Shown here: positions 1-64,000 of the stretch, one piece after another | How the letters are laid out: each line of letters opens with the position of its first letter | Numbering within the stretch: the first letter of the stretch is position 1 | NCBI GenBank assembly: GCA_002104905.1 | Contig: MCFE01000193.1 | Location: forward strand, 62,001-126,000 | Source: Basidiobolus meristosporus CBS 931.73 | Lineage: Eukaryota > Fungi > Basidiobolomycota | Length of the DNA: 64,000 nt | Direction of reading: 5' to 3' | Program-made: the position numbers and the translations under genes | The notes under the pieces: model-generated | Databases searched by the model: none | What the model saw: only the letters and a program-made list of their open reading frames with translations | Told to the model about the DNA's origin: nothing

Positions 1-1871
1 TAAAATCATGTAGTGCTGTTGTTGGGCATCTGTTCTTGATGTGTACAGCGGTAGCAACAGATTCAGCCCAAAACTTGTAGTCCATTCCCTTATCATGTAG
101 CATAGATCTTCCCATCTCTACAATTGTCCTATTTGCACGTTCTGCTACTCCATTTTGCTGTGGAGTATGAGGAACTGTGGTCTGTTGAAGTATACCAGTA
201 GACAAGCAGTATTTTGCAAACTCCTTTGAGCAGTATTCTCCTCCATTGTCACTTTGTAGTACCTTCAATTTACACCCAGTGTGTGTTTCTGCCATGTTCT
301 TGAAGTGCTTAAACGTCTCTAAAGCTTCATCCTTTGTTTTGAGGAAGTACACCCATGTATATCTTGTCTTGTCATCAATAAACGTCATAAAGTATCTCTT
401 GGCTCCAAAGGACAGTGTTCTCATGGGGCCACATATGTCTGGGTGTACAATAGCCAATATTTTGGTGGTATTGATGCCTTCTGAGCTCTTGAAATGTTGC
501 CTAGCTTGTTTGCCATATCAACATCCCTTACAAACATTCAATTTGATTGGAATTGAGTATTTTAAGCCCAAAACAAGCTGATTTTTCACCAATTGGCTCA
601 TTTTCTGTTCCCCTATGTGTCCTAGCCTCCTATGCCACGTCTCCAGTTGGTTTCATAAGTTTCAGCAATGTTGACATACTCAGGTACAATGATCTTGCAT
701 TGTAACTTGTATATATTGTGATCTCTGATTCCCAAAGCTAATTTTTGTCCATTTTCACTCAATATTGAGCAGCTCAGCTTAGTAAAAACAAATTTCAGTC
801 CCTGAGTAGTTGCTTTACAGACTGAGAGTAGGTTCTTAGCTATTCCAGGTACATAGAGTACGTCAGTCAGTTTTGCTGTTGTTGCCCCTGAGTTATCACT
901 CATATTTAGTTGTATAGACCCACTGGTGGTAGCTTCCAATGCAGTGTTATCTCCCAGATAAACCTTACTTACGGGAATAGTCCTTAAGTTGCTGAACCAA
1001 TCCTTTATACCACAAATATGCTGTGATGCTCCAGAGTCAATATACCATTCATTACTTTGGTTACTTGCACTCTCTTGTACAGTGACAAATAGCTGTTCAT
1101 CAGTAGTTATATGGTTTGCCTGCTCTAGTTTCTGTTTTTCATCTGCTTGTTTCTTCTTGCATTCTCTTGCCAAGTGTCCTGGCTTCTTACAGTAGTTACA
1201 GCAGCCAGGTTTTCTTTGGTTTTGTTGCTTTCCCTTCTTTTCTGTATGCCTTTCTGAACTGAATAAAGCATTATCTTCAATTTTCTCTGCTTGATCATTA
1301 CGTCTGAGTTCTTCATGGAGAAGTCTTCCTTTGACATAGTCTAAAGTCAAGTTGTCTTCTCTGCTTTCAAAAGAAAGTATGAGTGGCTCATACTTGTCTG
1401 GTAGGCTGCAAAGCAGACAGAGTATCTTTTCTTCATCATCTACACCAGCATTAATACTGTAAAGTTCTTCTGCAAGTGTCTCCATTCTGGTAATGAGTTG
1501 TAGCATGTCATCATCTGGCTTTTTTCTCATGTTGAAGAACTTTTGTTTCAAATAAAGCTTGCTTGATACTGACTTTGCTCTAAGGATTCCCATGCTGCTT
1601 TGGCAGTATTTGAGGCATGGATTTGTCCAATGAAGGAGTCTTGCACATTGATGCATATTGCATTAAAGGCCTTTCTCTCCTTCTCTTGAAACTTCTCCAC
1701 ATCTTCTGCTGTTCCTTTGGGCTCAACTTCCTTTCCTGTTACTATGTTCCAAAGCTTTCTTTCCTCAAGGTGGATCTGCATCTTGATTCTCCAAAGTCAG
1801 TAGTTCTTCCCATCAAACCTCTCCTTTACAGGGAAAATGTTGGTATTGCTTTGTTTGCTGGTAGAAGTCAT
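1..1871 (-). pseudogene. Disrupted copia gag-pol polyprotein
   Basis: ATG at 1871 (MTSTSKQS...). In-frame TGA in GKNY*LWRIK, with frameshifts near 1590 and 650. Confidence 0.85.
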
Positions 1872-1894
1872 CTTTAGAATAGATTAAGGCAATT

Positions 1895-1907
1895 GGGGCT
1901 CATTACC
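1895..1907 (-). other. Copia primer-binding site, internal (half) tRNA-iMet type
   Basis: GGTAATGAGCCCC directly after the LTR end; resembles the copia/Ty5 GGTTATG(A/G)GCCC PBS. Confidence 0.7.
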
Positions 1908-2276
1908 TGTTGCAATTTAAGAAGTGATTTGGATATAAGGAACTTATCAAGAAATAGTGATAATAGCTGAACTGTTGTTTATTCATAAAGAAGCTCAGTA
2001 TTTATACCTTTGTAGAAGTAATACAGCTGCAACACTAAGTAGGGAGGGTTTCTCAATATTCAGGAGCATTCTGTGACAGTTTCAGGGTTAGTACATAATG
2101 TTAGGTAATAGTTCTAATTTGATCCTGACTATAGGGGATTAATCATAAGATCATATATCTGGAGAAAGTGGCAAAGTTAAGGCAGTAAATGAGTCCTACA
2201 GTGACTAAGACTAGCCTAGAATTGTTAAGTAAATATTTAGCTGCTGAATGATACCAAATAGTGCAATATTTCAACA
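1908..2276 (-). repeat. 5' LTR of copia family A (369 bp)
   Basis: TGTTG...CAACA termini; near-identical inverted copy at 4051-4419. Confidence 0.92.
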
Positions 2277-2519
2277 GTATTACTGTTGAAGGGTTAGTGC
2301 AGTAATTAAATGCTGATGAACAAGAGAAATGTGCTACAATAGAAGGGATGATATATTGCTGATAAATGACTTTTTATGTACCTTTCTTGATTGCCAAGTA
2401 ATTATAAGTGATACTGTTCTACCAGATTACAGGCATTAGTAGAGCTTGGATGATATCTTATGAAGCTAAAATTTGCTAGGAAGTTCTAGAAGCTGAAACC
2501 TCTGTACCATAGAGATATT

Positions 2520-2545
2520 AGACTTGTTCCATTGTACTGTGCCAG
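2520..2545 (+). repeat. Left TIR of the AGACTTGTTCC DNA-transposon family
   Basis: AGACTTGTTCCATTG...GTGCCA matches the ends at 12990, 13413, 13683 and 22228. Confidence 0.55.
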
Positions 2546-2813
2546 GGTGCGTGGAGCAATCCTCAGTCTCTAAGAACAATTGTGCGCAATATTGTAGCTA
2601 CCAGTAGGCAGGATTGCTCTTGAACAATTTCACACCATGTGGGACAATCTTGCACACAATGGCACAATCTGACACAGTGAGGTTGGCACAAATGACTGCA
2701 CCAACTTGTAATGTTTGCATCACATGGGCAATTTGATACCACTATTATGGTAGGTCAAGTCCAGTATTTGGATATGTTTCTTTAATTTAAGTGAAAATAA
2801 ATGCGTATCCACT

Positions 2814-2974
2814 AGACTTGCTCCATTGTGCCATTGATCATAGTGCCAGAAAGTGCTGTATATTTTGTTATTAATTTGATATTTTAGGGTCATATGCATG
2901 TCAATTTTGATCACAAATTGGCATGCTATGGCACTATTGGGAACTATGATCAGCTGGAATGATGCTACAAGTCT
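2814..2974. mobile_element. Small degenerate MITE (~160 bp) of the AGACTTG TIR family
   Basis: Starts AGACTTGCTCC and ends CTACAAGTCT; flanks ACT/ATT; internal GTGCCA/TGGCAC subterminal motifs. Confidence 0.55.
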
Positions 2975-3718
2975 ATTATAAACTACACTGATACTTAAAA
3001 TTTTGTTACCATCACTCCAGTTGAATGATACCTCAGTGGTTAATTGGTCCAAAAGTATCCTGAAGCTGTCAGCCCCCAATTGGCACTGTGACCAATACAC
3101 AAGCTACCTGATTTGCCACAAAATATCCCATTATGCCCATTAGGCAAGTAAATCCCTGATCCTAGTGATTGGGCAAGGTGTCAAAGCTAGCACGCAACAA
3201 ATTGTGTAGGTGCAAATCAGATCAAATGGCTGCACTGGTGCCACAGATGATGTATACATATGCAGGGTGTTTACTTATAGGGCTCCTGTCTTTGATGTGA
3301 GATGACCTTGACATTGCTTATATCAAAAATTTAGCACTCACTGATTTGCAATGGCTTGATGTGGATTGCAAAAAAAATGCGTTGTGTGGATCAATACAAA
3401 TAATAGCAATTCAATGTGATTTCATCATCTTCTCCTAAATTTTTTCTCACAGGGATTACTACTGAAGCATTTGGTAGTGATTCACTTTGCAAATCTAAAC
3501 AACTTTCTTGTTGACTCTCCTCCTGGCTACTTGTAGATTTGTAGTTAGTATGCTGCAGCTTGGCCATGCTGAAATGCGCCAGATGATGCAACAGAGCTGG
3601 CATGCGGTGCTATGCACTGACAAGTTCTATTACTTGCCAAAGGCTCTGGTGGTGGAGGCACTTCATGTGGGTCATCATCAGTCAGTTCAGCAGAAGAAAC
3701 TTGCTGATGGTCACATGT

Positions 3719-4619
3719 TGCTATGAACAGACACAAGGCAGGAGGGTAGAGCTAGGCAAGGCAGGACCAGGAAAGGACTTAAGTGTGGATCAACAAGGCA
3801 AGACATGTTTCCAAGGCAAGGCTGTTTATTCAAGACCTACAATTTTCAGACTGAGGAACATAACAGGGGGGATAGGCCTATATATACTTTTTGGCAATAT
3901 GGATGCCAAGAGATATTGGCTAATAGGGATGGGGTTCTTGAGTGATGCACAGTAAGTGTGCCAAGACAGAATATACTAAAGAACAGACTAGAATGTCACA
4001 TGGAGATATGTCACAGGTCAGCTGATCATGTAACTAGGTCATGTGGCATGTGTTGAAATATTGGACTATTTGGTATCATTCAGCAGCTAAAAATTTACTT
4101 AACAATTCTAGGCTAGTCTTAGTCACTGTAGGACTCATTTACTGCCTTAACTTTGCCACTTTCTCCAGATATATGATCTTATGATTAATCCCCTATAGTC
4201 AGGATCAAATTAGCACTATTACCAAACATTATGTACTAACCCTGAAACTGTCACAGAATGCTCCTGAATATTGAGAAACCCTCACTACTTAGTGTTGCAG
4301 CTGTATTACTTCTACAAAGGTATAAATACTGAGCTTCTTTATGAATAAACAACAGTTCAGCTATTATCACTATTTCTTGATAAGTTCCTTATATCCAAAT
4401 CACTTCTTAAATTGCAACAGCATGAAGTTACCATATATGGCATGGGATATATAAATTCCAATGGGAAGCTTCCGTAGAATGTTGCATTGTGTATCATTGA
4501 CTTGAAGCTTTCAAGAAGTTGCTAGAATGTAGTAGAGCTCTCTACAATGAACTAGGATTTCTTCACTGACTTGATTTGGCTAGATAAATAAAGACCAGGG
4601 ATGTCATGAGATCTTGACA
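3719..4619 (-). repeat. Diverged solo LTR related to the chromovirus LTR at 15323/21511, interrupted by a copia solo LTR
   Basis: Starts TGCTATGAACAGACACAAGGCAGG like 15323 and ends TTGACA; flanks CATGT/GATGT (4 of 5 match). Confidence 0.75.
4051..4419 (+). repeat. Solo LTR of copia family A
   Basis: Reverse complement of 1908-2276 with few differences; perfect 5-bp TSD GCATG (4046-4050, 4420-4424). Confidence 0.93.
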
Positions 4620-4687
4620 GATGTAATGGCACGTGCAGATGCAACTTGATGCGCTGACATGGCCCTTGGCTAAGTGTGATGTGATGC

Positions 4688-7600
4688 TGTTATAATCTGC
4701 CGCCTGAATGTTTAAGTTAGATCAGTTTTTAGTCAAATCAATTAGTATATGTTTAGGTTATCAGTATATCAGTATTATCTATGAAATCAGTAGCATTAGT
4801 CAGCAAATGAATCAGCAGATCCTTATCAGACAGAAATAGATATATCAAGTAAGATCTTATTGGGTGATGATGATGCAATCAAATGAGTCATCAGCCACAA
4901 CCTACATTAGGAAATACAATGAGTCAGCAATTGATCTGGCAAAATGTATATAAGGAGCTGCTGGAACCTCAATAAAAATCAGTTCAAGTTTTAGTGAATA
5001 CAATACTAGCTAAACTCCCTATTCCTCTACAATTCTTATACCAAGACTTGTAACATTAGTAGCAGCAATAACCAGAAACCTCCCTCCTGAAGAAAGACAA
5101 AACCACCCTCAACATGTTGGACAATCAAGAATGGAAGAATGCCATGCAGCAAATCCTGGCCTAACAGCAACAGTTACTCCAGATCCTCAGCCAACAGCAA
5201 CAAGCAATGACTACCATGGCTCAGAGCCAGCAAAGCCCTGTCAAGAGCAACTTTAGTGTGAAGGTCAACCAATACCATGGCAGAGTCAATGAAAACCTGG
5301 GAACTTGGCTCTTTCAGATTGAAGAAGCTATTAAAGCTAAAGGAATTGCTCCAGAAAGCAAGTTGCATTATGCAGCTTCTTACCTGGCAGATGCAGCCTT
5401 ACAGTGGTACCACAACAAGATCAGGTCAGCCACTATGATGGGATGCTCTACAGTCTCTACCTGGGATGAGTTTGTGTTGGAAATTCAGGATGCTTTTGAA
5501 TCTCCACACCAGCAGACACTACTAAGAAGGAAGTTAAAGACACTCAGACAGAAAGGAATGGTTCAAGAATACATCTATGAGTACAGATGTCTACTTGGAC
5601 AAATTGAAAGAATGGACCCCTTGGATCAAGTTGAATACTTTATTGATTGGTTTAAAGTACAAACTTGCAAGGAAGTGAATTAACAAAGACCACAGACTAT
5701 TGAAGAAGCCATCAAGATTACATTTGACTATGACTCTGCTATGCTTTGAGTTGGGAAGCCTACAGTGACTAATCAGAAAGGCCACTATCATTACAAAAGA
5801 AGACAGTCAGAAGCGGTACCAATGGAAATAGATGCTATGCAGAAGAATCCTACCTCAGAAGAATGTAAGAAGAAAGGACTTTGCTTCAATTGCCACCAGC
5901 AGGGACATATTGCAAAGTACTGCCCTCAGAGAAGAAATGGACACCAGCCAACAAGAACCTTCAACCATATTGAGTCCCATGAACATAGTAATGTGGAAGA
6001 TGAGCTTGAAGAAGACTCAGAACTCACCTTCCACATGACAGAAGAATACCTATCCCAGATGACCTCAAATTCAGGAAAGCTATTATACTTGAATGGAGTA
6101 ATCAATGGAGTACCTGCCAAGATCATGATTGACTCAGGAGCATTGCATGAGTACATGTCAGAGCAATTTGCTCTCAAAGCTGGAATCAACTTGGAACCTA
6201 CAAAATCAACTTCAGTCTCCACAGCTGATGGAAACTCTCACATAATCAACCGTATTACCCAGCCAGTAAGAATGAAGATCAATTACTATGAAGAAGACCT
6301 ACAGGCTTATATATTTGGGAACTGCAAGTTTGACCTTGTACTTGGAAAAACCTGGCTATTTTGTTGTAATCCATCAATCAACTGGAGAACCCATACTACT
6401 CAGATCCAAAAAGACAACAAGACCTATGAGCTATTACCTGCCAGGCTGGATTTCAACTTTGTCAATTCCAGTGTGTGTGAGACAAGTGAACTTAGCAAGA
6501 CCCAGTTCTATAGAGCGCTTAGAAAAGGTACTCAGATGTTCCTCATGGCGGTTTTACAGGAGGATTCCTCTACCCCAGCACCCCAGCAGGTCCAGACTCT
6601 CTTGAAGAAATATTCAGACATGTTTCCAGATGAGCTTGTAAGCCTACCACCAGTCAGAGACATGGATCATGCCATTGACACAAGAGATAGCCCTCCAGTG
6701 AGCAAGTCACCTTACAAAATGAGTCCATTGGAATTGGAGGAAATGAAGAGACAAATTGATCAGCTATTGGAGCAAGTATACATCAGACCCAGCAAGTCAC
6801 CTTGGGGAGCACCAGTGCTTTTTGTGAAAAAGAAGGATGGAACACTTAGGATGTTCATTGACTACAGAGCCCTGAATTCAGTTACCGTCAAGAATAAGTA
6901 CCCCATACCTTGGATTGATGAGCTTTTGGACCAACTTAATGGAGCCACTATTTTCAGCAAGATTGACCTCATGTCAGAATACAACCAGATTAGGGTGAAA
7001 CCAGAAGATATCCCTAAGACAGCATTCAGGACCAGATATGGACATTATGAGTACTTAGTCATGAGTTTTGGCCTCACTAATGCCCCTGCAACATTCATGA
7101 CGCTGATGCAGACTGTCTTTCAGGAGTACTTAGACAAGTTTGTGATAATCTACCTGGATGACATATTGATATACAGCAAGACAGAAGAGGATCACATGTT
7201 GCACATTGAAAAGGTCTTGAAGAAACTAAGAGAGAACAAGCTATATGGCAAGCTAGCCAAGTGTGAATTCTTCAAGGAACATGTTGAATACCTGGGACAC
7301 ATATTGACTAGCACAGGAGTGACCTTAGACCCTAAGAAGGTTGAAGTTATCAAGAATTTGAAGCAGCCCCATAGCATATCAGAACTCAGATCATTCCTTG
7401 GAATGGTTTCCTATTATCGGAGACTTGTCAAGTCTTTTGCAAGTAATGCAGCCCCTTTAACTGATATCCTCAAGAAAGACAATACCTACATGTGGGACAT
7501 AGCTTGTGAGACTGCCTTCCAGATGCTCAAGAATGAACTTGCTAAGCTGCCAAGCTTAAGAATACCAGACTTCAGAAAAGAGTTCACTCTGTGCACAGAT

Positions 7601-9623
7601 GCTTCAGATTATGTAATTGGTGGAGTGCTGAGCCAAGAACACAAGGGAAAGGACTACCCTGTTACCTTTGAATCCAAGAAACTGAACTCAGCAGAGCAAA
7701 ACTATCCAGTCCATGAGAAGGAGATGCTTGCTATAATACACTGTTTGAAGACATGGAGATGCTATACTGAAGGAGTCAAATGCACTGTGAAGACTGATCA
7801 TGCCTCCCTCAAGTATATATTTACTTAGAAGGTACTCTCCAGAAGAATGACAAGATGGAGTGAATACATTCAGCAATTTGACCTGGAGATTGTCTACTGC
7901 CCTGGAAAAAACAACACGGTTGCTGATGCCTTATCAAGATTGGATCAAGTTGCACAACTCAACTTGGTACATGAATCAGATTGGCCTAGCCTATTACCAA
8001 AGTACTTGGAGGACCAAGCCATTCCTAATGAGGTGGATGAGGATATCAAGAAGATAATCCGGGATGAAGCCAGCAAATCTGTAGTACAGGATGAAACACT
8101 CTACCAAAGTGTTGATGGAAGCCCTATTGCCTATTGCCCTTATGTTTCTTGCCTGGATTTAACACATAAGCTACACAATGGATATGGACATCTTGGGATT
8201 GAAGGAACCTATAGCCTTGTGAAAGCCAGAGCATGGTGGCCCAGAATGAAACAAGATATTGAGAAGCTAGTGAAAACATGCCCAAACTGCCAAATCAGTC
8301 AAGGCCAGCCACAAAGAATTACCAAACTCTTCCCTTTGGAGCCTATAAGACCATTTGAGAGATGGGGAATTGACTTTATTGGAAGACTGCCAACTACCAG
8401 AAAATGCAACCGTTGGATCTTAGTAGCAATTGACCATGGCACTAAATGCCCAGTTGCTAAAGCTGTACCAATAGCCAGTGAACAAGAAGTTGCAAGTTTC
8501 ATTTACCATGAGATCCTGATGAAGTTTGGATGCCCTGTGGAGATCTAATCTGATAGAGGAGCAAGCTTTATGGCAAAGACATTAGAGGCTTACCTGGAAA
8601 TGCACCAGATCAGACACTTGAAAACCTCAGCATATTACCCCAGAACTAATGGAGTCACCGAGCAGTTTAATGGATTATTTGGAAAATGCTGACCAAGTAT
8701 GCAAATGGAGTTGTCAGTAGATTGGATGAGTATATAGACCAAGCACTCTTTGCATGCAGAGTCAGAGTACACAACACTACCCAGCAATCACCATTTTACT
8801 TAGTGTACCGATGTGAACCAAGGATTCCAGGAGATCTCACACAACCCAAGCTTACAGATGCCTTAGAAGATGAACTTAGTCAGCCAAGTAGACACCAGCA
8901 ACTGGAACAAAAGTGTCAAGAGGCACACACCAAGTATCTCAAAGTGCAGAAAAGATGAAGCAGAGATTTGATAAGACTATAGCACCAGATGCACTGACAG
9001 TTGGGATTTTTGTATTGCTAAGAAACAACACTTGGAAGAAGTTTGAGCCTCAATGGACAGGACCATTCAAGATCATCAGAGAATGTCCATTTGCAACTTA
9101 CCAACTGGTGGACAAACAAGATAATATCCAGGAAGACTTAGTGCTTAGGGACAGACTCAAGCTTGCAAGACTTGCTGATAATAGTGAACCATCAAGATAT
9201 TGGTATCACAAGAAAAGAGATTCAGGAGAACCCTCTCAACTTTAGTAAGGGAGAATGTTATGATCTGCTGCTTGAATGTTTAAGTCAGATCAGTTTTTAG
9301 TCAAATCAATTAGTATATGTTTAGGTTATCAGTATATCAGTATTATCTATGAAATCAGTAGTATTAGTCAGCAAATGAATCAGCAGATCCTTATCAGACA
9401 GAAATAGATATATTAAGTAAGATCTTATTGGGTGATGATGATGCAATCAAATGAGTTATCAGCCACAACCTACAATAGGAAATACAATTAGTCAGCAATT
9501 GATCTGGCAAAATGTATGTAAGGAGCTGCTGGAACCTCAATAAAAATCAGTTCAAGTTTTAGTGAATACAATACTAGCTAAACTCCCTATTCCTCTACAA
9601 CTCTTATACCAAGACTTGTAACA
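4688..9623 (+). mobile_element. Full-length but inactivated Ty3/gypsy LTR retrotransposon (no chromodomain)
   Basis: 368-bp LTRs at 4688-5055 and 9256-9623 (about 11 substitutions by eye, mostly transitions). PPT AAGGGAGAA; 4-bp TSD ATGC. Domain order gag-PR-RT(YLDD)-RH-IN. Confidence 0.95.
5114..9245 (+). pseudogene. Gypsy gag-pol with nonsense and frameshift lesions
   Basis: ORFs 5207, 5765 and 7847 share one frame, separated by stops near 5162, 5681, 5748, 7826 and 8546; frameshifts after ~8600. Motifs [44 protein letters not shown]. Confidence 0.9.
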
Positions 9624-10001
9624 ATGCAACTTGTTGATGCCACTTGGCCCACTCCAATGGACTTGTGTCTTTTTAGTAGTATTGCAAGTTGAGGTGGTTT
9701 TGCTTTGAACCAAGCATGTTGATCCAATACACATTGAGTGAATGCGGTGTAGTGAGGTCACAGTGACACCCACAGGCAGATGAGCTCATTCCCATATGTT
9801 CACTTCCCTAATAAGGATTACCCCCCTATTATTAGTATCATCCCAAATTGCAATATTTTCTATCTGTCTATGTGATTATTACTTTGTGACCTGGCAAACT
9901 ATTTGTAACTATTAATCCATTGCATAAGCTATTCCTATTCCTTGCCAAGATGCCAAGATAAGGTAGTTACCATATATGACAAGTACCCCCAACAGTGCCT
10001 A

Positions 10002-10730
10002 TGTCATGTGACCATCCTGGCTTCATGACCCCCCTAACCTACTACCATATGAGGTAGCTACATGACACAGAAGTTTCATATTACCACTATCTGATTGGCT
10101 AGAGACTACTATGTCTCATGGAACTATCTGCCAAGAATTTGAGCTATACTTAGTACACAATGACATGATTGGCTGTCTACTACCTTTTGTAAACCTCCGG
10201 AATGTATTTCCTAGCAAGCATTTGAGCTGCAGAAAAGTATATAAGGGAGGCTATCCCTTAAAAATAAAACATCCCTCTTCAAATATTCCAACTTATTGAT
10301 TAGTGAGATCACCACTACTTATTACAACTACTTTCTGACTCAGACCTGACAATACTTCCAGGAAAATGCTCTGACAGCCAACTGACCTTGGGGGCACTAC
10401 TTGTGAGGAATACTCAGAGTAGGTATCTTTTATTATATTTGATTGTTTTCCCAAGTGCGTTCTTGTACAGGCAAAGATACTTTTCTGTCTTTGTAACTAT
10501 TGACCACAGCTGCATTCTTATCAAGTCCCTGTTGGTGGAGTTTACAGCTGCTTTCACTTTGGAAGCTTTAGTACACTATCATCTCAAAGGACGTTGAAGC
10601 CATTATAAACTTTTTTTAAGTTATCAACTAAGTTGGGGATTGTAGCTCAATAGTTTTCCCTTGACAAGCTTGAGGCTTTATTCCCCTTTGCATTAGATTA
10701 GTCAAAAGACCCAGTGTTCCTAGCAAGCTT
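10002..10730 (+). mobile_element. Truncated gypsy 5' end: LTR-like segment plus leader homologous to the chromovirus leader
   Basis: TGTCA...TGACA segment (10002-~10351) shares TATA/polyA-region motifs with the LTR at 16265. 10390-10730 aligns with the reverse complement of ~21130-21450. No TSD found; boundaries uncertain. Confidence 0.5.
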
Positions 10731-12166
10731 TTGCCAGAGGTTATTGCACCCATTGAACACCCCACATACATTCACACTTGAGAAGTGATGACTGTATTTT
10801 GCCCTTTGGACTTATACACCACCACAACAAGGTACTCTTGTGAGGAGTGTTGGTGTAGTTTAGATTGATGTGCACTGGCATGCTGAAGTTGCAAGGGATG
10901 GTAAGGAATCCAGCTAGGCATGCTGGTGCAATCTAGACAATGTTGCTTGCGGACTGTATTTTTCCTCTTGAAGCTTACCTTTGGACTCCTCAAGGTATTC
11001 ACTTACCCTCTGTCTGATACTTTGGAACTGTTACCTGGATGAGACCTGTGTATATTGCTCTTAGAAGCCACTTTGCTCTACTAATACATCACATAATACA
11101 ATAGTCATTTGAGGCAAAAACTCATTCAAAATCTCTTTGGTTCCCAAAGTCAAGGCACAAACAGACATGCCAGGCCTGTACTGGGCAAACTGCGCGCAAA
11201 ATTGTTCCCACATGGCTTCCTCATCAAATCCCCTCACTCTCTGCTCATTCTTGATTTCAATACTTGTCTTGTTATATATCCTCTTACATATATCCACTGG
11301 CATCTTGATGTAGAACTCATGCCACAGCTTTCTACATAGGTTCTTCCATCTCTGTCAACTCTCCAAGGTATCTAGTTCAGCTAGATTAATGAGTGGTGCT
11401 CAAATATCTGTATGAAGGCTCATCATAGATACTTGGGCCATACTGAAATCATTTGGCAAGAACTCAAACAGATCCAACATCAACTTTTCTAGTCTGGACC
11501 GTGCTTGTGAGCTGGGGGATGGCTTTTGTCTGGGTTAAACTAAAGATGAGTTGAGACTTGGTATAGGGACCATAGTAATGGATTTGGATGCTTATACAGT
11601 AGAGTATTGGCATTAACCTGGTCTTATATGAAATATATATGAAAACTAATGTTATTGTTGAGTTTTCCATATATTATGCATGAGGCTTCTCAGATTGCAT
11701 TGACATGGATCAGATCACATCAACTGAGGATTTCTTATTTGATTTTAGACTTGTGAGTACAGCATCAATAAAAATACCCAGTCATTGTTTGAAGATGATT
11801 TTTGCAACATAATGATGGGATACATGGCAATTGATGGAGATTTAATCTAAATGCATTGAAGAGCAGATAAGTAAAGCAGATTGTGCTAAATCAATTCAAT
11901 TCACCTCAGCCCAATCATTTACCAATTGTAATATGACTTACTCATCTGAATGATATTCTCTCATCAGTGCCATCACTACCACTGGATTTCTGTTTGAGAC
12001 ACTAGAGGAGATCTATACCAAGTACTGTGGACCATCTACTCCAACCTACTCAGGGAGATCCCTTATTAAGCTTCTCTGCTATTACAAGAACTATTGCCCA
12101 ACAAGGTTTCATACCACAATACATAGCAAAAAAAGTCCTAGAAGCTTTCATTCCCAGCTCACAGCA

Positions 12167-12817
12167 ATGGAGAACTACCTTGCAGAGGGTATGAATGACT
12201 TAGTACAAGCTTGGAATACTAGGTTCAGAAGCTCCAATAGACTTCTATATCCCAGAGTGCTCAGCAACCGGTTTGGTATAAGGAGTATTTTGGATACCTT
12301 CCCAGTCAGGAGTAATATACCTTCTAGAGGGCAGAGGCACTTTTATTCTGGCAAGTACAAGGCACACTGTGTGAAGTTTCAAGCACTGTCTGACATTGAG
12401 GGTAACATCATCTGGTTTTGTGTGCCATTTGCTGGAAGTAGGCATGACAAAGCACTCTGGGTAGAGAATCATCCAGAATTCAGTAGAGGGGCAAAATGTA
12501 TGGCAAACTTAGCTTATATAGGAGAGGATTGTCAGAGATTAGGTTGTATTACAGCTTATTGGAAGCCAAGGAATGATATGCTTAGCAGGAAGCAGAAGCT
12601 CTATAATGTGATATTTAATCACTTCAGAGTGAGGATAGAGCATACATTTGGATATCTGAGGAGATTGAGCATATTGGCAAGTAAATACAGAGGAAGGTCA
12701 AATATAGGAGAAAGCAACAGAATAATTAAAATAGTTAAAATACTTATCAATGCACAGTATATTCATACAAGAAGACATCCACAGAGAGAAATGTGTCTGG
12801 AGCATTATGAAGAGTAA
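12167..12817 (+). pseudogene. DDE_Tnp_4 (PIF/Harbinger/ISL2EU-like) transposase, C-terminal catalytic part, probably inactive
   Basis: Motifs LDTFP, YSGKYKAHCVKFQ...G...GSRHD, ANLAY (N where ADxGY has D) and RVRIEHTFGYL. The frameshifted N-terminal part lies upstream. Confidence 0.8.
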
Positions 12818-12961
12818 ATAAAGTCAGAAAAGCACTACTCTGAGTAAAATAAGTAAGATTAAATAAAATTACCAGTAACTATATCCTACCACTGGCATTA
12901 TGGTAGAAATTATAGTACCAGATAGTGCCAGATTGATCTAGCACTGTAAGCATGCAGGCAC

Positions 12962-12990
12962 TATGTGGCACTATCCAAGGGAACAAGTCT
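12962..12990 (-). repeat. Right TIR downstream of the transposase
   Basis: ATGTGGCACTATCCAAGGGAACAAGTCT, nearly the same as the foldback end at 22960. Confidence 0.75.
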
Positions 12991-13412
12991 ATACTCTATG
13001 ATACTGATATGCTACAGATAGTAACACAAACATTGGTAAGGTGTCAAGGATACCCATGTAGGCTGTTGTCTAATGTAAGTAAATCTATTAATCACAAACA
13101 TTAAAATATATGTGATAACTAATGATAATTGCCAATTAGAATGAATAGTATATTTAAATAAAACTAGTATTATATGCACAGAAGAATGGGATAGTACTGT
13201 TAAGATAAAATATGAAAAAGCATACTATAGTGGTGTATTGATAAACCTTTATATGAAGTATATGTTTAAACTGCACACCCCATAAAGACCAGCCAGCCAT
13301 GTGTATTGGCCAGTCAAATCCTCCAAAATAAATGTAGATGCCATTAAGACTGCCTCAACATCAAGCATACCTAACAGAAAGAGTGTCAAAACACTGTCAA
13401 GTTTATTACTAT

Positions 13413-13440
13413 AGACTTGTTCCATTGGATAGTGCTGTAT
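13413..13440 (+). repeat. Orphan left TIR of the same family
   Basis: AGACTTGTTCCATTGGATAGTGC; no partner found. Confidence 0.6.
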
Positions 13441-13682
13441 GGTGCCTGCCTGATTATTTAAAACAGATAAATTGTACTTGTTTAAATTAATGGGTGATTT
13501 AAAATAAAAAATGTAGCTAAGAAATAAAATAATTGCATAATGGATATAACAAGCAATAGACTCTGATAAATCTAATTATTTTTTATTATCATGAAATAAT
13601 ATATGCATTAATAATATTATATATTTTATTCCATATTTACAATTGCCATCATACCAACTTGGATTTAACAGAACTTTTTAAT

Positions 13683-14068
13683 AGACTTGTTCTGTTGGAT
13701 GGTGCCAAATGATGCCAGAGTGTGCCAAGAAGGCCAAGTGAGCCTATACTGGCCACAGAGTGTGAAATACAGCTCTGCACATTCATGCAAAGCAGCCCCT
13801 GTGTTTCACCCATTGAGCTGGAGAAAATCTATTTTTTGACCTTTCTTTTTGGATCAACATTGTTCAGGATGTGTGAGAGCATAGAAGGACTGAAGACATG
13901 CATCTGATACTCAGTACCCATGGCACTCTGAATCTAGCTCCTGTGGCTTGTATCATGTCACAAAAATGATTGGCACTATCTTGGTCCACTGGTACTATCA
14001 GGCACTATTTTTAAATATTAGCCCTAAAGTAAGACCTATATAAAGCACTTATAGTGCCAGATAGTACC
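13683..14068. mobile_element. Truncated copy of the long-TIR foldback element (one arm, spacer and start of second arm)
   Basis: Aligns with 22228-22640 with the central spacer reversed; fused directly to a truncated copia LTR at 14069. Confidence 0.8.
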
Positions 14069-15843
14069 ATAGGTTAAGGAAGGTCCCAAGAACATGTGTG
14101 CAAATTTTGGGGCTGTTTGGACAACTTTGAGAATTTTCATGTTCTGGGTACCTGGTATTTTGGTGAAAATGTTCTAAGTAAATCCCAACAAGAAATTTGG
14201 TCAGTATTCTCTAGGATTTGAAGGTAGTGATCTAAGTGACTAAGTTAGGTGAATATTTAGATGGAATTGCAAACTTTTACAACACTCCCAGTAAGCTAAA
14301 TGTTCATACTGACTAGTCCTAATTTTGACCTAAGATATTCAAGCTTGTCTCTAACTAATGGTTTGGTAAATATGTCTGCAATCATTTCATCTGAAGGACA
14401 GTGAACTGAGCTAACTAAGTTATTCTCTGTAGCTTTGTGCATGAACCAATGTCTTATATCTATGTGCTTAGTTCTAGCATGAAAAGTTGGATTTCTACCT
14501 TATTGTATACATCCTTGATTATCTTGAAATAAAGTAAGAGGAGTTTTTTGACAGAGGCCTAAATCTGTAAAAAGCTTTCTTAGCTGTATTGCTTTTTTGG
14601 TAGCTTCACAGGCTGCCATGTACTCTGCCTCTGTGTTAGGAAGTGCTATGATTGGTTGCTTTCTTGAGTTCCATGAAATTGCTCCTTTACAGTATAGACA
14701 GGTGTATCCTGTGGTGGATACTCTGTCTTCCAAGTTTTGTCCCCAATCAGCATCAGAGTATCCCACAAGATCCTGTTCTGAATCCTTATAAGCATATCCT
14801 AAGCAGATATCAGCAGTTCCTTTTGGATATCTAAAAATCTGCTTAACTGCGGCAATATGATCAGATCCATAGCTCTGATTATGCTAGCTTACAACTCCCA
14901 CTGAATATGAGATATCTGGACGTGTTCCAAGCATGATAAACATCAGACTGCCAACCATAGATTGATAAGGAAAGTCAGGGCTTTCAGATGGCACCAAGCT
15001 CTCTTGATTTGGCTGAGTTTTGACCAAGTTGAGGTTTCACTCCTTTGGGGCAGCTGCCAGTTTACAGACTTCCATTTGATACTTCTTTAGTATATCTTGA
15101 ATTTACTTGGATTTGTGTAGGGTAATAGTCTGGGTACATCTGTCTATGGAGAACTTAATTCCTAAGTAGTAACTAAGTACTCTTAGATCAGACATCTTGA
15201 ACTCCTTAGATAGGCTGGATTTAGTTTCTTCCAATGTTTCTAGGTTATTGGCGGCTATAATAAGATCATTCACATATAGAGCTAATAGAACTGGATCTGC
15301 TCTATCTGGCTTATAGTATATATGTTATGAATAGACACAAGGCAGGATGAAAAGCTAGGCATGGCAGGAAAGGACTTGGGTGTGGACCATCAAGGCAAGG
15401 CAGGATTCAAGGCAAGGCTGTTTATTCAAGACCTGTGTTTATCAGACTGAGGAATACTTAAGGGGGGATAGGACTATATATACTTTTTGGCTATATTGAT
15501 GCCGAGAGATGTTAGCTAATACTAATGGGGTTGTGGGGTGAGGCACAGCAATGGTGCTGGGGATAATGACATAGATGACATGGTACTGAGACAGGATGGG
15601 GAAATGGATTGGGTCACCTGATCATGTGACTAAGTCATGTGACCTGGTATTTCCATATATGGTACTGGACTATAAAAAATACAATGGAAAGCTTCCATGG
15701 AATGTTCCATTGTGTAACAATGATTTGGAATGGTCAGGAACTTTCTGGAAGGTGGTAGAAGGTTCCGGAAGGAATCTCTTAGAAATTGAGCTGGGAAGCT
15801 GAAACTTGGCATGGGTGTTCATGGTTGTCATGTGATCATGACA

Positions 15844-18800
15844 CTATTCTCCTCTTCCAGGCGGAGCTCTGTTTCCCTTTGGGGCAGGTTTTGCAGGATA
15901 TTGTTGGTGGAACTGGGTAACTAGTTCTTGACAATTAGTGAGATGTGTAGCTGGTTCCCATGTTTGGTCACTTGGGCCATAACCAATCCAGTCTACTAAG
16001 TAGTACAGCTTTGACCGGATATACTTGGAGTCTAGAATCTGTTTAACTTCAAATTCTTGATGTTGGTCAACCTGGATAGCTTGGGGCTTTGCTTCTTGCC
16101 GGTTTGGCAATGTGTTCCTACAATACGGCTCCAGGAGGGACACATGGAAAGTATCATGGATTTTCATACTTGCTGGTAACTGTAGCTGATATACTATAGG
16201 GCTAAGCTTCTTCTTGATCTTGAAGGGACCAAGTTTCTTGAAATCCAACTTGTCACAAGGGCGGTGTGGTAGGGTAAACATACCTCCCACAGACAAGTTT
16301 ACTCATATAGTCATTATGATATACTTATCCATATTTTATCTTATCAGTATTATCCCATTCTTCTTTTGCCCATATTATCAGTATTATCCCCATATGATGT
16401 TTACCCTGATTAGTTATTAGCATTAGTTATCCCAGATGTTATTCAGCTTTGTGATCAGTATATGTATCTATATAAGGCAAGTACCCGCGTCAGTACCCGT
16501 GACACATGACCTAGGTCTGTGTTACCATCTCTACCATTTCAATACCATATATGGTATTTCTATGTTGCACAGGTTTCAGACTACTGATTCCTGATTGGTT
16601 GAGAGTGCTGTGCCTTTTAGAACCTTCCAGGACATTCTTGGCATATTTTAGCTCATAGTGATGTCATCAAGAGTTCCACTGATACCTAGAATCTTCTAGA
16701 ACCTTGTCATTAGTAATCGCTTGGCAATCAGGAAAAGTATTTAAGGGAAAGCAATCCCTCATCAATAAATCATCCCTTCTATCAGTAACACTTCTACCTT
16801 ATTGATTAGCAGTTGATCACTGCACCTGCCTTCAACAGTACATCTCAGACCTGCCATCAAGGAGCTTTTCAGGGTAGTGCACAAGACACACAGAGGCCTT
16901 TGGAGACACTTGGAGCACCTAGGAAGCTAGAGAAGCAGGAGCTTTTACCATAGAGACATACTGACAAAGACACCAGCAGTTTAGACCCAGAGGTTATTGG
17001 ACCTATCAGACACCTCACACACCTTGAGTTGTGTAGCTTCTCCCAGGAGTACCTCTACACCACCACAGCGGTTGGTGCTGATGTTTCTTCTGAGCAACCA
17101 TACAGAATCTCCTTCATGAAGATCAGGGCTGGGATGCCGTTTTAGATTGGCAAATTTCTTGTAGCTTTCCTGAGCTAAGAATAGCTCTTCCTTAAGGGTG
17201 CTCTGGATGTCCTGGATTGCTTGGGCATGTTCAGCCGCATGTGGGCTCATTGGGTTTGTTGGAATCTGGGTATCAAACTGAGGGTGGAATCCATAGTTTG
17301 CATAGAATGGTGTAAAACCGGTTGCACTATGACTTGAGTTGTTGTAGGCAAACTCAGCAACAGGGAGTAGGTCAACCCAATTGTCTTGCTGGTAATTGAT
17401 ATAGCACCGGAGGTATTGCTCCAGAATCTGGTTGATTCTTTCAGTCTGGCCATCAGACTGTGGATGGAAGGCAGTAGAGAGCTTGACTTGAACACCAAGG
17501 TATTGCATGAAGTGTTTCCAAAACTTGGACACAAACTGTGGGCCTCTATCTGACACAATATCACTGGGGATACCATGAAGGCGGAAAATATTCTTCAGGA
17601 CTAAAGCAGCAGTTTCTTTTGCATCAGTGTTCTTACAGCAAGGGATGAAGTGAGCCATCTTGGTCAGCCGGTCAGCCACTACAAGTATAGCATTGAAGCC
17701 ACATGACTCAGGGAGGTCAGTAATGAAGTCCATAGATATAGATCTCCATTGGTGTTCTGGGATAGGCAGGGGTTGAAGAAGTCCATAGGGCTGGTGTCTG
17801 GCTGGTTTTGCACGGTTGCAAATATCACAAGTCAGAATGTACTCTTTGATAAGAGTTATCATTCTAGGCCACCAGAAATCTCTTTTGATAGCATTCAAGG
17901 TTTTGGCAGTACCAAAGTGGCCTGCAGCCTTTGAATCATGCCGAGACTTAATGATGTCTAGCTGGGTGGCAAGGTCTGGGACATAAAGCTGCTGCTTGTG
18001 GTAGATGAGGTTGTTTACCAAATGCAGGTTCTGGATGTTTGGGAACTTGGGAGGGGGCCCAACTGGGGATTCCAGATATTTCTTGATGCTGCTGGAAGTC
18101 ATATCAGAGGCCTGGGACTCTGATATCCTTACTAGGAATGAAGGGATGACAAGCCTTGAGGACTGGGTGGCAAGAATCTCAAAATGTTTCTTGCTCAGCA
18201 ATGGGTGTTCCATTTGCCGACAGGCATCATCTCCCTCTTCCAGGGCATATTCCTTTTTTCTGGACAGGGCATCAGGCTTTCCTTGCTTTGCACCAGGTCT
18301 ATAGGTGATAGTAAAGTCAAAGCTGGACAGGAAGAGTGACCATCTGGCTTGTCTCCGGTTTAGTACTTTGGAAGTTGCAAAGTACTCAAGGTTCTTATGG
18401 TCACAGAAGACTTTGATTTTGTGTTTAGCACCATCCAGGTAGTGTCTCCATTGCTCAAAGGCTACAATGATGGCAAGCAACTCCTTATCATAGATATCAT
18501 AGTTGATCTCTGCAGGGGAAAACTTCCGAGAGTAGAATGCAATGGGGTGCAACACATTGTCCTCATCATACTGGGAGAGTATGGCACCAAGGGCAAAATC
18601 AGAAGCATCAGTCTCCACTATGAATTGCTTCTCAAGGTCAGGGTGGGCAAGCAGGGGGGCCTTCAGGAAAGATTTCTTAAGTTGGTTGAATGAGGTGGAT
18701 TGCTCCTCATTCCAGGCAAAAGGTGTGTTCTTCTGGGTTAGCTTTGTCAGAGGGGTGACTATCTTGGAGTAGTTGGCTATGAACCTGCGATAGAAGTTGG

Positions 18801-20199
18801 CAAATCCCAGGAAGGATTGTACTTCCTTGACTGAGCTTGGAGTTTTCCAGGACTGGACTGAGTCAACTTTCTTTGGGTCCATTCTTGTTCCCTCAGGGCT
18901 GATGAGGTAACCAAGAAGTTCCACTTCTCTCTGGTCAAATTCACACTTCTCTAACTTGGCATAGAGACCGGCAGAGTCTAGTTTTCTCAATACTTTCTTG
19001 ACATGTTCATCATGTTCATCTTGGCTCTTGGAGTATATGAGAATATCATCAAGGTAGATTACCACAAACTGGTCAAGGTATTCACGGAATATAGCATTCA
19101 TGAGGTGTTGAAACACAGCAGGGGCATTGGTTAGGCCAAATGGCATTACTTTGTACTCAAAGTGACCATATCTTGTGCAAAAGGCAGTTTTCCATTCATC
19201 ACCAGGCTTGATTCTGACAAGATTGTAAGCTCCTCTCAAGTCTATCTTGGTGAAGACTTGGGCAGCAGATAGCTGATCCAACAGTGTGTTGATCAGGGGC
19301 AGGGGGTAGCGGTTCTTGACTGTGATCTTATTCAAAGCACGGTAGTCCACACACATTTTGAGGGTGCCATCCTTCTTCTTGACAAAGAGGATTGGGGCTC
19401 CAGCAGGTGATTTGGAGTGCTGAATAAAACCCTTCTGGAGGTTTTCTTGAATATAACCATGGAGTTCTTTCAACTCCGGCTGGGAGAGGTTATATATTGG
19501 GCCAAATGGAGGGACTTTTCCATCTTCAAGGTCAATAGGGCAGTCATAAGGCCGATGGTCAGGGAGGAGTTCTGCTTTCTTCTTGTCAAAGACATGGGCA
19601 AACTCTTGGTACTTGGCTGGTATGTTTGCTGAGGGGGCTCCTTCAGCTGGCAAGGTATCTTGGGCTGTTGAACTGTTGGCAACAGTCTTTTCACGGTTAT
19701 CAGGGTCTGGAGACTTCATGGAGTTGACTTGGTGGGATCTGGTGAATGACAGGATCTTGGATTTCCAATCAATACTTGGATTGTGATAAATCAGCCATGA
19801 ACTTCCAAGCACAATAGGATAGTGTGGTGAGTTGATGATGTTGAAGGCGATTCTTTCTTGGTGGGCAGTACTGGACAGCTGGAGTAAGCATGTTTCATGG
19901 GTAACGGCACCAGAGGAGAGTGATCTTCCATCAATAACTTCTACTTGGACTGGACAGGATTTCAAGGTAACAGGAATAGAGTGCTTCTGGACAAAGGCTT
20001 GGTCAATGAAACAGGATGAAGCACCGGAATCAATCAGGGCTAGGGCTGGGACAGGCCTGGAGTCAGGGATCTGGATTTTGACAGGCATTCTCAAGGACTG
20101 GATAGATTTTGTGGCAAAGGAAGATTCTTGGATATGCTGGATTTTCATGGGTGGGTCCAGTTGCAAGCCTGTCAGTGCAACTGGACATTGGAGTTTCCC
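15844..20199 (-). CDS. Chromovirus pol (PR-RT-RH-IN-chromodomain), split near the integrase C-terminus by a solo LTR
   Basis: Open 1061-aa frame with LIDSGA, YLDDILI, ETDASD, H-H-C-C zinc motif, ISMDFIT and SDRGPQF. After removing 16265-17067 it continues as NRPCDKLDFKKLGPF...FEVKQILD...YLVDWIGY...TWEP (chromodomain). Confidence 0.9.
16265..17067 (+). repeat. Solo LTR (803 bp) of a third gypsy-like family inserted in the chromovirus integrase
   Basis: TGTGGT...ACCACA termini; 4-bp TSD GCGG (16261-16264, 17068-17071); excision restores the TNRPCD reading frame. Confidence 0.88.
20155..20199 (-). promoter_or_regulatory. -1 programmed ribosomal frameshift signal between gag and pol
   Basis: G GGA AAC heptamer in gag frame, 6-nt spacer, then perfect 11-bp stem GTCCAGTTGCA/TGCAACTGGAC with a 10-nt loop. 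pol is in the -1 frame. Confidence 0.85.
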
Positions 20200-21104
20200 A
20201 ACAGATCTGAATCGGGTTGGTTACTGGAGGACTGCATCAGCTTGAGGCTGGACTTCTTGTTGGGGCAGGACTTGGCAAAGTGACCTGGTTGGCCACAGTA
20301 TAGACAGAGGTTGGCTTGTTGACGTCTGGACTTTTCACTCTTTGATAGTTTCTTGTATTTGACACTATCAATCTGCATAGGATCTTCTGGAGTGACTTGG
20401 GGAGCAGGAAGGGCTGGGACTGCAACAGGAATGTGTCTTTGACGATTCTTTTGCTTCTTCTGGAATAGTCTGTTATCACACCGGATTGCCTGGTGCATAG
20501 CTTCAACCAATGTATCTGGATCTGGGAGTGTGAGTAGCAGATCACAAACTTCATCATTAGGGCCATCTTGGAATTGGCTTATCAAGGCTGCTTGACCCCA
20601 GGAGCTGAGGTCACTGGAGAGTTGTCGGAATTCTGAGGCATAGGCTGATGCTGGTTTGTTCCCTTGTTTGAGGGTCTTGATCTTGTTGGCAGCAGTTCTG
20701 GCTTGGTCAAGGTTACCAAATGTTAGCTCCATTTCAGTGAGAAATGCTTGGTAGTCTCTGAGTAGGGGAGAGTTGGTCTCCACTAATGGGGAGAACCACT
20801 TGAGAGCTGTACCAGTAAGCAGGTTGGAGATGAAACCAACTTTGGCCTGGTCAGTGGGGTACCGGTTAGGCTGGAGTGCAAGATTATTCTTCACCATGTT
20901 GATGAAGCCACAGAATTCATTCTGAGAGCCATTGAACTTGGTAGCAGGAGTATACTTGGGTTCTTGGTAGACTGGGACATGGCTAGTTTGCTGGACACTT
21001 TGGTTCTGGAACTGAGCAAGAGTGTTTCTGAGGTCTGCATGGTCTTGCTGCAGTTGGGTAAAGGCAGCCATGAGCTGGGCAAAGTTCAGCTCTAGGTTGG
21101 ACAT
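20172..21104 (-). CDS. Chromovirus Gag (intact, 310 aa)
   Basis: MSNLELNF...; retrotransposon-gag core (KVGFISNLLTGTALKWF) and zinc knuckle CLYCGQPGHFAKSC. Confidence 0.92.
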   Translation of the reverse strand: MSNLELNFAQLMAAFTQLQQDHADLRNTLAQFQNQSVQQTSHVPVYQEPKYTPATKFNGSQNEFCGFINMVKNNLALQPNRYPTDQAKVGFISNLLTGTALKWFSPLVETNSPLLRDYQAFLTEMELTFGNLDQARTAANKIKTLKQGNKPASAYASEFRQLSSDLSSWGQAALISQFQDGPNDEVCDLLLTLPDPDTLVEAMHQAIRCDNRLFQKKQKNRQRHIPVAVPALPAPQVTPEDPMQIDSVKYKKLSKSEKSRRQQANLCLYCGQPGHFAKSCPNKKSSLKLMQSSSNQPDSDLLGNSNVQLH

Positions 21105-21497
21105 GGTAGCAGAGGAAGGCGGATGAACTTGCAAGGAATACTGGAATATACTAAACTAGATTGTGGGTTTGTAAAGCCACTAGTATGTCAAGAATACAAC
21201 TATTGAGCCACAATCCCCAACTTAAATAAGTTAGCGTCACTTCAGAAGGTACTGGTTTCAACGCCCTTTGATAGAGTATTGTACTAAAGCTTCCAATACT
21301 GTAACAACTGTAAACTCCACCAGCAGGGTAATAAAGTGAATGCAGCTTTGACCAATAGTTTTACAAAGATAAAGTATCTTTGCCTTTATAGGACAAGACT
21401 AGGGAAAGATGATGGGTGATACTTACGGTGAGTATTCCTTTTACAAGTTTTCTTCAAACTTTGGACAGAAGGCAGGGATCCACAGGTAAGTCAGGAG

Positions 21498-21510
21498 AGT
21501 CTGATAAAAC
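21498..21510 (-). promoter_or_regulatory. Self-priming primer-binding site (Tf1 type)
   Basis: GTTTTATCAGACT immediately after the 5' LTR is complementary over 11 nt to AGTCTGATAAA (21619-21609), about 27 nt downstream of the LTR TATA box. Confidence 0.75.
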
Positions 21511-22227
21511 TGTTATGAATAGACACAAGGCAGGATGAAAAGCTAGGCATGGCAGGAAAGGACTTGGGTGTGGACCATCAAGGCAAGGCTGTTTATTCAA
21601 GACCTGTGTTTATCAGACTGAGGAATACTTAAGGGGGGATAGGACTATATATACTTTTTGGCTATATTGATGCCGAGAGATGTTAGCTAATACTAATGGG
21701 GTTGTGGGGTGAGGCACAGCAATGGTGCTGGGGATAATGACATAGATGACATGGTACTGAGACAGGATGGGGAAATGGATTGGGTCACCTGATCATGTGA
21801 CTAAGTCATGTGACCTGGTATTTCCATATATGGTACTGGACTATAAAAAATACAATGGAAAGCTTCCATGGAATGTTCCATTGTGTAACAATGATTTGGA
21901 ATGGTCAGGAACTTTCTGGAAGGTGGTAGAAGGTTCCGGAAGGAATCTCTTAGAAATTGAGCTGGGAAGCTGAAACTTGGCATGGGTGTTCATGGTTGTC
22001 ATGTGATCATGACAATATACTATAGTCAGCATTACTTCTTTTGAAACTCAAAGATTCCAAATAAGAATCTATCTTGCAATTCCAGGCTCTCAGTGATTGT
22101 TTGAGACCATATAGTGACTTTTTCAGTTTTCAGACCAAATTGGGGTTATCTTGGGCAACAAGCCCATCAGGATGGTCCATATACATATCCTCATTAAGTG
22201 ATGCATTCAAAAATGCAGTTTTGCATT

Positions 22228-22960
22228 AGACTTGTTCCGTTGGATAGTGCCACAATGAGCCATGAGTGCCAAATAGTGTCATTGCGTGCCAGAGAGGCAT
22301 AGCAGACCTAAACTTGGCCCCAGAGTATGAAACATAGCTCTTCATCTTCATGCAGAGCAGCCCCTGTGTTTCACCTATTGTGTTGGAGAAAATCCATTTT
22401 TTGACCTTTTTTTTTGGATCAGTGTTGTGTATGATGCATAAGAGGACAGAAGGACCAATGACATGTATCTGGTACTCAATACACATGGCACTCTGAATCT
22501 AGCTCCTGTAGCTTGTATCATGTCATAAAAGTGAATGGCACTATCTTGGTCCACTGGTACTATCTGACACTATAAGTGCTTTATATAGGCCTTACTTTAG
22601 GGCTAATATTTAAATATAGTGCCAGATAGTACCAGTGGACCAAGATAGTGCCATTCACTTTTATGACATGATACAAGCTACAGGAGCTAGATTCCGAGTG
22701 CCATGGGTATTGAGTACCAGGTGCATGTCTTCAATTCTTCTGTGCCCTTACACATCCTGCACTACATTGATCAAAAAAAAAGGTCAAAAAATGGATTTTC
22801 TCCAACACAATAGGTGAAACACAGGGGCTGCTCTGCATGAAGATGAAGAGCTATGTTTCACACTCTGTGGCCAAGTTTAGGCTCACTTGGCCTCCCTGGC
22901 ATGCTATGGCATCATTTGGCACTCATGGCTCAATGTGGCACTATCCACCGGAACAAGTCC
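22228..22960. mobile_element. Non-autonomous foldback/MITE (733 bp, ~345-bp inverted arms, ~40-bp spacer)
   Basis: Near-palindromic with AGACTTGTTCC...GGAACAAGTCC ends; 3-bp TSD ATT; removal restores the copia RT sequence. Confidence 0.92.
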
Positions 22961-25709
22961 ATTCATTTGATTAATAAAAAACTTGTATTTGGCTGCAATA
23001 GCCATTATCAATCTGATGGAATTAAACTTGCCTACCAGTGCAATGGTCTCAGTATGGTTAGTTCCCTTTGTTTGAGAGTATCCTTTGTCCACAAGTCTTG
23101 ATTTGTATCTATCAATTGTGCCATCAGCTTTGTATTTTGTCTTGAAGACCCATCTGCATCCAATAGACTCTTGGTTGATTGGGAATTTGACCAAGTCCCA
23201 AGCTTAATTTTCCATCAGGGCCTGATATTCCTCAGTCATTGCAGATCTCCAAGACTTTGTCTGAGGGCTATTTAGGGCCTCTTTTACAGTATGGGGTTCA
23301 TCAATATGGACAATATGGACTGATTAGGCATAGGCTAACTTTGTACCCTCATTGCTGAAGTAATTTGGGCTATTTCTTGCCCAATTGGATCTTTGGGCAT
23401 TTGATACTAGAATGATCACTTCTGGGATATTCCTGGGCACTGATTCTGGCTGAACCACAGTTGTAGAGACCTCTGGAGTGAAAAACATTCATTGTTTTGC
23501 CCTGATTCAATCCTGAAAATTTGTGGACTTGAGATCAAATATTTATCATCATCCAATGTCATTTTTTGTGAAAATTTGGAATTTTCATCAAACAGCACAT
23601 CCCTGGACTTGATTAGCTTCTTTGCTTTGGTATTGTTGAGTCTGTATGCTTTACTTTCATTGCAGCAACCCAATAATATGTATTTTACACTTTTGGCTCA
23701 AATTTTGACTGATTTCCAGGCAGTTTGTTGGCAGATGCTGTGCACCCAAATATTCTTAGATGTTCTGCACTTGGTCTGTACCCACACCATGCTTCAAATG
23801 GAGTAGAATGACAAAGTATTCTGTTATAACTCCTATTTTTAAGGTATACAGCAGTGGCAACAGATTCCACCCAAAAATCATGGGATAATTTTTGATCATG
23901 GATCATGGATCTTGCCATATCAATTATTGATCTGTTAGCATGTTCTGCTACTCCATTTTGCTGTGGGAAGTATGGTACAGAGGTCTAATGCTTTGTCCCA
24001 TGAATTTTGCAGAAGTGCATGAGGAGTTTGGAGGTATATTCTCCACCATTGTCAGCGTATATTCTCTTGATTTTTCACCAGTTTCTCTCTCCACCATGAC
24101 TTTAAACTCCCTGAGCTTAGACAGAGCTTCTTCCTTTCTCTCCATGAAGTAGCCCTATGTGTATCTTGTATAATCATCAATCAAAGTGATCATATTTTTC
24201 ATCCTGTCTAAGAATAAATTTTGTATAGGTCCACAGAGATCTGAGTCAATTAGATCTAATTTTTTCTTTGTTTTGATTAACCCAGTGCTCTTGAACAGTT
24301 GTCTGGCTTGTTTCCCATATATGCAGGCTTCACAATGCTCCAAACTAGCTGGGTGATCAATTTTCACTCCAGAAATTAGCTGATCTTTGACCATTTTACA
24401 CAAATAATCAAAATTGATGTGCCCAAATCTCCTGTGCCAAAGCATTGGTATTCCTTCATGTAAGTTACCTATATTGGCTTCCAAATATGATGGAATATAA
24501 GTCAACTTGTATAGATTCTTATCTCCGATACCCAAAGTAATATGGGCACCATTTTGATCAGTGATCTTGCATCCAGAATTGTCAAAGTTGAAACTGTGTC
24601 CTTCTGCAGTGGCCTTGCTTACAGATAGTATGTTCTTGGCTATTTCTGGTACATAGAGTACTTCTTTAAAGGTCAGTGTATGGCTTCCTTCACTGCTTCT
24701 AAGGTCTACTTGGCAGGTTCCTTCTCCCACTGTATCAAGTGTTCTATTGTCACACATGAAAACCTTCTTAATTGGAATTTCTTGATATTGGGTAAAAAGT
24801 TCTTTTTGGTGTGTAAAGTGTTGAGAAGCTCCAGGGTCAATATACCACGTCTGAGAATCCTTGTTTGTGGTCATATTTAGTGCAGATATGGATAGTCTAT
24901 CTTCAGTTGTTACAGCATTTCCATATTCAGGCTTTTTCTCCAGACTATCTTTCTTTTTGAAGCTCAGGTCTGATGTGTGTCCTTTCCTTTTGCAGTAGTT
25001 GCAAAATAGGTTGCTGTTGCCTTTGTAGGGTATTGGGTACCTCCTTTGTTGGTTATCATTGCTTATTGAAGCATTTTCTTCTTCCTTCTTATTGGTGCTT
25101 GATTTTCTTAATTTTTCATCCAAGAGCCTTCCATATATGTAATTTAAGGCCAAGTCTTTGGTTCTGGACACTAGGGCTGATTCAATGCCCTGAAACTTGT
25201 CTGTCAGGCTATTCAGGATGGTAACTATCATATCCTCATCAGTAGTTGGTATGCCCACAGATTCCATTTAATCTACAAGCAGGGTAATTCTGTTAATTAG
25301 ATTTTTCATTTCCTCTCCTGGCTGCATCTTTGTAGTAAAATATTTTTATCTCAGATACATTTTCTTAGCAGCTGAACATGGCTGGTAGGTGTCTTTTAAT
25401 ACCTTCCAGGCATTCTTTGCCATTTTTGCTCTTGAGCATTGAATTAGCAATTTGTCTTTAACATTAAGGCAAATGCAGTTAAAGGCACATGGTTCTTTCT
25501 TCTGGTACTATGCGGCTTCCTCTCCTGCATTTTTAGTAGGGCATTCTTCTACCATGACAATATCCCAAAGGCCTCTTTTTTGTAGCAGCATCTTCATCCT
25601 CACCTTCCACACCTGGTAGTTAGATCCATCCAACTTTTCAGCAGAGGAAAAAGTTCCAGTAATAGCAGTGGTAGACATTGCAGAGATTGACTGCTTGGGG
25701 CCCATAACC

Positions 25710-26058
25710 TCTTGTAAGAGTCTTGGAGATATTGGAAGGGACTGGGAGAACAAATAGATTATGTGGTTTTCACATAATGATTCATTGAATGTAAAAGTAG
25801 TATTTAAACTTTTACTTGGTCTTGGCATTACAAACACATAGAATAGGTTAAGGAAGGTCTCAAGAACATGTGTGCAAAGTTTGGGGCTGTTTGGACAACT
25901 TTGAGAATTTTCATGTTCTGGGTACTTGGTATTTTGGTGAAAATGTTCTAAGTAACTCCCGACAAGGAATTTGGTCAGTATTCTCCAGGATTTGAAGGTG
26001 ATGATCTACGTAACTAAGTTAGGTGAATATTTAGGTGCAAATACAAGTTTTTACAACA
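25710..26058 (-). repeat. Copia family B LTR shared by two tandem elements
   Basis: 349 bp; on the minus strand preceded by PPT GAGTGGGAG and followed by PBS GGTTATGGGCCCC. Confidence 0.88.
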
Positions 26059-29000
26059 CTCCCACTCAGCTAAATGTTCATACTGACTAGTCCTAATTTT
26101 GACCTAAGATATTCAAACTTGTCTCTAGCTAATGGTTTGGTAAATGTGTCTGCAATCATTTCATCTGTAGAACAGTAAACTAAGTTAACTAAGTTATTCT
26201 CTATAGCTTCACGTATGAAATGATGTCTAATATCTATGTACTTGGTTCTAGCATGAAAAGTTGGATTTCTACCTAATTGTATACATCCTTGATTATCTTG
26301 AAATAAAGTAATAGGTGTTTTTTGACATAGGCCTAAGTCTGTAAACAGCTTTCTTAACCACATTGCTTCTTTTGTAGCTTCACAGGCTGCCATATACTCT
26401 GCCTCTGTGGTGGAAAGTGCCACGGTTGGTTGCTTTCTTGAATTCCATGAAATTGCTCCTTTACAGTAAATAAAGGTGTATCCTGTGGTGGATCTTCTGT
26501 CTTCTGAATTTCATCCCCAATCTGCATCAGAGTATCCCACAAGATCTTGTTCTGAGTCCTTATAAGTGTATCTTAAGCAAATATCAGCAGTTCCTTTTAG
26601 GTATCTAAAAATCTGCTTAACTGCTGCAATATGATCAGATCCATAGTTCTGATTATGTTGGCTGACAACTCCCACTGAATATGAGATATCTGGACGTGTT
26701 CCAAGCATGATATACATCAGACTGCCGACCATAGATTGATAAGGAAAGTCAGGGCTTTTAGATGGCACTAAGCTCTCTTGATTTGGTTGAGTTTTGACTA
26801 AGTTAAGGTTTGTCTCCATTGGGGTAGCTTCCAGTGTACAGTCTTCCATTTGGTACTTCTTTAGTATATCATGAATATACTTGGATTGGCTTAGGGTGAT
26901 AGTCTGGGTACTTCTGTCTATGGAGAACTTAATCCCTAAGTAGTAACTAAGTTCTCCAAAATCAGACATCTTGAACTCCTTAGATAGGCTGGATTTAGTT
27001 TCTTCCAATGTTTCTAGGTTATTGGTGGCCATAATAAGATCATCCACATATAGAGCTAATAGAACTGGATTTGCTCTATCTGGCTTATAGTATATACTAT
27101 AGTCAGCATTACTTCTTTTGAAACTCAAAGATTCCAAATAAGAATCTATCTTGCAATTCCAGGCTGTTGGTGATTGTTTGAGACCATAGAGTGACTTTTT
27201 AAGCCTGCAGACCAAATGGGGGTTATCTTGGTCAACAAACCCATCAGAATGGTCCATATACATATCCTCATCAAGTTCTCCATTCAGAAATGCAGTTTTT
27301 ACATCCATTTGATGAATAAAAAACTTATATTTGGCTGCAATAGCCAATATTAATCTGATGGAATTAAACTTGGCTACCGGTGCAAAGGTCTCAGTATAGT
27401 CAAGTCCTTTTGTTTGAGAGTATCCTTTGGCTACAAGTCTTGCTTTGTATCTTTCAATTGTACCATCAGCCTTGCATTTTGTCTTGAAGACCCATCTGCA
27501 TCCAATTGATTTTTGGTTGATTGGAAATTTGACCAAGTCCCAAGTTTGATTTTCCATCAAGGCCTGATATTCCTCACTCATTGCAGATCTCCAAAACTTT
27601 GTCTGAGGGCTATTTAGGGCCTCTTTTACAGTCTGGGGCTCATCAATATGGACTGAATAGGCATAGGCTAAGTTTGTACCCTCATTGATATAGTAATTTG
27701 GGCTATTTCTTGTCCAATTGGATCTCCAGGCATTTGATACTGGAATGATCACTTCTGGGATATTCCTGGGCACTGATTCTGGCTGAACCACGGTTGAAGA
27801 GTCCTCTGGAGTGAAAAAATTTTCATTGTTTTGCTCTGATTCAATCCTGACAATTGGTGGACTTGAGATCAGATTTTTGTAATCATCTGATGTCATCTTT
27901 TGTGAAAATTTTGAATTTTCATCAAACAACACATCCCTGGACTTGATCAGCTTCTTTTCTTTGGTATTGTAGAGTCTGTATGCCTTACTCTCATTGCAGT
28001 AGCCCAAAAATATGCATTTTACACTTTTTGGCTCAAATTTTGACTGATTTCCAGGCAGTTTTTTGGCAGATGCTGTACACCCAAATATTCTTAGATGTTC
28101 TGCACTTGGTCTGTATCCATACCATGCTTCAAATGGAGTAGAATCACAAAGTATTCTGTTATAACTCCAATTTTTAAGGTATACAGCAGTGGCAACTGAT
28201 TCTGCCCAAAAATCATAGGATAACTTTTGATCATGGATCATAGATCTTGCCATATCAATTATTGATATGCTAGCTTGTTCTGCTACTCCATTTGCCATGG
28301 GGAGTATGGTACAGTAGTCTCTTGCTTTATTCCATGAATTTTGCAGAAGTGGATGAAGAGTTTTGAGTTATATTCTCCACCATTGTCAGAGCGTATTTTC
28401 TTAATTTTTTCACCAGTTTCTCTCTCCACCATGGCTTTAAACTCCCTGAACTTAGACAGAGCTTCTTCCTTTCTCTCCATGAAGTAGACCCAAGTGTATC
28501 TTGTATAATCATCAATAAAATTGATTAAATACTTCATCCCACCTAAGGATAAATTTTGCATAGGTCCACACAGATCTGAGTCAATTAGATCTAATTTTTT
28601 CTTAGTTTTGATTAACCCAGAGCTCTTGAACAGTTGTCTGGCTTGTTTCCCATATATGCAGGCTTCACAGTGCTCCAAATTAGCTGGGGGATCAATTTTC
28701 ACTCCAGAAATTAGCTGATCTTTGATCATTTTACGCAAATAATCAAAATTGATGTGCCCAAATCTCCTGTGCCAAAGCATTGGTGTTTCTTCATTTAAGT
28801 TACTTATATTGGCTTCCAAGTATGATGGAATATAAGTCAACTTGTATAGATTCTGATCTCCGATGCCCAAAGCAATATGGGCACCATTTGATCAGTGATC
28901 CTGCATCAAGAATTGTCAAAACTGAAACTGAGTCCTTCTGCTATGGCCTTGCTTACAGAGAGTAGGTTCTTGGCTATTTCTGGTACATAGAGTACTTCTT

Positions 29001-29801
29001 TAAAGGTCAGTGTATGGCTTCCTTCACTGCTTCTAAGGTCTACTTGGCAGGTTCCTTCTCCCACTGTATCAAGTGTTCTATTGTCACCCATGAAAACCTT
29101 CTTAATTGGAATTTCTTGATATTGGGTAAAAAGTTCTTTTTGGTGTGTAAAGTGTTGAGAAGCTCCAGGGTCAATATACCACGTCTGAGAATCCTTGTTT
29201 GTGGTCATATTTAGTGCAGATATGAATAGTGTATCTTCAGTTGTTGCAGCATTTCCATATACAGGCTTCTTTTGCTGATAATCTCTCTTTTTGAGACTCC
29301 AGTCTGATGTGTGTCCTTTCCTTTTGCAGTAGTTGCAAAATAGGTTGCTGTTGCCTTTGTAGGGTTTTGGGTACCTCCTTTGTTGGTTATCATTGCTTAT
29401 TAAAGCACTTCCTTCTTCCTTCTTATTGGCGCTTGATTTTCTTAATTCTTCATCCAGGAGCCTTCCATATACGTAATTTAAGGTCAAATTGACAGTTCTG
29501 GACTCTGGGCTGATGCAAGGCCCTGAAACTTGTCTGTCAGGCTATTCAGGATGGTAACTATCACATCCTCATCAGTAGTTGGTATGCCCACAGATTCCAT
29601 CTCATCTACCAGCAGGGTAATTCTGTTAATTAGATTTTTCATTTCTTCTCCTGGCAGCATCTTTGTAGTAAAGAATTTTTGTCTCAGATACATTTTCTTG
29701 GCAGCTGAACATGACTGGTAGGTGTCTTCTAATGCTTTCCAGGCATCCTTTGCCGTTTTTGCTCTTGAGCATTGAATTAGCAATTAGTTCTTAACATTAA
29801 G
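26059..29801 (-). mobile_element. Ty1/copia family B element 1, 5'-truncated within gag
   Basis: ORFs 29484-29783, 28906-29487, 28283-28870, 26511-28298 and 26070-26423 give gag, PR, IN, RT (YVDD) and RH (IADTFTKPL), with stops and frameshifts. Confidence 0.92.
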
Positions 29802-32800
29802 TTCAGGGAGCTTAAAGCCATAGTAGAGAGAGACACTGGTGAAAAAATCAGGAAAATACGCTCTGACAATGGTGGAGAATACACCTCAAACTCTTCATCC
29901 ACTTCTGCAAAATTTATGGGATAAAGCAAGAGACTACTGTACCATACTCCCCACAGCAAAATGGAGTAGCAGGACATGCTAACAGATCAATAATTGATAT
30001 GGCAAGATCTATGATCCATGATCAAAAATTATCCTATGATTTTTGGGCAGAATCAGTTGCCACTGCTGTATACCTTAAAAATTGGAGTTATAACAGAATA
30101 CTTTGTGATTCTACTCCATTTGAAGCATGGTATGGATACAGACCAAGTGCAGAACATCTAAGAATATTTGGGTGTACAGCATCTGCCAAAAAACTGCCTG
30201 GAAATCAGTCAAAATTTGAGCCAAAAAGTGTAAAATGCATATTTTTGGGCTACTGCAATGAGAGTAAGGCATACAGACTCTACAATACCAAAGCAAAGAA
30301 GCTGATCAAGTCCAGGGATGTGTTGTTTGATGAAAATTCAAAATTTTCACAAAAAATGACATCAGATGATTACAAAAATTTGATCTCAAGTCCACCAATT
30401 GTCAGGATTGAATCAGAGCAAAACAATGAAAATTTTTTCACTCCAGAGGACTCTTCAACCGTGGTTCAGCCAGAATCAGTGCCCAGGAATATCCCAGAAG
30501 TGATCATTCCAGTATCAAATGCCTGGAGATCCAATTGGACAAGAAATAGCCCAAATTACTATATCAATGAGGGTACAAACTTAGCCTATGCCTATTCAGT
30601 CCATATTGATGAGCCCCAGACTGTAAAAGAGGCCCTAAATAGCCCTCAGACAAAGTTTTGGAGATCTGCAATGAGTGAGGAATATCAGGCCTTGATGGAA
30701 AATCAAACTTGGGACTTGGTCAAATTTCCAATCAACCAAAAATCAATTGGATGCAGATGGGTCTTCAAGACAAAATGCAAGGCTGATGGTACAATTGAAA
30801 GATACAAAGCAAGACTTGTAGCCAAAGGATACTCTCAAACAAAAGGACTTGACTATACTGAGACCTTTGCACCGGTAGCCAAGTTTAATTCCATCAGATT
30901 AATATTGGCTATTGCAGCCAAATATAAGTTTTTTATTCATCAAATGGATGTAAAAACTGCATTTCTGAATGAAGAACTTGATGAGGATATGTATATGGAC
31001 CATCCTGATGGGTTTGTTGACCAAGATAACCCCCATTTGGTCTGCAAGCTTAAAAAGTCACTATATGGTCTCAAACAATCACTGAGAGCCTGGAATTGCA
31101 AGATAGATTCTTATTTGGAATCTTTGAGTTTCAAAAGAAGTAATGCTGACTATAGTATATACTATAAGCCAGATAGAGCAAATCCAGTTCTATTAGCTCT
31201 ATATGTGGATGATCTTATTATGGCCACCAATAACCTAGAAACATTGGAAGAAACTAAATCCAGCCTTTCTAAGGAGTTCAAGATGTCTGATTTAGGAGAA
31301 CTTAATTACTACTTAGGGATTAAGTTCTCCATAGACAGAAGTACCCAGACTATCACCCTTAGCCAATCCAAGTATATTCATGATATACTAAAGAAGTACC
31401 AAATGGAAGACTGTACACTGGAAGCTACCCCAATGGAGACAACCTTAACTTAGTCAAAACTCAACCAAATCAAGAGAGCTTAGTGCCATCTAAAAGCCCT
31501 GACTTTCCTTATCAATCTGTGGTCGGCAGTCTGATGTATATCATGCTTGGAACACATCCAGATATCTCATATTCAGTGGGAGTTGTCAGCCAACATAATC
31601 AGAACTATGGATCTGATCATATTGCAGCAGTTAAGCAGATTTTTAGATACCTAAAAGGAACTGCTGATATTTGCTTAAGATACACTTATAAGGACTCAGA
31701 ACAAGATCTTGTGGGATACTCTGATGCAGATTGGGGATGAAATTCAGAAGACAGAAGATCCACCACAGGATACACCTTTATTTACTGTAAAGGAGCAATT
31801 ACATGGAATTCAAGAAAGCAACCAACCGTGGCACTTTCCACCACAGAGGCAGAGTATATGGCAGCCTGTGAAGCTACAAAAGAAGCAATGTGGTTAAGAA
31901 AGCTGTTTACAGATTTAGGCCTATGTCAAAAAATGCCTATTACTTTATTTCAAGATACTCAAGGATGTATACAATTAGGTAGAAATCCAACTTTTCATGT
32001 TAGAACCAAGCATATAGATATTAGACATCATTTCATACGTGAAGCTATAGAGAATAACTTAGTTAACTTAGTTTACTGTTCTACAGATGAAATGATTGCA
32101 GACACATTTACCAAACCATTAGCTAGAGACAAGTTTGAATATCTTAGGTCAAAATTAGGACTAGTCAGTATGAACATTTAGCTGAGTGGGAGTGTTGTAA
32201 AAATTTGTATTTCCACCTAAATATTCACCTAACCTAGTCACTTAGATCATTACCTTCAAATCCAAGAGAATACTGACCAAATTCCTTGTCAGGATTTACT
32301 TAAAATATTTTCACCAAAATACTGTTGTAAGAGTCTTGGAGATATTGGAAGTGATTGGGAGAACAAGTAGATTATGTGGTTTTCACTTAATGATTTATTG
32401 AATGTAAAAGTAGTATTTATACTTTTACATGGTCTTGGCATTACAAACACGTAGAATAGGTTAAGGAAGGTCCCAAGAACATGCGTGCAAAGTTTGGGGC
32501 TGTTTGGACAACTTTGAGAATTTTCATGTTCTGGGTACTTGGTATTTTGGTGAAAATATTCTAAGTAAATCCCAACAAGGAATTTGGTCAGTATTCTCTA
32601 GGATTTGAAGGTGATGATCTAAGTGACTAAGTTAGGTGAATATTTAGGTGGAAATACAAACTTCTACAACAAATACCAGGTACCCAGAACATGAAAACTC
32701 TCAAAGTTGGCCAAACAGCCCCAAACTTTGCACACATGCTCTTGGGACCTTCCTTAACCTATTCTACGTGTTTGTAATGCCAAGACCATGTAAAAGTATA

Positions 32801-32895
32801 AATACTACTTTTACATTCAATAAATCATTAAGTGAAAACCACATAATCTACTTGTTCTCCCAATCACTTCCAATATCTCCAAGACTCCTACAACA
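29798..32895 (+). mobile_element. Ty1/copia family B element 3 (IN-RT-RH plus 3' LTR), inverted partial duplicate of element 1
   Basis: ORFs 29999-31453, 31483-31740 and 31828-32181 are nearly identical to element 1. PPT, then LTR 32193-32895 (interrupted). Confidence 0.92.
32323..32671 (-). repeat. Solo copia-B LTR inserted in inverted orientation inside the 3' LTR of element 3
   Basis: 349 bp with TGTTG...CAACA ends; 5-bp TSD AATAC; outer LTR halves (130+219 bp) rejoin to 349 bp. Confidence 0.9.
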
Positions 32896-32899
32896 GTTT

Positions 32900-34730
32900 G
32901 CACTTGATCAACTATGGGAAGTAAGTGTTGCATATAGATTTTGGATGGTTTTGGCAGAGCATACACATAGAATAAGCTGAGGAAGGTCTCAAAAGCAAGT
33001 GTGCAAAGTTTGGGGCTGTCAGGACAACTTTGAGAAGTTTTATGTACTAGATACCCAGTGTTTGGATGAAAATATTCCAAATTCATTCAAGTAGAGAATT
33101 TGCTCTAAACTCTCCATGAGTTGTCAACATTGATCTAAGTGGCCAATTTAGGTATGTATATTGGTGAAATTACAAACTTTACAACAACAACCACTAAGTA
33201 CTATCTACCATATAGGCAATTCAGGTAACAATGGGATGTTAAGAGCCCACCATTGGCTATCTGAGAGGCACAAGAATTTCAAGCTTCCTATATCATAACA
33301 GTCTTGTGTGATATTGGTTGGATCCACTTGCAGGACCAAATTGCTCCTCATAGGGGAGATTCAGTCCTGGTATGTCAATCATGGTACTCTGGGCATTTCA
33401 GGCACTACTTTGGGACATTAGTTGTAACTCACTTGAGTATGTGGACCTTTGGCAAGCATTGGTATGCTTGGACATTGTCCAAAGTATATCCATAACTACC
33501 AAGAGCAAAGTAGCATGCCCATTATAGCAAGAAAGCTTGACATTACTCAAGTTTTTTAACTTATGTCAATATTGGAATAACTCAGGAGCAAATGCTCTAT
33601 GGCTGATTTATGAGATTGTCTATAAATCAAGATCTCCAGCATATTTCACACTTGTTGGTATGGGATGGAATTCCTTTCTGTTATCTGTACTTCACCAGCA
33701 AATCAAATTTTCTCCCATTTCATTGGTGAGCAAGAAGAAAAAAAGTGTGGCCAGCAGGCACTCTGGCTGGCCACTGGTGTATTATTAACAGCACAAAATT
33801 AACCTGTCAGTGTGGATAGGCTCCTACTTATTGAAGTTAACAAGTAACTGATATGTTTTTACACCATTCTTTATGAAAAATCTCATAGTTGGGATTCATT
33901 GGATTTTTAGCTAGTACTCAGCTGGTATTTCTGCTTCAAATTTGCAGTTGCCATTTTTTGTGAAAGTACCAAGCAGCTGATTACCAAACTTGGCATGAAT
34001 GCTAGTTGGCCTAGTCACCTCCTGGACAGGAAGTCTGCTTGTCTGCTGTGAAGTCAGTCCTGAGATATCAACAGTGGTTGCTTTTGAGACAGAAGGAATT
34101 TAGCTGATGTTATGATAGTATTCAGCTGGCCTGTTCTTAATTTGCTTCTTAGGGATTCTGGTCAAGCTCTAACAACCACACATCAAGTAAAGTCCCAGAA
34201 GCATGTTTGCAAAACTGTGGGGACTTTTGGATAGCTCCAGGATCTGTTAAGCTCTGGAAACTTGATATTTTGGTGAATGCTCCTAGTGAATCATGACAAA
34301 GATCTTTTGTAGTATTCTTAAGGGTGTGTATGCCACAGTTTATGTAATTTAGCTAATAAATCAATGGAGGCAATTAAAAGATTTATAACCATCTTAACTT
34401 CCAGGCTTGGCGATTGTATCCATCTGGCATTGCCGCATACTGGAAAAATTCTGCCTGTGGCAATTGTAGAAATTGCAGGGAGCAGTGGTTTGGGCTACAC
34501 AGCATGTTGCGAGTCATAGCACAAATCAACACTAATGGAAGAACAAGAGTGGTAAGCGATTTTCACTGAGCAATTTATTGGGCTTTTAGTGGTTTGAAAG
34601 GTTTTGCCTAATCTTGGCAAAGTAAACACATAGCTTATGCTTGAAATGACTTCAGGAGCATTTGTGGGTGCTTTTGGACAACTCTGTAACTCCCATACTC
34701 TGGGAACTTGACATTGCGGTGAGAACAAGA
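32900..34730 (-). repeat. Older degenerate copia-B-like LTR remnants (~32900-33190, ~34160-34330, ~34500-34730)
   Basis: Recognisable GCAAAGTTTGGGGCTG..GGACAACTTTGAGAA-like blocks with many substitutions. Confidence 0.55.
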
Positions 34731-35859
34731 TAAGTGAACCCCATCAAGGAGCTTGGACTGTTGCAATATTCTGAGGAGTATTGGAAGTGATATGGAGAGC
34801 TAGAGGATTTACATGTTATTCACTGTTTTGACAGGTTGATCGAAGATATTTTCAGTGAGCATAGTGCAGTCACTGAAGACCACAAGGTACTTGGAGTGGC
34901 CAAACCCCACATGTCTCATGAGTTCAAGCTGCGCATGCTTGGTGAAGTCCGTGTCCAGGTTGGGATAGATCTTTTTCAGGATCTATGCGACCAGATATTT
35001 GCTTCCTAACTTATCTACCATATCAACAGAGCATATTGCCATCGGAAAGACCATTAGGTTTGGCTCGGACGAATATCTGGTCAGGTGCTTCGTAAATTTT
35101 CGATTTCCACCCGAGTATTTCCATCTACTCCCACCGATCGAGGTTTTGGTTGGCATCTCTAGAAAATCCACCCCCCCTCTCTCTTAGCAGTCCCCAAACC
35201 AGTGGATAGGCGGTTCATCACATTGGCTCGTCGGGTGGTGTGTGCATTGGGCATCTCTAGTTCGCAACCGTGCCAAGATTTTGCTCGTCAACCAGGCAGG
35301 TTCTTGGTTCCGGGGGGTGATTCTTGGGGACGGTTACGCCTCCACCCCGTCTACATATCAACGGTATCGTGGCACTCTCAACCATTGCAAATGGCGGCGG
35401 GATGAGAGCGTGCTTGGCTTATGAGGAAGTTTGCTGAGTGACTGCGTATCCAATATGGTAGTTCACTATGATAAGGTAGCGGATTTCAATTTTCCAAGGG
35501 TGATAAGGTTTATTCAAGCGCCTGGAAGTGATTCGGAACAAAAGGGGGGCAGATCTTCACCGGTCTGCTATTGGGGTGGAGTAGAAGTGGTCCCACACCC
35601 GTAGAACCGATATCACAGCAAAAAAAGGGGGGTGGCATCATATATGAACAGCGGGATCCGTAGCAACCGTATTGGTATTCGCCGGTTGGGTTGATTGAGA
35701 AAACAAGAAGCGCCGATCGAAGAAACCTAAGCCCATGGCCCAGTCTCAACAAGACCCTCCCAACACTATAACCTAACCAACGGGCTCTATGTGTAGGTGG
35801 CAGGCTATTCCGAGGTGGAGGTGGAATCTTTTGGGCGACAAGGGAAGGGACCTACCCTC

Positions 35860-36796
35860 CTACAGGGTGACACCCCAGTAGAGCCCCACCACCACTCCGA
35901 GCGTCAATAACCAACGTGCACCCTGGGCGTTCACGTGGCCAGCGGAGCGAAGGATCGCACACCGGGGATCCAGCGTGGTGGAGTCCACGGTCGACGCGGT
36001 GAAAGTCACCTTGGCATCGGAGCAGTACCCCTGACACTGATGGAACCGAGCGCTGGTGCATTTGGACTCCGCCCTGTACAGGGTGTCATTGAGGGAGCCT
36101 CGGTCCTCCTTACCCCTGATCTCCACCCACATGGAAAGTCGGAGACCGGAGCAGTCGAGGGAGAGGGAGTAGTTGTCGGGGATGTCTGCCCTCGGGTCCA
36201 ACACCTGCTCCCTAAGCGCTCGGGTCATGCCGTTGTAGAGGGAAACGATGTCTTCGGTACCCTGCCAGTTCGTATGGCTACCCCCGAAGGAGCAGTAGTT
36301 CGACCTGGTAGATTGGAGGGGACCCGTCACACCGGGCGTTGGGGAGAGACCGGGATCCGATGCACCGATTGGATAGGTGGTGGTGGTGGTGGCAGGGGCC
36401 AAGGCGCTTGACGACTGCATGCTATACCAGCTGCAATATTTCGTGATCTGGGCAGGTGCGTAGGATTTGTCAGAGTCGGGACATCTGGCGACACACTGGT
36501 TCATCTCGGATTGGAACTTGGTGAAGGAGGGATTCGACGGATCGCACAATATGGGACCGAGCTTTTCCGGGGGGAATTCGGGGCCGGATCGGTATGGATG
36601 GGCCTGTCGTAGTAGTCGCTCGGCGATATCCTAGCAATCCGGGTCAGTACTCTGCTCAAGCATACCCCCGCCAATCTCTTACCTCAGCGCAATCCTCCAC
36701 GCACTCTCCTAGGTCGTCGTCGAAGGGGAAGCCCATTCCCTGCGCAGTCAGGGTCGAAAGAGTCAACAAACTCGCCAGTATGACGGGGTAACGCAT
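35860..36796 (-). CDS. Predicted secreted Cys-rich, probably GPI-anchored surface protein of unknown family (~294 aa, 2 exons: 36796-36683, 36630-35860)
   Basis: Signal-like MRYPVILASLLTLSTLTAQG; GTAAGA...CTAG intron keeps the frame. Two Cys clusters flank a S/T/P linker; hydrophobic C-terminus WLLTLGVVVGLYWGVTL. Confidence 0.75.
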
Positions 36797-37286
36797 TGCT
36801 TGGTGGTGTGGTTATTTGCGTCCAACCTAAGATCCATCCAGATATATACTCCAAGTCTGTAGATTGCATCCGGAATCGGTTAGATTTAGGAGCCATGGTC
36901 GGCACACCCATCCACCCAAACGCCCAGCCAATACTCCCGAATTCGGGGTTGGTTCTGCTTCATTCGATCGGTGATATGGAGTTTATTGATGTGGGTAGAA
37001 TCATTTGGAAATCGAGGTCTCACCCCAAATCTTTGTGATTCGTCCCAAGCTGGCATTGTGGTTCACTCCAGTGATGGTCAGTGTGATCTACCCTCCACGT
37101 GAATCACCGCGCACCAACTACACCAAGTCTCCCCAGCGAGCACTCGAGTTGAACACCAGGGGGTGGTCATGTGATGGAGGAAAAGGTTTATTCCGCCGGA
37201 AGAAGGATGCGGGGGGAAGGGGGAAGGGGGGATGAAAATTATGTTACAAACGAGGGAGAAGTGGACCCGAAGGGTGTGTGCAGGAC

Positions 37287-38685
37287 CTATTTCTTTCGCT
37301 GGTTCAGAGATCGAGACTGGGCTTGGGACTGGGACTGGGACTGGGACTGAGATTGGGATAGGGAAGGTAGCGGAGGCGAGGTCCTCAGTTTGTTGATGAT
37401 TGCTGGGACTTTGTCTTCCTTGAAGTCGCTCCAGAATTCGTAGAGGGTGATCAACTCCTGGGTGATCTCCACGATCTAGGACGTATGAACGAATGATTAG
37501 GTTTTCCAGGAAACACGCCAAGCTGTTGACGAACTTACCTGCTCGATTTCCACCTGTAGGTCCGCAAACCATTGTCGCATATCCCTCTTCTCCACATGCT
37601 CGGGGTACAGGGAGCACATTAAGTAGATGGCGGCCAGGGCGATCATGTGCGGCGGGTACAACAAGCACAGATTAGTGCGATAGCTGTCGTTGACGATAAA
37701 CCTTGGAAACAAAACCCCAGTCGATTAGAAAGGACGTTGAGGTTCGGATCAGAGTGGCAGTAGAAATGCTTACCACGCGGTCTGCAGACAGGACCTTCCC
37801 AGCTTCAAGTCAGCCATATATCTAGGGTAAGATGGAGATGAACGAATCAGCGACGATCCCAGATATACACACGTTTGCCCCGAGGTCACTTACATGGAGA
37901 GTGACCGGTATGGGTGGAAGATGATCAGATGGAACTGGAGATCTTCCAGCAGGTAAAACTCGCACTCGGCCAGAACATGATGATCGTAAGGAAAAGGGAT
38001 GGCCTCCCTGGGCTCTAGAGTATCGGGCCAAGAGTTACCATCTGAGGGGGAGAGCTCAGGTTACCTCGCGGCAATAGCAAACACTTACCCAGCAGCATGT
38101 TCTTGGTCTCGTGGACAATGGTCCGAATGTGATGGGGAGATTCCTCAATCTTACACGCCAGATACATACACGTCGATGCCACCAGGTACGGATCGATCAC
38201 ACGAAAACTATTTCTAAACAAAGTGTAACACCCAAGTAAGCAACCGAGGGCCAATACCAAAGCGACCTTGTTCGAGTGATAAAGTCCCCTTACTTGGCGT
38301 AGAACCGTTTGAAATACACCAAGGCGGTGGCGGTGACCTGTTGACGTAATTGCAGCCTTTTACCTAGCTTGTGCATCACTGTCGAAGTCGCATTAGACTC
38401 TATAGAGAAAGGGCTGGGCCAGCGCCAAACCTCGTCCACGCACGGGCCCCGCCTAACCAAGTGGAAACGAAGACTCACGGTTCGCGAAATAGATCTCTAT
38501 CCGGAAAATATCCGCCGCCTCGGCGTACTGCAGGTCCTCCAGCTTGTTTTTCTGCAGGGAAGTGCGATCTAACTTCCAGTATTTACTAGGAACGCGTCGA
38601 GAAGATACGATTAGAGCCTGGTTCGCAACAAAGCATGAGTTGAAGAGGAATACAATTGTGAGGAATCCCAGTAGTTCGCCGCCAT
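37287..38685 (-). CDS. SSN8: Cyclin C (Mediator CDK8-module cyclin), 8 exons
   Basis: Spliced product MAANYWDSSQF...LGKRLQLRQQVTATALVYFKRFY...YLACKIEE...ECEFYLLEDL...IFHPYRSL...VNDSYRTNLCLLYPPHMIALAAIY; canonical GT-AG introns. Confidence 0.95.
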
Positions 38686-39071
38686 CGTTGTCTGGCTTGT
38701 AGTTGAGCGTGGAAAGGGTTAGGGGCGTTAAGTTGGTTGATGTGGGACAATCCCCAAGAACAATGTGATTCGCATGGAGCTTGCTCACTGGAACGGAATT
38801 GATCGCAGTTAGGGTTGGGTTGCTAAGCAAAATGATTAAATTCCGGCCAGATTTGATGATTATTCGGTGCAGATGAGAGTAGATCTACGAGCCAGCAAAA
38901 ACTGGCAAAAACTGGCAAAAACGGGCGACAACGCGCAAAAACCAGGGGTCATCACCAAAAAAGGCGAAGTAAAAAAAAGAAAAATACCCTGGACTGGGAT
39001 GGAAGTGGATCTAACAAAAGGGGTGGGCGAGGACTGGTGGATCCTTCTCCTTTGCAACCATCGAGATTAAG

Positions 39072-39456
39072 ATGTCTGCCGAACAAGCTATTGTCTACGC
39101 TGCCCTCATCCTCCAAGACGACGGTGTTGAGATCACCGTAAGTTCTTGATTCACCACCATGCTGCATCGGTGTTCCCCGTTTACTGACTGTCTCCCTTTA
39201 GGCTGATAAACTCACCGCCCTCACCAAGGCTGCCAACGTCGAAGTCGAGCCCGTCTGGGCCTCTCTCTTCGCCAAGGCTTTGGCCGGCAAGAACCTCGGT
39301 GACTTGTTGATGAACGTTGGTTCCGCTGGTGCCGCTCCCGCCGCTGCTGGTGGTGCTGCTGCCGCCGGTGCTGCTGAAGATGCTCCTGCTGCTGAGGAGA
39401 AGGAAGAAGCCAAGGAAGAGTCTGATGACGATATGGGCTTCGGTCTCTTCGATTAA
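39072..39456 (+). CDS. RPP1: 60S acidic ribosomal protein P1 (exons 39072-39137, 39202-39456)
   Basis: [14 protein letters not shown]|ADKL...WASLFAKAL...Ala-rich hinge...[13 protein letters not shown]. Confidence 0.97.
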
Positions 39457-39820
39457 GCAGATGGTTGTATTCATCCCGATCTCTTAACCAACAAACCAAC
39501 AATAAATATTGCCTTTGTGCTATTCACGCGTCTCGCAATCGCCCTTTGTTGCTCATTTTCCTCGTTCCTCAATGGATGGGTGGAGTCGGAAAAGATTCAG
39601 GCTGCAACACCAATGCCAACTCCATTACACCTCGCTAGACCAATCCTTCATCGAGATCGAAGTCCAGAGTAGATCCCGATCTTTTCGGGAAATACGGAAA
39701 TCGGCTGATCTCGGTTAGTTGAAAGCTAAAATCCCCCCTTTTTAAGTGTCAGCTGGTTACTCTCTAATACCGGTGGACAGCCGACACGTTGAACAGACCG
39801 CCTCCCACTAGACAACGAAC

Positions 39821-40593
39821 ATGTTAGAGAACTGGTCGTACACGGACATCTTTTTCCTACTGGCTCTTCCTGTTCTGCTTCATTTCACCTTGACGAAGCT
39901 GTGGTTTTCCAAATACGCAAAGTCCGGCAAGAAGGTAAGATTCAGTGGGAAAGACCAGGTAGTTGAGCACGAGGCCGGGGAAGAGAAGGAGGGCGAGACC
40001 GCCGAGGAGAACAAGAGCTCGGATGGGAATGAGGCTACCAAGTAAGTGTCCCCCCCCGGAACCTCCCTGTGAACCTTCTTCCCTGACAATTCCAACCGAA
40101 AGTGAGAAGAAAAAGCGAGAGTTTCCTCCGTTGAGGCCACCCGAGGATTACCCGTTCACCGCGAAGGAGCTGGCCAAATTTGACGGCTCCGATCCGGAAC
40201 TCCCGGTCTATGTAGCCATCAAAGGAGTGGTGTTCGATGTCACTTGGAACAGAACCGCCTACGCACCGGGAAGCGGTTACCATGTGTTTGCCGGCAAAGA
40301 TGCCTCCAAAGTAACCCGCTTCTCCCATTTCCACTGCGGACAAAACGACTCATCCGTATTTCCTAGGCACTTGGAATGAGCTCACTAAAAGCCGAAGATT
40401 GCACTGCAGACTACAGCAGCCTGAATGACAAGCAGGTAAACAACCACCTTTCCTTTTCCTTTTCTTTGGGTTGAAACCCTCGCTGACCAACCCCTACTCT
40501 AACCTAACTGGTAAACAGAGAGAAACCCTAGATGGCTGGTACAAATTTTTCATGAAGCGGTACAGTATTGTTGGTCGGGTTACTCAAAACTAG
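39821..40593 (+). CDS. MAPR/Dap1-like cytochrome b5-like heme/steroid-binding protein, 4 exons
   Basis: N-terminal TM segment, then FTAKELAKFDGS...VYVAIKGVVFDVT...YAPGSGYHVFAGKDASK|ALG...LDGWYKFFMKRYSIVG; three GT-AG introns restore the frame. Confidence 0.9.
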
Positions 40594-42145
40594 AGAAATT
40601 TCGAATCACGCACTTGTGAAGCGACAATAAAGCACCCTCCTGAATAAAGTGGACTCTTTAAAATGACGCAGCGGTTGCATGCCGGACAATGGTCACTTCT
40701 TTAACAGAGCGGAGGCATGTTTCGGCCAAACCATAGTCATGCTGCCATATAGTTTGTTGGATACTGACCATAGATCAGATTGCTGCTGCTATAGTACGCC
40801 CACTACGCAACTAGTTGTCAATATTTAGCAATTTGTTTAAAATAGCAAACCAATTCGGCATGTACACATCCAATAAAAAACGGATATTTTGGATGGAATT
40901 TTTAGGGTGTGAATTGTCATCAGGGCTAGGGTTTAGGCGGGATTTTCTTGGTCATATCACTGTGACATTGCCTTACCAGGGATGATTTTTTTGGTGAGTG
41001 ACAGTTACGGTGAAATCCAGGGAACCAATGCTATTGGCCACCTCCCTGTTGAAGAATTGTTAATCCTTCTGATTTAGGTTGGCGATCCCACTAATTCACC
41101 CATCTATGCTTGGATATTAATGGTGCCAGGTTCGCGGATATTGACATAGGTATGCGCAATACTGGCAAATTCATCTAGAGTTTAAAGAGGGACTTTTACT
41201 ACAAATATCCCTGGAGCAGTCTTAAAGGCCAGTAATGTAGATAATTTAATGGAAATCAGATCAATTAGCGGATTCCTTGACAATCTATTCCAAAAGCGGG
41301 CTCAACCAATCAACAAAAGTCCAGCACTCGATTTTGTACAAGGGTGGTCAAGACCCTACGCATAGAATCAACAACATTGTGGTGGATATTGGTTGCCATC
41401 AATCATGCAACTGGCTGGCCAATTGTACGAGCAGCAATGAATCCAGAGTACCAAGAGATACGGCAAAATCACTCTTATGGGGCATCAGAAATAAAGATGA
41501 CATGCGTAAACGTACCGAACGAGAATTGGAGAAATTAAGACACCACCGCCAAGTAGCGGAAGAAGCTCAGAAGCAGGTAGCAATGAAAATGCAACTACAC
41601 TGAAACCAAGCAGTAAAAGAACGGAAGGATGAGCTGAAGAAAGGAGACCAGGCATGAATCCGGAATCAAGCGCGAATGAAATTTATGTCAGTTTGACTGG
41701 GTCCCTTCAAGATTACTCGAAAGATGCAGCTTGGAACATGTCAGCTAAAGGAACAGAATGGTCAAAATTTATAGGAATTATATCACGGCAATTGCCTTAC
41801 AAAGGCATCATACGACATACCAAGCCGAAGAAGAGCGAATCCAGGAGAATCCTCAAACTTAAGAAGGGAAGAATGTCAAAGACAATACGAATCAAAGGCA
41901 ACAAGTGAAATATGCACTGATTATATGAAGGCTGATCCGAAACAACACTATATAAGCATCTAGATAAGGGTCCAGTATTACACAGATATAACACTACCAC
42001 AGCTCTGGAGCAGAACAGAGTCGTATCACTTTAGTAAAATAAAGTGTGTCTATTAAACATGTCGAAATTATAAATGGACGCTGGAACATTCAAGACAGGC
42101 TTCTTTTGGATACTTGATGGATCAGATTCCATAATTTTCCAGATT

Positions 42146-42217
42146 GGCTCAATGGTCTAGTAGTATGATTCCTCGTTCGGGTCGAGGAGGTCCCGGGTTC
42201 AATTCCCGGTTGAGCCC
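42146..42217 (+). tRNA. tRNA-Pro(CGG), intronless
   Basis: Acceptor stem GGCTCAA/TTGAGCC; anticodon stem CCTCG/CGAGG with loop TT-CGG-GT; GGTTCAATTCC T-arm; downstream TTTT. Confidence 0.96.
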
Positions 42218-42761
42218 GGTTCACTTTTGCCACTGTTTCATGGAAAGCATCTCCAGCCAGCGCATTGAAACGAATCCCACGGATGGTCCACTTTCTGGAA
42301 CACGTGGTGGGTGGAGATTCCAGGTGCCGAGTAGTTGTTGAACAGATTCATTCTGGAGGAGAGTTTCCGCAGTGTCGAGTGCCTTCGCTTCCCTCTACCA
42401 TGGTAGGGATCCTTCGGGGAATGGTTGGACTCCCATATGTACCTGGATGTCCGTACTTCGACGGGCTCCCGTTTCGAGAAAAAGATCCTCCCCCGTAGCT
42501 CCGCAATTTCATCTAAGGCTGGATGACTGGCACCTTCTCAGAAGCCAATCTCTCATTCAATATATGTATAAACACGCTCTAGGCAGTCATTCCGTTGACT
42601 ACAGATTACAGATTGAAGAATAGAGGTGAAGCCACATACTTGGTGGGTTTAAGACTTTCATCTTCGGCAATAACTCGGTAGTTTTACCAAACGGCACATT
42701 GGTGATCAGGAGACTGACTACGCCGATGGTTTTTTTTGTGGGTGGGGGTTGTCGTATGTGA

Positions 42762-42907
42762 GATTTGCCCTTACCACTCGTGTCTACCCAACACTTCATA
42801 GCTCAACCCAAGTCACTCTGAACCTGGCTAAGGGCCAGAGCGTCTTGGTTGAGGAGATGACTCTATGGCCTATAACTGATCGTGCTTTTCTAAACCGCGA
42901 CAAATAA
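42762..42907 (+). pseudogene. 3' remnant of the GH32 gene
   Basis: Matches 56062-56207 (FALTTRVYPTLHSS...FLNRDK*). Confidence 0.92.
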
Positions 42908-43327
42908 ACCAGAATATCTTTTGACTTGGTCATTCCCCGCCACAATGCAATGCCTCAGATTAAGCAATCAATTTTAGTTTACACAGGCTGTAGCGCATTT
43001 TGTGTGATTTGCTGGAGGGAATGCATAATTGCGACTGACCAAAAATAGATCGTGTCCCTAATTTAGGTGCAATAGTGGACGCAACGGCACAAATAAGGCT
43101 GGATCAGTGTCGGCAACCAGTTCCAACCTTGAACACTTGGGTCAAATCAACGAGTGACAACACAAGCATGAGATCGGACGCGCCAGGAAGAACCTTCGAT
43201 GAATTAGCGCATCACCATATGGAGGTAGATTGTACTGAACCTTCGATATTATTAATGGTTCACCGGCTCTATAAAAGATTCCTTGCTGCACCCACCTAGT
43301 ATCATTACCACTACCACTACCATTACC

Positions 43328-44008
43328 ATGAATTCTGAATTACGCGCCAAAGCCTTCCTTTTCGACCTGGACGGCACGCTAGTCAATACAATCGCCGCTG
43401 CAGAGAGGCAGTACACCATCTGGGCCACTAAACTCGGGATCGACCCCAAGCCGGTGGTTGAATACTGCCACGGGGTCAGAGCAATCGAGGTGATGCAAAA
43501 GTTCGCACCCAAGGGGGCGAAGATCACCATTGACGATGCCAACGAGTGGGAAACTGGGTTCAGCAATGATTCGGAAGGGGTCTTCGTACTCCCGGGCATA
43601 CCAGAGCTCCTGAAGAAGCTTCCCAAACACCGCTGGGCTATTGTTACTTCGGGCGTCCGTGCCATGGCTGAAGCAAGACTACGGCAAATGGATCTTCCTG
43701 TTCCTGACGTATTCATCACAGCAGACACCGTAACCCATGGAAAACCTCACCCCGAAGGATACTTGGCTGCCGCATCCAAGCTTGGTTTCAGGCCCGACGA
43801 ATGCATCATCTTCGAGGATGCACCGGCCGGAATCGAGGCAGGAGTTAGCGCCGGGATTCGCACTATCGGTATCACCACTAGCTACAAGCCAGAAACCCTC
43901 CACAAAGCGAATGTTCTCATCGATGATTATCATGACATTCTGGTGGAAAAGTCGGCCAACGAGGAGGAGTTTGAAATCAAGGTGCTAAGAAACAGAAGAT
44001 CGGATTAA
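43328..44008 (+). CDS. HAD-superfamily sugar/glycerol-phosphate phosphatase (GPP1/DOG1/YfbT-like), intact, intronless, 226 aa
   Basis: Motif I FDLDGTLV, motif II IVTSG, GKPHPEGY and motif IV FEDAPAG; TATAAAA upstream. Confidence 0.9.
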   Translation: MNSELRAKAFLFDLDGTLVNTIAAAERQYTIWATKLGIDPKPVVEYCHGVRAIEVMQKFAPKGAKITIDDANEWETGFSNDSEGVFVLPGIPELLKKLPKHRWAIVTSGVRAMAEARLRQMDLPVPDVFITADTVTHGKPHPEGYLAAASKLGFRPDECIIFEDAPAGIEAGVSAGIRTIGITTSYKPETLHKANVLIDDYHDILVEKSANEEEFEIKVLRNRRSD

Positions 44009-44338
44009 ATCGCAAACCGCAAACCACAAACCACAAATCACTAATGGTACATCGTGCATCGCAAATCCCCAAGTAAATAGAGTCATATGGCGGCTTCCTA
44101 CTGGCCGGAATCAATTTTGTGGCCAGATCAAGATTCATTGATCCATGATGAAAACCAAATTAAAGGACAAGGCATTGCTTGTGCTGATTAGTATTTATCA
44201 TCGGAATATTGTGCCTAGCCACTCTGGCGGACTCCAGGGTAAGCGATTTCACTGACTGAAACTAGGCACGCGGTAATCGATATTGATGGGTGTAAAGGCT
44301 TGCAAATGGCTCTCTCTTCCACGGAGTATCTATCTTGC

Positions 44339-44402
44339 GACTCCGAAGCAAAGAGCCTCGAAAACATGGTAGGAGGACGCGAGGCTGCTGCCCACAATCC
44401 GG
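44339..44402 (+). pseudogene. Degenerate Con-6-like relic
   Basis: GACTCCGAAGCAAAGAGCC...GAGGCTGCTGCCCACAATCC aligns with the 5' third of the Con-6 CDS; no start codon. Confidence 0.65.
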
Positions 44403-45167
44403 CAAGAAACGCTCGGTAATTTTATCAAAAGAGTAGAGTTACCACAAGGAATCTAAGGGATCAGGATGCAAACACGGGTGTGCTGAAGAGCGATGAAATG
44501 GGTTGTTCACTTGGAATAGAAAGTGCAACAAGTACAAGCGAAATCGTAAAAATCGTGAAGAATTAGTGCAAGCAGTTGCAACCAAAATTCGGACGGACAT
44601 GGGGGGTTGTTGTTGATACTACGTCACTTGTTCCTCGCCCCAAGTTACAACGAATAGAACCCCTTGCTGAGAGTCCTTATTTGAGCTACATATATATACA
44701 TAAGCATCACGTGCGCAATATGGTTGGTAAGCCAGCTGATATGACTGTGTGGCATATGTGTGGAGGTGATGTGATGTGATGTGATGGCATGAAGAGTAGG
44801 AGTCGGACTGCACCTGGAGGAAAACTCCATCGTTGGCTAATCTAGTGGTACATCACTCTACTTGTCTGAGCATAGTCACCACCAGATGCGAGTCGAGTTT
44901 CCCGTATGGACAGCGGATCGCTGCCCACGTCATTCTAGCTAACTGAGTCAAATGCGAACTTTAACTGAGGTTAGATACGCAATGTTCTATAGCGGTGATG
45001 TCAAAGGGAATAGGTACTGAGCATACAAGGCTGCCTCCGTTCTTTGGCTGAAACTAAACACGCAACACTCGATTTCCGTGATGTCATAGGAAATATCGAA
45101 CGAGTACATAAACTTGGCACAGATCTCCGGGCACTGCAGAGTATCTATCTCATAACTCGGAAACAAC

Positions 45168-45353
45168 ATGGAATACGAAGGAAAGAACCCCGGGAACGTT
45201 GAAGGAGGATTCAAAGCAGCCGCGCACAACCCCAACGTCTCAGCCGAGAAGCAACAAGAGTCGCTAGATAAGGCATCCCAGATCCACGAAGAACGCACTG
45301 GCAAACCGCTGAAGGAGCAGACCATTGAAAAGGAATCCAAGGATTCGAAATAA
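45168..45353 (+). CDS. Con-6-like conidiation hydrophilin, copy 1 (61 aa)
   Basis: KNPGNVEGGFKAAAHNPNVS resembles the Con-6 family motif (NPxNVxxGxKAAxxNPxVS); small, charged, no Cys/Trp. Confidence 0.85.
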   Translation: MEYEGKNPGNVEGGFKAAAHNPNVSAEKQQESLDKASQIHEERTGKPLKEQTIEKESKDSK

Positions 45354-46062
45354 AGATAAGGCACGCTGCAATATGTGCGCTGATTAGGGAAGAAATACAA
45401 AGGGATTCATTCGGATTCTGGAGATCTAGGCGTCCATCGTTTTGCTTGGTTCCTCGATGATGTAATAAATACAAAAGTACGCACCTTTTTATTAGCACTT
45501 TCAAACCTTCTGGTATCATAGCTCTGTGTCCAAGTGAACATCCAAGCCAAAGCCAGGCATGAGCATCATTCAAATCTAAAGTGTTATCGTGTTGGATTAT
45601 GAGTATAGGCGATAATTAATGCACTTATACTGTAGAGCGCTTATATCGAACTTCAATCAGATGCATGATATCGTTGTTAAAGCATACTGCCCACGGAGAA
45701 ATAAAGAGGAAGAGAGGATGAATAACGCACCAATAGGCCACAGATATCAATCGCACTCCAGGCCAGATGCGGCATTCTTATTCATTTTTTCCGATTATTG
45801 CACTTGTTGACCTCGATCATACATCGCGTATCGGTCAAATCCGATCAGACAAACCGTGGCGCAAATGATTTAAGATACCAAAGACTACGCTGATCTGCAC
45901 TGTGGATATCGATCGAATCAAGCCGATGGCATAATGTCGCTGAATGAATCTAGTCATGAAGCACTCATCATTCATGATGTCACCAGAACCGCACGTCGAG
46001 TATATAAGTCTACAAAAGGTTTCCTGCTCTACAGAACATCTATCCAGCAACCCAGAAACACC

Positions 46063-46248
46063 ATGGACTACGAAGGAAAGAACCCCGGAAATGTTGAGGG
46101 AGGCTTCAAGGCTGCCGCCCACAATCCCAACGTCTCAGCCGAGAAGCAACAAGAGTCACTAGAGAAGGCATCCCAGATTCATGAAGAGCGTACCGGCAAA
46201 CCGCTGAAGGAGCAAACCATTGAAAAGGAATCCAAGGATTCAAAATAA
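46063..46248 (+). CDS. Con-6-like protein, copy 2
   Basis: MDYEGKNPGNVEGG...; TATATAA at 46001. Confidence 0.85.
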   Translation: MDYEGKNPGNVEGGFKAAAHNPNVSAEKQQESLEKASQIHEERTGKPLKEQTIEKESKDSK

Positions 46249-47047
46249 ACCTCAGATACACTACGAAGTGTACATTGAAATCTCAGTTGCCATTTCGCTT
46301 GTGTCTTGACCAGAGAGGCTGGCTTTCGCCCACAAAAGAAATGGGAGGCTTGAACTAGTAGGGAACAATAGAATGATGAAATCACTTGTCTAGTGCTCAA
46401 TCAAGCCGAAGTGCCTTCGAGTTCCCAGAACCAATGGAATACGAAAATATGAGTAGCTCTCACATATTTGGTTGTGTACTTGGAGTTTAGTGAGGTACAA
46501 CTACAATGCATTCTGATGCGAATACAGCTGCTCATGGTAACCTTGGATGGTGAAGGCCCTGGTGATGCAATTACTAGGCGTTTATATCAGGGAGAATAGG
46601 TTGTTGCAGATGGTGATCCACGTAAATTAAGTATGTGAAGCCGAGTGTGAAGCACCAGCCCAGCCACAATCTTGTATAAGATTAGGGAGTCATCAATAGA
46701 GACTCCAACTGATTTGGCATGGTCATCTCGTTGATCGTTACTATGTTTGACCTTGATCATCAATTGTGTACCTGACATAATCATCTCATCAATCGTGTAT
46801 TTATTAGTTCTGATCATGACGTTCCTTCGAAACAGTGGGTGATGATGCAGCTCAGTTATATCCCGCAGTCGTCGTGATCTTTACACTAAGGATCAATCGT
46901 TCAAACCGTCGTTGACAAGGATCAGACACTGAACCCATGACACTATCAAGACCAGATTCTGATGCCATAGGGAGTATTGTTCGTGTATAAAAGTCAGTCA
47001 AAGATATCATCTACCACAGATCATTTCTCTAATAGCTCAAAAACATC

Positions 47048-47233
47048 ATGGAATACGAAGGAAAGAACCCCGGAAATGTTGAAGGAGGATTCAAAGCCGC
47101 CGCCCACAATCCCAACGTCTCAGCCGAGAAGCAACAAGAGTCACTAGAGAAGGCATCCCAGATTCATGAGGAACGTACCGGCAAACCGTTGGAGGGGCAG
47201 ACCATTGAAAAAGAATCCAAGGATTCAAAATAA
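47048..47233 (+). CDS. Con-6-like protein, copy 3
   Basis: Intact 61-aa ORF with TATA ~60 nt upstream. Confidence 0.85.
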   Translation: MEYEGKNPGNVEGGFKAAAHNPNVSAEKQQESLEKASQIHEERTGKPLEGQTIEKESKDSK

Positions 47234-48231
47234 AACTCAGATACACTACGAAGTGTTCATTGAAAATTCAATTGCCATACTCATGTTAAAGCTCTAGAGG
47301 TAGGCCTTTTCCCGCAAAAGAAATGGGAGTCTTGATCGAGTGCGAACGATGCAATGCTCAAATCACCATCATAGTACCCAATCAAACCGAAGAGTTTGGG
47401 AGTGTTGAAAACAATGGAGTACTAAAATATGAGCAACCCTCACGTGGTTCATTGTGTATCTGGGGCTTGGTGAGTTACAACCATAATGCATTCTGATACG
47501 AATGCAACTGTTCATGAATACCTTGAAAAGTGAAGGTTTCGTTAGCGCAATCACTGAGCACATATCAACGAGAGTAAGGTATCACCGATGAGTATGCAGG
47601 AAAATTCATGTAAGCAAAGCCAAGTATGAAGTACATCCTCCTCCAAAGCTTATCCATTAATGACTACTCTAGCTGAATTTGTTCGTCCATTATGTTTACA
47701 TTCTAGAGGGTGAAGGCTTGCGGTGGTGCAATCACTTGGCACATATGCTAATGGCTGTAGGATATCGCCGATGGGAGCCCATGAAGATTTAGGTAAGTCA
47801 ATTATGAAATACAACCCACTGCAATGCTTGGTCATCAATGGTGACTCCAGCTGGATTTGTTCGCCCATTGCTTCCAAGTTCAATAAGGTTACAGCATTCC
47901 CTCGATCTGAGATTGTGGTAGTTTACACCTTAAATGATGTTGTGATGCGAGTGAAGTGTCATCCATTGAGACCCTTTGTGGGTATAATCTTTTCATCGAT
48001 CGTGTACTTGTTGATTCCGATCGTCGTGCTCCTTCGATCTGAGGGGCGCTGACATGACCTTGTTGATGTCCGCAGTCATCGCGATCATCACGATCTGTAC
48101 CCTGGGAATCGATCAGTGCAAACGTCTGACGAAGACTAGACATTGATGCCATAGGGGGTAAGGTTCATGTATATAAGCTTGTCGAAAGTACCTTCTTCCA
48201 CACATCATTTCTCCAATAACTCAAAAGCATC

Positions 48232-48417
48232 ATGGAATACGAAGGAAAGAACCCCGGAAATGTCGAAGGAGGACTCAAGGCTGCCGCTCACAATCCCAAC
48301 GTCTCAGCCGAGAAGCAGCAGGAGTCACTAGAAAAGGCATCTCAGATCCATGAAGAGCGTACCGGCGAGCCGTTGAAGGATCAAACTATTCAAAAGGAAT
48401 CCAAGGATTCAAAATAA
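48232..48417 (+). CDS. Con-6-like protein, copy 4
   Basis: Intact 61-aa ORF. Confidence 0.85.
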   Translation: MEYEGKNPGNVEGGLKAAAHNPNVSAEKQQESLEKASQIHEERTGEPLKDQTIQKESKDSK

Positions 48418-49140
48418 AGACAAAATACGCTCTAACGTGCGTGCTGAATAATGAAAGAACTTGGGTCAATATTGGCAATGTGAACCTTCCTAATTACCAA
48501 AAAAATAAGAGTCGTAACTGGAAATAGCAGTCTTGCCAAAGAGGGGAATTCATTGAAAGGGGTTCAGTAGGGTTCTGGAGACGTAGGCTCCTCGATCATA
48601 AGATGGATGCAACTCAACGGATATTTTACGAATCCTTTCAAACCTCTGGGTCTTATAATTAACAATGTCCAAGCGGGTGCCTGGGACAAAAAAGTACGCC
48701 AATATCGTGTAGATATGAGGAATAATCGTGCTGAAGTAGAGACAAGTATTTACACATGTAGTCAAGTACCAATTAGGTGAAAGATATTATTCTCAATGCC
48801 ATATTTATAGAGATGAATAATGCACCAATGGGGTGCAGAAATCAATCATACTTTGGACCAGATGCGGCATTCTTATTTATTATTTCCGATTATTGTACTT
48901 GTTGACCTCGATCATGCATCGCGTCTTGGTCAAATCTGATCAGACAAACCGTTGCGTAAATGATCGAACATACCCAAACCTATTCCGATCTGCGCTGTGG
49001 ATATCGATCGTGTAAAGCCGACAGTATAATGACACGAAGTACTCACCATTCATGATGTCATCAGGGCCATAGGCTGAGTATATATTCTTGGGAAAGGCTT
49101 CCTCTTCTGCAGAATATCTATCCAGCAACCCAGAAACACC

Positions 49141-49326
49141 ATGGAATACGAAGGAAAGAACCCCGGGAACGTTGAAGGAGGACTCAAGGCTGCCGCACAC
49201 AATCCCAACGTCTCAGCCGAGAAGCAACAAGAGTCACTAGAGAAGGCATCCCAGATTCATGAAGAGCGTACTGGTAAACCGTTGGAAGGGCAGACCATCG
49301 AAAAGGAATCCAAGGATTCAAAATAA
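49141..49326 (+). CDS. Con-6-like protein, copy 5
   Basis: Intact 61-aa ORF. Confidence 0.85.
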   Translation: MEYEGKNPGNVEGGLKAAAHNPNVSAEKQQESLEKASQIHEERTGKPLEGQTIEKESKDSK

Positions 49327-49940
49327 AATTCATGCACACTGTCAAGTGTACCTCAAAACTTCAGTTACTATGTTACTTGCGTGGAATAAATAAATACGTG
49401 TATCCTTCGCTTAGTTAATTGTATATTTGGGGCTTGGGGAGTTACAACCACAATACATTCTGATGAGAATGCAGCTGCTCATGATAACCTTGGAAAGTAA
49501 GAGCTTCGGTAGCATAATCAATTGGCATATATCAATGACAGTATAGCCGATGGGAATCCATGTAAATTCAAGTATGCGAGGTCAAGTGGCATGCACCAGA
49601 TTAGCTACTGTCCTATATGAGACTTAGGAGTCATCAATTGAGACTCTAGTTGACTTGAGTTAGTCATCTCATCGATCATGGCACTAATTGACCTTGATCG
49701 TCGATTGTGTGCATGTCATAGTCATCTCATCGATCGTGTATTTATCAGTTCTGATCACAACGTTCTTTCAATCTGGTAGGTGCTGATGCAGCTCTGTTAT
49801 ATCCCGCAGTCGTCAAGATCTTTGAAGCATGGATCGATCGAAGATCAGGCGCCGATGCCATAGAGAGTAAGGCTCGTGTATATAAACCAGTCAAAGGTAG
49901 CTTATCCCACAGATCATTACTCTAATAACTCAGAAACATC

Positions 49941-50126
49941 ATGGAATACGAAGGAAAGAACCCCGGAAATGTCGAAGGAGGACTCAAGGCTGCCGCTCAC
50001 AATCCCAACGTCTCAGCCGAGAAGCAACAGGAGTCACTAGAAAAGGCATCTCAGATCCATGAAGAGCGTACAGGCGAGCCGTTGAAGGATCAAACTATTC
50101 AAAAGGAATCCAAGGATTCAAAATAA
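49941..50126 (+). CDS. Con-6-like protein, copy 6
   Basis: Intact 61-aa ORF. Confidence 0.85.
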   Translation: MEYEGKNPGNVEGGLKAAAHNPNVSAEKQQESLEKASQIHEERTGEPLKDQTIQKESKDSK

Positions 50127-50807
50127 AGACAAGGCACGCTCCAATGCGCATGCTGATTATTGTTGCAAACCTTGTCATTGAATATGTATAAATCCATTAA
50201 GTGGTCGGATTCCACACATTCATGTGGGCCTTGCATAATTCATCCTTAGTCCACCCACCATTATAACATAACAGAGTTGCGAGAATTCGAGATTTGTCAA
50301 GCACCTAAATCTCAGTATCTGATTACGAAAGCGAGAATGCAAGCAAAATACGAACTTGCATATCAAGTATAAAGAATAATCGTGTTGAGGTGTGAATTTA
50401 AGCCATTGTTGAAGCACTGATCCTATACGTACGAATGTGTGTAGTCAAGCTCAGATGGATAAGAAAGCAACAGAAAAAAAAGGCGACTGACTTGTCAATA
50501 GGACTAATATGTTACCACACTTCAGGCCAGACGCGACATTCTTATTGATTGTGGATGTCGATCGTACATTGTGTATCAGACAAATCTGATCATACTAACT
50601 GCTGTGCAAATGATCCAACATACCCAAAGATATCCCGATCTGCACTGTGGATATCGATCGAGTCAAGCCGATGGCATAATGTTGCTGATTGAGTCTAGTC
50701 ATGAAGCACTCATCATTCATGATGTCACCAGAACCGCAGGTCGAGTATATAAGTCTACAAAAGGTTTCCTGGTCTACAGAATATCTATCCAGCAACCCAG
50801 AAACGCC

Positions 50808-50993
50808 ATGGAATACGAAGGAAAGAACCCCGGAAATGTTGAGGGAGGCTTCAAGGCTGCCGCACACAACCCAAATGTCTCAGCCGAGAAGCAACAAGAG
50901 TCACTAGAGAAGGCATCCCAGATTCATGAAGAGCGTACCGGCAAACCGCTGAAGGAACAAACCATTGAGAAGGAATCCAAGGATTCAAAATAA
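50808..50993 (+). CDS. Con-6-like protein, copy 7
   Basis: Intact 61-aa ORF from ATG 50808; the longer track ORF is upstream read-through. Confidence 0.85.
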   Translation: MEYEGKNPGNVEGGFKAAAHNPNVSAEKQQESLEKASQIHEERTGKPLKEQTIEKESKDSK

Positions 50994-53459
50994 AACTCAG
51001 ATACACTACGAAGTGTACATTGAAATCTCAGTTGCCATTTCGCTTGTGTCTTGACCAGAGAGGCTGGCTTTCGCCCACAAAAGAAATGGGAGGCTTGAAC
51101 CAGTAGGGAACAATAGAATGATGAAATCACTTGTCTAGTGCTCAATCAAGCCGAAGTGCCTTCGAGTTCCCAGAACAATGGAGCACTAAAATATGAGCAA
51201 CTCTCACCTGTCTGATTGTGTACTCGGAGTTTAGTGAGGTACAACTATAATGCATTCGAGTGTGAATGCAGCTGCTCATGGTAACCATGGAAGGTGAAGG
51301 CCCTGGTGGGGCAATTACTTGGCGTTTAAGTCAGGGAGAGTAGGTTATCGCAGATGGAAACTCTCACTCAACATATGTATAAACACGCTCTAGGCAATCA
51401 TTCCATTGACTACAGATAGAGGTGAAACCACGTGCTTGGTGGGTTTTAAACTTTCATCTTCGGCGATACCTGAGTAGTTTTCTAAACGGCATATCGGTGG
51501 TATGATCCTCAATAAAAGGTGGCCTTGAGGAGTACTCCGAATTCTGAGCATCTGCTGATCCACATGACTTTTGTAGCCTGCTTAGGTTACGGACCAGGAT
51601 GGTACTGGGTTCATCACCCGATACCTTAATATCCAACTCCGTGTGTTTATCTTAAATCTCCTACCCTTCCAGGATGTATGTTTTCTTCTGGTGGTCAGGA
51701 GATCGATTACGCCAATTCGCTTTTTTTGCGGGGGGGGTTGTCATATGGGAGAAGAGTGTGTCTCGGCAATGTGGTTGCTGATGAGATTTACTCGTTTTCG
51801 GTCTTGTTCATCAAATTTTGACAAGCTAACCACAGACCTACCCCCTGCTATGCAAGCTGCATCGATGGTGAAAGTCGACTAGGCTCTTCAAACAAGGTGG
51901 GAAGTGACATCTGGTGGGATGGTGGAATATGCTGGAGTAGATGGGGCAGATTATTACCTGCATCGCAGTAGATAGCACTCGGCTATTAGCCTAGAACGGT
52001 TTCGACATCCTCCAGCAATAGCATATCCTGATCTAAACAATATTCTCCCTGGAATCGTGTCTACCAGGCTATGTGCACAGCATGCAAGGATCCATTTTTT
52101 TCGCCAGAACGTGGCGGCGGGTCCTGTGATGGAATCAAAGAACGGTTCAATTTCCCGAGATCTGTGTCGTTGTAATTGGATTTCTCGGTGCCAGCCAACA
52201 ACCACATTGTTTCAATTTCTGTGCGATGCGAAATGCATCTCCCAATTACAGGAACGGATGCGTTGCAATTTCCCCTGGAAACTGGGTCCTGATAGGTGGG
52301 CCCGCTAGATCGGAGCTGGCTAAGGAATCTACATATCCGATTCGGATCCGATCGTATCGCGCGCAAATCAGTGTCATGATGGATGAAGGTGGGTCTCGTG
52401 AGTGAGTTCTGATGATTCGACAAGTAGGCGTTCTAAGAATGTGGAAGCAGGTTCAAGATAGGAAGTAATGTGCGCTGGGTTAAGTATTATTACCTGTAAC
52501 CATGTTTGGTAAAGGCAATGATGGTAAGTTTTTATATCGAACTGGGTGGCCTATACGAAGGTAAATTTCACTCGGGTACTCCTACGTAATGTTGACTGTC
52601 GAATGTGTTGCTCGCTTGCTGGAATTTTGGGTGGTAATGTTTCCGCTTTGCACTTTTGAAGACTTCATGTGCTACAGGGAATCAAATTGTATTGCTGATG
52701 ATCACTGAGAACGCAGAACATATGTGCTGTAGACTGGGGTTATGGTCCCTGTATCTGCATGCGGGCAATACGAGGAGATAGTAGGATACATAGACTCCAT
52801 CACACAAGAAATTCCCAAACATGAAGCCAATTGATGGGAATTCAGTCCGTTTGTTGCACCAAGTTCTCTTGTCTGAGATTAGGAAATGCTGGGTCTAGGA
52901 TGATTTGTATGTGATTGCTCAACACTAGCGAGAAGAGGCATTTGAGATATGGATTCATCACCGTTTAGGCCTTATTCGAGCCACGTATAGACACTTAGTG
53001 TGACGCTTGAGTTGACACACACTTGACACTTCATAGTTCAGTGTTACCCAAAGTGAAAATGTAAGGGTCGATCTACTCAGTCAGGGCCAATAGCTAGCCA
53101 GAGCACGTGACGAAGCTACATGGTAAATGAGTCTCGACCAAATAAGTGGCACCATCGATTCCGTTAGCATCCATCACGGTTATCAAAGTGAAGAGGATGG
53201 CTACCTGGTAGTCAATCGAGTTTCCACCACCTCGGAAACGCTTACACTCCTCCGGTAATTGGTCGTCCCTTCGCCACAATACAAGCAGTTGGATCCTCTT
53301 ATCTATCAATCCAAATTGGTTAGATTTTGGGCTGGATTAGGTAGAGTGAAATCAAGGTTTCAGAGTGGGTTTCACTTCCCTCGAAGGAAATCCAGGCTAC
53401 GTTCATTTTTTGGTTAATAGGCAACTAAATCAAGCAGATGTGGTTCATTCTACCTGAAG

Positions 53460-53535
53460 TTCGGTGCACAACTGATCTTGATAGATAGGGACGCTTTTTC
53501 GGTGCACAACTGATCTTGATAGATAGGGACGCTTT
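53460..53535. repeat. Perfect 38-bp tandem duplication
   Basis: TTCGGTGCACAACTGATCTTGATAGATAGGGACGCTTT x2. Confidence 0.9.
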
Positions 53536-54391
53536 TATCAGAGAAGTGAATCTGGTGGCTCCTAAATTGGCGCACTAAACTTCGTCGCTAAGGGCGTGCC
53601 ACTTTATTTGATTGTAAGGAAGGGTGAGCCCAGATTAGTCCAATTCAGACCGCAATTAGTCCGTTGTTGACCAGGGATTTGTTGTCTTGACCAGAATCTG
53701 AAGGTTGAAGGTTAGAAATGTCACTTGATACTATCTAACCGCTGAATCATTCACTTACTGAATAGTCAATATTAAATGAGTCTAGTACCCCTGATTGCCC
53801 GCAAAGGCTTCAACAGCCTCACTTGGTTCGTGACCAGGCTCCATGATGCGTCGTTAAGGCATCCAAGATCCTGGTGACCTTGTCGACTGTCAGCTCCGTG
53901 AGGATAGAAGCCCACTCATTTTGCCCAATAGGGCAATTTACGATTGTGTGCGTGGTTTTCGAATGGTGCTGTTTATTCAGTACTCTACAAGGCTTTATGT
54001 GCACCCGTAGTGTGCTGATATCCTAAAATCTCATCGCATAGCTACATGTAATAGTATACAAGTGTTATCAGACAAAGAACCCACAAAATCATAGGGCCCA
54101 TTTTCCTTACTCCACAAGGGAGCGTTCTAGGTGGTATCGAAGCCTGAGAGAATATAGATTAGGTATGATCAGTCCAGGGTGAAGCTTAGGATTGGGTGAG
54201 TGTAAATCATTTCCATAAGCATATATTAATCTTTCTCCGTTTACTAATACTACGTTAGGATAAGTGCCGAAGTGGATGGTGGCAGATGTGCCTGGTTTCT
54301 TGACGCGTAAAAACTCCACTGTCCTACTTCCTAGTTGGCGGTCATCTAACATTATATAAGACCCGACAATCTACATGAATCAATATTCAAA

Positions 54392-56207
54392 ATGTGTTTC
54401 AGATACTTGTCTTCCAGCTTGCTCCTCCTTGGCTCTTTGGCGTTGGCTGCGGACCACCTAGGAAAGCCTGGGTCCAAATTCTCAAAATACAGGTAAGCGA
54501 AAGCGTGCGCACGTAGCAGTACGGATATCTACTAAACAAGACCATTATAGACCGACCTACCACTTTCAACCGCCAAAGAATTGGATGAATGACCCCTGTG
54601 CACCCATGAAGACCCCGGATGGAAAGTACCATCTTTTCTATCAATACAATCCCTACGATGCGATTTGGGGAAACATGACTTGGGGCCATGCGTCCTCCTC
54701 TGATCTGATCCATTGGGAAGACGAAGAAAATGCTCTGGAGTCCGACCAGCCCTACGACCACCTTGGTATCTTCTCTGGTAGCGGAATCACCAAGGGCTAT
54801 CAAGGGAAGCCAACCGTTGGTTATACTGCAGTATCGAAGCTTCCCATCTCTTGGAAGATCGACTACCCGTTAGATGCAGAACAGCAAGCACTCGCATATA
54901 CAGATGACAATGGGGCCACTTGGCAAAAGCTAGGCGTCGTCTTGCCTACACCACCTGATGTCAACAGAACCGGTTTTAGAGATCCTTTTCTGTTCCGTAG
55001 CTCGACCTTCGACTCGTTGTTAGCTGGTAGCAACCGTAGTTTGGAGAATATATACATGACCATTAGCGGAGGGACCAATGCCACCACGAAGGGAGGAAGG
55101 CTTTGGCTGTACAAATCCCAAGACTGGATCAACTGGGAATTACTCCCTGCTCCGTTCTATGGAGCTGCTGGAGACCAGCCTCTCAACAAGTTCTCAGAGT
55201 ATACTCTGGGTCACAACTGGGAGATGGCCAACTATTTTGTCTTGAATGAGGAGGAGAAAGCCAACCAATGGCATACGGTCATCATCGGGGTCGAAGGAAA
55301 CAGTAAGTACAACACCATCCGCTGGCCTATTTGGGCTATGGGACGTATCCAAGCCAATAACAACAGCATCGAGTTTGTACCAGTCATCAGTGGTATACTC
55401 GACAATGGGATCGACTATGCGGACAATTCATTCTACGATCCTGCCACAGGGCAGAGGATTTTGTGGGGCTGGGTCACTGAGGATGATTCGGAGAATCTCC
55501 AGATCCGCAAAGCCCAGGGATGGTCGGGCATGCTAACTGTACCTCGAGAGATCTTCCTCTACCAAAAGACCGGGGTCTTCTACACCAACCAACTCCAAAG
55601 CCACATAGGAGGCCTCGACTTCACCTGGGATGAGACGCAGCAGACCAATGTCATCTCAACCCTAGGCATTAGACCAATCAAGCAGCTAGAACATCTTAGA
55701 GATCAGGTTGATGTAGAGCTTCATGACTTCGAATTGGGGCATTCGGACACCACCCCCTATATTACTTCCGGAAAGCGTAGCTACGAAATTAGCGCGGTGT
55801 TCGATTTCTCCAAAGACCCAACCGCTCAAGCGGGGATCACTCTGATGAGATCGGAGGATGGAAAAGAAGAGACGACTATCCTGTATGACCCAGTGACCGC
55901 GAACATGACCATCACTCGTAGTAGATCCTCCTTGAACCCGCTTTACGCCAACACTACCCAATGGGGTACGTTCCCACTCTTATACACCGCCGATGGACTT
56001 GAGAAACTGGAGTTGCGAGTGTTCGTTGACAAATCCATCATTGAAGTGTTCGCTAACGATCGATTTGCCCTTACTACTCGTGTCTACCCGACACTTCATA
56101 GCTCAACCCAAGTCACCCTGAACCTGGCTAAGGGCCAGAGCGTCTTGGTTGAAGAGATGACCCTCTGGCCTATAACTGATCGTGCTTTTCTAAACCGCGA
56201 CAAATAA
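54392..56207 (+). CDS. Secreted GH32 beta-fructofuranosidase (invertase/inulinase/fructosyltransferase-like), ~585 aa, exons 54392-54492 and 54551-56207
   Basis: Signal peptide MCFRYLSSSLLLLGSLALA; 58-nt GTAAGC...TAG intron joins to RPTYHFQPPKNWMNDP. Motifs WGHASS, FSGS, FRDP, WEMAN and C-terminal LRVFVDKSIIEVF. Confidence 0.93.
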
Positions 56208-56624
56208 ACCAGAATATCTTTTGACTTGGTCATTCCCCGCCACAATGCAATGCCTCAGATTAAGCAATCAATTTTAGTTTACACAGGCTGTAGCGCATTT
56301 TGTGTGATTCCCTGGAAGGAATGCATAATTGCGACTGACCAAAAATAGATCGTGTCCCTAATTTAGGTGCAATAGTGGACGCAACGGCACAAATAAGGCT
56401 GGATCGGTGTCGGCAACCAGTTCCAACCTTGAACACTTGGGTCAAATCAACGAGTGACAACACAAGCATGAGATCGGACGCGCCAGGAAGAACCTTCGAT
56501 GAATTAGCGCATCACCATATGGAGGTAGATTGTACTGAACCTTCGATATTATTAATAGTTCACCAGCTCTATAAAAGATTCCTTGCTGCACCCACCTATC
56601 ATTACCACTACCACTACCATTACC

Positions 56625-57304
56625 ATGAGTTCTCAATTACGCGCCAAAGCCTTCCTTTTCGACCTGGACGGCACGCTAGTCAATACAATCGCCGCTGCAG
56701 AGAGGCAGTACACCATCTGGGCCACTAAACTCGGGATCGACCCCAAGCCGGTGGTTGAATACTGCCACGGGGTCAGAGCAATCGAGGTGATGCAAAAGTT
56801 CACACCCAAGGGGGCGAAGATCACCATTGATGATGCCAACGAGTGGGAAACTGGGTTCAGCAATGATTCAGAAGGGGTCTTCGTACTCCCGGGCATACCA
56901 GAGCTCCTGAAGAAGCTTCCCAAACACCGCTGGGCTATTGTTACTTCGGGCGTCCGTGCCATGGCTGAAGCAAGACTACGGCAAATGGATCTTCCTGTTC
57001 CTGACGTACTCATCACAGCAGACACCGTAACCCATGGAAAACCTCACCCCGAAGGATACTTGGCTGCCGCATCCAAGCTTGGTTTCAGGCCCGACGAATG
57101 CATCATCTTCGAGGATGCACCGGCCGGAATCGAGGCAGGAGTTAGCGCCGGGATTCGCACTATCGGTATCACCACTAGCTACAAGCCAGAACCCTCCACA
57201 AAGCGAATGTTCTCATCGATGATTATCATGACATTCTGGTGGAAAAGTCGGCCAACGAGGAGGAGTTTGAAATCAAGGTGCTAAGAAACAGAAGATCGGA
57301 TTAA
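56625..57304 (+). pseudogene. Second HAD phosphatase copy with a 1-bp deletion near the 3' end
   Basis: Near-identical to 43328-44008, but CCAGAACCC replaces CCAGAAACCC near 57190, changing the C-terminus (ORF ends 57284). Could be an assembly indel. Confidence 0.75.
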
Positions 57305-57306
57305 AT

Positions 57307-57362
57307 CGCAAACCGCAAACCGCAAACCGCAAACCGCAAACCGCAAACCGCAAACCGCAAAT
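57307..57362. repeat. (CGCAAAC)n 7-bp tandem repeat, 7 perfect units plus 1 imperfect
   Basis: Directly visible; only 3-4 imperfect units in the left copy (~44011-44040). Confidence 0.95.
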
Positions 57363-57661
57363 CACTAATGGTACATCGTGCATCGCAAATCCCCAAGTAA
57401 ATAGAGTCACACGAAGGCTTCCTACTGGCCGGAATCAATTTTGTGGCCAGATCAAGATTCATTGATCCATGATGAAACCAAATTAAAGGACAAGGCATTG
57501 CTTGTGCTGATTAGTATTTATCATCGGAATATTGTTCCTAGCCACTCTGGCGGACTCCAGGGTAAGCGACTCCGCTGACTGAAACTAGGCACGCGATAAT
57601 CGATATTGATGGGTGTAAAGGCTTGCAAATGGCTCTCTCTTCCACCGAGTATCTATCTTGC

Positions 57662-57724
57662 GACTCCGAAGCAAAGAGCCTCGAAAACATGGTAGGAGAA
57701 CTCAAGGTTGCTGCCCACAATCCG
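57662..57724 (+). pseudogene. Degenerate Con-6-like relic (duplicate of 44339)
   Basis: GGAGAACTCAAGGTTGCTGCCCACAATCC aligns with the Con-6 GGLKAAAHNP codons. Confidence 0.65.
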
Positions 57725-58486
57725 ACAAGAATCGCTCGATAATTTTATCGAAAGAGTAGAGCTACCACAAGGAATCTAAGGGCTCAGGATGCAAGCACGG
57801 GTGTGTTGAATAGTGATGAAATGGGTTGTTCACTTGGAATAGAAAGTGCCCCAAGTATAAGCAAAGTCGTAAAAATCTTGAAGAATTAGTGCAAGCAGTT
57901 GCTAACCAAAATTCGGACGGACATGGGGGGTTGTTGTTGATACTACGTCACTTGTTCCTCGCCCCAAGTTACAACGAATAGAACCCTTGCTGAGAGTCCT
58001 TATTTGAGCTACATATATATACATAAGCATCACGTGTGCAATATGGTTGCTAAGTCAGCTGATATGACTGTGTGGCATATGTGTGGAGGTGATGTGATGT
58101 GATGGCATGAAGAGTAGGAGTCGGACTGCACCTGGAGGAAAACTACATCGTTGGCTAATCTAGTGGTACATCACTCTACTTGTCGTGAGCATAGTCACCA
58201 CCAGATGCGAGTCGAGTTTCCCGTATGGACAGCGGATCGCTGCCCACGTCATTCTAGCTAACTGAGTCAAATGCGAACTTTAACTGAGGTTAGATACGCA
58301 ATGTTCTATAGCGGTGATGTCAAAGGGAATAGGTACTGAGCATACAAGGCTGCCTCCGTTCTTTGGCTGAAACTAAACACGCAACACTCGATTTCCGTGA
58401 TGTCATAGGAAATATCGAACGAGTACATAAACTTGGCACAGATCTCCGGGCACTGCAGAGTATCTATCTCATAACTCGGAAACAAC

Positions 58487-58672
58487 ATGGAATACGAAGG
58501 AAAGAACCCCGGGAACGTTGAAGGAGGATTCAAAGCAGCCGCGCACAACCCCAACGTCTCAGCCGAGAAGCAACAAGAGTCGCTAGATAAGGCATCCCAG
58601 ATCCACGAAGAACGCACTGGCAAACCGCTGAAGGAGCAGACCATTGAAAAGGAATCCAAGGATTCGAAATAA
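58487..58672 (+). CDS. Con-6-like protein, copy 8 (appears identical to copy 1)
   Basis: Intact 61-aa ORF. Confidence 0.85.
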   Translation: MEYEGKNPGNVEGGFKAAAHNPNVSAEKQQESLDKASQIHEERTGKPLKEQTIEKESKDSK

Positions 58673-59416
58673 AGATTTGATACATTGCTCGGTATTTACT
58701 AAAAGTCCGTGACCAGCAAGTAGGATAAGATACAGGAAGAGTATAGATGGACAAAAATTATGTATATGGTCTTTAGCTACAGATGTTCTACCTTGCGTAG
58801 ATGGAATTTTCGGTTAGCGTGGCATATAAGTCGAAGCATGAGATATCAGCCTTTGCCAGCAAAACTACCGGGATTAGGGAACATCGAAATATTATTGATC
58901 ACTTGTGTAACGCTTGAATCAGCAAAATACTGGTGTAATTTGGGTTCGGTACGTTGCAAACATATGGTGTTCCAATGGGTATATCAATATTATATGTCAA
59001 GACATTACTAGTGCGATCACTTTGCATATATGTAAATGAGAGAAGGATGTTGCTGATATAAAACGAGGAATATTAAGAGAAGTATGAAATACAACATTCA
59101 AGTGTAGTTATGACCGAATGTACGGTTGTGATAAGAGTGGAGTGTCGTCTATAGAGACTAGCTGATTTTTCCTGTTACATCTATTCATCAACCACGTACC
59201 AATTTCTCCCAATCTCAGTGATCCTTCGATCTGGTGGGTGGTGACATGACCCTGCTGTGTTCCGCAGTCATCGCGATTTGTGCACTAGAGATCGATCAGT
59301 GCAAATACCGTGGAAAAACACTGGACATTGATAACATAAGGAGTAAGGCTCGTGTATATAAGCTTATCAAAGGTACTTTCTTCCGTAGATCGTTTCTCTA
59401 ATAACTCAAAAGCACC

Positions 59417-59602
59417 ATGGAATACGAAGGAAAGAACCCCGGAAATGTTGAAGGTGGACTCAAGGCTGCCGCTCACAATCCCAACGTCTCAGCCGAGAAG
59501 CAACAGGAGTCACTGGATAAGGCATCCCAGATCCATGAAGAGCGTACAGGCGAGCCGTTGAAGGATCAAACTATTCAAAAGGAGTCTAAGGATTCAAAAT
59601 AA
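59417..59602 (+). CDS. Con-6-like protein, copy 9
   Basis: Intact 61-aa ORF. Confidence 0.85.
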   Translation: MEYEGKNPGNVEGGLKAAAHNPNVSAEKQQESLDKASQIHEERTGEPLKDQTIQKESKDSK

Positions 59603-60340
59603 AGACAGACACACTTCGAAGCGTATGCTGATTAATGAAAGAACTTGGGTCAATATTGGCAATGCTAACCTTCCTAATTACCAAAAAAATAGAGTCGTAA
59701 CTGGAAATAGCAGTCTTGCCAAAGAGGGGAATTCATTGAAAGGGGTTCAGTAGGGTTCTGGAGACGTAGGCTCCTCGATCATAAGATGGATGCAACTCAA
59801 CGGATATTTTACGAATCCTTTCAAACCTCTGGGTCTTATAATTAACAATGTCCAAGCGGGTGCCTGGGACAAAAAAGTACGCCAATATCGTGTAGATATG
59901 AGGAATAATCGTGCTGAAGTATAGGCAAGTATTCACACATGTAGTCAAGTACCAATTAGGTGAAAGATATTATTCTCAATGCCATATTTATAGAGATGAA
60001 TAATGCACCAATGGGGTGCAGAAATCAATCATACTTTGGACCAGATGCGGCATTCTTATTTATTATTTCCGTTTATTGTACTTGTTGACCTCGATCATGC
60101 ATCGCGTCTTAGTCAGATCTGATCAGACAAACCGTTGCGTAAATGATCGAACATGCCCAAACCTATTCCTATCTGCACTGTGGATATCGATCGAGTCAAG
60201 CCGATGGCATAATGTTGCTGATTCAGTCTAGTCACGAAGCAGTCACCATTCATGATGTCACTAGGACCATAGGCCGAGTATATAAGTTTACCAAAGGTTT
60301 CCTGGTCTACAGAATATCTATCCAGCAACCCAGAAACACC

Positions 60341-60526
60341 ATGGAATACGAAGGAAAGAACCCCGGAAATGTTGAAGGAGGACTCAAGGCCGCCGCGCAC
60401 AACCCCAACGTCTCAGCCGAGAAGCAACAAGAGTCACTAGAGAAGGCATCGCAGATTCACGAAGAGCGTACCGGCAAGCCGCTTAAGGAGCAGACCATTG
60501 AAAAGGAATCCAAGCATTCAAAATAA
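60341..60526 (+). CDS. Con-6-like protein, copy 10
   Basis: Intact 61-aa ORF ending KHSK. Confidence 0.85.
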   Translation: MEYEGKNPGNVEGGLKAAAHNPNVSAEKQQESLEKASQIHEERTGKPLKEQTIEKESKHSK

Positions 60527-61481
60527 AGATCGAACACGCTCTCTTATATGAATTGAAAACGCGAATCCCTATAATGTAGAAATACAGTAATCTTTCATTT
60601 GGAGTTTGAAGTTGCAGGTAGATTTTACATGGAAAACGTTATGATAAATGTATCCCAGTTCGTGGAATGATGGCATTGAGAAACAAAATAGCCCAGAGCT
60701 ATCAGTCATTTTTGACAATAGAACACCATCGTCCAACCAAGGCTAAAGGGACCGAAAAGCCTCAGAGTGCCATTACTCCTCACTCTCTTAGTAAAGCGAG
60801 ATATTGTGATCGTGAACAATGTACGTGGCTTTTCCTTTAAATTTCAGGTACCATACCACTTAAAATTACCATGTGTATCCTTCATTTGTTTGATTGTGTA
60901 TGAGTTTGGTAAGTTACAACAATGATCTATTCTGATAAGAATACAGCTGCTTATGACAACCATGGAAAGTGAAGGCTTCGGTGGTGCAATCAGTTGGCGT
61001 ATATGTCTATGACAGTAGTATATCGCCGATGGGGGCCCATAAAATTTAGGCAAGTCAATTATGAAATACAACTCAGTGCAAAGCTTGGTCATCAGTGGTG
61101 ACTCCAGCTGGATTTGCTCGCCCAGTGTTTTAAAGTTCAGTAAGGTTGCAGTACTCCCTCAATCTGGGATTGTGGTAGTTGACACCTTAAGTGATGTTGT
61201 GACGTGAGTGAAGTGCCATCCATTGAGACCCTTTGTTAGCACAGCCTTTTCATCGATCGCGTTCTTGTTAGCTCCGATCACAGTGCTCCTTCGATCTGAG
61301 TGGTGATGACATGACTCTGCTGTGTTCTGCAGTCATCGCGACCTGCATACTAGGGATCGATCAGTGCAAATGCCGTGTAAAAACACTGGACATTGATGTC
61401 ATAAGGAGTAAGGTTCGGGTATATAAGCCAGTCAAAGTTGTCCTCTTCCATGCACCATTTTTCCAATAACTCAAAAGCATC

Positions 61482-61668
61482 ATGGAATACGAAGGAAAGA
61501 ACCCCGGAAATGTCGAAGGAGGACTCAAGGCTGCCGCTCACAATCCCAACGTCTCAGCCGAGAAGCAACAGGAGTCACTAGAGTAAGGCATCCCAGATTC
61601 ATGAAGAGCGTACAGGCGAGCCGTTGAAGGATCAAACTATTCAAAAGGAGTCTAAGGATTCAAAATAA
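61482..61668 (+). pseudogene. Con-6-like copy 11 with a 1-bp insertion creating an early TAA
   Basis: CTAGAGTAAGGCA versus CTAGAGAAGGCA; stop after residue 34. Confidence 0.8.
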
Positions 61669-62365
61669 AGACAGACACACTCCGAGGTGTATGCTTATTA
61701 ATGAAAGAATTTGGAAAAAATCAGAGATCTTAACCTTGACTAGTAGGAAATATTTCGAATGAAATTTAGCCAGATGCTTGACTGACATTGAGGCTTTGCT
61801 TTTTGAAGATCTCACTAATAGTTATGTGCATACCAAGCGCGAGAGGAAAAAGCAATGAATAATGGGGATATTATAGGGCTTTTCAGGAGTTTCATGGGTG
61901 TTTTGGTCGAAGGCAGGTTATGGTGTTTGATGGTTTATTACCTAATACTTCAAAGTATGAATCCAGTCTAATGATGTGCTTGGGTATCGCTGAGGGCTGT
62001 ACTTAGTAGTATCGATTTGAAGAATTGACGAAACAAACGAAATTGAATACATTTAGTTAACATTCAGGTTCTTATTCCTCGCCTGTGATTGAACTCCTTG
62101 TTACACTTGCTCACCTTTACTGTACACTGTGTATCAGTCAAATCCGACCAGACTAAATGTTGCGCAAATGATCGAACATACCCAAAGCTACCCCGATCTG
62201 CACTGTGAATATCGATCGAGTCAAGCCGATGGCATAATGTCGCTGATTGAGTCTAGTCACGAAGCAGTCACCATTCATGATGTCACCAGGGCCATAGGCC
62301 GAGTATATAAGTCTACCAAAGGTTTCCTGGTCTACAGAATATCTATCCCACAACCCAGAAACACC

Positions 62366-62552
62366 ATGGAATACGAAGGAAAGAACCCCGGAAATGTTGA
62401 AGGAGGACTCAAGGCCGCCGCGCACAACCCCAACGTCTCAGCCGAGAAGCAACAAGAGTCACTAGAGAAGGCATCCCAGATTCATGAAGAGCGTACCGGC
62501 AAACCGCTTGAAGGAGCAGACCATTGAAAAGGAATCCAAGCATTCCAAATAA
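62366..62552 (+). pseudogene. Con-6-like copy 12 with a late 1-bp insertion (altered, shortened C-terminus)
   Basis: CCGCTTGAAGGAG versus CCGCTGAAGGAG; ends PLEGADH* at 62527. Confidence 0.75.
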
Positions 62553-64000
62553 AAAGCAGACACATTATTCAGCGTGTGCTGAAAGCACTAATTGAAGTAG
62601 TAGTTGTATCTCCACTAGAGCGCTGTTGTTGGCTTTTAACTAGTGCAGTAATTCATTTGGCCATATGCGTAGGCTATGAGTATTAATTAAGCACAGTTTT
62701 TGGGATAAGACAGATGATGGTAGTGAAACCATATCGTCGATTATGCATCAGTAATCCTCGAAGCTACCGGAAATCAATTCGTAACCCCATCCATTTGACC
62801 AAGTGCACTCATATGAACTTGGCTATTTGGCAGGTGACATGTAGCTTTTTGGATTGCTTGACATATGTTTTAGCATGTTAAGATACTATCATTTTGTACA
62901 AACCAAATTGATGGGTTTTCCTCATTTTTCCATTCGCACATACCTCTCATATTGGCCTTAAGGCTATGCATAGTTGAAGGAGCAGAACATCACTACTATT
63001 GCTGCATAAATAACGATGATAATACCTTACTCCATCACCGTGGTTGATTGCACCAGATTAAGAAGTGCCAAGTTTGCGTTTCCCGAATGAAATACGAGTG
63101 CGCTCTCCAAACTTCGATCTTTTGTCCGAGGCTTGATTCCGGGCACATTTGTCCGCCAAATAGGCATATATTACCTATGAGCAGCTTACAGTCTCTCCTT
63201 CATCCATGCCATAGCTGAAAGCTGTATGGCCCCAAGAGTACCCGGGAAAAAGTATTTTCTAAACAATACTTCACATGACATATCAAGATACCTAGTGTTG
63301 AGCACAGGCTTGTATGTGCCTACCTCAAGCGCTACCATAGTAAGTGAAAATACTCTAGGTAAAGAATTTGCAATGATTGCTAGAATTTCATTGTTGATGA
63401 CTTATGGAATGCGAAACAAGGAAATCAATGGGAAAATGAAACATTCTCACAAGGTGCAGAAGATACGACAATGTAAAAACCGAAGTGTTTCTTACAAGTA
63501 TCCCTAGGGCTGCATTCCCATACTGAGGGTAACACAGGTGGTGTACACAGGCTGAAATATATGTCCATACCTTGGTCACTCCCTCTGTATATTTGTGAAC
63601 TGCGCGGCGCTCAACAATGATATCATGGATTTGGACGAATCTCAACTCTGTACAACGCGTGTGCGAAAGGAACTAACGGGCCTGTTGTGGATCGCATAGG
63701 CTCTCATACAAACTCTTGGTGAATCGCACCGGATATTACCGGGTGTAACATCCACAAAACCTTGACACATGTTAAAAAGCTGGTATTTGGGTGGTTGGGA
63801 AGACAGGCCTTTATTGTGCTACCAACCACTACGGAGACTGGTGTTACTTGTTCACTGACATAGAGTGAGATGATCTTGTTGCAGGGGGCTTGCGCTAGAA
63901 CATGATTGCGAGTACGATCAGTGCCAACAGCGCAAACCAATGCTGGTGTACCATACTATGCCAAGAGCGACAAAACTGCTGGCTGATTTTTTACCATTCG

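Follow-up and report, generated by a model that had tools for sequence, protein, structure and literature searches.

Tandemly arrayed minimal Con-6 genes with a single domain in Basidiobolus meristosporus

CON-6 of Neurospora is reportedly a small, hydrophilic spore protein induced by conidiation and light, and genes of the CON-6 type occur in one to a few copies per genome in Dikarya. Proteins of this family typically contain at least two Con-6 repeats, although the Pfam model Con-6 (PF10346) does not formally require them. In A. nidulans, ConJ has been described as the orthologue of CON-10 (PMC3424117). PMC12731236 reports that AtfA, which has the motif ATGACGTCA, is a positive regulator of the light-induced genes conF and conJ. 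It also cites conF and conJ genetics (Suzuki et al.) that do not point to a protective role. Literature searches for Basidiobolus Con-6, tandem "conidiation protein 6" or PF10346 returned nothing relevant, and an expression paper on Basidiobolus was not found.

The window analyzed here is a 64-kb stretch of DNA on contig MCFE01000193.1 of B. meristosporus CBS 931.73. A blastn search with the first copy as query detected 12 head-to-tail Con-6 copies of 186 bp, all on the + strand (E 1e-59 to 1e-95, DNA identity 86-100%), and none on the - strand or elsewhere in the 64 kb. Block 1 contains seven copies (45168-50993) and block 2 contains five (58487-62552), with a gap of 7.5 kb between them. Copy starts are 800-1184 bp apart, which agrees with the head-to-tail recurrence every 0.8-1.2 kb in two blocks given in the preliminary description. 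The same description was correct in counting 12 copies, but it missed that c11 and c12 are each 187 bp long, with the frame broken by a 1-nt insertion; ten of the 12 ORFs are intact. Eleven distinct CDS sequences are found among the copies. The spacers are distinct too, and their comparison recovered the different sequence classes described earlier. TRF found no short-period array, the Con-6 repeat period being above its limit. The copies are as follows:

45168-45353, + strand: c01, intact, 61 codons, CDS identical to c08
46063-46248, + strand: c02, intact, class A promoter, E2D variant
47048-47233, + strand: c03, intact, class B promoter
48232-48417, + strand: c04, intact, class B, protein variant E46/D50/Q54
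49141-49326, + strand: c05, intact, class A
49941-50126, + strand: c06, intact, class B, dS 0.05 to c04
50808-50993, + strand: c07, intact, class A, consensus-like protein
58487-58672, + strand: c08, intact, 100% identical to c01
59417-59602, + strand: c09, intact, class B
60341-60526, + strand: c10, intact, class A, D59H
61482-61668, + strand: c11, inserted T giving an in-frame TAA at codon 35, pseudogene or sequencing error
62366-62552, + strand: c12, inserted T at about codon 48 shifting the frame, pseudogene or sequencing error
44345-44401, + strand: degenerate Con-6 relic before block 1, tblastn E 0.011, matched stretch flanked by stops on both sides
57668-57727, + strand: degenerate Con-6 relic before block 2, tblastn E 0.018, duplicate of the relic at 44345

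The break in c11 is recent because its dN to c04 and c06 is 0. Two relics had been counted before, and both give weak tblastn matches; since they occupy corresponding places in the two copies of a duplicated segment, they go back to a single ancestral relic that was copied once.

The products of c01, c04, and c10 score 39.9-41.2 bits (E 1e-10 to 4e-10) against Pfam Con-6, whose curated gathering cut-off is 25 bits, and the homologue of B. ranarum scores 41.1 bits. The Con-6 identity, for which this HMM comparison had been proposed as a check, is thereby confirmed. Hydrophilins in the sense of Garay-Arroyo et al. (2000) are said to have more than 6% Gly and a mean hydrophilicity above 1, and functionally to build up during water deficit and give protection from it. 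The proteins of the array contain 8.2% Gly and 34-36% charged residues, with a GRAVY of -1.47 to -1.49, and the hydrophilin-like character suggested earlier is borne out by this composition. Helices are predicted at residues 8-19 and 26-44 (pLDDT 76), and no PDB relative was found. The product would be a small, strongly hydrophilic peptide of the cytosol, consisting of a helix-turn-helix and a disordered tail.

Each copy is preceded by a conserved upstream block, in which the bipartite element GATCT-N11-ATCGATC is followed by TGATGYCA at -88/-89 and a TATA box at -63. One promoter serves as an example:

50637-50753, + strand: promoter of c07, with GATCT-N11-ATCGATC at 50637-50659, TGATGTCA at 50720-50727, and GTATATAAG at 50745-50753

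The order and spacing of the c07 promoter are repeated ahead of other copies, and its elements form islands of conservation amid otherwise diverged flanks, although motif conservation among paralogues is partly due to shared ancestry. The TATA-like element placed about 60 nt upstream of every copy in the preliminary description corresponds to the GTATATAAG-type box 63 nt upstream of the ATG. TGATGYCA, in the form of TGATGTCA or TGATGCCA, occurs at -88/-89 in 10 of the 12 copies and 21 times in the window, against 8.7 expected. TGATGTCA differs by one mismatch from the CRE, (A)TGACGTCA, and is a putative ATF/CREB-type site. The GATC element is exact in six copies (none expected) and carries one mismatch in four more; its N11 differs between promoter classes, while the arms are kept. 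It resembles only loosely and inexactly the light-response element of Neurospora; targets of the white-collar light response have paired GATN-type half sites in their promoters. Downstream of the genes, a conserved-looking 3' UTR hairpin (ACAC..GTGT, about 10 nt past the stop) was rejected, as it pairs no better than shuffled sequences and its arms also pair when slid by two columns.

The two promoter classes bear on a possible but rather unlikely alternative, in which the copies serve sub-functionalization instead of dosage and two or three subfamilies of old standing, namely class A, class B, and the c01/c08 type, are kept for different expression times or cell types. The subfamilies differ in promoter layout, including a 12-nt indel and the distance between the GATC element and the ATG, and in residues 15, 46, 50, and 54, with E46/D50/Q54 common to class B proteins. 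Both classes also occur at a separate locus (L004), so A and B had separated before the loci spread. However, the two classes have the bipartite GATC element, TGATGYCA, and the TATA box in common, with the same distances to the ATG. Their proteins differ only conservatively, and each class has several near-identical members, as the low dS between c04 and c06 illustrates.

Sequence divergence among the copies is largely synonymous. The mean dS is 0.50 and the mean dN is 0.025 (dN/dS about 0.05), and variable columns fall on codon positions 1, 2, and 3 in the numbers 6, 1, and 38 (binomial P = 2e-12). Of the 61 codons, 40 differ between copies in their DNA sequence and eight in the encoded residue; these eight residues (2, 15, 34, 46, 49, 50, 54, and 59) are exactly those listed in the preliminary description. 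Compared with B. ranarum, dS is saturated and dN is 0.06. Synonymous divergence between copies spans dS values of 0.05-1.0, which means that conversion has not homogenized them; gene conversion is limited to short patches, with clustered differences between contigs MCFE01000193.1 and MCFE01000470.1. Purifying selection or gene conversion had been offered as alternatives, and the first holds while homogenizing conversion does not. The copies are old, diverged paralogues whose protein is kept by strong purifying selection. Because dN/dS stays near 0.05 although synonymous sites are saturated in the comparison of species, the constraint points to a specific structure or partner instead of generic hydrophilicity. 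The array is a clean natural case in which a tiny protein that is supposed to be disordered is constrained unusually tightly.

The following features lie next to the blocks:

42761-42904, + strand: GH32 remnant, last 48 codons, matching residues 493-540 of the intact GH32 at 100% by tblastn
43283-44008, + strand: intact HAD-family hydrolase upstream of block 1, Pfam HAD_2, E 8e-27
54585-56207, + strand: intact GH32 glycoside hydrolase between the two blocks, Pfam Glyco_hydro_32N and 32C
56583-57301, + strand: second HAD copy, C-terminal part in another frame, split by tblastn into residues 1-204 and 202-241
57303-57361: microsatellite (AAACCGC)8 after the second HAD copy

The GH32 remnant marks the left edge of a duplicated GH32-HAD-Con-6 segment, in which 42762-45357 matches 56062-58676 at 96.4%; the first 2.6 kb of this tandem duplication are still 96% identical in both blocks. 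A smaller B+A dimer homology links 47939-49327 with 59125-60527, and the classes separate in the tree and alternate in order along the array. The array has grown by birth-and-death, through duplication of B+A units, the larger GH32-HAD-Con-6 duplication, conversion patches, and now and then the decay of a copy, as in c11, c12, and the relics. Decay has affected 2 of 12 copies in the window and 2 of 5 at L004, which implies that not every copy is needed. In the surrounding sequence, LTR retrotransposons fill the first 34 kb of the window, and a tRNA-Pro is the only Rfam match in 42-64 kb.

Growth of this kind could also be a neutral by-product of an unstable, transposon-rich region, where unequal crossing-over changes the copy number without advantage. 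The retrotransposons and the decayed copies fit this explanation, but it is improbable, as dN remains at or below 0.05 even at dS up to 1.0, indicating that copies were individually selected long after duplication, and many intact copies have been kept in B. ranarum too. That species has at least seven copies, and its annotation contains stand-alone 60-aa genes. In B. meristosporus, further copies are found on MCFE01000470.1 (seven) and MCFE01000600.1 (five), and its arrays total at least 24 Con-6 gene copies.

Public annotation of the locus is different. JGI models join neighboring copies (P0002 combines c01 and c02, P0006 combines c03 and c04, and P0001 combines c05 and c06), and at least four public gene models are chimeric two-domain fusions or have false extensions. 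The earlier warning that short ORFs are mishandled by annotation was thus justified. No public gene call or transcript contig matched the exact c01 and c04 products, and the distant matches consisted of Dikarya and environmental sequences, with no additional Con-6 protein from B. meristosporus. The fused models would be correct if the ORFs were exons and adjoining copies were spliced into two-domain proteins, which is very unlikely. GT..AG sites can be found and two domains are the usual architecture of the family, but an ATG, a stop codon, a TATA box, and an AATAAA belong to each copy separately. The introns proposed for the three pairs measure about 0.8-1.1 kb, and their cryptic sites and the protein parts removed differ from pair to pair. 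No spliced joints occur in the assembled read contigs examined. Run X3, the one candidate RNA data set, has its type recorded as "DNA?"; it covers only parts of c01/c08 and c06, and one of its contigs lies upstream of a TATA box. Stand-alone annotation in B. ranarum also opposes splicing. Each 61-codon ORF stands by itself as a unit the size of a gene, complete with start and stop codons and a conserved promoter block upstream. The reference annotation is corrected accordingly, as the true 61-aa genes are missing from public protein sets.

Block 1 is present twice in the assembly, because MCFE01000470.1 carries it at 99.0% identity, and the two versions are allelic or very recent duplicates. 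An artefact of the assembly or a row of stacked haplotypes, which this second version might suggest, can practically be dismissed, since copies within the contig differ by 8-14% with unrelated spacers, and independent Illumina unitigs (runs X1 and X2) contain every CDS-spacer junction of block 1 and each of its spacers with 0-2 differences at an even depth of about 155-230x (about 350x for one spacer also present in block 2).

The function of the array can be approached through CON-6, ConF, and ConJ of Ascomycota. By analogy with these proteins, dormant or dispersal cells may produce the Con-6 product in large amounts, from promoters that would respond to light and stress. Many genes would then do the job of the 2-8 internal repeats per protein in other eukaryotes. 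The dosage-amplified spore or desiccation locus suggested in the preliminary description is a hypothesis at this stage. The conF and conJ genetics cited in PMC12731236 do not fit a simple desiccation protectant, and the product might, as ConF and ConJ suggest, tune spore osmolyte content and germination. A bolder and rather unlikely proposal is that the product of the arrays dominates among the small proteins of dispersal or resting spores in Basidiobolus, and that the arrays have an ancient dual control (white-collar-type paired GATC and ATF/CRE-like sites) as in con-6, conF, and conJ of Ascomycota. If this is true, the light/stress spore module of Con-6 is older than the Zoopagomycota-Dikarya split, and one protective module has been multiplied either within a protein or as a gene array. 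Because the promoters exist in many copies, they are ready for footprinting of light and stress control in a fungus that diverged early. The whole reading, in which minimal Con-6 genes of one domain form a genuine family that was amplified in tandem long ago and has a proposed spore role, is held with moderate confidence. Overall, the array is a genuine, fairly ordinary expansion that a known family has undergone in this lineage.

Among described proteins, N. crassa CON-6 (P34762) shares the Pfam Con-6 motif GKNPGNV-GG-KAA-HNPNVS-E and has 39% identity in the alignment. CON-6, ConF, and ConJ are small, hydrophilic, and without a signal peptide, as are the products here, and the conF and conJ genes are light-induced and reportedly regulated by AtfA (PMC12731236). 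CRE-like and GATC elements lie in the promoters of the array. CON-6 has 93 aa and the Dikarya relatives found have 84-186 aa with 2-3 domains, whereas the products here have 61 aa and one domain. A further conserved module, ESL-KA--IH-ERTG-PL, which the Pfam model does not cover, also sets them apart. The best reviewed matches are the S. pombe UPF0654 proteins (C22G7.11c, C11D3.01c, and C869.09), which are 41-53% identical over the helical hairpin but 79-140 aa long. Amoebozoa and environmental multi-repeat proteins (P0007, P0008, P0010, and P0011) have the same module of about 60 aa at 42-50% identity, although they carry it 4-8 times per polypeptide, sometimes behind a SAP domain, and not in separate genes. 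The repeat protein P0009 has no Pfam match of its own, but it shares with the products here a C-terminal module absent from typical Con-6 proteins. All 98 non-Basidiobolus matches among the 100 listed have 2-8 Con-6 stretches per protein, compared with one per 61-aa protein here, where the Con-6 module has been multiplied as genes and not as domains. Tandem arrays related to stress or dosage include yeast CUP1, plant LEA and dehydrin clusters, and the tardigrade CAHS/SAHS families. The Con-6 array resembles them in its head-to-tail small genes of a protective or stress type, variable copy number, and birth-and-death. In contrast to arrays of the CUP1 type, which are young and nearly identical, it is old, with dS up to 1.0 and every copy constrained.

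Twelve copies of one 186-bp coding sequence, all on the + strand, were found in the window with a six-frame ORF list and with blastn and tblastn searches using the first copy, c01, as query. The matches had E-values of 1e-59 to 1e-95, and beyond the twelve these searches revealed no further copy in the window on either strand. The copies are arranged in two blocks, and the start-to-start distance between neighbouring copies is 800-1184 bp.

Con-6 gene copies and relics (class, promoter and CDS subtype)
c01, start 45168, + strand: block 1, class C
c02, start 46063, + strand: block 1, class A
c03, start 47048, + strand: block 1, class B
c04, start 48232, + strand: block 1, class B
c05, start 49141, + strand: block 1, class A
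c06, start 49941, + strand: block 1, class B
c07, start 50808, + strand: block 1, class A
c08, start 58487, + strand: block 2, class C
c09, start 59417, + strand: block 2, class B
c10, start 60341, + strand: block 2, class A
c11, start 61482, + strand: block 2, class B, frame broken
c12, start 62366, + strand: block 2, class A, frame broken
44345-44401: Con-6 relic 1, weak tblastn match, E 0.011
57668-57727: Con-6 relic 2, weak tblastn match, E 0.018

The preliminary description had reported twelve head-to-tail 186-bp ORFs. The copies are all in place, but the intact 61-codon ORF is present in only 10 of the 12, as an extra T creates TAA at codon 35 in c11 and another lies near codon 48 in c12; each of these two copies is a young pseudogene, or else its extra base is a base-calling error. 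The estimate of about eight variable protein positions was accurate, with alignment giving exactly 2, 15, 34, 46, 49, 50, 54, and 59. Both relics occupy equivalent positions in one duplicated segment, and stops break the frame on either side of each.

The assignment to the Con-6 family was borne out by the Pfam model (PF10346, cut-off 25 bits), against which c01, c04, and c10 scored 39.9-41.2 bits over residues 7-33 (E about 1e-10). A HMMER search covering all 1.84 billion representative proteins returned 100 hits, and every hit except two Basidiobolus gene models had 2-8 matched stretches. Dikarya hits (Scedosporium, Melampsora, Lactifluus, Schizophyllum, S. japonicus, and others) were 84-186 aa long with 2-3 repeats, while those from Amoebozoa and environmental eukaryotes had 4-8 repeats. 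Therefore the single-repeat 61-aa protein is peculiar to Basidiobolus within the 100-hit sample. AlphaFold2 modelling from a 24-sequence alignment predicted two helices, at residues 8-19 and 26-44, with a turn at NPNVS between them and a disordered tail after the second; mean pLDDT was 76. Among reviewed proteins, Foldseek put three UPF0654 proteins of S. pombe (41-53% identity) and CON-6 of N. crassa (39%) in the first four places, and no solved structure was related in sequence to the peptide. With 8.2% Gly, a GRAVY of -1.49, and about 35% charged residues, the product has the composition of a hydrophilin, and no N-terminal signal peptide was apparent by eye. Residues 31-50 (ESL-KA--IH-ERTG-PL) fall beyond the Pfam model and form a module found five times in P0009, an unannotated 325-aa environmental protein without a Pfam hit (JGI sample 3300032739, contig L006, 163-1140; E 1e-30 against the Basidiobolus peptide). 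Its repeats read AAAH..ESL-KA-EIH-ERTG-PL and could represent a sister repeat of Con-6 not recognised before.

To verify the assembly, Logan contigs of four public runs were compared with window 45100-51050 (5951 nt, block 1). Runs X1 and X2, both DNA-sized at about 110 Mb, provided unitigs for every block 1 spacer with 0-2 differences, at a depth of about 155-230x, or about 350x for the sole spacer that also occurs in block 2. Unitig breaks fall inside the repeated CDS, as expected, and the copies diverge by 8-14%. These spacer unitigs and the divergence between copies rule out a collapsed or stacked assembly artefact; they establish the presence of the spacers, and the order of the copies rests on the PacBio-era contig. 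Run X5 (2013, same species label) yielded only short CDS-sized pieces at >=95%, with other 5' flanks (window 49132 and 50798), suggesting a different strain or species that has the same gene family with diverged promoters.

Purifying selection or gene conversion on the CDS had been proposed to explain the uniformity of the proteins. Across all pairs (Nei-Gojobori), dS averaged 0.50 (range 0-1.0) and dN averaged 0.025, giving a ratio of 0.05. Variable alignment columns at codon positions 1, 2, and 3 numbered 6, 1, and 38 (binomial P = 2e-12); the DNA varies in 40 of 61 codons and the protein in only 8. The 12 copies comprise 11 distinct CDS sequences, c01 and c08 being identical; apart from this pair, every copy can be told from the others by its third codon positions and UTRs. 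Compared with two B. ranarum copies, dN was only 0.04-0.08 and synonymous sites were saturated. Gene conversion would have wiped out the synonymous differences, so the protein sequence is kept by purifying selection on each copy; of the conversion proposal only small patches are left. Block 1 recurs on contig MCFE01000470.1 with 99.0% identity over 10.8 kb, and its CDS differences fall in clusters, with seven in c02, three in c06, and four in c07; with a single exception they lie at third positions. By eye against the copy alignment, the c06 patch on that contig is c09 sequence; small-scale gene conversion among the copies does occur.

Promoter and CDS trees split the copies into class A (c02, c05, c07, c10, c12), class B (c03, c04, c06, c09, c11), and the c01/c08 type, in the chromosomal order C-A-B-B-A-B-A in block 1 and C-B-A-B-A in block 2. 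The c04-c05 dimer (47939-49327) matches c09-c10 (59125-60527) at 87.6% identity, which indicates duplication of two-gene units. Both blocks are parts of a tandem GH32-HAD-relic-Con-6 duplication (42762-45357 vs 56062-58676, 96.4% match), in which the left GH32 is reduced to its last 48 codons and the right HAD copy has a frameshift close to its end. Over these 2.6 kb, which take in the identical c01 and c08, similarity is much higher than in the remainder of the blocks (about 87%), so the segment goes back to a later duplication or else to a long conversion tract. An (AAACCGC)x8.4 microsatellite lies directly after the frame-shifted second HAD copy (57303-57361) and is missing from the first, and the 3.6 kb separating block 1 from the GH32 gene contain a 38-bp unit perfectly repeated twice in tandem (53460-53536). 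A third locus, on MCFE01000600.1 (11330-15067), has an allantoicase gene on one side and a metallo-beta-lactamase-fold gene on the other; of its five copies three are intact, one is truncated, and one is degenerate, and classes A and B are both represented. That brings the assembly to at least 24 copies: 12 in the window, 7 on MCFE01000470.1, and 5 on MCFE01000600.1. In B. ranarum seven or more genes of 60 aa are annotated, every one on a short contig; the two readable copies form a separate clade, so that, judged by these two, expansion or slow homogenisation was species-specific.

The window matches GenBank contig MCFE01000193.1 of Basidiobolus meristosporus CBS 931.73 (assembly GCA_002104905.1) at 100% identity, and locus L001 corresponds to window 37048-58417. 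Window 1-34000 is low in GC (0.36-0.42) and is built of nested retrotransposons of the Ty3/gypsy and Ty1/copia types, including a 2.5-kb inverted pair of 97.8% identity (25929-28454 vs 32322-29798) and direct repeats of about 91% (22960-25468 vs 27302-29801). The match to MCFE01000470.1 ends at 42125, and a tRNA-Pro(CGG) gene (42146-42217) lies 21 nt inside that end. Immediately upstream, that contig (L002, positions 414-4763 and 5074) has an intact 1449-aa Ty3/gypsy gag-pol ORF. The arrangement resembles Ty3-type integration directly upstream of a Pol III gene, and would be a haplotype polymorphism or else specific to a duplicate locus.

Alignment of the upstream regions revealed conserved islands within otherwise diverged flanks. 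The TATA-like element placed about 60 nt upstream of each copy was confirmed as GTATATAAG at -63. TGATG(T/C)CA occurs at -88/-89 in 10 of 12 copies (21 observed in the window vs 8.7 expected). Farther upstream, a bipartite GATCT-N11-ATCGATC is exact in six copies (zero expected) and has one mismatch in four more; its arms are constant, its N11 varies by promoter class, and it is absent upstream of c01 and c08. The final 14 nt before the ATG are likewise conserved, and AATAAA overlaps the stop codon in all copies. Each copy would thus be its own transcription unit, and the positional conservation is owed to some extent to common descent. The GATC pair resembles white-collar half-sites and is a candidate white-collar-like site; TGATGTCA is a candidate AtfA-like site. 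It differs by one base from ATGACGTCA, the motif of the A. nidulans bZIP factor AtfA, reported in PMC12731236 as a positive regulator of light-induced conF and conJ.

Run X3 (27 Mb of contigs, 25-fold depth range, adapter-flanked short inserts) is RNA-seq-like, yet is recorded as 'DNA?'. Its contigs take in the 5' flank and most of the CDS of c01/c08 (depth 175), 130 nt beyond the stop of c01, and two pieces around c06, of which one lies upstream of the TATA box; over block 1 they contain no joints between copies. The view that annotation often misses such short ORFs holds here, since the exact 61-aa products are absent from public gene calls. JGI models splice c01 to c02 (P0002), c03 to c04 (P0006), and c05 to c06 (P0001), and an 87-aa model gives c07 a false 5' exon. 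All three modelled introns span 0.8-1.1 kb, each with a different cryptic site as hand-read from models and DNA. Every copy comes with a start, a stop, and a TATA box of its own, and the models look like artefacts. A likely source is gene prediction guided by homology to two-domain Con-6 proteins. Public models at MCFE01000600.1 (150 aa and 110 aa) are likewise extended or fused.

The product would be a small helical-hairpin protein expressed in bulk in dormant or dispersal cells, with expression governed by light and stress, and gene number would stand in for the internal repeats used in other organisms. The structural and evolutionary part of this reading is near certain; the functional part, from bulk expression in dormant or dispersal cells to control by light and stress, is tentative, falling a little short of probable. 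The analogy of conF and conJ, summarised in PMC12731236, makes it more likely that the protein tunes polyol content and germination than that it acts as a plain desiccation shield. No paper linking Basidiobolus with Con-6, or describing a Con-6 array, was found in the literature. The Con-6 family is already known, and tandem expansion of small stress genes is of a known kind. In multi-repeat Con-6 proteins elsewhere the repeats lie inside one protein, whereas Basidiobolus has one repeat per gene and many genes.

Follow-up and report, generated by a model that had tools for sequence, protein, structure and literature searches.

Most genes of a tandem Con-6 array in the fungus Basidiobolus meristosporus CBS 931.73 are preceded by a two-part promoter element of fixed spacing, GATCT-N11-ATCRATC, which, judged by its pattern of conservation, is very probably functional and under constraint. 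Its reader may be the White Collar complex (WCC) and its output induction by light--an assignment in which both the binder and the light output are argued by analogy with Neurospora, and to which a probability of roughly 0.4 is given here.

The window analyzed (a single stretch of 64,000 nucleotides) contains 12 tandem Con-6 genes encoding small spore proteins of 61 aa (Table 1). These match the Pfam Con-6 family (PF10346) with 39.9 bits and an E-value of 3.6e-10, the gathering cutoff being 25, which places them within the family; relatives of the array proteins are annotated as 'conidiation-specific protein 6'. Like the products of N. crassa con-6 and A. nidulans conF, they are small and hydrophilic and possess the Pfam Con-6 domain; unlike those products, they consist of a single Con-6 repeat within 61 aa and are encoded by 12 tandem copies, with more arrays on other B. 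meristosporus contigs. Copy 11 is probably a pseudogene. In a word search, B. meristosporus and B. ranarum were the only species with Con-6 relatives; the Con-6 alignment had no relatives in the metagenomes against which it was scanned, the exact proteins of copies 4/6 and 7 were absent from the other assemblies and transcript contigs in which they were looked up, and a look-up of RNA runs for positions 45000-50999 listed none.

Table 1. Con-6 genes, promoter elements and related features of the array, in window coordinates. The first coordinate of each Con-6 copy is that of its ATG.
Feature	Position	Strand	Remarks
Relic Con-6 fragment 5' of copy 1	44345..44401	+	
Class A promoter, copy 1	44908..45167	+	ATCGATC absent; TATA degenerate
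Con-6 copy 1, 61 aa	45168..45353	+	class A promoter; element absent
Element, copy 2 (class B)	45892..45914	+	TATA box GTATATAA at 46000-46007
Con-6 copy 2	46063..46248	+	
Element, copy 3 (class C2)	46876..46898	+	variant core ATCAATC, CpG to CpA
Con-6 copy 3	47048..47233	+	
Element, copy 4 (class C1)	48092..48114	+	also ATCGATC at 47995 and TCGATC sites upstream
Con-6 copy 4	48232..48417	+	
Element, copy 5 (class B)	48987..49009	+	
Con-6 copy 5	49141..49326	+	
Element, copy 6 (class C2)	49817..49839	+	core GATCGATCGA
Con-6 copy 6	49941..50126	+	
Element, copy 7 (class B)	50637..50659	+	
Con-6 copy 7	50808..50993	+	
Relic Con-6 fragment 5' of copy 8	57668..57727	+	
Class A promoter, copy 8	58227..58486	+	100% identical to copy 1 promoter; element absent
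Con-6 copy 8	58487..58672	+	
Element, copy 9 (class C1)	59275..59297	+	degenerate upstream half GATTT; core GATCGATC
Con-6 copy 9	59417..59602	+	
Element, copy 10 (class B)	60170..60192	+	degenerate upstream half TATCT
Con-6 copy 10	60341..60526	+	
Element, copy 11 (class C1)	61340..61362	+	degenerate upstream half GACCT
Con-6 copy 11	61482..61665	+	frame broken near 61584
Element, copy 12 (class B)	62195..62217	+	
Con-6 copy 12	62366..62549	+	frame shift near 62508; C-terminus altered or truncated

An earlier, sequence-only reading of this DNA had singled out the word ATCGATC upstream of nine of the copies as a candidate White Collar light-response element (LRE). The word or its complement is indeed present at every site named (45908/45911, 48108, 49003, 49832, 50653, 59290, 60186, 61355 and 62211), at -108 to -155 relative to the ATG, and the extra TCGATC and CGATC words said to lie farther 5' are there as well; in the copy 6 promoter, additional ATCGATC words at 49671 and 49729 fall within a 58-bp internal duplication. 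Copy 3, described as degenerate, has GATCAATCG at -157, with the core ATCAATC, and copies 1 and 8, described as lacking the motif, contain nothing comparable in their promoters. The motif as first described is nevertheless incomplete: ATCGATC is the downstream half of a sharply delimited, 23-bp bipartite element, GATCT-N11-ATCRATC. An element of this form (with at most one mismatch) occurs at 10 of the 12 copies, always in one orientation and 46-96 nt 5' of a conserved TATA box. When the window is scanned at the same stringency, the only other match is a chance one, on the minus strand and with one mismatch.

The apparent enrichment of the motif depends on the background chosen. A shuffle of the whole window (20 occurrences observed versus 4.8 expected) was rejected as unsuitable, because positions 1-34,800 are CpG-depleted (observed/expected about 0.08) and contain no CGATC whatsoever; it was replaced by 35.9 kb of local, CpG-normal DNA outside the array. 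Against this local background, the enrichment is still 29-fold for ATCGATC, 27-fold for TCGATC and 3.2-fold for GATC. An unbiased enumeration of 7-mers, allowing one mismatch, ranked TCGATCG first, with matches in 13 of 13 representatives.

The element also sits within a cluster of GATC words. Element-bearing B. meristosporus promoters contain 3-8 GATC per 200 bp (-290..-91), where the background averages 0.97 and does not exceed 4. Each ATCGATC site has GATCGA on one of the two strands (9 of the 12 window promoters); the core GATC is preceded, 19 bp upstream, by a second, with others another 20-30 bp away; and GATC pairs spaced 10-30 bp apart occur in 9 of the 10 element-bearing window promoters, copy 9 being the exception. 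That such a cluster acts at the level of DNA or chromatin, either through adenine methylation at ApT (a dinucleotide that GATC contains) or through nucleosome exclusion, is extremely unlikely: a passage of PMC11258239 describes adenine methylation as prominent in early-diverging fungi, but fixed spacing, fixed orientation and a sharp two-block footprint are typical of protein recognition and not of a compositional signal.

The promoters of the array have diverged widely. Those of classes B and C, which the earlier reading had found to align poorly, have no BLAST similarity upstream of -20 (between copies 7 and 4, for instance, similarity begins only at -20), and synonymous divergence between the two classes is 0.62. 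Of the 6-8-mers in -300..-21, only those of the TATA box and of ATCGATC recur in four or more of the five promoters of each class. The earlier reading took this survival in two classes as a sign of conservation. The survival itself is real; as proof of conservation it fails, since in a neutral JC simulation, run at half of the smallest inter-class dS, drift readily leaves two diverged lineages with a common 7-mer (P 0.88). Because two-class survival alone is insufficient, the case for constraint rests instead on additional lineages, on the partner half-site and on a second species. In the same simulation, an invariant 7-mer in four lineages has P 0.04 and, when accompanied by a 5-mer partner at N11, P 1.5e-4, so that the four lineages and partner half-site together reject pure ancestry, which the earlier reading had itself put forward as the alternative.

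The distribution of conservation within the promoters is equally uneven. Between eight promoter lineages, ATCGATC scores 0.93, which equals the TATA box (0.93), the mean being 0.34. When only the B. meristosporus lineages are compared, column by column, GATCT scores 0.90-1.00 and ATCGATC 0.86-1.00, and the 11 spacer columns score 0.10-0.46, save for one T at 0.86. A column-permutation test reached the observed block in none of 20,000 shuffles. CpG is a mutable site, and the central CpG is retained in 13 of the 14 motif-bearing B. meristosporus promoters (10 in the window and four in a second array).

That second array, on contig MCFE01000600, comprises four further copies within a different gene neighborhood, each with the element upstream and with GATCGA (4/4). 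The distance from element to TATA box is 93-96 nt in class B, in copy 3 and in three copies of the second array (M5a-c). In B. ranarum, from which B. meristosporus is separated by saturated dS, all six copies contain [A/T]TC[A/G]ATCGG, which precedes the TATA box by 86-104 nt. Because exact GATCGA is there mostly replaced by ATCAATCG and the GATCT partner is absent, the strictly conserved core reduces to ATCRATCG, a loose WCC word; at the aligned site, GATC is missing from two of the six copies (Br2 and Br6). Viewed across species, the core CGATYGAT amounts to two adjacent GATN repeats.

All carriers of the element are paralogues, and gene conversion operates within the array (dS between the coding sequences of copies 4 and 6 is 0.055); the lineages are therefore imperfectly independent. 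Together with the drift expected for two lineages, this might suggest that the motif is a functionless leftover of the common descent of duplicated promoters, perhaps refreshed by conversion. Such an origin is nonetheless quite improbable: the half-sites are invariant while identity in the flanks and spacer is close to random, and conversion would bring the flanks along too; the partnered motif in at least four lineages is poorly explained by drift, as is retention of the mutable CpG; and in B. ranarum the core has kept its distance to the TATA box although synonymous sites are saturated. Conservation thus exceeds that of the flanking promoter across both diverged lineages and species, as in a phylogenetic footprint, and supports the view that ATCGATC is a genuinely conserved promoter footprint, due neither to chance nor simply to shared ancestry. 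GATCT-N11-ATCGATC would then be a selectively maintained cis-element of proximal Con-6 promoters, upstream of the TATA box.

The promoters of copies 1 and 8 differ from the rest in having neither the GATC cluster nor a canonical TATA box. That of copy 1 has a single GATC in -290..-91 and a second at -46, and retains TGATGTCAT at about -89. The element is absent from these class A promoters. A second conserved block, the bZIP/CRE-like TGATGYCAY, occurs at -88 in all promoter classes, copies 1 and 8 included.

What might read the element? GATC-type half-sites would most likely be recognized by zinc fingers of the GATA type, and from the sequence the odds lean somewhat toward such a reader. The leading candidate among these would be the WCC, that is, homologues of WC-1 and WC-2. 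The Neurospora complex is described as binding a GATCGA core in passages of PMC3991626, PMC9225392 (citing Smith 2010) and PMC7493669, and it prefers tandem GATC motifs spaced 10-30 bp apart (PMC4378982). The target gene family fits as well: few genes of N. crassa respond to light as strongly as con-6 (induced 2^6 to 2^8.5-fold), conF and conJ of A. nidulans are light-induced (PMC4169166), and the conJ promoter is occupied by LreA/LreB (PMC10219052). WC-1 homologues were present in all entomophthoralean data sets examined in one study (bioRxiv 10.1101/2023.09.13.557621); a literature search on Basidiobolus photoreceptors found nothing. The array element has the sequence marks of a WCC-type LRE, namely a GATCGA or GATN-repeat core and several GATC at 10-30 bp, and it resembles the Neurospora elements further in its GATC density and in its con-6 family target. 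It differs from them in its fixed N11 and fixed orientation, where Neurospora LREs tolerate variable spacing, and in the B. ranarum version, which lacks a strict GATC. If the resemblance is meaningful, blue light would act through the WCC to turn on the array, as happens with con-6 in Neurospora.

A GATA-type finger other than White Collar, such as an SUB1- or NsdD-like protein acting downstream of light or in development, is an improbable reader. WC1, WC2 and SUB1 have zinc fingers of high homology, each binding a core related to GATC (PMC4378982), and the SUB1 site, like the element, is two-part with a GATC-type first half. It is unlike the element in its second half and spacing, however, and of the 18 promoters scanned for the SUB1 motif (a/c)GAT(c/g)-N6-(a/c)TG(c/t), only 2 had it, at non-homologous positions, so that a SUB1-type site was rejected. 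The SreA/Urbs1 iron-GATA box ATCWGATAA shares with the element an ATC followed by GAT; it too was rejected as a match, the element being ATCGATC(G/A), without the W spacer and without GATAA.

That the factor reading a constrained element has nothing to do with light--for example, a sporulation-stage or a stress/desiccation regulator of a Con-6 hydrophilin in conidia--is a real possibility, at odds well short of even. The conservation evidence is silent on the binding factor; the con genes are chiefly developmental, with expression in conidiation (PMC3991626); GATC is sometimes missing from the cross-species core ATCRATCG; and other factor families could recognize the ATCGAT palindrome. Pointing the same way are the TGATGYCAY block shared by all classes, even by the element-less copies, and the dependence of A. 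nidulans conJ induction, by light and by stress, on the bZIP factor AtfA (PMC10219052). On the other side, no developmental factor of fungi known to bind ATCGATC/GATCGA was identified in this analysis, and homotypic clustering of GATC at 10-30 bp is a published WCC signature (PMC4378982).

Control by the White Collar complex invites a broader and more doubtful proposal: that the regulatory edge from White Collar to con-6, including its GATCGA/tandem-GATC grammar, predates the split between Basidiobolus and Dikarya and was spread in Basidiobolus by the tandem amplification of Con-6 to dozens of genes, copies 1 and 8 being retained without the element for expression independent of light. The promoter comparison on which this draws covers B. 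meristosporus and B. ranarum.

To our knowledge, no LRE has been defined in a zoopagomycete-grade fungus such as Basidiobolus, nor in any early-diverging fungus. Nature has in effect replicated a single 23-bp candidate element about ten times in this array, which also supplies variants (the ATCAATC of copy 3 and the degenerate upstream halves of copies 9, 10 and 11) and, in copies 1 and 8, negative controls. If light control is true, most terrestrial fungi would descend from an ancestor that already had both the DNA specificity of the White Collar zinc fingers and the control of Con-6 by light; if the edge from White Collar to con-6 is ancient, the element would be the first LRE defined outside Dikarya and the edge a rare transcription factor/target pair conserved for more than half a billion years. 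And if light turns out to have no effect, the element would still point to some other regulator of a spore-protein family that has been greatly amplified.

The sequence-only reading had proposed that a conserved ATCGATC upstream of the tandem Con-6 genes is a candidate White Collar light-response element. ATCGATC or its complement is indeed present at every position then assigned to it, lying 108 to 155 nt ahead of the start codon of copies 2, 4, 5, 6, 7, 9, 10, 11 and 12; copy 3 does carry a degenerate site, which reads GATCAATCG, and nothing comparable occurs in the promoter of either copy 1 or copy 8. Copies 1 and 8 share one and the same 260-nt promoter sequence, which contains one GATC in the region scanned and no canonical TATA box; it is reasonable to suppose that these two copies may be under different control.

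The window lies on contig MCFE01000193.1 of Basidiobolus meristosporus CBS 931.73. Its twelve Con-6 genes, all on the plus strand, each consist of a single 61-codon exon and form two blocks between 45.1 and 62.6 kb, with a HAD-hydrolase gene and a relic Con-6 fragment ahead of each block; their products score above the Pfam Con-6 threshold, and the frame is broken in copies 11 and 12. Purifying selection on the coding sequence is strong (dN 0.007-0.04). At synonymous sites, genes of promoter classes B and C have diverged by 0.62, class A and the copies on another contig lie at 0.8-0.9, and the comparison with B. ranarum is saturated. The units containing copies 1 and 8 are duplicates (97.5% identity, promoters 100% identical), after which the order of promoter classes differs (A B C2 C1 B C2 B in block 1; A C1 B C1 B in block 2); shortly after the second HAD gene comes a ~21-nt minisatellite that is missing beside the first. 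Public B. meristosporus models (P0001, P0002, P0003, P0006, P0007, P0013, P0014) join adjacent 61-aa Con-6 ORFs via long 'introns', and some instead insert a 29-nt 'intron' crossing the TATA box; B. ranarum Con-6 genes are annotated as single-exon 60-aa genes, and the fusions are probably annotation artefacts.

Features of the Con-6 array and of related loci (window coordinates unless marked L005, the Con-6 locus on contig MCFE01000600)
Feature	Copies	Position	Strand	Content
Block 1	1-7	45168-50993	+	ORFs
Block 2	8-12	58487-62552	+	ORFs
Promoter class A	1, 8			
Promoter class B	2, 5, 7, 10, 12			
Promoter class C	3, 4, 6, 9, 11			C1 = 4, 9, 11; C2 = 3, 6
First duplicated unit	1	43283-45353		HAD gene, relic Con-6, copy 1
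Second duplicated unit	8	56583-58672		HAD gene, relic Con-6, copy 8
Minisatellite		57273-57410	-	ORFs with AVCGLRF repeats
Gene models with long or 29-nt 'introns'		45168-62552		
Frame break	11	near 61584		
Frame break	12	near 62508		
Copy 4	4	48232-48417	+	
Copy 6	6	49941-50126	+	
TGATGYCAY block	all 12	e.g. 45079, 45975, 48144		
58-bp tandem duplication	6	49671-49735		promoter
58-bp tandem duplication		L005 ~11353-11411		promoter of L005 copy at 11596
Orphan promoter		L005 12195-12330		bipartite element, TATA-like box
Degenerate fifth Con-6 copy		L005 12619-12846		frameshifted
CpG-poor domain		1-34800		CpG o/e 0.05-0.15, GC 0.36-0.46, no CGATC/GATCG
CpG-normal domain		34800-64000		CpG o/e 0.73-0.87

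Because all carriers of the element (GATCT-N11-ATCGATC, 23 bp) are paralogues, the real question is whether it reflects shared ancestry or constraint. The claim that the two major promoter classes otherwise align poorly is correct, since BLAST finds no match between class B and class C promoters and similarity between copies 7 and 4 starts only at -20. An alignment-free comparison of the region from -300 to -21 finds no 6-, 7- or 8-mer shared by at least 4/5 promoters of class B and at least 4/5 of class C other than the TATA box (GTATATAA, centred on no other position than -63) and ATCGATC. A conservation profile of 16 aligned promoters counts only identity between eight lineages (B, C1, C2, four L005 copies and B. 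ranarum); its mean is 0.34, and the windows at ATCGATC and at the TATA box both reach 0.93. Resolved to single columns, the B. meristosporus lineages show a bipartite footprint: GATCT scores 0.90-1.00 and ATCGATC 0.86-1.00, while the eleven spacer columns score 0.10-0.46 (except for one T at 0.86) and the flanks 0.17-0.46. Column shuffling reached the observed block in 0/20,000 trials, and in an unbiased enumeration of all 7-mers, allowing one mismatch, over 13 lineage representatives TCGATCG ranks first.

Survival of the motif in both promoter classes, on which the earlier argument had drawn, is real but insufficient alone: in a neutral simulation (Jukes-Cantor, no indels, branches of half the smallest inter-class dS) some 7-mer stays invariant with P = 0.88 in two lineages, 0.24 in three and 0.04 in four. 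Pure shared ancestry is rejected once four lineages are combined with the 5-mer partner at N11 (P = 1.5e-4), and the simulation is conservative because the real promoters, which cannot be aligned at all, exceed the simulated divergence. Gene conversion is an unlikely source of the shared motif: flanks would travel along with it, yet they are not conserved. Conversion does act on coding sequence: the proteins of copies 4 and 6 are identical and their genes differ by a dS of only 0.055, yet their promoters are unalignable upstream of -87, which implies conversion restricted to the coding part and the core promoter.

The motif is also enriched over CpG-normal background. A whole-window shuffle was rejected as a background, since it inflates enrichment because positions 1-34,800 are CpG-depleted (CpG o/e ~0.08) and contain zero CGATC; it was replaced by non-array DNA of normal CpG content, 35.9 kb in all, taken from the window and L005. 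Against this, ATCGATC is 29-fold, TCGATC 27-fold and GATC 3.2-fold commoner in the twelve 300-nt promoters, and element-bearing promoters contain 3-8 GATC per 200 bp (background mean 0.97, maximum 4). The compositional boundary at 34800 is itself sharp, and suggests a cytosine-methylated, deamination-worn repeat domain beside an unmethylated gene domain.

Two further B. meristosporus loci with Con-6 genes were compared. One, L003 on contig MCFE01000470, nearly duplicates block 1 and so contributes no independent information. The other, L005, has a different gene neighbourhood, with four intact copies and a degenerate fifth; ATCGATC lies at -126 to -158 in 4/4 intact copies, three of which have the exact GATCT-N11-ATCRATC. 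Within the ~100 kb of B. meristosporus DNA examined, every exact match to the bipartite pattern lies upstream of a Con-6 gene, except for one in an orphan L005 promoter. This orphan has no coding sequence behind it, and the degenerate fifth copy lies ~400 nt downstream. The promoter of copy 6 and that of the L005 copy at 11596 each contain a 58-bp internal tandem duplication, which has doubled a distal motif-bearing segment with CTCATCGATC[A/G]TG.

B. ranarum has at least six 60-aa Con-6 copies on short contigs. Outside the TATA box and the block [A/T]TC[A/G]ATCGG, their promoters show essentially no alignment with the B. meristosporus ones. This block is found in 6/6 B. ranarum copies and precedes the TATA box by 86-104 nt, compared with 93-96 nt for class B, copy 3 and three L005 copies (M5a-c). 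It reads TTCGATCGG in one B. ranarum copy and ATCAATCG in the remaining ones, the latter being the CpG-to-CpA variant also seen in window copy 3. ATCGA[C/T]GATA is retained as well, and distal GATCAATCGAG is intact in 2/6 copies, with TCAATCGAG in 4/6; the GATCT partner half-site is not kept in the six promoters. Taken together, the tests within B. meristosporus and the comparison with B. ranarum put the probability of a real, selectively maintained element at roughly 0.85.

How might such an element act? Its orientation is fixed, 46-96 nt upstream of an equally conserved TATA box, from whose position transcription probably starts ~30 nt upstream of the ATG; the element thus sits where a proximal activator site belongs. 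In sequence it is a series of GATC/CGAT half-sites. The light-activated White Collar complex (WCC) of Neurospora recognises GATCGA (PMC3991626; PMC9225392 and PMC7493669, both citing Smith 2010), and strong WCC sites are clusters of GATC motifs at 10-30 bp spacing, since up to four GATA-type fingers are available in a dimer of WC-1/WC-2 protomers (PMC4378982). Moreover, light induction of con-6 and con-10 ranks with the strongest in Neurospora, conF and conJ are light-induced in Aspergillus (PMC4169166), and the conJ promoter is occupied by LreA/LreB (PMC10219052). Like Neurospora WCC sites, Basidiobolus promoters hold GATCGA, a second GATC 19 bp away and more 20-30 bp further; because they fit this grammar, the WCC is tentatively the best single candidate reader of the element, at somewhat less than even odds. 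A search for RNA runs listed none, and look-ups with the exact proteins of copies 4/6 and 7 returned no transcript contigs.

The main rival explanation is that a developmental or stress regulator reads the element instead. Unlike the WCC word, the core conserved across species, ATCRATCG, does not always include GATC, and, unlike in described light-response elements, the spacing is fixed at N11. WC1, WC2 and SUB1 fingers all recognise GATC-related cores (PMC4378982); the SUB1 bipartite word is not conserved in the promoters scanned. A separate block, TGATGYCAY, lies at about -88 in all twelve copies and three classes, copies 1 and 8 included; one mismatch from the CRE TGACGTCA, it is possibly a bZIP (AtfA-type) site and, speculatively, a common developmental or stress input, by analogy with AtfA at Aspergillus conJ (PMC10219052).

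Literature searches turned up no publication dealing with photoreceptors or light-response elements in Basidiobolus. For the White Collar reading, the closest known system is the Neurospora WCC light-response element, whose defining sequence features the Basidiobolus element shares, making it a candidate member of the WCC-type light-response elements.
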